From Rhynchobatus australiae (lineage: Eukaryota), in the NCBI GenBank assembly GCA_034780895.1, contig JAUZTB010000118.1, positions 56,725,228 to 56,789,227 on the forward strand: DNA of 64,000 nucleotides, read 5' to 3'. Each line of letters opens with the position of its first letter. Positions within the stretch are counted from its first letter, which is position 1. The notes under the pieces are model-generated. The model was not told the origin of the DNA. It was given only the letters and a program-made list of their open reading frames with translations, and searched no databases. Of this stretch, positions 1 through 64,000 are shown in pieces. The position numbers and the translations under genes were made by a program.

Positions 1-322
1 TAGATCATTGTCAGCGGGATGTTCTGCCACTGATGATTAATCCTCAAGAAACTTTGGATGTTTGTGGGACCGAGCAGTTTAAAGGGTATGCTCATGCAGA
101 AATTTGAAGGCAACAGATAAGGTAGGGAGTGAGATGGACAAAGGTGTTATAATGATGGATGGAATGAATAAGGGGTCTGAAGCATATTTCAAGTCAAAAT
201 GACACAAAGGTTGTGAACAGTCTGGTGAGCCTCAGGCAGCAGCTAGGTAGAAGAAATGAGTCACTGATTAGGAAATGAATTTGTGATAAATACAAAGGAA
301 GCTATTTTGTTTTCCAATGTGG

Positions 323-678
323 GTTCATGGACTGTTCAAAAATCTGACGGCAGAAGGGAAGAAACTGTTCCTAAAACATTGAGTGTGGGTCTTCAGGCTC
401 CTGTATCTCCTCCCCAATGGTAATAATGTGAAAAGGCCATGTCCCGGATGGTGAGGGTCCTTAATGACAGATGCTGCCTTCTTGAGGCATCACCTCTTGA
501 TGATGTCCTTGATGGCAGGGAGGGTTGTGTTGGAGCTGGCTGAGTCGACAACCTTCTGCAGCCTCATTCAATCCAGTGCATTGGAGCTTCCATACCAGGC
601 AGTGATGCCACCAGTCAGAATGCTCTCTACCGTACATCTGTAAAAATTTGCATGAGTCTTTGGTAACATACCAAATCC
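323..678 (-). mobile_element. Rex1/Babar-clade LINE, 3' ORF fragment (copy 1)
   Basis: Near-duplicate of 880-1070 (ttcaaaaatctga...gggaagaa.ctgttcct.aaa..ttgagtgtgggtc...); the minus strand encodes the same KAASxIKDPHHPGH/FRNSFFP C-terminus. Confidence 0.75.
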
Positions 679-757
679 AATCACACCAAAGCAGCCAAGA
701 AATATGGATTAGTTATCTAAATCTCAAATGAAACTAGTATTAGTAAAGGTGGCCATG

Positions 758-1070
758 AATCAGAATCAGGTTTATTATCACTGACATATGTCATGAAGTT
801 TGTTGTTTTGCAGCAGCAGTACAGTGCAGGACATAAAGACATAAAAATTACTATGTTACAAAAATAAATGGTGAAAAAGAGGAATAATGAGGTAGTGTTC
901 TTGGACCGTTCAGAAATCTGATGGTGGAGGGGAAGAAGCTGTTCCTGAAATGTTGAGTGTGGGTCATTAGGTTCCTGTACCTCCTCTCTGATGGTAGTAA
1001 CATGAAGAGAGCATGTCCCGGGTAGTGAGGATCCTTAATGATGGATGCCGCCTTCTTGAAGCACTGCCTC
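758..1070 (-). mobile_element. Rex1/Babar-clade LINE 3' end with tail (copy 2)
   Basis: ORF 851-1072 KKAASIIKDPHYPGHALFMLLPSERRYRNLMTHTQHFRNSFFPSTIRFLN is a typical Rex/Babar C-terminus; ends in aataaacc + (GATTCT)n tail on the minus strand. Confidence 0.8.
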
Positions 1071-1074
1071 ACTC

Positions 1075-1300
1075 TGGTAGTTTGTGAAAATAAAATTCTA
1101 GTTCAATAATGTTCCTGAGGGAAAGAAACCTGCCAGCTTTAAGGATCCAACCTATTTGTGATCCAGGCCCACAGCAATGCAGTTGATTTTTAAATGCTCT
1201 TTGAAATAGGTACAGCCAGCCACTCAATTCAAGGAGAGTTAGGGGTGGGCAATAGATGCTGAACTTGCTGGTGATGCCCACATCCCATGAATGCATAATA
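1075..1300 (+). mobile_element. SINE/LINE 3' fragment with the common shark 'gggcaatagatgctg...gatgcccacatcccatgaatg' tail
   Basis: Tail similar to 54860-54920 and (reversed) to 16170-16215. Confidence 0.5.
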
Positions 1301-4300
1301 AGTAAGCTATTATTTTGTTTATTTCAATATGTCACTGAGATAGAAAAGAAATAGGAGGGCAAAAAATGTGGATCCTTCAAGGACTCCAATTCAGGAGTAG
1401 GAAGGGAAGCCATCTTTTAGCAGAATAGCTGGATGTCAGGGGCAGAGTGTAAGAGGAGGCTGCAGACAGGTCCAGAAGGACAGGAGGATAGTATAACAAC
1501 ACTAAATGCAATCAGTGACTTTGAAAATAATGGACTTGTTTCTATAGCTGAAGTATATACCTAATCTGGGAGAGTCAGGTATGAAGATTCTCACATTGGA
1601 AAGATGGGCAAAGATTTGGAAGCTGACATTGTATTAAAAGACTTTAGTCACATTTTCNNNNNNNNNNNNNNNNNNNNNNNNNNNNNNNNNNNNNNNNNNN
1701 NNNNNNNNNNNNNNNNNNNNNNNNNNNNNNNNNNNNNNNNNNNNNNNNNNNNNNNNNGCAGACTGTGCTTTATTTGAAAAACTGTGAAATTAGTCACATT
1801 TTCATTTTTCACCAAAACTGCTCACTGGGTCCATACCTTAAACTAGGCATGGGTAAAAAAGTGAACGATAATAGAAGTTACCTTTAACATCAATGAAACA
1901 TGCATTTCAGTGTGACACCTAAGAGCGTAATTACTGTATACTTGACGTCATTAGCTGGATTCACACAAAGGAAAATAGTGATGTTTTCAGGAAGTCAAAC
2001 AGCAAAGCCCCTTGTTATTGCTGGAGGGAAATCCTCCTGCAATCATCCTTAATTGCTCTATCAATGATCTTTCCCCATTCTAAAGTTAGGAGTTCCAAAA
2101 TAGGACCTTGTAGTGCCTGTGATTTCACCTTTCTGGCTGATATGCCTTTAGTTTCTCATATGAGTCACATGCACTTATTTTTATTGTGATTCACCCTTTC
2201 CAGCATGGAGTGCTCACTCATGCCACTAGTATGCTGAGTTCGAGATGGGAATATCAGTTTTTACACAATACTGATCTGATGCCAGCACTACCAAATTGGA
2301 CTGTCACGGTTCAGTTTAAATCTCAGATTAAACATGCATGGAAAACCCAGTATTAAGTACACTGACCTGCAGTAAATTAATGGATAATGCAGTTTTGTTG
2401 ATCAATAATTGGAGGGAGCACTTGTTAATTGCCAAATTGCTGAATGTTTCTGTTTTTTGGGATACATGTGGATTCTTACCTAAATTCAACCTGACTCTTG
2501 CTCCTGAAAGTGGATGCATTGGTGACAATTACTTTGGGCCTTCAATGCATCAGAGCATGAACAGAGGCCCCAGGTAAGAGGAAAGTGGTGACAAGTGAGT
2601 GGCAATGTGTTTGTCATCCTGTGGACAGAACACCTCCCCATTTCATCTTGTTGGCCAAAGCCTTGAGAACACTTCTGGAACTCTTCCAGTGCCCCCTCTC
2701 AGCTGTGATCAGGTGTGGCACCCAGCAAGGTACCAAAACACATGGAATGACTTCCGTCACCAGCTGCAGCCACAGAGCACACAGACTCCTTAGATTACTC
2801 GGGGTTTTATGCCCTGCAATTAAACCTTGACTATGCACCTGCTCACTCCCATTCCATGCCCTCCTGGTGCAAGTTCCCAGCACTTCTGTGTCCCCTTTAG
2901 GAATATTGTATTTAGTTGATCCCAAGATTTCTGAGTCAGTGACAAGAAGCCCGATACTGCTGAAGATCTGTTGCTGCCATTATCTTTACCTACCATATGG
3001 AGTTACCCTGTCCTTCATCCTGGCTCTGAACTACTTTTAGACATATTTCATATCACTCACTTCATCCCCTCCCTGACATCATCTGTCCTGGTGAAGATAA
3101 TTATGTAGGATAGTCTTCTAGTGTCAGACAGACGCCCGAGTAATCTGGGGTTAAAGGCTCAATAAGCACAAAGCACTGCACCTTTGTAATGAGATCAAAG
3201 GTGAAATTTGAACTCCACACTGACAGGAGTCATGCTGCGCTTGTCTATGTTAAGGTCAGGCCAGGATTAACATGATTTATTTCAGGTTCAGTTGAAGCAC
3301 AAGTGGAAGTTTTAACTGAAAACCTCTGTCATTCAAGTTCTTTGTGCATTTCTGATTTGGGGAAAAAAAGACTAATGATTGGCTATGGAAAATAAATTCA
3401 GAATGCGCTTTTCTTTTTCACTAGCGGACTTACTAATTTATTTAAGAGTTGATCAGTTACATGCACCTGCCTCTCAAAGTGCTTGTCTTTACTAGAAGCA
3501 TTATTGCATAATGACTATGCAAATATATTGAAGTACAACGAGTAAGTAATTTCTTTGAGGTGTGGTTGAGATGAGAATAAAGATGTAAAATTCCTTTACA
3601 CCAGGTCAATTGGTCTCCTGATAAACCAATAATGTACTGTTTTTAGTTTATGTGCCAGATAATTTTCACTGGAATTTATTAAAGATGTACTTAACAGCAC
3701 ATCAGTCAGATTTTATCTTTTTTCCTTAGTGACCTAATATACGGGCAAACTAAAGATCATGGTGCCAGCAGCTGGAAAATATGTAACTGAAAGCAGAATT
3801 CTTGACTACAATTTATACAAAAAGATGTGCCAATTTATTTTTCTCCACTCAGTCACAATTTTTTCAGACAGCTGCATACTAAGCAAGGCTTGAAGTGCCA
3901 TCCTTTGCTTGTCTCTTTTAAGAAAGAACTCAATGAATGGCAACATAGTGGTGGTCAGCAATGTTTCTTTGACATAATTCACCTTTGTGGAAAATTTGCT
4001 GAAAACCACTGATTGTTAATAAATTGAATCTATCCATCAGTCGTACTCTGCTATATTTTGTTGGCAAGCTCGATGCTGTCATGAAAATGTTCGCTGGATC
4101 TCATCACAAAGTGGTCCGCAATGTGCTATAACACCCCATGTAAAACAGAAGAGCAACAATCCAAGCGAATTTAATGCTTCATTTGAATTACGTATGGTTT
4201 CATTTTATTGGAAAAATCGGACTAGATTTTGCAAATCATTGCTTCTGAGGTATTGTTCTCCCAGCTGGAAAGTATGCAGATGTTTAGATGAGGACACAAG

Positions 4301-5191
4301 GCTTGGCGATAATGATCAGTAATTTGTCGACAGCCATCGTCCAAGGACACATTTGAAAAATGACTCTTTGGTGATGGAAATTAGCCAGTACTTCTGTGTT
4401 AGCAGCTTCAGAATTCATAAACCAAAATAAACTCAAACAAATAATGAATTTTGATAGAATAAACCACTGAATAAAATTTAAAATCATGCCTTTGCTAACA
4501 AAATCTCTTGTTTGTATTGATTGAACTTTTCAGAAATCACCATCTTAATTACTTTAGTCCTCAATCTGTATTTTCTAATTTAAAAAACCCAACTCACTAT
4601 TTACAGCTTAATTAAGATGTATAATCACTGTAATGCTACTTTCTGACTTCATGCATTCTTTCACATTATAACTTTGCCGGTGTCCAGTGCATGAATGTTG
4701 ACAGTGTTAGAAAGCAGAACACATTTCATCTGCTGACACTAGTATGTATAACCAATATCAAGCACAGAGGAGCTTTGTGGGAGCAATATACATGCTTAAT
4801 ATTGCCCAAACAAGGCAGTCTGCTGCTAGTATTTGGCTGCATTAACACCTGCCAGTGATGGGCATCATTCATCATGGCTTTGGACAGAATTCAGAGGCAC
4901 TCTCTGTCTCTTGAGAGAGTGATCAGCTTTTGACTGGAGATCAAATGAGAATTATTGCTGTACCTTCTGCCTTTATGAGAGACACTTTGAATGTGTGCAG
5001 TTACACAGATGTACTGATCATACATCTGTATGTGTCCATGTTGTGAACATTGTCAGCTTATTGTGCCAAAGTGTAAAGTAAAATTAAGAATGAATACTAA
5101 ATAGTGTTATGAATTCAGTTTTATTCACATTCATCATATTTCAGAGCAAAGTAATGGGATCATATTCTGAACCAGGGGGTTGCAATGATAT

Positions 5192-5523
5192 AACAAAAGC
5201 AAAATTGCTGGAAGAACTCAACCAGTCCAACAGCATCTGTGGAAAGAGAAACCAGTGTTAATGTTTCAGGTCAGATCCTTAGAACTGGGGGGTGGGGTGG
5301 AAGCAGAAAGGTTACAGTTTTTAAATTAGAGCTGGGGGTGGTGGGGAGGAGTGAGGTGTAATACAAAAAACCACATGGAGAAAGGTTAAGAGGGATCAGG
5401 TGATAAGAAGCATGAGGACAGACTTAGCAAGGCATTTTAAAACAAAAATGGGGCAAGAAAGGGACGTAAGCATGACAATGGGAATGATGAGAAAGCATTT
5501 AATTTGAAGTTGGAAGATTCAAT
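5192..5523 (-). mobile_element. Penelope-like element 3' end (ORF end, pyrimidine-rich UTR, decayed hammerhead terminal repeat)
   Basis: Reverse complement of 5500-5523 and 5661-5699 reads GSLQPSGLNIE(F/S)SNF, matching the end of the GIY-YIG ORF at 27108-27428; terminal repeat at 5192-5290. Confidence 0.7.
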
Positions 5524-5661
5524 ACAAAACAGAAAATGCTGGAAATACTCGGTAGGTCAGGCCGCATCTGTGAGAAGCAAAACAGAGTTGTTGTTTCAGG
5601 TCGGAGACCTTTGTCAATTTTAGATTTCCAGCATCTATAGTTTTTTGATTTTTCACTTCTA
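5524..5661. mobile_element. Mini Penelope-derived terminal-repeat element inserted in another Penelope-like copy
   Basis: Minus-strand terminal repeat followed by the plus-strand tail (agatttccagcatct); flanked by gaagattcaat (5513-5523) and gaaaattcaat (5662-5672). Confidence 0.7.
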
Positions 5662-5700
5662 GAAAATTCAATGTTCAACCCAGAGGGTTGCAGACTGCCT

Positions 5701-6085
5701 TATACCACATGCCCTCTAATCCAGGGAGCATCCTGGTAAACCTCTTTTGCACCCTCTCCAAAACCATCACATCCTTCCTATAATGGGCTGACCAGAATTG
5801 AATGCAATACTCCAGATGTGGCCTAACCAGAGTTTTATAAAGTTGCAACATAACTGATTCTTGAACTCATTGCCTTGACTAATAAAGGCAAGCATGTCAT
5901 ATGCCTTCTTTACCACCCTATAAACCTGTGCAGCCACTTTCAGGGAGCTATGGACTTGGACCCCAAGATCCCTCTGTACATCAACATTCTTAAGGATCCT
6001 GCCATTAACAATATACTGTCCCTTTACATTTGATCTCCTGAAGTGCAACACATCACATTTGGCTGTATTAAATTCCATCACCATT
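5701..6085 (-). mobile_element. CR1-clade (HER1-like) LINE RT fragment
   Basis: MEFNTAKCDVLHF...QRDLGVQVHSSLKVAAQVYRVVKKAYDMLAFI in ORF 5767-6252. Confidence 0.88.
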
Positions 6086-6834
6086 TTAAATTTACAAATC
6101 CACCCATCCACATACATATATATCACAAACAGATATTTGTATATTTGAGTATTGTGATCACAAACTCTCCGAAAACGTTCAGCATCACCAGTGATTTCTG
6201 GGACTCTCTGGGACTCTCTGGTCCATGACTGCTCAAAGTGGAGTAGGAACATTTAGGNNNNNNNNNNNNNNNNNNNNNNNNNNNNNNNNNNNNNNNNNNN
6301 NNNNNNNNNNNNNNNNNNNNNNNNNNNNNNNNNNNNNNNNNNNNNNNNNNNNNNNNNCTCTCTGGGACTCTCTGGTCCATGACTGCTCAAAGTGGAGTAG
6401 GAACATTTAGGACAGTACAGTGAACTCTCATTTATCTAGATTTATGCTTCTGGAATTCTCATGCAATTGCCAAAATTTCTAAGAATGTTAAACAATGTCA
6501 TAAAATTCTCAAACAGTGTATTTTACTTCAAGTGTTATGCAAAATAAGGGTGTAAAGACATTTTTAGTTTATTTACATTTAAACATGAGTGCAGTGCCAT
6601 TGTGAACTAATTAGCAACAACATCCTCTTTGAAGATTTGGCACCATGTGATGATGATTGCAGTCATTAAGTTGATTTAGTTTTGCTTTATATTACATGAA
6701 TACTGGTTAGCCCTAAAATATAGAATTGCAATGTAAAACATTGTTATTTAAAAGGGTAAGAAGATGATGTATAGTTCAGCAATTTATTTAAAGTTTTATG
6801 CATAGAATACCAGTGTGCATTGTATAGCAATTGT

Positions 6835-7120
6835 TGACCAATCCTCATGCAACCAAGGCCCCTTCGTTCCCCATGGATGCCAGATGGATGAGTCTTGAGA
6901 ACTGTATTGAGAACCTTGAGGCCAGGCATAGGAAACACAATGCTTAAGTGGCAAAAGGAGCACGCCACCTCACAAACTAGCCACTCTGTCAGGCACCTTC
7001 TGCTCCTTCTGTGGAACAGTCTGCTGTTCTCATATTGGCCCGTGTCAGTCATCTCAGAACAAATGAAACCAGGGTTCATGGAAGTCATCCTCAATCCGTA
7101 GGGACTGCCTAAGAAGAAGA
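6835..7120 (+). mobile_element. RTE-clade LINE 3' end
   Basis: C2H2-like CSFCGTVCCSHIG..SHLRT and tail gaagtcatcctcaatcc..gggactgcctaagaagaag; homologous to 50460-50740. Confidence 0.65.
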
Positions 7121-7204
7121 CATTGCACTTGACTTGTGTCAGTACTGTTCATTAATATTACAAACAGCTCTCTGATTTAACTCTTTAATGAAAAGATAGA
7201 AAAA

Positions 7205-7740
7205 AGATTCTCACTGCATGGTTCTTTCATGGCTTCCAGATAGTCTCAAAACATTTTACAGACATTGAATTACATTTGAAGTATTGTCCCTTTTGTAATA
7301 TAAGAAACACAGCAGGTTGTTTGTGTGCCACAAGTTCCTACAAGAAGCAATGTGATTATATCCACGTGACCTTCAGTGTTGATCGGGGGATAAATATTGG
7401 CCAGAGCACCAGAGAAGACTTTCCTGCTTTTCTTTAATACAATGCTGTGGGATTTTTACATCCGCCTAAGACAGCATATTGGTGCTCTGTTTAAATTCTC
7501 ACCTGAAGGATATCACCTCTAATAGTAAATTGCAGTGGTATCTTAGCCGCTATTTTACTGAAGGGACTGGAGGGATATAGCCCATGTGTGGGCAGATGGG
7601 ATTAGTTAGGATTGGCATCATGTTCAGCACAAACATCATGGGCCAAAGAGCTTGTTCCTGTACTGTAGGGTTCTTTGTTCTAGAAACCTGGAGTGAAACT
7701 GAACCTTCTATCTCAGAAACACGACTGGAGTCACAATTTT
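7205..7740 (-). mobile_element. DeuSINE (SacSINE1/AmnSINE-type Deu domain), interrupted by a CR1 tail
   Basis: The reverse complement contains Deu-domain text (gtaaaaatcccacagcatt...tctggccaatatttatccc...atcacattgct...cttcaaatgta); a tRNA-like head remnant resumes near 7685. Confidence 0.7.
7555..7683 (+). mobile_element. CR1/HER1-type LINE 3' tail
   Basis: gagggatatagccc...gggcagatgggattag...atgggccaaagagcttgttcctgtactgta..ttctttgttcta. Confidence 0.75.
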
Positions 7741-7783
7741 TCAATTAAGTGCTTCTACAGGATGAAACAATACAGAGACTTAA

Positions 7784-8071
7784 TAAGATAAGATTTCTTT
7801 ATTAGTCACATGTACCTCGAAACACACAGTGAAATGCTTCTTTTATGTGGAATATTCTGGGGGCAGCTGGCAAGTGTCACCACGTTTCTGGTGTCAACAT
7901 AGCATGCCCACAACTTCCTAACCCATTCGTCATTGGAATGTGGGAGGAAACTGGAGCACCCAGAGGAAACCCATGCAGACACGAGGAGAACATACAAACT
8001 CCCTATAGACAGCGGCTGGAATTGAACCCGGGTCACTGGCGCTGTATTAGCGTATGCTGACTGCTACACTA
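7784..8071 (-). mobile_element. tRNA-derived V-SINE, near full length, (TCTTA)n tail type
   Basis: Minus strand: tRNA-like head with B box (gggttcaattcc), V-domain (gggtttcctctgggtgctccagtttcctcccacattcc), tail gtgactaataaagaaatcttatctta. Confidence 0.88.
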
Positions 8072-9429
8072 ATTTCAAACAGATGCACTCTTTCCTGGTA
8101 GGCATTCTAGGAAGGTTGGGAATATCTCTAATAGTACCTTTCCTCCTTCATGGAGAGTTCCTTAAAGAGAACTTTAATGTGGCAGGATCAGTGTTTAAGG
8201 CAGATTGGATTACAAGTACCAAGAATTAACAGATATTTTGTGTAACATATTGAAAATCCAAAGCTCAGAACAACTCTCAATGGTCACCGATGGATTTTGG
8301 GACGCAAGGGGAAATGGGGATGTATCAGCAAAGTGGGCTGAGGTACAGGATCAGTGAATGATGGTACAGACTTGGGGGAGCGCCTCAAAGCCCACTCCCG
8401 CTTTTTTTTACTTATGCTATTGGGTCACAGCAAGAGCTTGTCATTCCAGATGCTAATTTCTTTGGTCAGTTTTTGAAATCCTAGTTGTCGAGTCTATCAT
8501 TGGTGTATAATTACTGAAATTCTACTACATCCGACTGTGTAGGCAGATGTAGCTGCAGAAGCCTTTTGGTAATGGAAGAATGAAAACTAATGTTTTCACA
8601 GTGTAAAACAAATAATCCCTTTATTGATTTTCCTCATCAATGATTCTTAGAGTAGTGGATGGATATATCTGGAGAACAGATGGTTGAAGGGTCTTTGAAA
8701 GAATACAGTGAGATTTAAAACAAATGGAAGTTGAGTCCTTCTGGCTGCCTCTCATGTCTGCCCATCTCTGTTGTGAAACCCATGAATCCATCTTTGAATA
8801 GGCAATAAGCTGGTGGTCAAGTATATCAGCAACAACTCAGGATGCTCAGGAGGTTGGAAGACACACAGCAAATCTTGAGCAGTTTTCCTGGCTAAAAATG
8901 GCAGCAGCAGAATATTTAATGGTCTTTAAAGAATGTAAAATGTTAGACCAGTAATTTCAGTACTTCGTACATGCCAAGCTAGAAAAAAATAATAATTGCT
9001 GATCAATAACTTAAAAAAAATGCTGATACATCCAAACAAAACAGATAACATCTCAAAAGCTGTCACAGACATAAGTACTATCATAAATAAAGGATTAGGC
9101 TTAAAGTACAGAAGACACTCAAGTGGGCATAGCTTCAAGTATATTTAATGTAATTGGCCAGGACCCCCAGAAATGATGTATTAATAGAGGGGCTGAGATA
9201 AAAAGCAACCAACAAACCTGTTGCTGAAAGTTTCTTGTGTGCCACCAGTCTCCTAATCCAACACTTACAGCATGTTGGAACTTTACTATTAGGCCCAATA
9301 TGTCTGTCCCCATTCAGTAGCAACTCAGGAACAAAAATATCAGATTGTACAAGCGCTGACATAACCATGTTAAATATGCAAGTTTCCGTTCCAACTAGGA
9401 AAGAGTAAGTTGCCTGTCTTTTTTTACTA

Positions 9430-10480
9430 TGTACTTTGCTCACACAACTCTCACTTGACAAGCTGTCCTCATAACTATAATTCTCCATCCCTGTAATATC
9501 CTCAAATTTCCTCTGCACTCTCCCTAGTGGGACCACATTCCCCCTGTAGATGTCAGGGATATGAGCCAGATTCACAGCACAGCAGTGTGCAGCAGGAGGG
9601 AGGGCAGTAGATCACACCAGGTTCCTGGTGCAGCAGTTAAATTTAACTGAAATGTACACAGAACTCAAGTTGTAGCCTCGCCAATGTTCTGTACAGTTCT
9701 AGTGTGAGCTCTCTGCTTGTATTCTAATTCTTAGGCAAAATAAGTCATGTATCCCATTTGTTGTCTTAATCGTATTATCAACTGGTTCTGCTACTTTTAG
9801 ATGAATGATAAAATGCTAAGAAGTATAAGGGAACAAAGGAATTTTGGAGAACATGTTCTCAAATCTCAAAAGGTGCTTTTTGTTTTTTTTCATAATTAGG
9901 CCTTTTAGAAGGGCTTTAAGACTTATTTCTGTCCAAAAAGTACTAAATTGTTTCAGTGCGGTAATCTTTAATTATGGAATCTTAGTCTTTTAAATAGAGG
10001 CATAAAGAGTCCAAAAGCAAGAAAGATATGGTGAATGTTTAAGAATCTGTGACTAAACCTCAGCATGAATATTGCTTTCAATTTTGGGTGTCTTTGGAAA
10101 GGGATCAAGAGATTTGGAGGTGCAGAAGAAATTTACTAGAATGGTACTGGAGATAAGAAACTTAAGTTGCTTGGAGGGGCTGGTGAGAATGGGATTTGTC
10201 TCCTTGGAATAGAGAAGGTTAGGAGAAGGTTGACATAAAATTATGCTTTGATAAACTAAGAAGAAACTGCTTCTTTCTGACAGGTTAACGGGTCATTATC
10301 CAAAGGGTACAGATTAAACAAATTTAAAGGACAGAGATAATGAGATCTACATTTTTTCTATGCAGCTAGTTATTGTAGCCTGAAAAAATTGGCCTGAATA
10401 TATGGATTGTGTACATTCTTTCCGATAGGAATTGATTTGAAGGGAAGAATGTTACAGGTTTATGGGGAAGAGGTAGACAA
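9430..10480. mobile_element. Decayed CR1-type LINE fragments (minus about 9430-9800, plus about 9800-10480)
   Basis: LGRVQRKF..ITGMENYSYED on the minus strand; gtgcagaagaaatttactagaatggtac...tccttggaatagagaaggttagg on the plus strand. Confidence 0.55.
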
Positions 10481-12019
10481 GTGNNNNNNNNNNNNNNNNN
10501 NNNNNNNNNNNNNNNNNNNNNNNNNNNNNNNNNNNNNNNNNNNNNNNNNNNNNNNNNNNNNNNNNNNNNNNNNNNNNNNNNNNAAGTGAGTCAGAATGGA
10601 TAGATCTTTAAGATTTTGCAGAATATGGAGGACATATAGCATCACCTCCTTTCTGTGAATTATGAGTCTATGATTCTATAAAACAAAATTTTGTTTTATT
10701 AGAAGCACCAACCCATTTACAGTAGGAAGGTTGACAGTCGCATCTGTTTGTTATTATCACCAGCACCAATTTCCAGTCTATTTTGCTCTTTGAGTGCTGT
10801 CAAAAAACTTCCTTTTAACAAGAAACAAAAAAAGGGTTTCTATCTGAATATTGTAAATCAAGTTGCATTTAACTAATTACCTCCACTTTATTGTTTGCCA
10901 ATTGATTAATGGATTTTTGCTTCAGAAATTCTCATCGATTTTAATGACACTTATTTGTCAGAGTGGGCATTTTATGTGGATATCATATATTAATAAAGAA
11001 ACGCACTGCTTTATGCACTTGAATGAACTATTTTTAAAATTACCAAATATAACCAGATGCTGAAATCTACCCACAAGAAGGCCAGATGTTTCCATTACAT
11101 ATCATAGGGATAAATACAAGAGTCTCCATGCAGATTTCTTTTATATCAAACAAAGCATCCTTCCTACTATCTTTCAAAAGCTTGACATTTCCAGTGTGTC
11201 AATTAAAACAGTCAAGTAAAGAAAGACTGCTCATGCATTCACCTGAGGAAACAACCTCCTTATCTCAAGAAGTTTTTGCACCAGTCTTTGCTTTGCTTAT
11301 CTTTGTTTTAGGTAATAAACAGGCATACTCCAAAAAGTTTCTCTGAGGAAAATAAGAATTATTTAACAGTGATTACCTTGCAGGTTTTTTATGATGTCAG
11401 CTATTGTAGCTATTTGGGAAATTTTTAGATAAGTGCATCTGTAACTGAATTCTTGCTCATCTTCAGCACATAAGGTTTTTCTGCATTGAAGACTTGCACA
11501 ATTGACATTTGGAGAAAATAGCAACTGAGTTGATTATCACATTGTTTGGTTCAACTGGTTGGTCAAAGAGGATCCAATCATAACTTTTAATTAATCACAT
11601 TGGTTCATTGCAAATCCAAATGAAAAAGCAAGACAACAAGCTGACACCTGGGTTTAAACAGTGACTGACAGCTTGCCACTGATGATCATAAGAGCACAGG
11701 TATTGCCAGTTTCTCAAGGACAGACCCCTGCTTACAAAGACATCTGTGATTATGTATCAATAACATATGTAATATAGATTGCTGCAACTGGAGATTGAAA
11801 TATATTTTAAAATCTATCTTTTCTATTTACTGGAAGCTGATTTAGTATCTTAGTGCACACAGCAATAGTTCAATGGAAAATGCATTACTGAGTTCTTTGG
11901 CACATGTGAAGTAAGATACTAATGCTCTTCCCAGTTAGCCTGCTGGTTCCTCCCGCAATATAAAGCAGTGAGCCCAGATATTTTGATTATCATTTTGACA
12001 ATAACATTATTATAACAAT

Positions 12020-12455
12020 AAAAGAAAGAATTTCCATTTCTTCAATATCCTTCATGATATCAGAACAATCTAAAGTGCCTCAAAGCTTGTTAAAGTATTT
12101 TGAAGTACAGTGTCTTTTTCAATGTAGGGAAAAAAAAACAAGAACCAATTACTATTTCTACATGATTACAGAAACTATAAATAGATAGGACCAGATAATT
12201 TGATTTTTTTAGTGATGTCTGGGGCAGAGCTATTGGACAGAGTACTAGCAGAAATCACCAGGCCTTATTTAATGATTGTCAAGGCATCTCTTGCATCAGC
12301 TTTGGAGGGTAGTTGAGACTTGGGTTTAAGATCTCAGCCTAAAATGTAATTCCAACATTGCAGCACTTCTGGGCACTTCACCCTGTGCCATTGAAAAAGG
12401 AGTGAGTCCTGAGATTCTCTGACTCACAAGCAGGAGTGCTTACCATTGAGCTAAG
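12020..12455 (-). mobile_element. DeuSINE, old copy
   Basis: Collinear with 7205-7740 (tttgaagtacagtgtc, ccagataatttg..ttagtgatgt, gggtttaagatctc, tctgactcacaagcaggagtgcttaccattgagc). Confidence 0.65.
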
Positions 12456-13259
12456 GTTGTTGCTGGAAGCAGTTGCAATATCTAATATCTCCTACAGCAT
12501 CCAAACATTTTAGAGAAATCCGTTTCAGTCTGCAAGGAAACACAAGTCTGTGTGGTAGGTGGCATGTGTATAATGCAGGTGTACAAATGTAATAAATCCA
12601 ATTGAAAATGGTGTGGCTGTAATTGCATTCCCAGAGTGGCAATTTTGCTGGAGTGGATACACTTCAAGAACAGATGGAGGTGAGGTACAAATCAGCCCAC
12701 TTGAGGGTGTAATTTGGCTCATGGGGTTGAATGACGTACTTGTATCGTGAGATGGCAAATCCCAAACTAATTTATTGTGCGGAGTGCTTGAATCCCAGCT
12801 TTATTCGGTGAATGCATCTGTTACATCTGCATTTCATTACTGATAAGGTGGCCTCATTGGATGATATCCTATCATGTCCAGAATTATAAACATCAGATGC
12901 TGGAAAGCTAAACTGGATATGCAAATTGCAAATTTGAATTTGGGATTTGAGTCTTGTGTACTGTACTGCATCTTTGAAATGATGACCACATAACATTAAG
13001 TTTTGGAGTGCAATCCAACATTCTGTCTAGGTAGTATCCAAGGATAAATGAACTTATTGATTAATTATGGTAAAATCCCTTCAATCAGAATTGGGAAGCA
13101 CTTGTTATTCTTTTTAATTAAAACAAAACTATAACTTCAAACTTAATATTTTCTTATTTCAAAGTAGCACATTCCCAAAAATGATTAAATGGGATCTACA
13201 GATAAAATTGAATAGTCAATAGTCTGGTAGTTTTGTTCAGTATTAGGAAGGCCAAGAAA

Positions 13260-13615
13260 ACAACATTGCTGAACTAATTATCCATCACCATTACTCTATA
13301 AGATTTAGAGGAAGACACTGAGGAAACCATTTGATGATGATCTCTCAAGATGTAGCCAAAAGCTGGGATCTTAGATTAGGAAAGAGACTGAGCATTGATC
13401 AGGATACAAAGGAGAATTGGGCCAAGTGTGGCAGATGTTCCTCACTTTGGGTAAATTCAGCACAACCCATTTGAATCGGGGTACTAAGCAATGTTATTCA
13501 CTTAAGGTTACAGAGAAGGTGAAAGTCCTGCTGTACATAGTTTATGACTCAAAAAGCCTTAAGTTGTATAGCACATCATGGGCCTGTAGGGAAATGAAAA
13601 GGCTTTTGAGATGCT
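13260..13615 (+). mobile_element. Highly decayed CR1-type RT fragment
   Basis: atttgatgatga (FxDD remnant), tgggccaagtgtggcagatg (W..WQM remnant). Confidence 0.4.
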
Positions 13616-14419
13616 NNNNNNNNNNNNNNNNNNNNNNNNNNNNNNNNNNNNNNNNNNNNNNNNNNNNNNNNNNNNNNNNNNNNNNNNNNNNNNNNNNNNN
13701 NNNNNNNNNNNNNNNNNNNNNNNNNNNNNNNNNNNNNNNNNNCACAGGAACAGTATGCTCAGGGCCATGATTCCTGGTGAATGAATAACAAAGTTCAAGG
13801 ACAATGATCTTTTAACATCATAAGACAACCTAATTAAGGTTGCCTGATTTATCCATGGTTTGTGGAGGATAAAGATGAAACATCTTCCTTCATCCGGTAA
13901 AGCTGATTATCAGGGTTGGTAGACCATTAACATTAATTATGGCCCAGCTTAGAAGGCCATTAGACCTAATGCAGATGTTTCTGTTCTTTGTTTTGTCCAT
14001 GGTAAAACACAATGTTTCCACCAAATAAAGATCTGAGATTGCTTGCTATGTAGATAAGATTGTCTTCACAGTAAAAGTTCTGTTAATAAACCTTTGGCAA
14101 GTAGGCCTTAGTGATTTGATTAATAGTTGGCAGCTTGAAAAGTAACTGTGTTGTTGCAAGTGTCTGTCTTTGGTCTATTTGGTAAATACCTAATTTAATA
14201 GTTGTAATCTGCATACTTGAATATGTAGGTATTGTCTATTTATATCTATAACCTGTTTGAAATGCCTTTTGGCGGTCCAGAACATTTGAAGGTTGAATTG
14301 CTTACAAACCAGATGATATTGAGTTAAATTAAAATGAATATTACGAATTATTAGAACATTTATTGATTTAAAGAGCAGATGGTAGAAAAGTAAACAAGAG
14401 TCAGTATTTGAGAGCAGCA

Positions 14420-14740
14420 CATTGATGCAGCTTACTATGCCTGCTGCCTCATAGCTCCCATGGACCTGGTTCCTGTGCTGTCTTGTGGGAATTGCAAGTG
14501 TGCCCTGCGACAGTGTGAGTTTCCCCTGGCTGCTCTGGTTATGGCCCACATCCCAAAGATGTGCAGGTTGGTAGGTTAATTGGCCACTGCAAATTATTCT
14601 TACTGTGTCGATGAGTGGTAGAATCTGGCGGGTGTTGATCGGAATGTAGGAAGAATAGGGTGCAGGGAAAATTACTTGGGAATGGATTGGTCTGTGAGCC
14701 AGTATAAGCTCGATGGGTGGAAATGGCCTCCTGCAATGTT
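14420..14740 (+). mobile_element. V-SINE (HE1-like), decayed
   Basis: gacctggttcc...gtgagtttcccctggctgctctggtt...cccacatcccaaagatgtgcaggttggtaggttaattggccactgcaaatt. Confidence 0.75.
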
Positions 14741-17700
14741 GAAAGGATATACGAGAAGTAGGTTTGTGTGGATCCTCAGTTAGATTTCACTTAACTNNNN
14801 NNNNNNNNNNNNNNNNNNNNNNNNNNNNNNNNNNNNNNNNNNNNNNNNNNNNNNNNNNNNNNNNNNNNNNNNNNNNNNNNNNNNNNNNNNNNNNNNNNNN
14901 NNNNNNNNNNNNNNNNNNNNNNNNNNNNNNNNNNNNNNNNNNNNNNNNNNNNNNNNNNNNNNNNNNNNNNNNNNNNNNNNNNTGCAGATGGCTAACTGAC
15001 ACCCCCATGACAATGTGATTGTAGCCAGAGCATTGGCATGTGAAAAGAAACATTAGGTTAATTGACTCCTCCATCAACTTGATGAAAGACTTCATCAGTC
15101 AATTTGATTAGAATTAAGAAGGGGCCCTAGTAAATTTAAAATGCTGGTGAGTTATGTCTTTGCTATGCATTGTCCTTTCTTTCCAATTATTTGTCAAATG
15201 ATATATATTTCTATAAATGTTCTTCTTTCAGACAGGAAACAAAAATAGGATTTGGCATTCCCACTCGCAATTTTGTTACAACTATTAAGGATTTTTAAAA
15301 ATGTAATCTTAATTTGTGTAATTCTCAGGAGTTACAAGTTCGGTACAAGGAGACAGAAGTTGCTGCTGAAATAACAGTGAGGCCAATGGCATTCACAATT
15401 ATTTCTGAATAAGTGGTCTTTTGGTGAGGTAAAATGTGAATATCCAAAAGCTTTAGTCCAATTTGTGCCTCTCCAGCATAAACCTCACAAAAAGGTTTTA
15501 GTTGTCTGCTTCACTATTGAATGTAACAATGTCTTTATATTTGCACATTTATAATGTACTAAACTCCTACAGATATTGAAGGNNNNNNNNNNNNNNNNNN
15601 NNNNNNNNNNNNNNNNNNNNNNNNNNNNNNNNNNNNNNNNNNNNNNNNNNNNNNNNNNNNNNNNNNNNNNNNNNNNNNNNNNACAGATATTTAAGGCTAA
15701 TAATTAGTGGTGATAAATACTGTTCTCACAGCATAATAATTGTTAATTGATCGCAACTAGTTTCTCTGACATCAAAAAACAGCTGTTAAAAGTTTGGAGT
15801 CTCATCACTTCAGGTTTTTAATTTATCAGACAGTTTTTTTAAATGATTAAATTTTAGTTTTTTTTCCCTCTTTTCCTTCTCTTTGGATTTCTTATTCCAG
15901 ACTAAGTTTATCTTGGTTCAATTACTTTTCTGGATCTGATTTAACATTGCATTCAGCCACAGTAATTTTTCTTTCTCAATCCTGAAGCTGTTTATTTCTC
16001 ACTCCTCAACAAATAGTGGATTGCTTGCTTTGTTCACTTGGCACTGTCACTTTAGACTTTAAACAAATTTGTGAGAAAACGAGTTTTGAGTTGAAAAGCA
16101 CAGGGGGCAAGTTAAGTAATGGTAGATACAATTAGATATAACAATACAGCAACGTCTAATCCATTCTTTTCTTGCATTCTTCCATGGGATGTGAGTGACC
16201 CCAGCAACTTTATTTCATATCTTCTGTGAAGCTGATAGTGAGGTGCCACCTTAAACCACTGTGGTCCATGTGTTGAAGTTACATATAGACAGTGCAGTCA
16301 GATATGGAGCTCCAAAACTTTGACCTAGGGTGACAGTGAAAGATCTTTGTAATTGGTCCAGAAAACTTGATAAGGCATGTATCACTGTAAAATGTTTTTG
16401 TGTTGAGTGACAATTTCTATGCCTTCATAGTGATGCAAGGAACACTCTGACTCTCCACAAAGATATAACAAAAATATTACAGGTGAAAGAACCTATTATA
16501 GTGAAAGAGAGCAAATCTTTGTAAAACCAACAGTGAATGAAATTCATAACAAAGCTACCAGTTTTTTCATGAGTACCATGGCTTTAAAAGTGTAATAAGT
16601 AACTATCACTAAAAAGATGATCATAGTTAATATTTCAGCCAAACAAAACTTTAGTGATGTATCATTTTGACAATTGATATAAAAGATCCAGAATGAAAAT
16701 AGAAATAGCTTTGTATTTTAGGAGTAGCATATTTTTTATTTATTGCATAATCTTACCCATAAGCACAATTTTCCACCAGCTACGAGTGACTTATTTTCAT
16801 CTGTCTGAAGTTGTTGTAATTTCTCTTTAAGCTTGAAGGCCAGAATGCCTTGGATCAGATGTCATTTTGCCCATTCTTACATTCCAAGGCAGTGACCCTG
16901 ACATCTTTTCTATGTTGTGGTATCCAAATCAAAATGNNNNNNNNNNNNNNNNNNNNNNNNNNNNNNNNNNNNNNNNNNNNNNNNNNNNNNNNNNNNNNNN
17001 NNNNNNNNNNNNNNNNNNNNNNNNNNNNNNNNNNNNATCCAAATCAAAATGCTTCCTGTGGCAACTTAATCACGAGCTAATCTTATTCCTTTGTTTGGTG
17101 TGTAGGGTTCAAAAATGTTGCCTGATTGGGGATTGAACTTTATATTAAGTTAGCATTAGAGTTGCAGTGAGTAACGTCAGCCCAGACAAACTGCAAGAAC
17201 TGGTTTGGGGAAAATATGTTAATAAACTTTAATTTTACTTAATTTTACTTAAAGATGGGCTTTGATACCATAAGTTGAAGCAGCATTTTAGAAATGGTTG
17301 CAGATAAAATATTCTGCATAAATTACATTGATTTCTGATCAAAGCTGCCTGGATTCCAAATACTGTCAAAATACTGGTGGGATTATATTCAAATTCTCAG
17401 GATTATGACAGGAAATGACAAAGTTTGGATATGCAAATTATTTACTTTGTCAAAAGGTTCATATTCTTGTTTAAAAAAAGAGCAAACTAGGAGTGAAAGA
17501 TAAGGTCAGTGAAGACTTTTAAAAGAGAGGAAGGTATATATATANNNNNNNNNNNNNNNNNNNNNNNNNNNNNNNNNNNNNNNNNNNNNNNNNNNNNNNN
17601 NNNNNNNNNNNNNNNNNNNNNNNNNNNNNNNNNNNNNNNNNNNNNNNNNNNNNNNNNNNNNNNNNNNNNNNNNNNNNNNNNNNNNNNNNNNNNNNNNNNN

Positions 17701-18109
17701 NNNNNNNNNNNNNNNNNNNNNNNNNNNNNNNNNNNNNNNNNNNNNNNNNNNNNNNNNNNNNNNNNNNNNNNNNNNNNNNNNNNNNNNNNNNNNNNNNNNN
17801 NNNNNNNNNNNNNNNNNNNNNNNNNNNNNNNNNNNTTTTCCATGATAAATTGACCAATCCTGTGCCTCTGAAAGGGACCTGATCTCCTAATCAAGCTCCC
17901 TTTATGTCAGCTGCCTCATAGGACCCAGGATCTCTGAATTTATCTTTACATTACTTCCATGTTTTGGTGCTGCTTGAGCCAAGTGTTATAAAATTGTGGA
18001 GTTGAAGCCATACCACTCCAGCTGCAAATTTATTTTCATTTAAAAAAAAAACAGAACAAAATGCACAGCATCTTTTTCTTATAACTTATGAATTTACGTG
18101 TATTGGCAG

Positions 18110-18260
18110 GTCAAAGGTCAGTAATTGTTTACTGCACACAGATCCTCAGAGCCTCAACTCAGTGATGTTGTCATCCAAGTTGCCAGGGATGATCTACACA
18201 GCGGATGAACAATGTCAGATTCTGTTTGGTCCAACAGCTACTTTCTGCAAGGAGATGCAG
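18110..18260 (+). CDS. ADAMTS19: ADAMTS19-like exon (end of metalloprotease domain / start of disintegrin-like domain)
   Basis: Acceptor ttggcag|G, donor CAG|gtaact; 151 nt = 1 + 50 codons: [50 protein letters not shown]. [17 protein letters not shown] is an ADAMTS17/19 signature; as recalled, QSxNSVM and xEMQ|[10 protein letters not shown] fit ADAMTS19 better. Confidence 0.93.
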
Positions 18261-20139
18261 GTAACTTTGGTTTTACTGGTATGACTCCTGTTATACATCC
18301 ACCCCACTCTGATATGTTTATTGTTTCATGTAACCTGGAACTGTTTGAGTTGCTGAGTAAATTAAGATAATGTTTAATTCACTGCTGAATTTTATGGGGA
18401 CAATGTAGGTACCAAATTTTTTCCGACAAAGCAACTAGTGAGCACGTGCACATTTGTGCCAGAGTTGCCACTGAACTCATTGGTTAAGGTGCTGGCATAT
18501 ATGCAGTAAGCAAGAGCTGGTGGAAGTTTACAGGAATACATTATCATAATGTCATTCAGTATGCAATGCTGATTCGATGCCAGATCACATTCTTGACGTG
18601 AGGGCTTATACAGAAATCATTTCCTTCCATAGACATTAATTTGCATTCCACTTGCACTGTGCTGTGACAAGGAGAGGGTGCACACTGTAGGACACAACTA
18701 GAAGCAGGAAGAGGAGGGCAGTAGGGCTCATTAGGATGTCAGTCCACCCAAATTGTTCAGGGAACTTTGGTGAGGAAAAGTACATGCATTTGAAAATTAA
18801 AGCTTATTGAAATCTGCCACAGCTACCACCTCAGCACAATGGGGATCACATTGCTGGCATGGTCACAGAGCCATGGATTTTATGTATTCAGTTCCTTCCA
18901 GGTGGAAGCTGAGAATACTTGGANNNNNNNNNNNNNNNAACTATTTCTTAAGGGAGATAGTGGACTACCCCTGTTTAAAGAGAGCCGAATAAACTTTATT
19001 CTCTCTTATCTTGAAACTTTGTGACAAATACAGATCTTCACTTGGTGAAGGGTGTCGTTGATGGGTGAACAATTTTCTGTGGATGCTGTATGCCAGCCAT
19101 GAGATGTACTGCAGGCAAAAGGGATCCTTTGATGTATGGCCATAGGCTGTGCATCAGGTACTCCAATGCCAAATCAGTGTCAGTTGCACACTAGAGTCAT
19201 GAACTATTTAATCAACAAATACCCATTTGCTGCCCAATTATTTTGTGCTGGTGGCTGAAAGGCAGATGGTATGGTGAACAGAAAGAGAATGAAGGTATCA
19301 CAACTGTTGCCATGATACTGGGCACTGGACTTTTTTTTAAAGAAAAACATAGCCTCAATTAACCATTCTCCATCAATTCCATATCTTTGTTTCTCCTTAT
19401 ATTCGGCATAGCCACAATGCAAACTATCAGCCACCATGNNNNNNNNNNNNNNNNNNNNNNNNNNNNNNNNNNNNNNNNNNNNNNNNNNNNNNNNNNNNNN
19501 NNNNNNNNNNNNNNNNNNNNNNNNNNNNNNNNNNNNNNCCATGCCCCCCAAAAAAAGTTTATCCATGTTGCTTAGAAATACTTCCACCTATCTTTTGCAT
19601 TTCATTAGTGGCTTCTTTCTATGCGGCTGTGACTATCCTAATGTTCGTTTGCGTATCTACCCAGAGCAAGACAGCTGCCTTCAGTGGAGAAAACTGTAAA
19701 TGGCCTTGGACAATGACCTTGACCTTCAGCTCTGGCTGCACTATAACAGCTTGCTAGTTTTCCATGTTCTTTTGGCTATTCTAGTGCTCTTGTGCTTTGA
19801 AACCCTGGTTGTGGTGAAAGTAAGGCATGTGCTGTTTGTAAACCAAAAGAGGTTGTGAGAGAACTGTGTTACAGAAAGGAAGATTACATTCGAGAATACC
19901 ATCATCTTCAATGTTATCAGGCCTGCTGCTATCTGTAACCATTCCTGCACTAGTGTGCACACTTTCCTCCATTCCAATGTCATTCTGCACCTGGTTGTGA
20001 TTTCCGATTGTACACCACTTGTCACTGCTCTGTAAGAATGTTTGATGATGTGTCCATTGTGGCTGAATAGCTAATAAACTGTGATATGTGAAGTGGATCA
20101 ATATTAAGTTTGTGAGGTTGAGTTGAATCTATTGGAGTA

Positions 20140-20325
20140 AATTAGTTTGGTAGGTTAATTAGTCACTGTAAATTGCCCCAACTGTATAGGTGAGTGGTAG
20201 AATCTGGGAGGTGGGGGTATGTTGGGAGAATAATATAGAATTAGTATATATTTGGTACTTGATAGTCAGTATAATGGGTCAAAGAACCTGTTTCTGTAGT
20301 GTTTGGCTCTGTGATTCTTTGACTC
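20140..20325 (+). mobile_element. V-SINE 3' half with CR1-type tail
   Basis: ggtaggttaattagtcactgtaaattgcccc...atgggtcaaagaacctgtttctgtagtgtttggctctgtgattct. Confidence 0.7.
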
Positions 20326-21954
20326 CTAAATCCTGTGGGATAGAGATTACTGATAGGTGAGTGAACGGAGTTGTGGTTAATTGACTTTTCAGGATTGACT
20401 TAGGCCCAGTTCAGCATACAGGACTGATGGCATTTTTGGGAATATCTCTGTCTAATGCACTGGAGCTTTTGCAAAGGGATCATTGTAAGTGTGCCTAATT
20501 TGCTCATTGACCTGTGTGGATATATCTCCAGCTGTCACCATGCAGGGGCATGAATTATTTTCCAGGGTTGAACCATGACAACTTAGCTGAAGTGGTAAGG
20601 AACCCTCAATAATTATTTTATTGAAACAATAAAGATCCTCTATTTCTTTCACTTTTTACAGTTGGCAAATACTACACATCAGTTGGATTGTGTGCTGCCT
20701 CGCTTAAGACAAAAGGTTCAAGCTGAACCAAACAATCCATGGCCTAGAAGTTGTTGTGCACCCAAAAAGATGGGGTTATTGGAGCTTGTGCCTTGGGTGG
20801 GGATGCTGGGGAGAGGTTGGACTGATGCTTTACCTTGGGAATGTGGGAGAAAGGAGAGAGATTAGAACTTGTATCTTGGGTCAGGATGGTGGAAAAAGGC
20901 ATTGTGGCCAGGATTAGAGGTGGTGGGATGGTTAACAATGAGGTAAGTAGTTGAGAAATGGGGATTGAAAATCAAGGCCTGCCTCAGAATTTGTATTGGA
21001 AAATGAGGAAATGAAAGGGTCTGTCACCTTGAAGATTGGGGCTAGCAGCCTGGGCTTAGGGTTGTGTAAGGGCCAGGCTTCAGAATGATTAAAAATAAGT
21101 GTGATTGCATTGGAAAGACCATGATGGTTGCTCCGAGGACAACTTAGTCCAAGTTCCCCTGCAGTGTTCCAAAAGGAATGTTGCATGGAGAATTACATCA
21201 TCGTGTGTGGGTGACTCATATCCAGAGATGCCCAGTTGAATTTCTGTTCAACATGAAATGACCAAGAAGTAGTCATTACTGTGTTTCACTCCNNNNNNNN
21301 NNNNNNNNNNNNNNNNNNNNNNNNNNNNNNNNNNNNNNNNNNNNNNNNNNNNNNNNNNNNNNNNNNNNNNNNNNNNNNNNNNNNNNNNNNNNNNNNNNNN
21401 NNNNNNNNNNNNNNNNNNNNNNNNNNNNNNNNNNNNNNNNNNNNNNNNNNNNNNNNNNNNTTATACAGACTGCCTTGTTTTTACCCTCGATTATTGCAGT
21501 TGCGAATTTTGTTATTACTAACAGGAGAAACCTACAGACACTAGAAGTAATTGTTTTTCTTTATCTGGTGACCTTCAGAGAATTGATTTGTTGACATGTT
21601 GTGCCAATCCAACTCATGTTTTGTGATACTAGTGAGGTCTTTGACCTGGAAAGTTCAACCCACTGTTCAGCTTCTCCCTGAGTGTGTGACGGCCGTGTTC
21701 CACACCACTTGGTGAACGCTCAGTGACGCTGTCAAATTCCCAGCCTCCAGTAAATCCCACATCACACTGGTCTCATTGGTGTGCAGGAGCTCCCTTCACC
21801 GGCCAGCATCAAATGCAGGTCCCGCAAAAAACCTGCATTTCAGCTTTGCAGGCAATACTTCTCTCCCATTTATTATAATGGAATGTTGGGAATAAAAATA
21901 TAACAGGATTTAAAAAGACAAAAGTTTACTTTAATTGAGCTCTTCAAAACCAAA

Positions 21955-22251
21955 TAAGATAAGATCGGATATCTTTATTAGTCACATGAACATCGAAACA
22001 CGTAGTGAACTGCATCTTTTGCGTAGAGTGTTCTGGGGGCAGCCCGCAAGTGTCGCCACGCTTCCGGCACCAACATAGCATGCCTGCAACTTCCTAACCC
22101 TTTGGAATGTGGGAGGAAAGTGGAGCACCCAGAAGAAACCCACACAGACACAGCGAGAACATACAAACACTTTGCAGACAGCGGCGGGAATTGAACCCGG
22201 GTCGCTGGCGCTGTAATAGTGCTACACTAATGGCTACACTACCACGCCCCC
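21955..22251 (-). mobile_element. tRNA-derived V-SINE, full length and young (CpG-rich), (TCTTA)n tail type
   Basis: Same family as 7784-8071; head ggtagtgtagcc..ttagtgtagcactattacagcgccagcgacccgggttcaattcccg. Confidence 0.9.
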
Positions 22252-24883
22252 CCATCCATTACCTCACAAAATAGATCTAGGAATTAAAACTTTAGTCCAG
22301 TTATGAAAGATGATAACAACTGCCTCCTTCAAAATTATAGAACATATTAAATATATATCTGTGTACACTGTTACAGATGTAAAATCCCTACTGTACATTA
22401 GTACAAAATAATCATGCAAACANNNNNNNNNNNNNNNNNNNNNNNNNNNNNNNNNNNNNNCTTGTACACTGTGCCTTTAACCTTGTTGGAGAGATGAGTG
22501 TTGCTAAGGGATGGGAATGGAGTGGACTGGGACACAGATAGGTGCTCACCTTGCCATCACTTCATTTAGAGTCATATCCCCAAACAGCAGTCAGATTGAA
22601 AGTAAGTTTTGTCGCCCCCTTTTTTGACTTGGATAAGCAAGCAGACATCACTGATTTCAAGATGTTCTTTCACATTCATCACTACTTTATAAATAAACAA
22701 AAGGTATCTCAAACTGCAGCTGCTTCTGTGCTGCCTTGCCCCAGAGTCCAAGACTGAGCTAGAGACCCCATTCCTTCCCACTGACTCGTTTCATTAGAGG
22801 CGTCCTGACTCTGACCCGACCATCATCCCCAGCAGTCTGGCCAACACCCCACCCTGAATATCTGCCCAACCAATTATCCTGATTCCCTGTCTGATTCCCC
22901 TGCCCCTCAGTAATCCTCTAAAATCCCCTTCCTGTTCTCTATCTCCATCCCACAATAAATAAAGGTGAACAGCTCATGGGATAATGCTAATGTTCTATGA
23001 AGACAATGCAACACATATTCCTGTACCTGTCATTATTGGATCTCCAGAGTGGACATAATTATCCCACTTAATTTTATCCGAATTGAAATAGCCAGAAATT
23101 CACGTAAATAAAAACAAAAAATACTGGAAACACTCAGCAGGCCATACAGCATCTATCAAAAGATATGACATTTATTGTTAGGTTTTCTGTCATTACCAAC
23201 TCTCGGAGTATCGCTTCTCCCTTCCCCCGCACCCTGTTTCATTTCAAGAATTCCAGACTAACCAGAAGCCCTGTTCTACCCCATGGTGTCACTCAGTCAG
23301 AAACCACCCACCACTCAGTGGTCCAGATGTGTTGGAAAACCTCAGCAGAGCCTCGCTTGCCTGGTGGCTGACACAGAGACCAGGTGAATGCAGCTTCCAG
23401 TGCTGGGGCGAAGGACCAGCGAGCAGGTAGTCGAAAGGCTGGTGTTTTTGTAATTGGCCCATGGCTCTGCTGAGCCAACCACCTTCCAACTCAAAATGCA
23501 GGGGGGCATTGGCAATTACAGCAGAAACTATCAATATTGGGTTAACAGCTCATCCTTCCATACATTGTGTATTCAAACCCATTCGAGAACATCCCATTAG
23601 GGTTACTCTTTTAAAAATTAAAAACACTATGCTTAGATTGAACAATTAAATAAGAACTACTTAATGGCTTCTAACATTGGAAGGTAAATTAGTTCTTTTG
23701 TCTTAGAAGTGGATTGCCTTCAGTACATTTCAACATCATTATATTTGGTCCATTACACTAAGTCATAAGTTATCAGAATTCAAGTAGCTTAAAAATCTTG
23801 CTAATCTTTTTTGATTTTACCAAGCCATTAAGTACTTGACTTATTTGAAAGTATTTTGTATTGTATGTTAACTGTTGAAATTGTATTGAATTAATTCTTG
23901 GAACTGCACTTTGAAGTACTTATTCTTTTTCTGTTAAATGAAGAATAGGGTGCTGAGGTAATTTTACAGATGCAATGGACTCTTTTTAATCAGGACTGAA
24001 GTGAATCCAGGTTTAATAAACTTGAATGCAAGAAGTCTGAGTGGAATTGACAGATGTTGCTTCGCTCATTTCATAGTGTGATCATTGTGGGAGCTTTTGT
24101 TACTGATCGNNNNNNNNNNNNNNNNNNNNNNNNNNNNNNNNNNNNNNNNNNNNNNNNNNNNNNNNNNNNNNNNNNNNNNNNNTTAGATGTTTCCCCCTCA
24201 TTTCCCCCTCATAATCATTTCAAATTATATTTTTAGTTTGTTATTTTTCAGTGACAAACATTAATATTTCTGACACATTGCCTCTATGACTTGAGCAGAT
24301 TACGCAGGAAAAGCCTCATAAGAGGTCATGACAAGTCAAGGATCAAAGTCCTCGAGGTGGTCTATTGGCAGCAGGGTGTTTGTAAAGGAGGGGATAAGGT
24401 TATAGTGGGAGTTCCATGCATTGTGAGTTCTTGTGACTTTGCTGTTCCAAGGGAACAAGGAAAACATTGATGCACTCGGCCTGGCATACAGGCCTTTGTA
24501 ATAATGATTCCGAGTCCTGGTTGAATTCTAGACTTGAAGAGAATTCCTTTCTATTTTTTTTCCAAGGTGTCACTCTAACTCACTGCATGCAGCCACCTAT
24601 GCTGCACAGTGTAGCATTCTAACATTTTGCTGTGTTAAAAATGCAACACAATTCCTTGTCCCACACAAGACATCTGCCGCTTCTGTATCCTGAGGGGGGC
24701 ACTGGTAGATGTAAAGTGTCTGGCATTCACCCAGTCCAGCAGGGCCAGCAACAAGTAATAACCAGCAACCCAAGAAAAACATTTTGCTAGCAGATTTCAC
24801 AACCTCAGGATGTTATGAAGCTCACTACTGCAGTCCAGGAAATACAAGCAAATTTCACACTTCATGTGTTCTCGCATTAATGC

Positions 24884-25330
24884 GGTCCATCTCTGACACT
24901 TCCCTTCCCTTTCTGGATCTCTCTTTCTCTCTCTCAAGAGATAGACCAGCCACTAACATCTTTTACCAGCCTACAGATTCTCACAGTGACTTTGGCTGTA
25001 CATCCTCTCACCCTGCCGCCTGTAAGGATGCCATTTCTTTTTCCCAGTTTCTTTGCTTCCACTGCATTTGTTCCAAGGATGAGGCCTTCTGCTCTGGTGC
25101 CTCTGATATGTCCTCCCTCTCCCTGAAGTGTAACATCCCTCTGCTATAGTCGATGGAGCTCTCAACTGTATTTCCTCTATTTCCCTCATGTCTGCTCTCA
25201 ACCCTCACCTCTCTGCCTGGACTGAACAGATTTCCCCTAGAACCCAAACTAACCCTCCCCTCCCACTCCCCGCCTTCATATTCAACACATTATCCTTCGC
25301 AATTTCTGCCAGCTCCAACATTATTTCAGC
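24884..25330 (+). mobile_element. Penelope-like element, RT thumb/linker part
   Basis: SISDTSLPFLDLS...IFYQPTDSH...TSSHP..CKDAISFSQFL...ICS is a typical PLE RT C-terminus; continues at 26951. Confidence 0.8.
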
Positions 25331-25676
25331 ACTAGTCACATAAAGTAGTTATACAGCACAGAAAAAGGCCCTTCATCCCAACCAAGGTGCCTACCTGAGC
25401 AAGTCCCATTTGCCAGTGTTTGGCCCATATCCCTCTAAGCCTATACCTGTCCAAATGTCTTTTAAATGTTGTAGTTGCCCCTGATTCTGCTACTTCCTCT
25501 GGCAGCTCGTTCCATATACCCACCACCCTCTTGTGTATAAAATTTGACCCTCAGATCACCTTTAAATCTTTCCCCTCTCACCTTAAACCTATACCCTCTA
25601 CCCTGGGGAAAAAGACGGTGTCTACCTACTTTAGCTGTCAGACCGTGGGGATTTATCCATATTTAATGGACCTCAA

Positions 25677-25900
25677 TAAACACACACAAAATGCTGGAGC
25701 AATTCAGCAGATCAGGCAGCATCTCTGGAGGGAAATGAAGAGTCCATGTTTCAGGCTGAGACCCTTCATAAGGTCTGGTGTTATGCCCTGAAACATTGAC
25801 TGTTCATTTCCCTCCATAGATACTCCCTGACCTGCTGAGTTCCTCCAGCATTTTATGTGTATTGCTCCAGATTTCCAGCATCTGCAGTCTCTCCAGTGTC
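25677..25900. mobile_element. Fold-back mini element (inverted Penelope terminal repeats)
   Basis: Left arm acacacaaaatgctggag..cagcatctctggagggaaatgaa..atgtttcagg is the reverse complement of right arm cctgaaacattgactgttcatttccctccatagat..ctccagcattttatgtgt. Confidence 0.8.
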
Positions 25901-26187
25901 TGCTTTATGCATCCCAAGACTGCCAACACCTCCTCTTTTGTAATGTGAGTCTGTTTCAGGACATCATTATTCTCTTCCCTGAACTCCCAAGCTTCCATGG
26001 CCTTTTCCATGGTAAATACAAATGAAAAGTATTCATTTACGACTTCACCCATTTCCTGTGGCTCCACACATAGATTACCTCACTGATCCTTAAGGGGACC
26101 TTTTCTCTCCCTAGTTACCCTTTTTCTCTTACTATACTTCTGGAATCTTTCAGGATTCTCCTTTACCTATCTGCCAAGGATATTTCA

Positions 26188-26400
26188 GGGCGGCACGGTA
26201 GTGTAGCGGTTAGCATGACGCTTTGTACATTCTCCCCATGAATNNNNNNNNNNTGGGTTTCCTCCGGGTGCTCTGGTTTCCTCCCACATTCCAAAGACAT
26301 ACGGGCTAGTAGGTTAACATGGGTGTAATTGGGTGGTGTGGGCTCATTGGGCCGGAAGGGCCTGTTACCATGCTGTATAAGTTAAAATTTTAAAAAAGTT
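26188..26400 (+). mobile_element. V-SINE (internally deleted) inserted in CR1
   Basis: Head gggcggcacggtagtgtagcggttagc, V-domain, tail gggccggaagggcctgttaccatgctgta; candidate TSD atatttca (26180-26187) / atatctca (26404-26411). Confidence 0.85.
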
Positions 26401-26950
26401 ATAATATCTCATGTCCCCTCTTTGCCCTCCTGATTTGCTTAGTAAGTGTCCTCCTACATCCCTTATGTTCCTCAAGAGATTTGCTTAATTCCAGTTGCCT
26501 CGACCTGACATATGCCTCCTTTTTCCTGACCAGAGTCTCAATATCCCTCATCAACCAGGGCTCTCTACTCCTACCAGACTTGCCCTTAACTCTATCAGGA
26601 ACATGCTGGTCCTGAACGCTCCCTATTTAAAAGCCTCCCATTTACCAGATGTCCCTTTACCTGTGAATAGCGTCTCCCTATCAACCTTCACAAATTCCTC
26701 TGTAACGCCATCGAAACTAGCCTCGCCCCAGTTAAGGACTTGTGGACCAGTCCTATCTTTTTCCATAACTATTTTAAAACTAATAGAATTACATTCACTG
26801 GCCCCTGAGTGTTCTCCCATTGGTACTTAAGCCACTTTCCCACCCTCATTTCCCAAGTGGAGGTCAAGTGTTGCCCCCTTTCTAGTACGGTGATCTACAT
26901 TTTGCTTGAGAAAACTTTCTTGGATGCGCTTGACAAATTCTGCCTATCCT

Positions 26951-27706
26951 TGCACATCTTCCCTTCTCCCCTTTCTCCCTGTTCCACTCTTCCATTGCCA
27001 CCCACCACTCTCCATGCCATGGCACCATCCCATGTAACTGGAGGTGTAACTCCTGTCCATTCGCCTCTTCTCTTCCCACCACCCAGGGACTCAAACAACC
27101 ATTCCAGGTGGAGCAGCGATTTGCTTGCACTTCTTCCAATCTCATCTATTACATTCGGTGTTCAGTATGTGACCTCCTCTACATTGGAGAAACCAAACAC
27201 AGATTATGTGATCACTTTGCAGAGCATCTGCACTCAGTTCACAGCAGTGATCCTGAAGTGTATATAGTAATCCAGTTGTACCCTCGATCTTACTCCCGAT
27301 TGTCTGTTTGTGGCCTCCCCTACTGCCATAGTGAGGCCCAAAGTAAACTAGAAGAACAACATCTTATCCTTCTTCTGGGCATGTTGCAAACCCCTGGAAT
27401 GAACAATGAATTCTCCAGCTTCAGGTAAACTGCTCTCTCACCAATGTTTCCCTTTATCATGCCTCTTTCCCTTTCTCACCCCATTTCTTTAAAATACTTT
27501 GCTAGTGATCAGTGCTCACAATACTTAACACCTAATCTGTCTAAATTTATCTCCAAATAGTGTTCTGCTTGCACCTCACTCTTCCTTCTGCTTTGGAATC
27601 CTCCAATCTCCCCCGAGTTCTGAAGAATGGTCCCTTAACATACAACATTGACTGGCTTCTCTTTCCACTGCTTGACTGGCTGAGATCTTCCAGCATTTCT
27701 TTTTTT
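26951..27706 (+). mobile_element. Penelope-like element, GIY-YIG endonuclease, 3' UTR and terminal repeat
   Basis: ORF 27108-27428 CTSSNLIYYIRCSVCDLLYIGETKHRL..FAEH...LEEQHLI..LGMLQTPGMNNEFSSF (GIY-YIG); decayed hammerhead repeat gttctgaagaa..caacattgact at about 27617-27655. Confidence 0.88.
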
Positions 27707-27714
27707 CCCACTTG

Positions 27715-28025
27715 AATAGAACATAGAACAGCACAGCACAGGAACAAGCCCTTTGGCCCACCACATCTGCTCCGATCCTGATGCCAATCTAACTAATCCC
27801 ATCTCCCTGCACATTGTCTGTATCCCTCTATTCCTGGCCTGTTCATGTGTCTGTCTAAATGCCTCTTGAACTTTGCTGTCATACCTGCTTCCACCACCTC
27901 CCCTGGAAGTGGGTTCTTTTGTCCTTACTCCAAAAAAAACTTGCCTTGTACATCTCTTTTAAAGTTTCCTGCTCTCACCTTCAAACCTGTGGCCTCAAGT
28001 ATTTGATATTTCCACCCCAGGAAAA
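27715..28025 (-). mobile_element. CR1/HER1-type LINE 3' end
   Basis: atagaacatagaacagcacagcacaggaacaagccctttggccc tail; LKVRAGNFKRDVQGKFF on the minus strand. Confidence 0.82.
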
Positions 28026-28857
28026 AGACACAAATAACATTGAGATAAAGATCACATAATCTGTTCTTACGTTGATGTTGATTAAAAGATAAATTAGGAC
28101 AAAAGCGCCTGAGAAAATGTTTCATGTGGTGATTTATCATCCGAATTGCAAATCTCAGAGCTATAACATGTTTAAAGTAAGTGAGGAAAGGGAGAAAGAG
28201 AAGAAAACAAAACTAAAGACATTTTGCGTAAGAAAGGAAGGAAGTAGATACTAAATAATCACAAGGTTGAGGTNNNNNNNNNNNNNNNNNNNNNNNNNNN
28301 NNNNNNNNNNNNNNNNNNNNNNNNNNNNNNNNNNNNNNNNNNNNNNNNNNNNNNNNNNNNNNNNNNNNNNNNNAATCACAAGGTTGAGGTGAGGATGTTT
28401 ATGGGGCAAGTCAAGAAGTAAAAGATGAATCATGAGGAGCTCCAGATGATAATTGTAAAATCATTACAATTTGCCATTATGGGATTCACCAATCACTCCC
28501 CAAAACTTTGAGATGCGGGAAAAAATTAAACACAAAATGTGAAAGAAATAACAAATTTTGTCAATTTTTGTCAAAGATTCATGTTATGGAAAATTATGAT
28601 ATGGACAGTTTTTGAGGAACGCAACCCTTCCTTGCATGAGGTTGTACTGTACCTGTGTTTTCAACAAGGACCCGCAGTTATTATCTGGAATTAAGTCTGG
28701 AAGAATATTAAAAAAAAATCTAATCAAAGCTTGAAGTGTCAGTGGACCAAACAACCGTAGATGCTGGAAATCCAAAATAAAACTTGGAAAAGTGAGCAAA
28801 CAAGTGTGTTTTAAGTTGCAGAGAGGGGAGGGCTGGAGAATATAAGAGTAGGGAGGT

Positions 28858-29225
28858 CATGGTCCAACCTCAAACATTATTTGGGCTACAGGTGGATTAT
28901 TATGTACATTTCTGGTCGCCACACTGTAAGAGGGACATGATTGAACTGGAGAGGCTGCAGAGGAGCTTCTCCAGGATGTTTCCTGGGATGGAAAATTTCA
29001 GTTGTAAGAAGGGACTGGATAGGCTATGCTTGTTTTCCTTGAGGTGGAGGAGGATGAAAGGGGATCTAATGGATGTACACAAAATTATGAGCCACATAGA
29101 TAGGGTAGATATTAGGAGACTTTTCCCCAAACCAGAGGTAACTAAAACTAGAGGGCATAGATATTTAGGATGAGGGGTTTAGAGGGAATCTGAGAAAAAA
29201 ATTTCTTTTCATGCAGAGGGGTAAA
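28858..29225 (+). mobile_element. CR1 LINE ORF2 3' fragment
   Basis: YYVHFWSPHCKRDMIELERLQRSFSRMFPGM...LFSLRWRRMKGDL...TRGH. Confidence 0.88.
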
Positions 29226-29453
29226 AGTACTACAAGAGGTGATATTGGAGCCAGAGATTGATTCAGTGGAGAAGGAGAAGGATCCAGAAGAGTATTTTTG
29301 AATGTTGAAATTGCAACCTTTGTTTGAAAGGAAGGAAAAAAAATCATTTTGTTGAATCACTGAATGCGATGAAGGATCAAGTGGAACTGCAGGACAGAAA
29401 AACTTTGGGATAGAATAAGTCAGTGCTGTTATGAAGAGAGGTCAATAACAATA

Positions 29454-29472
29454 TGTGTGTGTGTGTGTGTGT
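29454..29472. repeat. (TG)n microsatellite
   Basis: Direct reading. Confidence 0.9.
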
Positions 29473-29835
29473 TTCCATGCATGGCTCTCAGGATACACTG
29501 TGTAGTTTGAATGTGATTATGGGTAGTTGTGAACTGTGAAGGGTGACAGTTCAGGTGGAACTCATGTGGAAAACGTGGAGCTAGAGACATTTGTTAAGGA
29601 AAGACGTGGCTGTGGAAACAATTTTTGATCAACACCTTATTAAAGACAAGATTAAATAGAAACCAGTGAGGTGAGATGAGGTAAAAAAGACAGACAGAAA
29701 TCCCATCTGAGGAAGAAGTAAAACTTCTTCACGGTNNNNNNNNNNNNNNNNNNNNNNNNNNNNNNNNNNNNNNNNNNNNNNNNNNNNNNNNNNNNNNNNN
29801 NNNNNNNNNNNNNNNNNNNNNNNNNNNNNNNNNNN

Positions 29836-30345
29836 CCCACTCCCTTTTGCACTTACTAAATTAAGTAAACATATGACTAACCCAATAGTTAAACATACAA
29901 TATGAATACAGTTTCAATTCTGTAAATTCTTTGGGTTGAATAAATTGAACTTATCAAGCCCCATTCAATCTATTTTTTTCTTTCAACCATCCAGAATCGA
30001 CTCAGCTTGTTCTTTATGGAAAATGAAGGGAATAACGTGTTTCCGTGATTTATTCATTGATAACTGCTTTTTAACTTTCGAACAGTCGTCTCATAAATAC
30101 AATTTACCTAGATCACACTTTTTTCGATACTTACAGATTGGAAATTTTTTTAAAAGTTACTATGCCTTCTTTCCCGATTCCATATAAAATTGAAATTACA
30201 GAAAAAAATTTAGGTTTTAAACCCTATCAGAAGGGCTTGAGAGCAATAATTTATGATCTAACTATGAAAATATGTCCAGAGACACTTGCTAAAATTAAGA
30301 ATGAATGGGAAAGAGAACTCCAGGTTCTTTTACCCAGAGACATGG
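29836..30345 (+). mobile_element. L1-clade LINE ORF2 C-terminal fragment
   Basis: WKMKGITCFRDLFIDNCFLTFEQ...YNLPRSHFFRYLQI and IKNEWEREL motifs typical of fish L1 ORF2. Confidence 0.78.
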
Positions 30346-31300
30346 AAGAAAAACAATAACAACAGACAACATCAACATGGATTCATGAAAGGAAATCATG
30401 CTTGAGAAGTTCACTGGAATTTTTTGAGAATGTTATTAACAGAATAACTAAAGTGGATGTGGTGTATCCGGATTTTTGATAAAGTTCTACATAAGAGATT
30501 AGCTTTCAGAGATAAGGCACATGGAAGTGAGGGTAAAGTGCTGATATGGATCTAGAACCAGTTGGCAGATTATCTGACTGGTGATCAATTGGGAGAGGGG
30601 GAGGTACAATGAGACCTGGGTGTCCTTGTGCACCTGTCACTGAAGGTGAGCAAGCAGGTACAGCAGGTGACTAAGAAGGGAAACTGTTCATTGGCCTTCA
30701 TAGTGAGCAGATTCAAGCACAGAGGATGGGTGTCATGCTGCAGTTGTCCAGGGCCCTGGTGACAACTGCACCTTGAGCACAATGTGCAGTTTTGGTCTCC
30801 TTATCTGAGAAAGGTTGGTCATGCAATGTAGGAATTTCAGTGAAGGTTCATCAGGCTGATCCCTGGGATGCAAGGACCAACGTAGGGAGAGAAATTGGGT
30901 CAATTATGCTTATATTCACCAGAATTTAGAAGACTGGAAAGGGATCTCAAAAAACTGACAAAATTATTACAGGACTGGATGGATGAGATGCAGGAAGGAT
31001 GTTCCCACTGGTTGGGCAGTCCAGGACCAGAGAACAGTATAAGGATAAGGAGTGGGCCATTTAAAGCTGAGATGAGAAACGAGAATGGTGGACCTGTGGA
31101 ATTCCCCGTCACAGAAAGGAGTTGAAGCCAAATCAGTGAATATATTCAAAGAGGCAGATATCATTCTTTGGGCTAGAGGGATCACGGGGTATGGAGAGAA
31201 AGCTGGAACAGGGCACTGAATCTGGATGATCAGCTGTCATCATATTGTACGGTGGAGCAGGATCGAAGGACCAAAAGGAAGGCTCCTGCTCCTGTTTCTC
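30346..31300 (+). mobile_element. CR1 LINE RT to 3' tail (internally deleted)
   Basis: QHGFMKGKSCL..LEFFE, VDVVYPDF, QxDLGVLV, VQFWSPYL remnants and tail ggagcaggatcgaaggacc..ctcctgctcctg. Confidence 0.85.
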
Positions 31301-33268
31301 TATCCAGCCACAGATTATGCACCAGGAACACGAGGTGAAGTGAGAAAGGGTGTGTAATGGGACACACAAACAGGGCCCACTCAAGGTGAGGTGGGGAAGT
31401 GCGTGTAATGGGGCCCCCTCAAGGAGGGGTGAAGAACCTGCTGGTGCCCGGGTGCTGGCACATATCTGCACACACAGACACAACATTCCTGTACACTGCA
31501 GCAGCTCAGGAATGTGGCTCACCACTCAAGGCTTGAATGTCTACAGATCCTTTCACACCCTTCTCAGGAGGTCCCAGAGCACTGGGGTACTGTGAAGGGC
31601 TGTCAGTGTGGTACTGCAGAGTGAGCTGAGAGTTTACAGCCTGGTGAAAGCAACAACCAACTGACTGAAGGGTAACTACTGACCTGGACATCACAGATAA
31701 CTCACTGGATTTGCTTTGGAGAACAGTCATAGACCTTTCACATCAGCTGAGGGGGTAATGAGATCTGGGTTGATCTGCAGGGCAGCACTGGTGGTGATAG
31801 TGTGAAATCAGTGGTGCAAGGTCAGGTGGAGAACCCATCTCTTGAGTGTGCACTCATTATTTGGCACATGCACGAATCCAGGGATGGATGTACTAAATCC
31901 CTGCTGAAAACATTACGGGACTAACATCATCACAGTTTATGGCTAAGTTTGTGCAAACTTCCCCATACCAATGCCTTGCTGCCTGGGCCATCCTATTGAG
32001 TCACATTTGAGGAGAGCCCTGAGATTTCTGAATGCTGGAATCTGAAGTTAATCTGAAATATCAACATTTTTCTCAGTGGACATATTGACCTGAAATATGG
32101 TGCAATTGCTTTTAATTTGCCAATTCCATTTTGTGAGGTCATTTAGAAAGGTATTCTGAGAATAACAATCCTTTTTGATACAGTGAGGAATTGCTTTGAG
32201 TTTGGCTCATTGACAGGTTAATAGAGGGGTAATTTTGCAATGTGTATAGATTATCATGTACCATCTTCATTTGTTCAATTAATGCACAGCAGGATAGTAT
32301 TCAAATTCTCCAGCAGCACCAGTCCAAAACATAATAAATGCAGGATACCCATAAATGAATCCAGCTTATCTTGGCTTCATCAAAAGGATGAGAGAAGTCA
32401 AGGACTTTTCATGGTATGTGGTAATTGAGCTAAAAAGCCCTCATTGCTCTTTTTCTAAGGATTGACATTGTAACAGTAATTGAACCCTGAGTGTACTTTT
32501 AGTTTGTTTTCAATTAATATTTCTCCAAACACTTTGAAAATACTTTGAGTGAAATGAATAAAAGTAAATTGCAAAAATCTCTCTCAACAGTGTTCTGACA
32601 GTTCACAGAATATTGCTCCTTTAGTCACGCAGTGTGCTCAATCTACCCAATTTCAATTAAATGTGTAAACATGTTCTTTGAATCTTCTCTCTTTGCTTAT
32701 CTAACCCCCTTAAGTGCTGTTTTCCTTAATGAGTCCTTGTGATAGGAAGTTTCACATTCAAAATCACTCATAAAAGTCCTTTCTCAGGCTTCCCCTCAAT
32801 TCCAGAACAATATGGTCTTAAAAACTGGGAGGCACAGAAGGTAAAGTGAAAATTTTAACTATATCCTTGGCCCAACCCCAGTGTCCATTCACTGAACAGT
32901 TGAATTGTGCCCCAACTCCTGCTATTCCAGCCCCTTCCTCCCTCCCTCCCCCATCCACTACCTTTGCTGCTGCTGCATCCCCCACCAATTTGCATTGTGG
33001 CACTGCTCCCAACCCCTCAGCAAAATATGCCACCCCAGCCTCCTGGCTAAGTCTTACCCCCCAACCACTTCTAAATGCCAGGTCAACATCCCCTCTTTCC
33101 CAACACGCTAATGTTGGGCTAACTTCCATACCCTCTCCTGCCTGGGGCCAACACCTTCAATCCCCAGCACAAAAGGTTAGCTGATTCCATCCCTCCCCTG
33201 TCAACATAGGAAGATTAGTGATATATTGACAAGGCTAAACAGAGATTAGAGGAACAGCACCTCATTAT

Positions 33269-33461
33269 TTTTTAATTTTTTAAAATTTATTTACAGCGTG
33301 GTAACAGGCCCTTCCGGCCCAACGAGTCCACACCGCCCATTTTTTTAAACCCCAAATTAACCTACCCATATGTCTTTGGAATGTGGGAGGAAACCGGGGC
33401 ACCCAGAGGAACCCCACACAGACACGGGAGAACGTACAAACTCCTTACAGGCAGCAGCAGG
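33269..33461 (-). mobile_element. V-SINE, 5'-truncated, inserted in the GIY-YIG coding end
   Basis: V-domain (gtctttggaatgtgggaggaaaccgg) and the same tail type as 26188-26400; short attat duplication at both junctions. Confidence 0.85.
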
Positions 33462-33688
33462 ATTATCTGCCTGGTTAATCTACAACCCAATGTCATGAAC
33501 ATTGAATTCTCCAATTTTCATGTAACCTGCTACCTCCCCTTATCCCTTTCTTTCCTCCTGGTCTACCCTTCCCTCCTTCAACTTGCAATCACCCCCCCTG
33601 ATTCACCTGGATCCACCGATCATTTGCCAGCTCTTACCCCACCCCTTCCCCTCAGCCCCTTATATTGACTATCTCCCCTCTACTCTTA

Positions 33689-33726
33689 CAGTCCAGATGA
33701 AGGGCCTCGATTTGAAACGTCGACTG
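33689..33726 (+). ncRNA. Minimal type I hammerhead ribozyme motif (U4 mutated to A)
   Basis: cagtc-cagatga-agggcctcgattt-gaaacgtc-gactg: perfect stem I (cagtc/gactg), GAAAC-GUC cleavage context. Confidence 0.7.
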
Positions 33727-34303
33727 TCCACTTCCCTCTACAGATGCTACCTGACTCACTGAGTTCCTCCAGCAGTTTGTTTTTGCTACAGATTCTTGGG
33801 GGCTAGCATGAGTTATATCCTGCTTGTTAAATTTTGAATTGAAACAAACCTAGAATGACAAATTAGAGAAAAGACTAGGTTATTCAATCTGTTTTTAAAT
33901 TCAGATGCTATCTCTTGATTCAAGAACAAACACCCAGACGATTGTTAAGTCGATGATTGCTTCTTAAATTGTGGCTGGTCATTAATAAGACTGCAGAACA
34001 TTTCTGCATTTGACTTAGTAGCCTCTTTCTGACAACCATCCGATTGAGACTAAATAAGTAATTGTTGAGTGCAATTTAAAGGTACATCATTTGTCACCAT
34101 TCATCACATGTTATTGGTTCAATGAGGATTTTGCAAAGCTTTAGAGACTTTCTTGAACATTCAGTCAGGAATTTACCAACAGCCAACCAGGTCCAAGAAC
34201 CTGTGCATTCTCATTCATTCACGGAATCATCCTGAAACCAGTCATCTTGTGCTACCCTGCATATTGTGCACTCTCAGGGGAAGTGGCTATAAGGAACTCT
34301 TGT

Positions 34304-34600
34304 CGCCACTTCCAGATTCCATCTTCTTCAGCCCTATGTCACATCCACCTATCACCTCCCAGATTCTTACATCATTCCCATTCTTCCCCTCCCTCACCTG
34401 CCTATCACCGGTCTCACCTGGATCCACCTATCACCCACCAGCTCATGCTCCACCCCTTCCCCCCACCTTTCATTGACTGGCTGTCTGCCCTCTTTCTTTC
34501 CAGTCCTGATGAAGGGTCTCGACCTGAAACATCAACTGTCCATTTCCCTCTATAAATGCTGCCTGACCCGCTGAGTTCTTCCAGCATTTTGTGTGTTGCT
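34304..34600 (+). mobile_element. 5'-truncated Penelope-like insertion with TSD
   Basis: Pyrimidine-rich UTR plus hammerhead repeat; flanks aaggaactcttgt (34291-34303) and aaggaactcctgt (34601-34613). Confidence 0.82.
34501..34538 (+). ncRNA. Minimal type I hammerhead ribozyme motif (intact CUGAUGA/GAAA core)
   Basis: cagtc-CTGATGA-a-gggtc-tc-gacct-GAAAC-atc-aactg; differences from the inferred consensus are CpG-type transitions. Confidence 0.75.
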
Positions 34601-35285
34601 AAGGAACTCCTGTAAACAGGTTCATGACGATTGCATTTGTACTTGAATGCTAAATCTATGGGTACCTGGTTTAATACCACGAAGCTAGTCAAATTCTGGT
34701 CATCATTTAGAACTAAAATTATATTCTAACAGGTCTTATTACCATTCAAATAAACAGGTCTTATTACCATAAAACCATATAGCTGTTTTTACCTTTTAAG
34801 CAAAGTGAGACCTCCAGAGTTTAAAATTAAGAATATTTAATTAAAAGTAAAATCGTATACAATATTATTGAAGGAAAAATGTAATATTAAAAAAGACAAA
34901 TAAAAGAATGAAAATGTTCCAAAAATTATTTTTTAAAATTCCAGCAGTTATTAAATTCTAAAGCAAAGGGATATAATTAAACTTTCAGCATCAGAAAGGT
35001 TATTTGGAAGAAATTATCCCTCTGCTAAAAATTCACAAAATACTTGTCACATCCAGGTTAACTTTTACTGATAAGTATTAAGTGAATTCAGCAACTTTAT
35101 GGCATTTCTGTATCTTACTGCTAAATCTCCAAGTAAGATACTAGCACAGCAAAGTTTATGGATGACCAGGTCAAGTCAGATGGCAACTTATGATTTCCAC
35201 ACTTAATTGAGCGTATGCTATGTTTGCTGTTGATTGCTGTGTGATTTATTCCTTTGTACTGCAAAATTGGCATCCAAATTAATTA

Positions 35286-35534
35286 TAAAAATAGAATATG
35301 CTGGAAATACTCAGGAAGTCAGGCCACATCTGTGGAAAGAGAAACGATCAATGTTTCAGTTGGAGGCCCTTCATCAGAACTCTGATCTGAAATGTTCTGA
35401 AGTAGGGTCCTCTACCCAAAATGTTAATTCCTTTTCTCTTCCCACTGACGTGGCCTGACCTGCTGAGTATTTCCAACATTTTCTGGTTTTGTTTTGGACA
35501 GCCAGCATCTGCAGTTTTTCTGATGTACATATAT
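35286..35534. mobile_element. Fold-back mini element with back-to-back hammerhead-derived cores
   Basis: Minus arm gttCTGATGAagggcctccaactGAAACattgatc...; plus arm gttctgaagtagggtcctctacccaaaatgttaat...; candidate TSD attaatta (35278-35285 / 35535-35542). Confidence 0.82.
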
Positions 35535-35619
35535 ATTAATTACTTCTCTGAAAACGATAAACATTTAATGATTATCTCAGGGTATGTCATAATATTATCT
35601 CCTTTTATCTATGTTGCAG

Positions 35620-35721
35620 CATGTTATATGTACCGGACTATGGTGTAAGTTAGAAGGTGAACAAGAGTGTAAAACCAAACTGGACCCACCACTAGATGGA
35701 ACTGAGTGTGAACGAGAAAAG
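35620..35721 (+). CDS. ADAMTS19: ADAMTS19-like exon (disintegrin-like domain)
   Basis: Acceptor ttgcag|CAT, donor AAG|gtaaga; 102 nt, phase 0-0: [34 protein letters not shown]; in frame with both neighbouring exons. Confidence 0.95.
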
Positions 35722-35971
35722 GTAAGAAATCCAAACTCCATATTTAAAATAGTTCTCAATTCTGCTTTTATATCTTTTTCTTGAAAACTTTCCAAATGCA
35801 GATGTTTCCAGTTGTGTCCCAAGCTCCTTGTCTCTGAAGAATGATGCAGAACCTGTAAGCCACCAATGTATGTCAACCATAATTGGGAGGGGAAATTGTG
35901 GAGCCACACAATTACTGACACAATACAAAAAGAATTGTCTCAGTTTGTTAACAAAATCCCAGGCATGAAAT

Positions 35972-36135
35972 CAAAATAGCAAATGCTGGAAACTCTTGGC
36001 AGGCCAGATAACATACATGGAAGGAAAATCAATGTATCAAATTGAAGACTCTTCAGGTCTGTTTCTCTTTCGACAGATACTACCTGATCTGCTGAGCATT
36101 TCCAGCATTTTTCCTGATTTTATGTCAGATTTCCA
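35972..36135. mobile_element. Fold-back mini element (same family)
   Basis: aaatgctggaaactcttggcaggccag.. versus ..ctgatctgctgagcatttccagcattt; flanks ccaggcatgaaat / ccagacataaat. Confidence 0.72.
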
Positions 36136-39100
36136 GACATAAATATGACATTGTAAGTTTTTAAATGTTATCCAATCTCTATGGTAGCCTTAAGATGTGT
36201 TTTGCAGTTTAGGGTACAATTGATTGGTTATTCGTTAATGCGACTGGTCCACTTAAAATTGATAAAATACATTATGTCAATGATGTGTTAATGGAGGAGG
36301 AAATGCTATTGACTTTGGTGCTTCAATCCTCATATTCACTCTCGACACTGAAATCTGTAGCTTTCTCAAATTCTTCCTCTGCCTCCCAAACTGATGTTGA
36401 TTTTACCTTGAAATTCCACTTTGTGTGAACTTTATCAAATGTGATTATAACCTCTAGTGAACTGCATGATCAACTTTTCATTTGGGATGTCAACAAGTTC
36501 ACAAGGATCAGTTGACACAATATTTCTTTTATAAAAATACATTTTGAGCTAATTATTAGACTTGTCCCAGTTAGGTACTCAAGTTTGCAATTGAATATTT
36601 TCATTATTTTTTTAAGCCATGATGTTAGACTCGTAGGTCAAGTTGCATAGCTTAGTTTTGCCTCATTCTTGTACCTGGGTGCAAACATCAACTTACTTGT
36701 AAGACCAATTTTCATTGATCCACATGATCGTTATTAGCATTTTACAATAACAATTCTTTCTGCAATAAATGCCATCTTCTCTCAGAATTCCTCCAACTTG
36801 AAATCTGTAAATCACATTGGACCCTAGTCAAGGTCCACAGCCTTGATCTTATGCAAACAGAGAGAGATGAAACGGGAGTCGAGGAGTGGGAACACTGGTA
36901 GCAGGCTTCCAGTCAAATAAGATTAGGACCAAGCCCTGTCCCACAAGGAATTCTAAAATGAAAATTGAAAACTAATTGTTAATGTGGCTTGGTATATCAC
37001 AGATACGCTACCATAACATTTTGTCTCTTACTTCAAATGAGTAGGTAATCATGGAGAGTCAGACCACACTTTCTCAATATGCAAAAGGACAAAGTTCTCC
37101 TCCAAGAGCATGCATTTCTGAAATTATCCCTGCAATACTTGGTGAAAGTAGAGTTACTTGCAGAGTACATGTCCCTGTATCCTGTTTCATCAGGATTCTT
37201 CAGCTCCAACCTCGGCTTACTGGGTTAGTGTGACATTCCCATTTTCTGTTGCCTTGTATTGTGAGATTGCCAATTCATGCTAAATTAGGAAAATGTTATC
37301 CTTTGTGTCCATGCCAAATGAAACTGAGACTGCTCAAAATCATTATGCGTTGGAATACTTCAGCCAAAACACAAAGAAACTTTCAACCATCTATCTGGAT
37401 TTGAACCCAAAGTAAAAGGTCACTTAGAAACCACTGAACCACCCAATCTCTTGTGGTTTGGAGCTTTTTCTATTAATTTATTGAGTGATTTTACTTGCTT
37501 TACTTGGATTTCAGACTAGCAAACATTTGGAATTTCAATTAATTTTACTCAGGGTAACCTTAAGTTCTGTATTTTAGTTAATTTATTCATGAGTATGATT
37601 TGATCGTGAAAACTCTTTGAGCAGAATTTTTAACTTCTGGGCAGAACTGAGAACTTGGGAGTCAGTTTTATTTATCTGATCTCAATTCNNNNNNNNNNNN
37701 NNNNNNNNNNNNNNNNNNNNNNNNNNNNNNNNNNNNNNNNNNNNNNNNNNNNNNNNNNNNNNNNNNNNNNNNNNNNNNNNNNNNNNNNTTCAAAAATGAA
37801 AGCCACCGCAAAATTAAATTCTAAACCAAGGCAACGCTTCCCATTAAACCATGTCAAATACCACACACACCTGAACTGGTCGTCATTGTGCATCCTTCAG
37901 AGCTTGCCTTAAATGTGCCTTTCACGGTACTGGTGCTCCCATGCAGTCGTTACCACGGGCTGCAGCACATGGGCCAGGGGTTTCTAAGTTGAGACTTCAG
38001 ATGTTGTTGGAGGGACAGACGTCTTCAGCAATTCTGGGGTAAGTTGCCCAGCTCCTTTTTCATCATCTCACCTTGAGTGGCTGGAGTGTGGACTGACAGA
38101 CAAACAGCAAGATTGCAGGAGGAACGTCACAGCTGAAGTCTCAAATCCGGCCATGCTGAGACAGAACAGAAGGTTTCTGCTCTAAGAGACACTACCGCAT
38201 TCCCCAGGCAACAACGCAATCACATTTAGTACCAAGATTCTGGTCGTGCTCCCATCCTATCTCTGCAAATGGTTTGAACACTGGACTCCTTTGCCTTCAC
38301 TATCTAACAAACACACTGCTTGGAAAGCCACCATTTGGCCCATTGTACCAAAAGAGCTAATTGAATGGTCCCACTCCCCTGTTCTTCCTACATATCCCTG
38401 CAAATTTTGCCCCTTCTTCTGTTCCAATTTGACAGTTACTATTGCTCCTGTTTTTACAGGGACATGAGAACAGAAGAAGGCTATTTGGTTACTCAAGCTT
38501 GTTGCCCCATGTAAACAAGAACATGACCAATTCATAATCCATCTTCATCAAAATGATTTTGCCTCATATCACCATGTTGGATTTAAAATTAGCACTCCCC
38601 CATAACAATTACCATTTGCAGAAGAAAGAAAATCAAAAGTACAACATAGGACCTGAATGATGCTCTCTAAATGCAACTTCTCTTCATTTTGAAGACACAA
38701 CATAGGTGGCTTCCAAAAGTGTGTTCACTTGGGATTTACCTACAAATATTGATGCCCTGTTGATGATGCCAGCCCTTCCTTTTGAAAAATGACCAAGCAA
38801 ATGTTCTCATTACAGAAAACATATTTTCTGAATTCAGCTCTTATAACAACATCAGTCAATAAATATAGAATAATAAAGAAATTTGATGACTGTCGGTCAG
38901 AAACCTGACTTGGCCTTTACTGGGGATGTGCCAACACTTCATGAAACAGCCACCATATAGAAAAGATTCAGCAGGGTTTTCTGTTTTGTCCTTCCGCAGT
39001 AATGTGTGAGGACACAGTTACCTTGAGGATGCTTTGAAGGAAAGGCAGCTTGGTTCACCGTGGATGTCAGCTGAATTTAGAACAAGAGAGGACGGTTAAT

Positions 39101-40174
39101 CCTCAGAGATTATACTGGGCCATGAGTCCTCTCAAAACGTGTAATACAATCCAAAGTATATCTTTGGGTAAATAAGTTCTTTATTCTATAATTTTTATTA
39201 CATGTGGCAGAAAATATAGAGCTACCCTAGTTTTTCCAGTGTGGTCATGATATTATTTCCATAAATAAAACAAATTATAGAAGAAATTCATTTGCTCTTT
39301 TACAATATCAGAAGGGTACTAGATTCATATAGAATATACAGGAAAGATTCACTAGATTCACCTATTACAGGCACAGACCCTCTGCAGCTCCTTGGTAGAA
39401 ACACTGAGAACCTTAGGACTAAATAAAGGGGTAGAACATTTGGCATAATTTTATCCTGACCTCTTCACCACAGGCCCTAGGTCAAGAAAACTGCCCTTGT
39501 GTCCCAATATATTCAGGAAATTCTCCAAGAAAAATGATGTTTAAAAAATTATAACGAACAGTATGGGAAAGTGGATCCATTAACAATAAATTTCAGCATA
39601 CATTCTTCCTTGTTATTGGTTGTAGATCCATCATGTGTAAAAGAACGACTCTGGGGTCTATGGTAACCCCAGAGTGTTGAGATCGAAGAAGGTAGAAATA
39701 AATCTTGTATCAGACAGTAGCCATGAGCAGGACCTTTGTTATCACCTGCTTACAGAAGGGTCACCTCCACATGTACCAATAGGCTGTGTGCATTCTACTA
39801 AGGGATGTATGATGCATTTCTAATGGCAGATAAATTCTGGACAGGTTATTGCTTTGTCATTACGTTGCAGGTCTAAACTGACGCTAGTCATGCTGGGAGC
39901 AAAGTCTCACAAACTGATCCTTCATATCTCGAATCCCTTAACTTTTTCCAGTGTAATTCACTATATACTTCCATCTTAAATTTGTTAGTTCTCATCAGGA
40001 TTCTAATCTTCTATGTTATCTATGCCAAGATACAAAATGTTGCTAACAATACCATGGGACCAACTGAGTGTAAAACATCTATTTACTTTGGTGTGATATA
40101 AGGGATTGATTCAGGCAGAGCACAACACTAAAATAAAGACCATAACATGAAGAACAATGAAGAATTTTAGATTC

Positions 40175-40505
40175 ACACTGCAGGAAACAGACTCTTCAAC
40201 TTAACAAGTCTGCACTGACCAGCAAGCACTGATTTACATTGATACCATTTTATTCTCCCCTCATTCCCATCAACTTCCCCCAAGTTTGACCATTTACCTA
40301 TACACTGTAGACAAGTTACAGTGGCCAATTAACCCACCAACCTGCATATCACTTGGATGTGGGTGGAAACTGGAGCACCTGGAGGAAACCCACACAGTCA
40401 CAAGAAGAACATACAATCTTCACACAGACAGCACCAAAGGTTAGGATTGATTCTGTGGCTAGAGCTGTGGGACAGTGGCTCTAACAGTTGTACCATCATG
40501 CACAG
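40175..40505 (-). mobile_element. V-SINE (HE1-like), decayed
   Basis: ttacagtggccaattaaccc...ggatgtgggtggaaactggagcacctggaggaaacccacacagtcac. Confidence 0.8.
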
Positions 40506-40544
40506 TAGATGCAATTACAACATTACATTAAAATTGTACATTTC

Positions 40545-41020
40545 CTGTGACATTTAACGGGGTTGAGAAATGGAAAAGACGAACACAAGATACTTGTCGA
40601 ATTTTTCTTCCATTTCTGTATCCCCAATGTAATTTCTCCTGCCTCAGTCTGCAAGGGATCTATGTTTATTTTAGCTATCTTTTTACTGTTTATATACCCA
40701 TAGAAACTCTTACAATCATTTTTTATGTTTCTCACTTACCTACTCAAGTATTCTGTTACCCCTTTGTTACCAATACCTTTATTCTTTTTTACTGAATTTT
40801 GATTTTTTTCCCAATCCTCAGACTTTACTGCTTTTTGGCAACAATATAAAATGTTTTTTTTTAATTATGTAATACTATCTCTAACTTTTTTTGATAGGTG
40901 TAGCTGAACTTCTTTTTCCAATTACTTTAAAGGGATATATATTACTTGTAAACCATGTATTATTTATTTATAAGTTTGCCATTTCTTATTTACTGCCATA
41001 CCTTTTATTGTAGATTTGGG
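40545..41020 (-). mobile_element. CR1 LINE ORF2 linker fragment
   Basis: RNIKNDCKSFYGYINSKKIAKINIDPLQTEAGEITLG. Confidence 0.75.
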
Positions 41021-41059
41021 TGTCATATTGAACTAAAGTGCTAGTATGTCTTAAAATAA

Positions 41060-41150
41060 AAATAGAAACCATTGGAAATACCTAGCATGTCTGGCAGCAT
41101 TTGTGGAAAGAGAAACGTTTACGTCTCAGGTCAAAGTCCTTTCAACAATG
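41060..41150 (-). mobile_element. Penelope-derived terminal repeat copy, decayed
   Basis: ttggaaatacctagcatgtctggcagcatttgtggaaagagaaacgtttacgtctcaggtc. Confidence 0.6.
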
Positions 41151-41409
41151 TTCTGCGACTGTTGAATTTAAATATTACTTGGAAAACAACTGTTCCATTT
41201 ATTTTTCAGATCCCTATAAGAGAAACATTTCCTTAAATGATTAATTGATATTTTCTATCACCTGCTAACAAACTCCTGTTCATATTTACAATTAATTATG
41301 AAGTTTGACTGTAACGTTTCAGTGAATTCCTCTGGTGAATTTTAATGTAATTTGATTGCTATGCTTGTTGGAAGTAAAGACAATTACGGTAATCTTTTCT
41401 CCTTTGCAG

Positions 41410-41555
41410 TGGTGTAAGGCTGGTGAATGTGTTAGTAAAACACCTCTTCCTGACTACATAGATGGAGAATGGAGCATCTGGAGCACATGGAGTACTTGCA
41501 GTCGAACATGTGATGTTGGGGTACATTTCCGGCAGCGTACATGTGATAATCCCAG
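41410..41555 (+). CDS. ADAMTS19: ADAMTS19-like exon (disintegrin end plus thrombospondin type-1 repeat, N-terminal half)
   Basis: Acceptor ctttgcag|TGG, donor AG|gtacgt; 146 nt: [48 protein letters not shown](R); TSR motifs WxxWxxW, CSRTC, RxRxC. Confidence 0.96.
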
Positions 41556-42399
41556 GTACGTCAGTTCCGTCATCTTAATCATTTTATTTGTTCATATTTC
41601 TTAGCATATTCTTGGGTTTCACTTCAATAAAGCATTAGGAGAGCAGTTCTAAAATACCCTANNNNNNNNNNNNNNNNNNNNNNNNNNNNNNNNNNNNNNN
41701 NNNNNNNNNNNNNNNNNNNNNGTTTATGTCCCTCTCTGGCTACCTTTCTGTTTGTCTCCTATTTGTTGTAGTCACATCTTCCCTATAGCCTTTGGAAATA
41801 CAAAGCTTGAAGTATAAAATGAGACCACATGACCCTTTGTGCCTCTGGCAACTCTTCAATACCTACTTTAAACTGGGCCAGGAAGTAACCCTTCAGTTAT
41901 TGGAGAATAGAAGCATTAGTCAATGTATTAATTTTCTAACAGGATTTTAATTGATGATTAACTGCAGCAAAACCTGTGAAGGAGATAAATATAACCCATT
42001 CCACTTATATTAAGTGTGGTTTGTCAAAAAATTGTTTAAACCAAACTAACTAGACCACTCGAGAGAATACTACAAACTGATCACTATTCCAGGTTCACCT
42101 GAAATGCAGAGGTAGACTCCCAGTTTCTTCCTCCCACTAGCACTCATCTTCTTAAACCATTTCTTCTTCTCCACATCTCCTACCTTCACCTCCAAGAACA
42201 GGTCTGAATAGCTCATGAGCTTCTATCAAGAAGATTCAGACAATCTATTCATCTCTGGCACATCCCTCTCTTCCCTTTGCTCATGAATCCAACATTCCTC
42301 CTTTAGCTGTCAGCTCTTATTCTCTTCTCTCCCTTCATTTTTTCTCTTGAGATCTGATTCGTGAGACCCATTTCTTGCTTATTGACTCAAATTCCAGTT

Positions 42400-43265
42400 T
42401 GGCTGCTGACTACACAACTTCACCCTTTCCTCAGATAATTTTCTACTGAAATTCTTATCCATGCTTTGATTCCCTCCAGGTTGATATTCCAAGACTCATT
42501 GATCCATCACTGACCTATATTGTTCTTGTCTATAAGATTCTCAATTTTGTCTTTAAGTTTTTGTGTGGCTTTGTCCTTCTCTTTCTCTGGTGCTCTTTCC
42601 AGTCCTACAACCCTTCAAGCATTCAGAACTCTTATGCAAATCCTTGGCCTCCCTTGGTCTCTTTTGGAATTTAGAAGAATGAGGGTGGTGTTATTGAAGA
42701 TTCTGAGAGGGCACGACAGGGTAGATATTGAGATGTCTCTGCTTGTGGGAGAATCTCAAATGAGGGGATATGGTTACAAGATAAGCAAGCAGTTAGTTAA
42801 CACTGAAGTGTGCAGGAACTTGTGGCATAGGGTGGTTAATTTTCGGGAATTTCCTACCCCAGGGAGGTGTGGAGCAAGATCATTGAAGATATTTAAAGAA
42901 GAAATAGATACATTTTTGAAAGATCAGGGATTTGAGGGCTGTGGAGATTTGGCACCAATAAGAAGAGATGAGGCCTGTGACAGATCGGCCATGATCATAT
43001 TGAATGGCAGGCAGCCTTTCGATACTGAGGAGCTTAAACCTGCTCGTATTTTCTTACTTTCTACCATGTTGATGGTATTTTTAGTCATTTAGTCGTTAAA
43101 CTGTTTAAACCTCATAATCTCTATACTTCTCTCTCCTGGTTGAAGAAGCTTCTTACCTCTCTGACCAAGCTTTTAATTACCTGTCCTAACCTCTCTTTGT
43201 GTCATTTGTTGACTGAGTACACTCCTGTAAATGTTTTTATAAGTATTTATTTAGAAGTAGTTGCT
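42400..43265 (+). mobile_element. L2-type LINE 3' region interrupted by a CR1 3' fragment (about 42650-43065)
   Basis: TEILIHALIPSRL (L2 motif LIHAFVTSRLDY) at about 42445; CR1 LEFRRMR..ILRGHDRVD..FKEEIDTFL; L2-like tail resumes near 43095. Confidence 0.6.
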
Positions 43266-44646
43266 AACATATGCATCCCGTGCTAGAAAAGACCAATAAA
43301 TCGAACCTGGATATTGTCAAATAAAGGGCTTGTGGTGGACCACAAGATGATGAATTCAGTTGAAAACTGTTACAATAAATGTTTTACTGCCATTGTTCCA
43401 AAGTCATTGAATATGATATGACGAGATTATCTCCATGTATAGAACTGAGAATTAATAACTTTAGACTGAACAGTTTAGAGTACTCTTGAATGGAAAGGAG
43501 ATTACCTGAGGGGCAGTAATGAAGAAAATGTGGGAATATCCAGAAGAACCTTGTGTCCATTTTACTTCTGATGAATCATTTGGCTCAATAATGCATTTCG
43601 CAAACAAACTCACCAAAAAACTATTCATAAAGGTGGTGCCGCTTTGTGTTGTTTTAATTTTTGGTCTANNNNNNNNNNNNNNNNNNNNNNNNNNNNNNNN
43701 NNNNNNNNNNNNNNNNNNNNNNNNNNNNNNNNNNNNNNNNNNNNNNNNNNNNNNNNNNNNNNNNNNNNGCCGCTTTGTGTTGTTTTAATTTTTGGTCTAA
43801 TGTCTCCTGCTATCATTAGAATACTTAACTGGGTCCAAAGCTCCTTAAAGGCTGCCAAACAAGAATCTGAAGGTTACATTTTAACTCAGCATCCAACTTT
43901 AAAATTGAACATTCAATTCGCCAAGTCCGTGGCAACTTTGTGCCAAGTATTATATTATCAGGTATATTTTGGGCAGTCTGTGATATAATCCACATGAAAA
44001 AACAATTCGGATCTGATTCCTTTCAAGCAGACCTCAGTGTCTTTTTAGATGTTCTTCTTATTCTACTGTTTACCCTGCCGCTCAACAGAAGAGGCATTGT
44101 TGTTTTGCTATCAATCAAAAAGATGTTAATCTCTTTCTGATGATTAAACTGGTAATGCAAGCCAAAAATGTAACCTCTGTCACAATGTGTGTCAATATAT
44201 TGTAGAGAATACAGATGCAGCATAAGTGGATGATTTTCTCAGTGCAACATGCACATTTTTTTCTGATGTTACAGAAGTTGATGTTATTGATGGCTACAGA
44301 GACGGTGAAAAGAATGGAAAATTATTTGGAGGAAACTTTCCTGCCAGTGAAGGTGACTTATTCTGTCAAGATTTTTTTAGGGGAAGATAGAAGCTCCACC
44401 AATGCTAGTGCAAAATTGCAATAACTCTGGAGTTGAGATNNNNNNNNNNNNNNNNNNNNNNNNNNNNNNNNNNNNNNNNNNNNNNNNNNNNNNNNNNNNN
44501 NNNNNNNNNNNNNNNNNNNNNNNNNNNNNNNNNNNNNNNGGCCTTGAGGAACTTTAGGAGATTGTTTTCAAGGAGAGCTGAAGGATCTAACTCAATAGAA
44601 ATGCACCTTCTCAACAGATCTCAAACTTATTTTGTTTCCATCACAG

Positions 44647-44816
44647 GCCTGGCCCTGAAGGGAAAAACTGTCAGGGTTCCCGTGTACAGTACAGGATATG
44701 CAAGAATCCCCCTTGTCCAACAGGAGTACCAGGTTTTCGAGATTTACAATGCCAGTCATTCAAAAGGCCATCATACCAGAAGCATTCCTTGCAGTGGCAT
44801 GCTGTCACTAATGAAG
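44647..44816 (+). CDS. ADAMTS19: ADAMTS19-like exon (TSR1 C-terminal half plus start of Cys-rich domain)
   Basis: Acceptor tcacag|G, donor AAG|gtaaat; 170 nt, phase 2-1: PGPEGKNCQGSRVQYRICKNPPCPTGVPGFRDLQCQSFKRPSYQKHSLQWHAVTNE; FRDxQC is an ADAMTS motif. Confidence 0.95.
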
Positions 44817-45636
44817 GTAAATACATTCCTAAAACTTAAAATTACATTTGTGTTCCTAAGGCAGCTGAATCTATGGATTTCCAGTTATTAGTTTTGTGAA
44901 TTGACAGAAGTTTTGCAAGTCTGATGTGTATTATGATTGTGTATGACAACTGACAAATTGGTGCTAATGTAACATGCTAATAAGGGACTCAATAAATACA
45001 TCTCTCTGAGAAGTCATGCTAGAATGTAAACCACGTATTTTGTGGCAGTGTATTTAAATATCTGTGGTCTATGCTCTCGGTTCTAAGATTCAAAGCCAAA
45101 TTTGACTTACAAACAGCTCTGATGCATATCGAAATGTTCATTACATTTCCTTTCTATGAGCTTGTGCAATAAGCTGACTTCAGCGCTCTCAGGTTGTCTA
45201 AATCTGCCAAGCATGAAGGACTGGGAATGCCAACTCTTTGCTTAGTGGATTTTGAACAATCCCAGCACAAAAGAAGTGTCATTGCATTTTTCACTAAGAC
45301 TTTACTAGATTTCTTAGCCAAACAATTTTGAGGAGCGACAATATTCTGTCCCGTTCCTAAAACTGTTTTCATGGCCTGAGCTAGCTGTCTGGCACTGCCT
45401 GAACACATGGAGAAAATGTTCATCTGTTATATTCTTGAAGATAATCTTTTTAAAGATGTAATTTAATAAGTGCAGAAAGAACTAGAAGCCAGAGAGAAGG
45501 ACTAGAGTACACAAAAAGAAAATAGAAGTATAGAGAGAGGAAAAAGTCCAGAAGAAGATGAAGAGGAATCAAAAACTAGAGGTAGAGCAAGTGGAATGGA
45601 AATGATAAAAGATATGAAAAGGGGAAAGCAAAAGAA

Positions 45637-45714
45637 GCCCGACCTGCTGAGTTCCTCCAGTACTTTTTGTGTATTGCTCCAGATTCCAGCATCTACAGAA
45701 TTTCTTGTGTGTCC
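45637..45714 (+). mobile_element. Penelope-derived terminal repeat, 3' tail only
   Basis: gacctgctgagttcctccagtactttttgtgtattgctccagattccagcatctacag. Confidence 0.7.
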
Positions 45715-46723
45715 AAGTTTTGGGCATGGGTCTTAATGTGAAAATGAGGGAAATGAAGGAAAAGAAAGGTGGGTTTTAATGAAGATCTTGTACTTTCTGT
45801 AGGAAGGTTTATTTAGGGAAGATGCTTGCATTTTGTGACAGAAAGAAACATTTATTTATATGGTCATTAGAAAGAACTGGGAGGTCTTCACTATTTAATG
45901 TGGTATAGTTCATCGACAATAACTTGCTTTTTATGGTACTTTTAATGTGATCAAATGCATCAAAGCATTTTATGACTTTACAGGGCAGGACTAAAACTGG
46001 GCATTCTAGATAGCTCATTGCAACACATCATATTGAATACTCTAAATATTCTAATAATCTGCAATATTAATAAAGACTATATGGTAAAGGTTGAAGTTGA
46101 AACAATTTATAAATAAATAAAATTGATTATATTACACAAATCCATTGAGCATTTGAACCGATAAAAAGTCAGGACTAACCGTAATCTGTGTTTGGCAAAA
46201 GACCTGTTTAAGAGGATACAGTTTTACAAGAGATTTACTTGCAAATAACTCATGATGATTTGCATCTCATCATAATGAGATATAACATCGAGCACCCATT
46301 TATTCTAATCCTACGCTAATTCCATTTTATTCTCCTCACATTCCTCTTCAATATTATGGAGATAAAATTGGCATAGGATTTACCCAAACCCAAAATCTAA
46401 TTTGTCACATTCTGACTCTACTGGTTAGAAGATTTAAGAAACATTATCCGGAGCTAGTTCAAAATTCTATGGCAATAAATAGATAGCTTACTTGATTAAG
46501 TAGAGGAAAGGCTGAAACCAAAAGTTGGAATTCTGCAGGAAAAACCCGTAGCAACCACTTTTTAGTTTATATCTGTGGATTATCTAGCAAGCATTAGAAA
46601 GAAGTTGGACATAGAAATGTATCAGATCTCCTCATTGAATGGGAAGGCTTGTAAAAGGAGTCATAAAGAAGAAACTTTTCATGCAGATGACCTGAAAAAA
46701 TACAAACAAAACAAAAATAAACC

Positions 46724-47036
46724 TTTGATCCATCACCCCAGTGGATCTGCTCTCCCCTGCTCCCCTGCTCCTGCCTATCACTATCTCTTATCTGCATCTA
46801 CCTATCACCACCTAGTTCCCACCCCACCTCCCCCCTTTTGTCCACCTATCACTGCTCTGCTTATCCCTCCTAAATATGGGGCTTCCCCTTTTCCTATCTT
46901 CAGTCCTGAAGAAGGGTCCTGATCCAAAACATTGACCGTCTGCTTTTCTCCAGGGATGTCACCTGGCCTGCTGAGTCCTTCCAGCATCACAGTGTTTTTC
47001 ATCTAGATTCCAGTATCTGCAGTCCTTTGCTTCTCT
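46724..47036 (+). mobile_element. 5'-truncated Penelope-like insertion with perfect 11-bp TSD
   Basis: aaaaataaacc at 46713-46723 and 47037-47047; hammerhead motif cagtc-CTGAAGA-agggtcctgatcc-aaaac-att-gaccg at 46901-46938. Confidence 0.85.
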
Positions 47037-48227
47037 AAAAATAAACCAATAAAGGGCATCAGTTGGCATACTTGTAGCATCCTTCATATCAGTCAAACAC
47101 ATAGAAGAGAGTGGCAAAAAAAATAAGATGGAAAGAAAATCCTGTAAAGAGGATGAGGAATCAAGGAATCCAACCATATCCGGTTTATACTGTTTTCCAT
47201 TTATACTATTTATACTGTTCCATTTATAAAGGTTCCATTTATACTGTTTTCTGGTGCAAGTGGATGTAGAATGATTTGTTTGGTTCAAAATTCAACCAAA
47301 GTTTATTCCACAGACTACTAATGATGATATTCTGGTAAAGTCTAGCCCACATTGATGGTGCTGTCAACATTGATTTCAAGTGCAATGTTAATTAGAAGTA
47401 TGATGGTTTACAGTGGACAGTGTAAATTGGGCAGCAGTAAACCAAATAAAGCACATTCTAGAAACTGTGGGTAAATGTTACATCACAGGGACATATCATC
47501 TACTCTTGTCCTACTGATTGCTGTTCCAGATGTTTTCCTTTGTTGTAGTATTAAATATGGAATATTTTATGTTAAGTGTGCACAGGGGAACTTATAATAT
47601 AAAAAAAATTAAGGACACTTCCCAAAGTGATAAAAGAATTATGAAGTAGTTTCAATCCTTGTCCATTGATTGCAATGCAGGCAACTTCTTGATCATCAAA
47701 GTGATTACTGCCTGCACCAGTATAATTATTGACTGCGTCAGGGGGTCTAACTTCTTGTAACTTGTCAGATCCAGTTATGGTTAGCCAGCACTGAGATAAG
47801 CTAGCCTATACCTCTTAAAAGTAGGTGCACTGTGGCTGGAGGAAGTATTGATACGCATTCTAGAAGTGAATCTGATCTCAGAAATTGCAAAGAATAGCAT
47901 AACCTAGATAAAGAGGGCTCTTAATGTACTGGAGGCCCTATTAGAAGAAGTAAAAAAACGAGAGAGGTGTGCTTTAGATAGTGGAGCAAAATCCCATCAA
48001 GGCACATATTCTGAAGGCAACTGGTGCAGGTAGGTGGGGAGCTCAGTGTCGGAGCTCAAGCTCAAGGATCCAGTTGCAGTTCATGTGGTCAAGATCAGTG
48101 GATGTGTTTTCATTTGCATTATGCCATCAGCTGCACAGCTAGCTTCAGAAATTATGCACTTCACTGCACCGCCACCTCTTGCCTATGAATGATAGCTATC
48201 AATTAGGACTTGTACTTAACATGCATT

Positions 48228-48229
<2 letters not shown>

Positions 48230-48284
<55 letters not shown>
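48230..48284. repeat. (CT)n microsatellite
   Basis: About 27 perfect units, direct reading. Confidence 0.95.
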
Positions 48285-48286
<2 letters not shown>

Positions 48287-48574
48287 GTTTCACACCGTCA
48301 TTGCATAGCTGCCACAAACATTAGATTATGACAACTGCTCATTCTCTCATGGCTCTCTATATCTCTCACTCTCACCTTTTCTTGGACAATTGGCTCACAT
48401 CAGGCACTGCAGAATCTAACTCGTATGCCTGCAGAGGCAGCCCTTGTGGAGGCATTACCAAAGCTGTAGCCACTGCCAGGGCTGAAACCATCACAGATGA
48501 TAATTTCCTTCCATCTAATCCTTCTCCTAACATATTGCTCCTTGTTCTTCCATACTCTCTTCATACTGGAGTTG

Positions 48575-49134
48575 TGTAAGTCATTGGTGAGGTCACACTT
48601 GGAGTACTGTGTACAGTTTCTCTTATAGGAAAGACATGGTTAAACTGGAAAGAGCACAGAAAAGATTTATGAGGATGTTGCCAGCACTAGAGGGCCTGAG
48701 TTATAGGGAGAGGTTGGCCAGGCTAGATCTCTAATCCTTGGAATGTAGGAGAATGAAGGGTGACCTTACAGAAATGTTTAAAATTATGAGATGCATAGAC
48801 AAGGTGAATGGTAACAGTCTTTTCCCCAGGGTAAAGGAGTCCAAAACTAAGGGGCATAGATTTAGGGTGAGAGGGGAAAGATTTAAAAGTGACTTGAGGG
48901 GCAACTTTTCCACTCAGAGGGTGGTGAGTATATGGAATTAGCTACCATGGTAAGTGGTTGAGGCAGGTTCAATAGTATCATTTAAGAAGCACTTGGAGAG
49001 AAACAGGGAGGGAAGGGTCTGGAGGGATATGGGTCCAATGCAGGAAATTGGGACTAGCTAGGTGGACAACGTGGTTGGCCAGACTCATTGGGCCATAGGG
49101 CCTGTGTCCATGCTGTATTTTGCTCTGTGACTCT
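48575..49134 (+). mobile_element. CR1/HER1-type LINE 3' end with tail
   Basis: RRMKGDLTEMFKIMRCIDKVN..LFPRV..SKTKGHRFRVRGERFKSDLRGNFSTQRVVSIWN plus tail tgggccatagggcctgtgtccatgctgta..ctctgtgactct. Confidence 0.9.
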
Positions 49135-50459
49135 NNNNNNNNNNNNNNNNNNNNNNNNNNNNNNNNNNNNNNNNNNNNNNNNNNNNNNNNNNNNNNNNNN
49201 NNNNNNNNNNNNNNNNNNNNNNNNNNNNNNNNNNNNNNNNNNNNNNNNNNNNNNNNNNNNNNNNNNNNNNNNNNNNNNNNNNNNNNNNNNNNNNNNNNNN
49301 NNNNNNNNNNNNNNNNNNNNNNNNNNNNNNNNNNNNNNNNNNNNNNNNNNNNNNNNNNNNNNNNNNNNNNNNNNNNNNNNNNNNNNNNNNNNNNNNNNNN
49401 NNNNNNNNNNNNNNNNNNNNNNNNNNNNNNNNNNNNNNNNNNNNNNNNNNNNNNNNNNNNNNNNNNNNNNNNNNNNNNNNNNNNNGTGTTCTTTGTCAGT
49501 GAACATGGAGGAGTTCAAGACCAGCTTGGCACACGGCTTTGTGCAAAACTTGATGCCAATCCTTTCATGAATGGAAGTGGTCATCAGCTTCACTCACCCA
49601 ACTGTAACAGCATCTGATGGTCGACATTGCAGCCTCCAGTGCAATAGAATGACAAACCATCCAGTAATGGAAGCTGAGCCCGCTATCTTGTAACATCAGC
49701 TGTCTGCCATGTAAGTTTTGACAATTAACATCATGTTTGCACAATGTCACAGAATTCCAAAAATCTGTCCTCCTGCAAGTCAGTTAGATTTCTGAGACAC
49801 CACCCTGGGTAACTGAAGCAATTTTCCCTCCCACTCTGCTGGTGGCCTTGATGTTGACTGTCAGCCAGTAAGCCAGGACCGCTGGCTCCCCTGGCACAAT
49901 CGGTGCAGAGCTGCCTAAAGTCAGTTTCCAAGATAACTGCAGTCTTCTCCAGTGAAAGTTAGCAGCCTTACACCAGCCCTGTTGCTGGAGACACTGCTTG
50001 GAAACATCAAGACAGACAAAGGCACGTGAAAAACAAGCTCTTAAGGAAATTCAAAAGGATGATCAGTTGACCTTGCACGGACTATGTTATAATTTCATTC
50101 AAAAGTTTTGGTTTGCAGTACTTATTTTTATAGTGACTTTTAGCCTTCCATTCCAAATGCATGCTGTGATAATCCGTGACAGAAAGAAGGCTGGATGTGG
50201 ACAGGGATTTACTGTTACTGAGAGAGTATCTGTTTCAGGAGTCTGGTGTCAGGCATGTGAACACTGTGGCCTGTCCAATGCAACCTACGAAGTGAAGCTT
50301 AAGCCTGAATGCCGGGAATGTTGGCCTGGGACAGAGTGCTGATGTTAGTTTACTTGCCCTTTCGGTGAATTTTACAAGGCTAGCATTGATGTTTTGTTTC
50401 CAGTGCCTTGAAACACCTGCTGTAGTTAGTCCCAAGTTTCAGAAGTGTCGTACCTCTTG

Positions 50460-50740
50460 GGAACTTCTGGTACACAACCACCCTAAGTTGAGAAGGAGGA
50501 GTTGAGATGAAGTTAAGAACCTCAAGGCCATGCATCAGGAGCAGACTGAAGCCTTGCGTAAGCGAGGGATGGAGTGGACCACCTCACAAATTACCCACTT
50601 GCCTGTCCCATCAGCCACCCTCTGCGCCATCTGTAAGAGACCCTGCAGTTCCCACATTGGCCCCATTGGCCACCTCAGAACCCACAAAAATGAAATGGAA
50701 GCAAGTCATTTTCAATCCTGAGGAAATGCCAAAGAAGAAC
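50460..50740 (+). mobile_element. RTE-clade LINE 3' end
   Basis: CAICKRPCSSHIGPIGHLRTH (C2H2) plus tail gcaagtcattttcaatcctgagg..tgccaaagaagaa. Confidence 0.7.
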
Positions 50741-51196
50741 TATAACTGATAGATGACTCCTTTGCAGTTAGCCTTTGTGGAAAAACCTATCCATGTTTCT
50801 TCTTCCCTTCATGTTCTTTATCTTATTCCTTTTCCTCCTCCTTCTGCTCCTCAGCTGATTGTAGTAGAATTGGTGACGTCCATTTCTCGCATGATGTATC
50901 GGACCTCTGCGTGGCCTGATGCTGGTTCTGTCGAATAATGCAGACAGCGGTTCATGGCAGCAGAAGTATTAGAGGCAACCGCCGCATTACAGAGGGTTTG
51001 CGTTCCTAGAAGATGTATTGCGATTTTCTGTAACACAGAACCCCCCCCCTTCCATTGAATGATATGTTATAAGTGGAGCTGTGTTCCAACAGGATGTTTT
51101 TCTCTCATACTAAGCCATTTTACCAGCAATAACAAAGTGATCCACCGCTGTTATTTAACAGCTGAAGCCAACATTAGGCAGGGATGGATGAGGCTC

Positions 51197-51814
51197 ATGC
51201 AAAACAAACAACAAACAATTTTGTTAATTTTTATTTTTAGTCTCTCAATATGATGGTAATAAGATTTGGATATGATGTCATCGCATTGATTGGGTTGGCA
51301 GCCATGGCCGAGTCCCTCCTTTGCCACACCCTCTCTAGTCAAAGGATGTGAACAGACNNNNNNNNNNTCTTCATCTGAGAGGCATCTTCACTGACATGCA
51401 AAGCTTGTGGTTTAGGAAAGGGTTTAGATATTGGGGATATCAGGGAAAGGGGATACGAGGGTTCATGGGAGAAAAGTAGTGTAGAAGGAGTTCGGGGGTA
51501 ATGGGTTAAAGCACAGTGACTTAGTGGAGGTAGAGTAAAGGTGGAGGGATTACTTTAGGGAACTGGCTATGGCCGCTGCAGCTCCCCACAGTGCAGCCCG
51601 CCAGCAAACATGCCTCACAGATAAAGAGCACGACAGCAGCGCACTCTGAGCTGTCTGTCACATGTCCAGAGACTGAAGAGTGACGTGGCAAAGGAGAGAC
51701 TCAGCTGTGAGTTCCATCCTAATCAATGCAGTGATGTCACATCCAAATCTTATTGCCCCACAGGAGTGAGAAACTAAAGATGAAAAATGATAAAATATGT
51801 TGTTTCTTTTGCAT
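51197..51814. mobile_element. MITE-like element with about 130-bp imperfect inverted arms
   Basis: 51197-51328 (atgcaaaa..aataagatttggatatgatgtcatcgcattgattggg..gagtccctcctttgccac) is the reverse complement of 51683-51814. Confidence 0.72.
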
Positions 51815-52367
51815 TTTGTGTTTATTTATTTATTTTTCCCACATAAATTCAGTAAGAGTTAATTGTATCTCAGATTTTTTGAGAAGTGATTTGTGAATTC
51901 CATAAGGGTGAATTTCCTTGACTCGAACAGTCATGATATGGGGGTCACCTGTACGTTCATTGCATACATGTTATGCTCGTGTGAGTGGACTGCATTTGAG
52001 TCATTGATCACACCAGCAGTGTGGTTCAGTAATTAAGCTCTGATTTGCTGTGTTCACTCACATCCAGCTAGTACAGAATGAAGGTGCTATGACTATTGCT
52101 TGGACACCCAGTTTGACCTTCATGATTCACAGTTTTTGGTCCTACACCAACTGGGTGTGGAAGAAGTGAGATTGATATGGGATATAGAACTATATTTCAG
52201 AAGTAGAGTGAAAAGTGCAGCTGCTAAAGTATTATTAATTAATTCAATGATAGGGTGACACTGGTGTCCTACCCCTAACATCTGCAAGGTCTCAGTAGAA
52301 AAAGGAAAGATTGACATAGCAATTAGAAGTTTAAATAGAAACAAAAACTAATTGTAGGAAGGGAGTA

Positions 52368-52562
52368 AAGACAGAAAATGCTGTGGTTACTCAGCAATTT
52401 GGGCAGTATCTGCAGAGTTAATATTTCAGGCCAATGACGTTCTATCGTTGGCCTGAAATGTTAAACTGGATTTCTGTCTCCACAGTTGCTGCCTGACTTG
52501 ATGAGTAACCCCAGCAGTTTCTGATTTTATTTCAGATTTCTGGCATCTGCAGTTTAGTTTTT
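52368..52562. mobile_element. Fold-back mini element (Penelope terminal-repeat family)
   Basis: Central inverted pair ttaatatttcaggccaatga / tcgttggcctgaaatgttaa; outer pair gctgtggttactca / tgagtaaccccagc; plus-strand tail agatttctggcatctgcag. Confidence 0.78.
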
Positions 52563-54409
52563 TTACAGAACATATCAGGAGAATGGTTTCCTTGTTGTTC
52601 ACTGAGATGGTGGGTGATTGTATGATGTTGCTAAATTGAATTATGTTGCTCATTGTAAAAACATGAGAACATAAGAAATGAGAGCGTATCTCCCCTTGAG
52701 CTGGCATTGAAAATCCAGTAAGATAATTGGCTGATCTGATTGTAGGCTTCAGCTCCACTCTCGTGCAATTCCCCATAATCCCTAATTCCCCAGGAGTCCA
52801 AAATTGAATCCTCCTCCACCTTGAATATACTTCACTTTTCCTGGATCTTTGAAATTGGTTACCTGATGTCTGTGAACTTGCTTCTTTCTCAACTTGAGCA
52901 AGACCTGAGAGCAAAGAGTTTGAAAAGCTGAATCAATGCAGAGCCACTGAGTGGTTGCTGCATTCGTACGATAGGGAGCTCTAACTGCATTTTTTAGGAC
53001 AACACAGCAGAGAAGTAATAGTTTTGTAGCTAAAATACCTGACCAAGACGGGAGAGCACTTGACAGCAATCAGACTTACACCTGTGGCTTCACAGTCTGG
53101 GTCACATGTCAAAAGTTATGGGCAGAATTAACCAGGAGTGTTGGCAGCTGACTGGATTTACATATTTTAGTAACATGTAGATATATTTTGCAGGCTTTTG
53201 GCCAATTGTACCATGGTGAGTTGAACTGTCCACTATAAATATATGTCTGCATAACTAACAGAAGGAAGGCAGAGATTCTGTAGTGAGGCAGGCAGAAACT
53301 ATAAGGAAAAGTTAACTCAGTGGTCCCAGTAGAAACAACAACTGGAACAAAGCACAGTGATCCATCAGGGCCGGGGGCCAGAGGCAGGAGTGAGCGTGGG
53401 GAGGTGCAAGCACCACAACATGAAAGATGAGAGGCTCCAGGGAGCCCTATCTCAGAGGTCATGAGAGAAAGAAAAATTAGAGCAGGACGGGAGAACATCA
53501 AAGCCTCTGCAACCCTAAACAGACTAGGAGGCCTTGTGACGGCAGTGCCTATTTAAAAAAAAATTGCAGCGGAAACCCAGGCTAGAGCCTGAGCCAAGAG
53601 GCTGTATGTTCCTGGCCGCTGAGCATTTTAGGAATTCAGTCTGTTAAAGCTATTTGTGGCAGGGAGGCATGAAATTGGTACTTGAGACCCAACGGGGTCG
53701 CTAGACAGAAACACTGCTCAGGAGATCTTCTGCACTGGGGGCTTAAAGTATGTTCAACAATTAAGATAAAGCAGAAACATGAAGATGTCTTGAGAACAAC
53801 TGTTCACCTGCGTTTTGAAGCTGATGGTGCAGCAGATTTTTTGAAGTGCATTACAGCTAATGCGAATGTGAAGCTGGAGGCTCAGGAACAGTGACGTGTG
53901 ATTAGAACACTCAAAAGACTCAGCTTTCATGAGAGATTACAATTATAGAAATTTTATGTACGATAAATGACTAATGTAAATGTTAACATAAAAATCTTTA
54001 TGCACATAATGTTCTCAGACACGAACAAGACACGATAAGCAAGCTTTTAATTACATGACTATATACTGAGGTTTGTACATTCATATCAGATGTTATCACA
54101 ATATATGACTTTATGTTAATTAAGCCCATAAAAATTAATGAAATTTGTCATTATTTTGATACAGCTAGCTTTGGGTACTCATTCCCTTTTCAGTTCTCAG
54201 TTGTAACATTTTATCACTTGCAGTTAATAGCAGTGAATTCTTTAGCCAGCCNNNNNNNNNNNNNNNNNNNNNNNNNNNNNNNNNNNNNNNNNNNNNNNNN
54301 NGGAGTTAAGGGAAGATGGGATTGTACCCTTGACCAAAAGCATAACTAGATCTTCCATATAAGTATCCTGGAAATAAGAGAAAGTAGGACACTGGATAAA
54401 CTGCAGCAA

Positions 54410-54920
54410 GCAGCTCACGTCCTTTTCTCCCCCAAAAATTCCCAGCAAATGCAAGGCACCTCAGGAATCTATTGAACTTGCATCTACTTTCCTGGCTGAG
54501 TGCAGCTCCCACAACATTCAAGAAGCTTGATGCCATTTGGCCCCAAACAAACAATCTGATTTCCATTCGATCCACCACCCTAAAAGTTTGTTCCCACCTC
54601 CACCGTTTTACTGTGGCTTTACCGTTTACAAAATGCACTGCAATTACTTACCAAGACTACTCTAACAGCACCTCCCAAGCCCACAACCTCTACCACAAGG
54701 CGCTGGGGACACCGCTATATGTGGAATCTCCTCCATATTGCACACCATCCTGAGTTAGAAACAGTTTGCTGTTCCTTTATTGTTAAACCTTTGAAATTGT
54801 CACCCAATAACACCAGCATAGATTCACTGGATGTTTGCAGTGGTTCAAGAAGTTGGCTTAAGGGTACTAGGGGATGAGTAATTAATGCTGGCATTTCCAG
54901 CAATGCTGTCATCCCAAAAA
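54410..54920 (+). mobile_element. Non-LTR retrotransposon 3' end (common shark LINE)
   Basis: LSWLSAAPTTFKKLDAI ORF remnant; tail gttcaagaag..agggatgagtaattaatgctggcatttccagcaatgc..catccca. Confidence 0.65.
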
Positions 54921-57899
54921 GTTAACTTAATAATCAAAATTTGGCTTTTTTATGGACGAGTGAGAGCATTGTTTGAACTCTGACATGAATTTTGATGTGT
55001 TCATGAAAGAATCCTTGTAATTGATGTGGAATGACTTGTTCTGTAAGGTAAATAAGAAATAGAAGACCAATCTCTGAAAAAAATCATAACATTTGAGGCA
55101 ATTATTGTCATAATGCATTTGGAAGAATTGACAACTGGCCCAAGTAGTGTGCTCAAGTGAATAATGAAGTTTCAAAGACAAAGTTGATAACAAATTTTAT
55201 TCCTGTCTTTTCATTGCTTTATCACACTTGTTAAAGCTACAGACAAGTCAAAATGAACAAAGAGGGACAACTGTTTTAATGTTCAAAACAAAATAAATGT
55301 GCTGCGGCTCAGTTGAAGGCATCTGTATTGCTTTGATAGAAAACTCGATGAAACAACATTCTCCTTTACATCATTGTCTCTGGAATGTTTTCCACTGGTA
55401 GATACTAAGAGAATTGCATATCATGGCACACAACCATTACCTTGAGCACTACATCACCGGCTCATAGTCCTCTCTTTTGTAATAAAAAAACATTTTTTTT
55501 TACTTGGCTCTAATTCAGGCAGCCAGGCTTGGAAAGTCATTAACTGCAGATTGTGTTTGATGTGTGACAGAGTATAGCTATAGTACTATTCTTACAATCT
55601 CCATTACAAACATAAATGTTCTTCTATAGAACAGGTCTCATATCATAAATACTTCAATAAAATATTTAAAGAAGGTTGACCTTTAGAGTTTTGGACATTT
55701 TTCCCTGAATATTTGGGCTTTAAAGAAAAAAACTAGACACAGAATATATTTTTACTGTTCAAGAGACAAAATTTATTGCCTTAATATATTTTGAAAGAAT
55801 AACTAGTATGTGTAAGAACCCATAGGCCTATGTTTTGCAGTCAACAAGAATCACATTAATTGTTCACCTCACTGATAGTTGCCTGAAGCTTTTCTGAGCT
55901 TTTGCCCATAAAATTAGGATTATCAGGCATTGTATCTCGTGCAGCACCATGTTGAGATTACCTGTAACATGTAGGAGCAGGAAAGCAAGAGGGAGGTTCT
56001 TCACTGAATCAGACTGAAGAATTCTAACTGAGATGCAGCATCACTTTCACGTGGAGAAAAATTCCGAGACAAAAATAAATGAAGGTTGGTGGTAATACTG
56101 GAAAAAAAAGGTTTTCTCTAAAACTGTCCAGCACTGTCAGAATTGAAACTTTGCACATGTAAGATTAAATCTTTAAGGTTATATCCCAGCCATTATTACT
56201 CATCATGCCATTAAAAATTTATTGACACTTCAGTGCACCAACCTCTTTTTTTTTATTTGGTTGCGTGTCATGGGTAATTAATGGGCAACTCTAACTTTGA
56301 TTTCAATGCCTTTTCTATCCATGAGTTACTGCTATAGCACAGTTTGTGAAGGAGAAGGCTATTTCAGAGAGAATTTGATTAGTTTCCATGTTTNNNNNNN
56401 NNNNNNNNNNNNNNNNNNNNNNNNNNNNNNNNNNNNNNNNNNNNNNNNNNNNNNNNNNNNCTGACCCCTAATCTACACTAGATGTGGCTTCGCTCTGCTC
56501 TGCTTCGGTGCGAAGCACAGAGGAGTAGGAAATGCGAGATTGCGCGATAAAGACAGTAATGAATGTGGAAGTCAGAGCAAAAGAATTCATTCTGTGGGAA
56601 ACGGACTAAACACAGTTGAAACTGCATTAAAAATGTGGTTTTTAAACAGTTGTTGTCCCTAATCCATGCTGATCCCTTAGTTTACTCTCTTCTTACATTC
56701 TGCCATCTCTTTCTATCTGTCTATCTCTCTTACTCTCTGTTTCTCTGACACTGTCTCCATCTCCCCATGCTGGACCAAAGATGAGAGAGAGTGAGGGAAT
56801 GAATCACAATGTAGCCTGAGCATGATATACTATTCTAATGGTCGTTTTCAATTACAGTATTAGATCTTTTTTTATTGATTTGCAACCTCTTCTCCAGAAT
56901 TTGTGAGCTTCTGGTACTAGTTTGTTCAAAACAATCTGACAAACATATGTTTAATAAACTTAACTGATGAAACACTGTGTTCAAATATACAGCCTGTTGG
57001 CAATCAGTCACAGGGCAAAAGGACAGACCAGTTGCTCAAAGTATTCTTGGTGTTCTCGCCATTCTGTGCATTCCAAAATAAGTTAAATACATTGAGAAAT
57101 TATTTCTTCTTTTTCAAGCTTTTTACATTGAGAAATTATTTCTACCAGTTTAGTTATATTATTGCCATAAGTACCACAAGTACATCATGACTATTTATAA
57201 CTGTGAGAAGTATACTTTAATTACATTTCTTGTTTTGCAAAATAATTGGTTAGCTCCATGGAAAATGAATTATGAAAAATACTTTTCATTTCTCTTTTCA
57301 ATTTTTCTTGTTGATGTGATACCATTTTTCACAGTCTCATCAGAATTGAGATTCCTAATCAGGTANNNNNNNNNNNNNNNNNNNNNTCAAGTCCAATGAT
57401 GTGCTTTAAAATTGCCAACCAGGCATTTTGCAGCATTATGGAATCTTGCTCACTGTAGATGCAAAATGGATTCAGTGTCACTGTAAATGTAGATGTTACA
57501 CTTCACTGGACATGAAACAATTTGAGATATCAATGAGAGATATGATTCTGTGCTGTAAAATTGTGCAAATATAAGCATTTAGCCCCAGAAGAGTTCAGGG
57601 AATCTCTACCGGGATGAATTTCACCTCTTCAAATCAACCATCCTTGAGTCTTTGAAGAACAAATGCAAACTTTAGGGCTGAAATTCTGTTCCTTTCCACA
57701 GATGTACTTGTGCTTGCTGGGTGCGGGAAAAACTTCTGTTTTAAGTGTTTTTGATTTGTATTCAGAAGACTATAGTTGCCTTTGGTTATCAAAACATTCG
57801 CTAGTTTGAATTTTTCCATTAACTGGAAGTGAAGGTGATGCCTTATGAAAATGTACAGCAGCATTTTTGCCTTTGCCCAGGATATCCTGATAACTGCTT

Positions 57900-58340
57900 G
57901 AGTAAGATCATCCTGCAGTTGCACTCAGGATGCAACTCAATGAGGGGATATTGGAGCCCCCAGGGAAGTCTTCTCTGAATGTTAGAAGCATCAAACAATA
58001 TATGGCCATGCCAACAATGAACCATGGTTTCAGATTAAGGGGAAAGTTGCATTCTAATCTGTACTCAATGGGAACCGAGTGACAATAAGGAGTTAGAGTG
58101 ATCACGAGAGGCTTGTAAAACTATAGGTCTATGAAAAGGGCATCCCTGCTTTACTTCAATCCTCTCAAAGAATTTGTGGATGATCTCACCTTGCTCCTGA
58201 TTAGATCAATATATATTATTCTGCTAGTGCTATTTGAGAATGTGCAAGTTAGAAAGCAAATATCAATACATCACACTTGTATTTGCAACAGACCAGTCCA
58301 TTGGGATCCGGAAAAAGCTAATACCATATTTAGAAATCAT
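57900..58340 (-). mobile_element. Possible very old RTE-like RT fragment
   Basis: Minus strand GEIIHKFFERIEVKQGCP resembles the GVKQGC RT motif; otherwise heavily degraded. Confidence 0.3.
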
Positions 58341-59371
58341 ACTGCATTTTGATTCCCTTCTGTGCGGTACCCTCTTTTCCCAACTGAGGAAACTGGAGAG
58401 AAGGGTGAGGGACATTGCATTTTCCCCAGTGAGAAGAAAAAATAGCTGAGGTACCATTTCTGCATTAGTACGTACACTCTTGCTGAATGGTAAGATCAGT
58501 CTTTGCTGTCAATATTCTGGAGCCATATAGCAGCAGTGAGTCAGGACATTCGAGAAATGAAGGGAAAAATTAGCACAGGTAAAAAGAACAATATTGCATT
58601 ATAGAGATGTTGGATATTTGAAAGAAGTATCAGCCTTTTAATAGCTTTGTTATACAGTATGGAACAAGTCGAAATTGAATCTGATTTCATTTCTGATTTG
58701 ACAACTGTCTTCAATTTTATTTTAACACCATCTGTCAGAATTATATTCCTACTATCTTCCCATATCTATCTGTTCCATATACCAGAGACCATTGACTTCT
58801 CAAAGATTATTCAGTTAGTGCACTTTTAAGACTCAAAACTGAGTTGTAGATTTAGATTTGGGTTATTTTGTGTTGCTTTTTTACTAAGCAAATTATAGTT
58901 CAATAATTGGTCATGAATGTGGCCAGGTGAAATTCNNNNNNNNNNNNNNNNNNNNNNNNNNNNNNNNNNNNNNNNNNNNNNGCATTTTAAACTGATACCT
59001 CTATTTAAATAACATTGCATTTATTACTAGTATTTCATGGAGTCTTAATCTTGCATGTCATGGTACAGAGATTTATAAAATATATTCACATGATGAGGTG
59101 GGAATTCCACCAATATGGTGTTATGTTTAATTGTCATAATATCTATAATGGGGAAAATAAACGCTTTAGCTGTTAGATTTCATATTGAGTATTTAAGTTT
59201 TTATTCAAGTACATAAATAAAATTATGTTGTGAATATTGGAAATTCAATCAAAATCAGCACAAGAACTGTCAAGTTAGCTGATCAGGAAATATTTCTACA
59301 CAAGGCTTGGTTGTAAAGTTTAAACTAGACTAATGTATGATGTGTTTCATATTGTTTGATTTCCTGTTCAG

Positions 59372-59499
59372 AGGAGCCTTGCACACTCTTTTGCTCTCCC
59401 CTGGGGAAAGATCAGCCGATTCTGATCTCAGAGAAAGTGCTCGATGGAACGCCATGTGGTCTACATGAAGCAGACATCTGTGCTAATGGCACATGCCAG
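59372..59499 (+). CDS. ADAMTS19: ADAMTS19-like exon (Cys-rich domain)
   Basis: Acceptor ctgttcag|AG, donor CAG|gtatgt; 128 nt, phase 1-0: (E)EPCTLFCSPLGKDQPILISEKVLDGTPCGLHEADICANGTCQ; VLDGTPC and ICxNGxC are ADAMTS motifs. Confidence 0.95.
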
Positions 59500-60101
59500 G
59501 TATGTACAATAACATAAGAAAATAACATCAGTTGAGTTGAATGCCGAAAATAGTCAATTGTTATTTCTTCTTTGAAACTTGCACATAATCTTTTAACAAA
59601 TACATAAAAGATTACTGCAAAGCTGTGTGCTTATTTTAAAACATAAATAATTTTAAAAAATAGAAACTACCATTGCAATTGTTTAATACTGAAACAAATA
59701 ATCCTCCTGAATTACAGAATCAAAAGAAAAAGCCTAATCTTAATGGCAGGAAAATATTATGTTTCTGGGTATGTTGCTAGAGAAATTATTCTTACAGCCT
59801 TCAGCACTAAATGGATTCTAGGTTATCAGTTCTCAGTGGAACTCATCTCTCAACACCAGGTTGCATTGAAGTCAGCAGGATTAAATGTCAAATGGCTGAT
59901 ACTCTCATAGGAGTTTTTAACTGATGATCAATGATGAACTTTTACTTCATTGTTTTTAGCAGTGTTCATCCAATTTTAAAGTTGTTCAAGTTTTAATTTC
60001 ACATTAAATACAAAGAATAAAGTTTTATTCACGAGCCATCCACTATGTCTTTATTGCCTGCTCGTTAAAAGGCACAAAGGCAATGACAAAGTCATATTTT
60101 T

Positions 60102-60440
60102 AGAGTTATACAGTTATAGAGTCATTCAGCATTGAAACAGGCTCTTCAGCCCACTGAGTCTGCAGTAACCATCAAGCAACCAGTTACACTAATCCTACAC
60201 TCATCCCATTTTACCCCCCTACATTCCCATCAACTTCCTCCAGAATTTCCACTCACCTACACACCAAAGACAATTTACAGTGGCCAATTAACCGACCAAC
60301 CCACATATCTTAGGGATGTAGGAGGAAACCGGAGCCCCTGGAAAATATGCAAACTCCACACAGACGCCGCTAGAGATCAGGATTGAACCCTGGTCACTGG
60401 AGCAGTGAGGCAGCAACTTCACTAGCAATGCCTCTGTGTT
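60102..60440 (-). mobile_element. V-SINE (HE1-like) with CR1/HER1-type tail
   Basis: Tail tagagtcattcagcattgaaacaggctcttcagccca; V-domain remnant; B box gattgaaccc. Confidence 0.8.
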
Positions 60441-60484
60441 GCTCCAACTTAGATTTTGCTACATTTGAGTATAGTTTCAAAAAG

Positions 60485-61385
60485 AGGAAAGAGGAGATAT
60501 TGGCAGTCTTGAAGTGCATAAAGATGGATAAATCCCCAGCCTTGACCAGGTGTATCCTAAGACATTGTGGGAAGCAAGGGAAGAAATTATAAGGGCCCTG
60601 GCAGAGATTTTTGTATCTTCGTTGGCCACAGCTGAGTTAACAGAAGACTGGAGGATGGCTAATTTTTGTCTTTATTTAAGAAGGGCCACAAGGACAAGCC
60701 AGGGAACTATTGGCTTGTGAGTCTAATATCGGTGGTAGGAAAGTAACTGGAGGGATTCTGAGGGACAGAATTTATTTGCATTTGGAAAGGCATGGATTCA
60801 TTCGGGATAGTCAGCATGGCTTTGTCCATGGGAGATCGTGTCTCACAAATTTGATTGAGTTTTTGAGAAGGGGACCAAGAGAATGGATGAGGGCATGATG
60901 GTAGACATTGTCTACATAGATTTTGGCAAAGCCTTTGTCAAGGTCCTGCATGGTAGGCTGGTCTGGAAGATTAGAATACATGGGATCCAGAGTGAGATAG
61001 CACAGTAGAAAGTAGGAGGCAGATGGTGGTAGTGGAGGGTTGTATTTCAGATTGGAGACCTGCAACCAGTGCTGGGTCCTTTATTGTTTGTCATACATAT
61101 TAATGATTGGAAGAGAACAGTAGGTGAAGTGATCGGTAAGTTTGCAGATGACACCAAACCTGGTGGTATGGTGGAGAGTGAAGAAGGTTGTCTTAGGTTA
61201 CAACAGGTTAAACCAGGCCAGGACACACATTGTGAAGGCAGGGCCCTGGGAAGTGTTACTGAACAGCAAGACCTTGGAACTTTCCATAGTTCCCTGAAAG
61301 TGGTGACACAGGTGGACAAAGTGGGGATGATGCTTGCCTTCATCGACTGAGGCATTGAGTACAGGAGTTGGAGCGTCATGTTACA
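60485..61385 (+). mobile_element. CR1 LINE RT fragment
   Basis: IRDSQHGFVHGRSCLTNLIEF; LGPLLFVIHIND; KFADDTK; QQDLG..SSLKVVTQVDK. Confidence 0.92.
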
Positions 61386-63007
61386 TCTCTGGCGCTACAA
61401 GGCTGCAGCTCTACTAGTTGTGTCACTGAGTTGCCCCTACTTAAACCAATTATGCAAAGCCTTGCATAAAGAAATCCAATGGAAAAAATTGAAAGCATGA
61501 CACCAAAATTAAAACCTTAACCTAGTTCAAGGCTAGGATTTATAGGCATCAGTGTACAACATATTGTTTCCAGCAAAAGACTCATTCATCAGGAATTCAA
61601 ATCAGAAATTGATTTAGTACGTACAATTTTCCACTCATTAATTTAAATAGTCACAAATGATCTTTGCATCCATATTTTTGACAACATTCCATGCAAAGAA
61701 TAAAAATAGAGCAGGAATACAAGATCAGAAATTCACTTATTACGTACATCACGTGATTAAATTTTAGCACACCTAAACTTTTAAATCAAGTATAATAAGA
61801 CAATTCAAATAACTCTTCATTCACGTAAATATCCATGATCTAAAATCATACTGGAAGNNNNNNNNNNNNNNNNNNNNNNNNNNNNNNNNNNNNNNNNNNN
61901 NNNNNNNNNNNNNNNNNNNNNNNNNNNNNNNNNNNNNNNNNNNNNNNNNNNNNNNNNNNNNNNNNNNNNNNNNNNNNNNNNNNNNNNNNNNNNNNNNNNN
62001 NNNNNNNNNNNNNNNNNNNNNNNNNNNNNNNNNNNTGTCTGACTGAAAATGGCAGCAGTGAAAGGCAAGTTCAGCCACATATAAAAGAAATGACAACCAT
62101 ACTACTATAATTTCAGTAATAATGATGTCAAAAAATGTTACCAAACAAATTTATGAGGAATTTTATAGCAGTCACATGTTGGATGTCCCTAAAATTGGCC
62201 TCTTCCATTGTAAATGCTTTTTCATGATGAACTAACCTCAGAGAGGTTTACCTTATAAAAAGGGTAAAATGTCTACATTTACCACAATAAATTCTTTATA
62301 TGCAGATAATCATGATGAAAAGCTTATATTGAAAAGCAAAATAGTACTCTAATTGATAACAAGCATGTTTTCAGATAAATTACACAGCTACTGAAATCAG
62401 GTTCATAGCAAAAAACTGTACAGGTTGTACATATAGCTTTTTTCAACTGTCATCAAGCTTGGATTTGCTGGGAATCCCCAGCATTGCGACAAGTCGGACT
62501 TAATGTTTGATGAGAGACTCCTCATTTCAATGAGCATTCTCACCCTGCAAAATGAGGAAGGTAGGTAACATTTTAAAATTCTTTTACCTTTGTTTAATGT
62601 TTTTAATCAGTTGNNNNNNNNNNNNNNNNNNNNNNNNNNNNNNNNNNNNNNNNNNNNNNNNNNNNNNNNNNNNNNNNNNNNNNNNNNNNNNNNNNNNNNN
62701 NNNNNNNNNNNNNNNNNNNNNNNNNNNNNNNNNNNNNNNNNNNNNNNNNNNNNNNNNNNNNNNNNNNNNNNNNNNNNNNNNNNNNNNNNNNNNNNNNNNN
62801 NNNNNNNNNNNNNNNNNNNNNNNNNTGAGGCCTGATCTCTGGATATTTGCTAGGTAGTTCCAGAATCCAGAGACTCAGAAAAATTCCATCTTGCATTTGT
62901 GCTAGGTAAATGCACAGATAGGGAGAGTGTGGACAACGATTAGACGATGCTGGGTCCAGAATGATTCCCACCACTGTATTTTAGGTGAAACTTGTGATCA
63001 CCTTGGA

Positions 63008-63245
63008 AGTCATAGAGTCATACAGCACAGAAGTAGGCCTTCAGCCCACCATTTCAATGCCAACCATCAAGTACCTATCTATTACTAATCCCATTTACCA
63101 GCATTTGGTCTGTAGCCTCCCATACCTTGGCAATTCAAGGGCTTGTCCAGATGTTTCTTTAATGTTATGAGAGTACCAGCCTCCACCACCTTCTCAGGCA
63201 GCACGTTCCTGATTGCAAACACCCTGAGTGTAAAAATTCTTCTCA
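63008..63245 (-). mobile_element. CR1/HER1-type LINE 3' tail
   Basis: agtcatagagtcatacagcacagaagtaggccttcagccca...ccaccaccttctcaggcagcacgttcc. Confidence 0.8.
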
Positions 63246-63544
63246 GCAGATTCTCAGCAAATTCTTATCCAGCAGGTGTCAGATTATTTATCCTGCAGAA
63301 CCTGCCTGGTTGATCGTAAAATTATTCTGCTGGGTCAGAATAGTTCTTTATCTAAGATACTTTGTATAAACTTTAACAGGCAGCTATACAAGGTGATCAA
63401 AAGGCAAAACTCCAGAGGGGCTGGAAGTTTGCAGTTAGCTGGCACCACCACATGGATTCCTAACCGTTCAGTTTAAAGAACGGAAAAGTTGAAAGCTTCG
63501 CCCAAAAGCCTGATTTAAGCCAAATCAAAACACTGTTGTTGCCG

Positions 63545-63702
63545 CAAATCTGAAGTAAAACTAAAACAATTGTGGGAACACTCAGCAGGTCAAGCAACAT
63601 CTGTGGAAAGAGAGAAATTGAGTTAACATATATGTTGCTGAACTCTCATCAGAACAGTTCTGATGAAAGATCACTGAGTGGCAGTGTTAACTCTATTTCC
63701 AC
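63545..63702. mobile_element. Fold-back mini element with abutting hammerhead cores
   Basis: Perfect central palindrome TCATCAGaac-a-gttCTGATGA (63646-63666); outer arms gtggaaagag..gagttaaca / tgttaactctatttccac. Confidence 0.78.
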
Positions 63703-64000
63703 CTCTAATTCAAAGCTAAGGGCAGACGGTGACACGGTNNNNNNNNNNNNNNNNNNNNNNNNNNNNNNNNNNNNNNNNNNNNNNNNNNNNNNNNNNNNNN
63801 NNNNNNNNNNNNNNNNNNNNNNNNNNNNNNNNNNNNNNCTCTAATTCAAAGCTAAGGGCAGACGGTGACACGGTTATCTCACAGCTTTAGTGACACAGAT
63901 TCGATTCTGGCCTCGGTTACTGTCTGTGCATTTTTTTGCACATTCTGCCTATGATCTTGTGCATTTCCTCTTACCCCAATTGTGTAAGGGGCTGGTGGGA

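Follow-up and report, generated by a model that had tools for sequence, protein, structure and literature searches.

The fold-back unit at 35286-35534 of the window (the whole stretch of 64,000 nucleotides analysed here, animal DNA with 39.6% G+C and 29 assembly gaps) is best explained, with a probability of roughly 0.8, as a tail-less inverted end of a Penelope-like element (PLE) joined to a 5′-truncated, tailed copy, both left by one short-stopped insertion of an autonomous PLE and not by a self-propagating family. The original prediction had named six fold-back units in the window, and all six were found in their places, each combining two pieces of one module of ~125 nt, one piece per strand. 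The last of them exists, but it starts at ~63528 instead of 63545 and its tailed arm is on the minus strand. The same prediction had proposed that the units are ambisense ribozyme hairpins forming a family akin to MITEs or retrozymes, a reading that was not supported, given the unlike junctions, the differing sequence variants, the buried ribozyme and the single core per strand. Its alternative, i.e., independent, truncated and inverted PLE insertions, gained support from the unlike junctions and from the private letters that the two arms of a unit have in common in three of the four testable units.

The terminal-repeat module and the ordinary PLE ends

A profile of the module, made from nine window copies, gave 21 matches in the 64 kb, 18 of them at E<1e-6. 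The module sits 3′ of a pyrimidine-rich UTR at 5184, 27620, 33691, 34503 and 46903, and the same ORF end that is found upstream of 27620 also precedes 33691 and adjoins 5184. The arms of the fold-back units are homologous to the terminal-repeat (pLTR) ends behind the GIY-YIG remnant (Table 1), which bears out the Penelope origin originally proposed; mobilisation by the PLE RT/GIY-YIG protein, as had also been suggested, is supported as likely. Longer protein homologues of the GIY-YIG remnant were sought and none appeared at E≤0.001, three other ORF remnants of the window gave no Pfam match, and no parent RT ORF was identified within the 64-kb window. A decayed ORF-like stretch at 24715-25400 (+), without a Pfam match, could by eye be a C-terminal remnant of a PLE RT.

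The direct-only PLE ends at 34290-34613 and 46713-47047, of about 320 bp each, are bounded by target-site duplications (TSDs) of 14 and 11 bp, so that the hairpins have short, truncated but uninverted PLE insertions as neighbours. Between units 35286 and 35972 lies an exon at 35620-35721 (+; 102 nt, AG/GT borders), which codes for a portion of an ADAMTS cysteine-rich domain 2 (Pfam ADAMTS_CR_2, E 2.4e-7), and both units are therefore likely intronic. Rfam gave no match at E≤1 across the window, and scans with the arm motifs gave no loci in viral contigs, metagenome contigs or prokaryote genomes.

Table 1. Features of the window related to the fold-back units. Columns in the descriptions are those of the module model.
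Positions	Strand	Feature	Remarks
5186..5720	-	Older PLE end (tail-less module, UTR, ORF end), host of the 5524 unit	
5524..5659		Fold-back unit, inverted columns 7-95 and tail-only direct piece 97-125	Nested where the ORF of an older PLE (minus strand) ends
25677..25895		Fold-back unit	Inverted arm 82% identical to its partner, 81% to the ordinary PLE end 34503; no TSD found
26934..27706	+	Ordinary PLE 3′ end: GIY-YIG endonuclease remnant, pyrimidine-rich UTR, hammerhead module	
26934..27428	+	GIY-YIG remnant ORF	Pfam GIY-YIG E 0.026, below the curated cut-off; atlas 0.96 to GIY-YIG clusters
33470..33801	+	PLE ORF end, UTR and hammerhead module, direct only	Profile match, sequence
34290..34613	+	5′-truncated direct-only PLE end: UTR and near-intact minimal hammerhead (34506-34533)	14-bp TSD, 1 mismatch
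35278..35285 and 35535..35542	+	Candidate 8-bp TSD copies of unit 35286	Weak
35286..35381	-	Inverted tail-less PLE pLTR-end arm of unit 35286, columns ~3-95	
35350..35377	-	Minimal type I hammerhead motif of unit 35286, core letters kept, helices I-III damaged	Motif scan, alignment
35382..35393	+	Central spacer of unit 35286, by eye short pieces of the direct arm	Weak
35394..35522	+	Direct arm of unit 35286, dead hammerhead core, 3′ tail, columns ~2-124	
35966..36136		Fold-back unit (35972), inverted columns 9-100, direct 36-110	Possible 11-bp TSD, 2 mismatches; in organisms B, D, E
41050..41215		Seventh candidate: inverted arm and decayed tail-like piece	Unnoticed in the first reading; fold z 0.6
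46713..47047	+	5′-truncated direct-only PLE end with tail	Exact 11-bp TSD
52367..52560		Fold-back unit (52368), near-symmetric tip, distinct sequence variant	CUGAUGA absent from both arms
63528..63702		Fold-back unit, opposite orientation: tailed minus arm 63528-63653, ~48-nt partner arm, 1-nt tip	

Anatomy and folding of the units

In all six units an inverted, 5′-truncated end of the PLE terminal repeat stands head-to-head with a direct one. The units are 136 to 249 nt long, and they lack ORFs as had been stated, the longest ATG-started frame in any of them being of 60 aa. The outer ends are nearly constant in position: the outer limit of the inverted arms lies at model columns 94-100 in six of seven units (the seventh candidate included) and that of the direct arms at columns 110-125. 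A tail on one arm only is clear in five of the six units, the partner arm of the 63528 unit being too short, and the tails found in the window measure about 15-28 nt. The window copies are about 20% decayed, with arms that differ by 10-31% from the majority sequence.

At its other side, the inverted arm of each of the seven window units ends within about -3 to +11 of the hammerhead core, and in none of these units, which had been picked for shortness, does an arm reach into the UTR (~200 nt). The arrest of the arms near the core, with none in the UTR, may reflect that selection for short units, a pause of the RT where the ribozyme folds, or a template that is short and has a constant 5′ end.

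The units were folded and compared with 60 dinucleotide shuffles each, with z-scores decreasing in significance in the order: 25677 (-11.6), 35286 (-10.8), 52368 (-9.6), 35972 (-5.1), 63528 (-3.3) and 5524 (-1.7). Five of the six named units folded better than their shuffles; the exception was 5524, because its direct piece consists of tail only. In a separate run, unit 35286 gave a z-score of -9.9 and none of 200 shuffles folded as well. The candidate at 41050-41215 folded no better than its shuffles.

At the centre of unit 35286, three CTGA words occur in 35376-35400. The centre can be read as a symmetric tip with a 2-nt loop, followed by a jump to a piece that ends at the hammerhead cleavage site and by a return to the core. 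This pattern is possibly due to slippage, and it is not significant without a fixed register. With respect to the last unit, an assembly gap lies 36 bp away, and the sequence that follows the unit (63703-63860) recurs beyond the 100-N gap at 63739-63838. The scaffold join may be an overlap, which makes the right end of the 63528 unit uncertain.

The hammerhead motifs

The core CUGAUGA..GAAA..UH is kept on the minus arm of unit 35286 (35350-35377) and the plus-arm core is decayed, with A9 and G12 changed, just as the original prediction had described this unit. The occurrence of back-to-back cores as a general feature was not confirmed, since they are recognisable on both arms in only two of the six units (35286 and the last one, in which both cores lack GAAA). 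Considering all twelve arms, the complete set of core letters is retained in one and lost in eleven. Neither arm of 52368 contains CUGAUGA; in 5524, 25677 and 35972 the direct arm begins downstream of it. The best-kept motif of the window, at 34506-34533, has an extra base after A9, as in the PLE minimal hammerheads of PMC4209133.

The predicted cost of freeing the minus-strand core of 35286 is 16.6 kcal/mol in the unit versus 5.1 kcal/mol in the arm alone, and nine of ten core letters are predicted to be mostly paired, except N7 and A9. Because of the head-to-head layout, a transcript entering from either side reads the antisense arm first, so that the core would be paired on emerging. The hammerhead is thus predicted to be unable to fold within a transcript of the unit. 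No same-strand tandem hammerheads occur in the units, which have at most one core per strand, and hence a unit-length RNA could not be cut out. The available text of PMC4209133 reports that single minimal hammerheads showed no cleavage in vitro, and that of PMC11167929 that hammerhead cleavage is protein-assisted and that insertion does not need it. The hammerheads of the units would be passengers.

Junctions and kinship of the arms

The inner ends of the arms differ in six of six units. Expressed as model columns of the inverted and the direct arm, they are 7/97 (5524), 5/15 (25677), 3/2 with a spacer of ~12 nt (35286), 9/36 (35972) and 11/16 (52368), with a 1-nt tip in the last unit; the earlier remark that the central junctions differ applies to the whole set. 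No junction is shared among the six window units and the eight paralog joints shown (of 235 rows), bearing in mind that the samples are small and the joints short. A non-autonomous PLE family of the MRC1 type would be expected to have many copies with one junction or internal structure in common.

The number of non-majority letters that an inverted arm shares with its own partner, compared with the best other arm, was 8 versus 3 in 25677, 7 versus 2 in 52368, 5 versus 4 (marginal) in 35286 and 2 versus up to 5 in 35972. Private letters are therefore common to the arms of one unit in three of the four testable units, which indicates that the units likely come from different templates. Between different units, the similarity of the inverted arms is 49-72% (at least 60 overlapping columns), and the units fall into at least three sequence variants. 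The inverted arm of 35286 is 79% identical to the direct arm of 35972 versus 71% to its own direct arm, and the inverted arm of 25677 is as near to the ordinary end 34503 as to its own partner.

Target-site duplications

The 8-bp direct repeat that had been put forward as the TSD of unit 35286 is present, but it does not rise above chance, as 7.5% of 400 AT-matched window pairs reach 8 bp; it lies about 12 nt past the tail end. The case of 5524 is firm, with a 13-bp TSD (5511-5523 and 5660-5672; 2 mismatches, null 0.25%) across which the ORF of the host PLE resumes. The possible 11-bp TSD of 35972 has a null of 5.8%. Altogether, the six units, copies about 20% decayed, display one firm TSD (13 bp), two weak ones (8 and 11 bp) and three cases of none. 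The 8-bp TSD was considered as a sign of hAT-type mobilisation and rejected, as it is at chance level and the lengths vary. The 5524 TSD begins with ATT on the PLE sense strand, and the unit sits in the last codons of the endonuclease ORF of the older PLE.

Orthologous and paralogous copies in sequencing runs

Contigs of four sequencing runs (of 15) were aligned to window positions 35101-36300 only, and 15,480-26,755 contigs per run fell on this module stretch. Contigs of run X1 matched 35101-35479 and 35464-36031 with 0 differences, and X1 may be the source sample of the window itself. An assembly artefact as the origin of unit 35286 was rejected on the basis of these exact contigs and of the presence of the unit in other organisms. 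Organisms B, D and E have units 35286 and 35972 at the orthologous position, at a divergence of about 7%, and no empty site of either was seen in these three. In organism E, a contig of 100 nt matching 35363-35462 spans the centre of 35286 with 8 differences and 0 gaps, which suggests that the spacer is likely present there. Functional conservation of the hairpin was rejected, as the 8 differences in 100 at the centre compare with 62 in 840 downstream. The orthologous placement, together with a centre as diverged as the flank, indicates that the insertions are old and shows no sign of constraint.

Concerning the paralogs, eight of the 12 joints given with letters (12 of 235, all from run X11) are inversion joints, and all eight differ by eye. 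The X11 inversion tips range from near column 40-55 to a core-edge, tail-only form like that of 5524. The commonest joint (35345 to 35453; 15 of 365 joints listed) is represented by 6-12 contigs per run, and it coincides with the commonest alignment break points, so that it neither proves nor excludes a shared junction. No paralog spanning both arms was seen among the 32 listed of about 82,400 pieces, the copies being decayed and contigs breaking in repeats. The depth in X1 was 230 in the central bin versus 55,859-206,320 in the arm bins, figures that are not readable as copy number or junction sharing. One paralogous X11 contig (joint 35479 to 35305) appears to run from direct arm to tail to inverted arm, i.e., tail-to-tail, the reverse of the usual layout.

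Similar units in metagenome contigs

A scan of metagenome contigs for back-to-back cores gave at least 117 loci, of which 22 were kept because their arms aligned next to the core (score ≥35). Those dropped were L117 (same flanks as L081), L054, L056, L057, L065 and L094 (repeat not adjacent to the core) and the low-scoring rest. The 22 fold-backs, among the matches listed, all come from other organisms and are unrelated sequences. In nine of these 22 listed matches, a direct repeat of 11-18 bp is flush with one arm and lies 26-53 nt beyond the other. The symmetry of the tips was counted in 20 of the 22, two with centres under 7 nt being left out. Tips with at most 3 unpaired letters numbered 10 of 20 among the matches listed, versus 4.0 expected (P 0.002 under a simple null of independent stops), and five of those 20 listed tips were loop-free.

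Two sets of loci deserve separate mention. L001, L024 and L059 (around 500-760) belong to one hammerhead-tail family and have three different tips, with flanking repeats of 12-15 bp; they are a clean example of hairpin formation per insertion. On the other hand, L006:306-377, L069:19-90 and L074:601-672 have an identical, loop-free, palindromic tip of 12 nt across two subfamilies (among the matches listed). L006 is of a different subfamily from L069 and L074 and its own arms are identical in 79 of 79 positions, while the flanks of L069 and L074 differ where comparable. The shared tip lies on a 4-nt palindrome, plausibly a hot spot. L012 and L073 are related to these three loci, and all five are young units with back-to-back minimal hammerheads; the tip of L012, also without a loop, falls on a different 4-nt palindrome that lies farther outward. 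The symmetric and the shared tips bear on the priming of PLEs, and they leave room for a short non-autonomous template.

Proposed mechanism

In the mechanism proposed here, the PLE protein would nick an AT-rich target on each strand, at a distance of about 8-14 bp, which would give rise to the TSD. Reverse transcription would have two possible starting points close to the pLTR 3′ end, one that includes the ~25-nt tail and one that omits it, and would halt after about 30-125 nt, often near the 5′ edge of the hammerhead. By twin priming, each nicked end would prime a cDNA and the two cDNA ends would anneal at a short self-complementary site; alternatively, the inverted arm might be formed by copy-back of one cDNA on itself. 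Asymmetry may come from later deletions at the hairpin tip. Tip deletions after insertion could yield unique junctions from one ancestral tip. Twin priming is slightly favoured over copy-back as the origin of the inverted arm, because it would explain the loop-free tips, the fixed outer ends and the flush TSDs, and because both strands are extended in PMC11167929. According to the available text of that paper, the PLE protein cuts and extends both strands in vitro, a dimer is predicted and the tail is traced to two internal RT start sites. In the corresponding parts of other papers, symmetric tips were observed and interpreted as self-priming (PMC3846280), and the formation of head-to-head PLE repeats is described as undefined (PMC8557442). 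No paper that treats twin priming together with Penelope, inverted and GIY-YIG was found in the literature searched.

Weighing of the explanations

The reading of the units as truncated insertions of an autonomous PLE is favoured because the module follows UTR and ORF ends and the ORF at 26934-27428 is GIY-YIG-like; because the outer ends fit both the one-sided tail described in PMC8557442 and PMC3846280 and the two RT starts of PMC11167929, as far as their available text goes; because the junctions are unique, own arms share private letters, and TSDs occur on 5524 and on the direct-only ends; because the cores are decayed or buried and 22 fold-backs of the same layout occur among the metagenome matches listed; and because the metagenome tips are symmetric beyond chance among those matches. 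Against it count the arm stops, which are tighter than expected from random truncation (in units picked as short), the arms of 35972, which share no more private letters with each other than with other arms, the nearness of the 35286 inverted arm to the 35972 direct arm, a firm TSD in only one of six units, the tip common to L006, L069 and L074, and the fact that the parent RT ORF was not identified in the window. An alternative is unlikely, though it is the one to be taken most seriously: a non-autonomous lineage of short PLEs, in which a hammerhead-plus-tail RNA that begins just 5′ of the core is copied in trans by the PLE protein, the hairpin is rebuilt at each insertion and the tips are eroded later. 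Equally doubtful is its explicit form, a hairpin mini-Penelope class with an RNA of ~130 nt and a fixed 5′ end, mobilised in trans, for which a dimeric PLE protein would prime at both target nicks and unite the two cDNA ends at a palindromic microsite. If true, a perfect hairpin with the same tip at each insertion would explain the common tip of the three loci and the arrest of the arms at the hammerhead edge. The lineage of short PLEs agrees with inverted arms that end at or inside the hammerhead's 5′ edge in seven of seven units, with the high number of contigs per run on the module, with the tip common to three listed metagenome loci of two subfamilies, and with the available statements that integration in trans needs no more than the cis sequences of the pLTR (PMC3846280) and that there are non-autonomous PLEs in Chlamys (PMC8557442). 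However, the paralog tips are spread over the module and all eight shown differ, one of the at least three sequence variants is nearest to an ordinary, UTR-bearing PLE end (81%), the shared metagenome tip is on a palindrome that could plausibly be a hot spot, and none of the 32 listed pieces spans both arms, the last point being weak on account of decay and contig breaks.

The remaining explanations are far less probable. That PLE ends were inserted twice, independently, to make up each unit, or that the units go back to longer inverted PLE copies which were rearranged after insertion, is very improbable: PLE ends are dense in the window, nesting does occur (5524) and a TSD is absent from three of six units, but the arms of one unit have private letters in common in three of four units and a TSD encloses the whole of 5524, as likewise in nine of the 22 metagenome units among the matches listed. 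An ambisense retrozyme, in which both strands would self-cleave to a unit-length or circular RNA that is then reinserted, can appeal to the cores recognisable on both strands at 35286 and in the last unit, and to a 2026 preprint (bioRxiv 10.64898/2026.07.22.740005) whose available text derives animal retrozymes from PLE pLTRs and records them in one chondrichthyan. It is even less credible, given one core per strand versus the tandem same-strand hammerheads that define retrozymes, a core predicted to be mostly paired, the core letters lost in eleven of twelve arms and the lack of in vitro cleavage reported for single minimal hammerheads (PMC4209133). Just as hard to sustain is a MITE moved by a DNA transposase, which would account for small, ORF-free units with inverted arms, many copies and an 8-bp candidate TSD, but not for asymmetric ends with a one-sided tail, lengths from 136 to 249 nt, arms that are PLE ends, and a TSD length that varies (13, perhaps 8 or 11, or none).

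It seems reasonable, on the reading as truncated PLE insertions, to annotate the units as PLE debris; a new class of element does not hold up. In repeat annotation, they could be mistaken for MITEs or for ribozyme genes. Since the tips, tails and TSDs can be mapped in tens of thousands of tiny copies, these could serve to separate twin priming from copy-back.

Comparison with known systems

The MITEs of DNA transposons are short, non-coding, fold-back and present in high copy number, and they have flush terminal inverted repeats, a fixed TSD length and a uniform size. Unlike them, the window units have no flush symmetric termini, fixed TSD length or uniform size, and they derive from the end of a retroelement. 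The look of the repeat suggests a cartilaginous fish as host. A fixed-junction family of PLE hairpins in cartilaginous fish was not found described in the literature searched, although Repbase, Dfam, subscription journals and supplements may hold entries.

Non-LTR retrozymes (PMC7229834; bioRxiv 10.64898/2026.07.22.740005) resemble the units, so far as their available descriptions go, in being non-coding, related to PLE pLTRs and provided with type I hammerheads. They differ in being head-to-tail tandems with at least two same-strand cores and circRNA, whereas the window units have a head-to-head layout in which each strand carries a single core, mostly broken. The PLE PAc (Poseidon, Anolis carolinensis; PMC11167929) is of a different PLE family, and the likeness consists in the two internal RT starts for tailed and tail-less ends and in the AT-rich target. 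The target of 5524 recalls the preference of PAc for cutting at ATT near the ORF-pLTR junction, this being a single case here. Metazoan PLEs carry minimal hammerheads (Cervera and De la Pena 2014, PMC4209133) that are likewise of type I, have one additional base following A9 and have a helix III that is palindromic. The available text of that work, in which no cartilaginous fish is mentioned, describes dual minimal hammerheads on opposite strands, about 100-700 bp apart, and ties them to likely truncated PLEs; compared with these pairs (Schistosoma), the window cores are only 1-20 nt apart.

The units also resemble the inverted-pLTR insertions of endonuclease-positive PLEs, namely Pen2a/Pen2 of Adineta vaga (PMC3846280; scheme in PMC8557442, Fig. 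2), in which the available text depicts a head-to-head, inverted, 5′-truncated pLTR, a tail on one arm, a variable TSD (8-10 bp in that case) and palindromes at the inverted junction. In comparison, the window units are restricted to the last 30-125 nt of the pLTR and have no ORF, their tails are of about 15-28 nt versus 30-40 nt, and they are old, show about 20% decay and occur in very large numbers. The layout itself, i.e., head-to-head repeats with a one-sided tail, a TSD and minimal hammerheads on opposite strands, is already published in the available parts of PMC3846280, PMC8557442 and PMC4209133.
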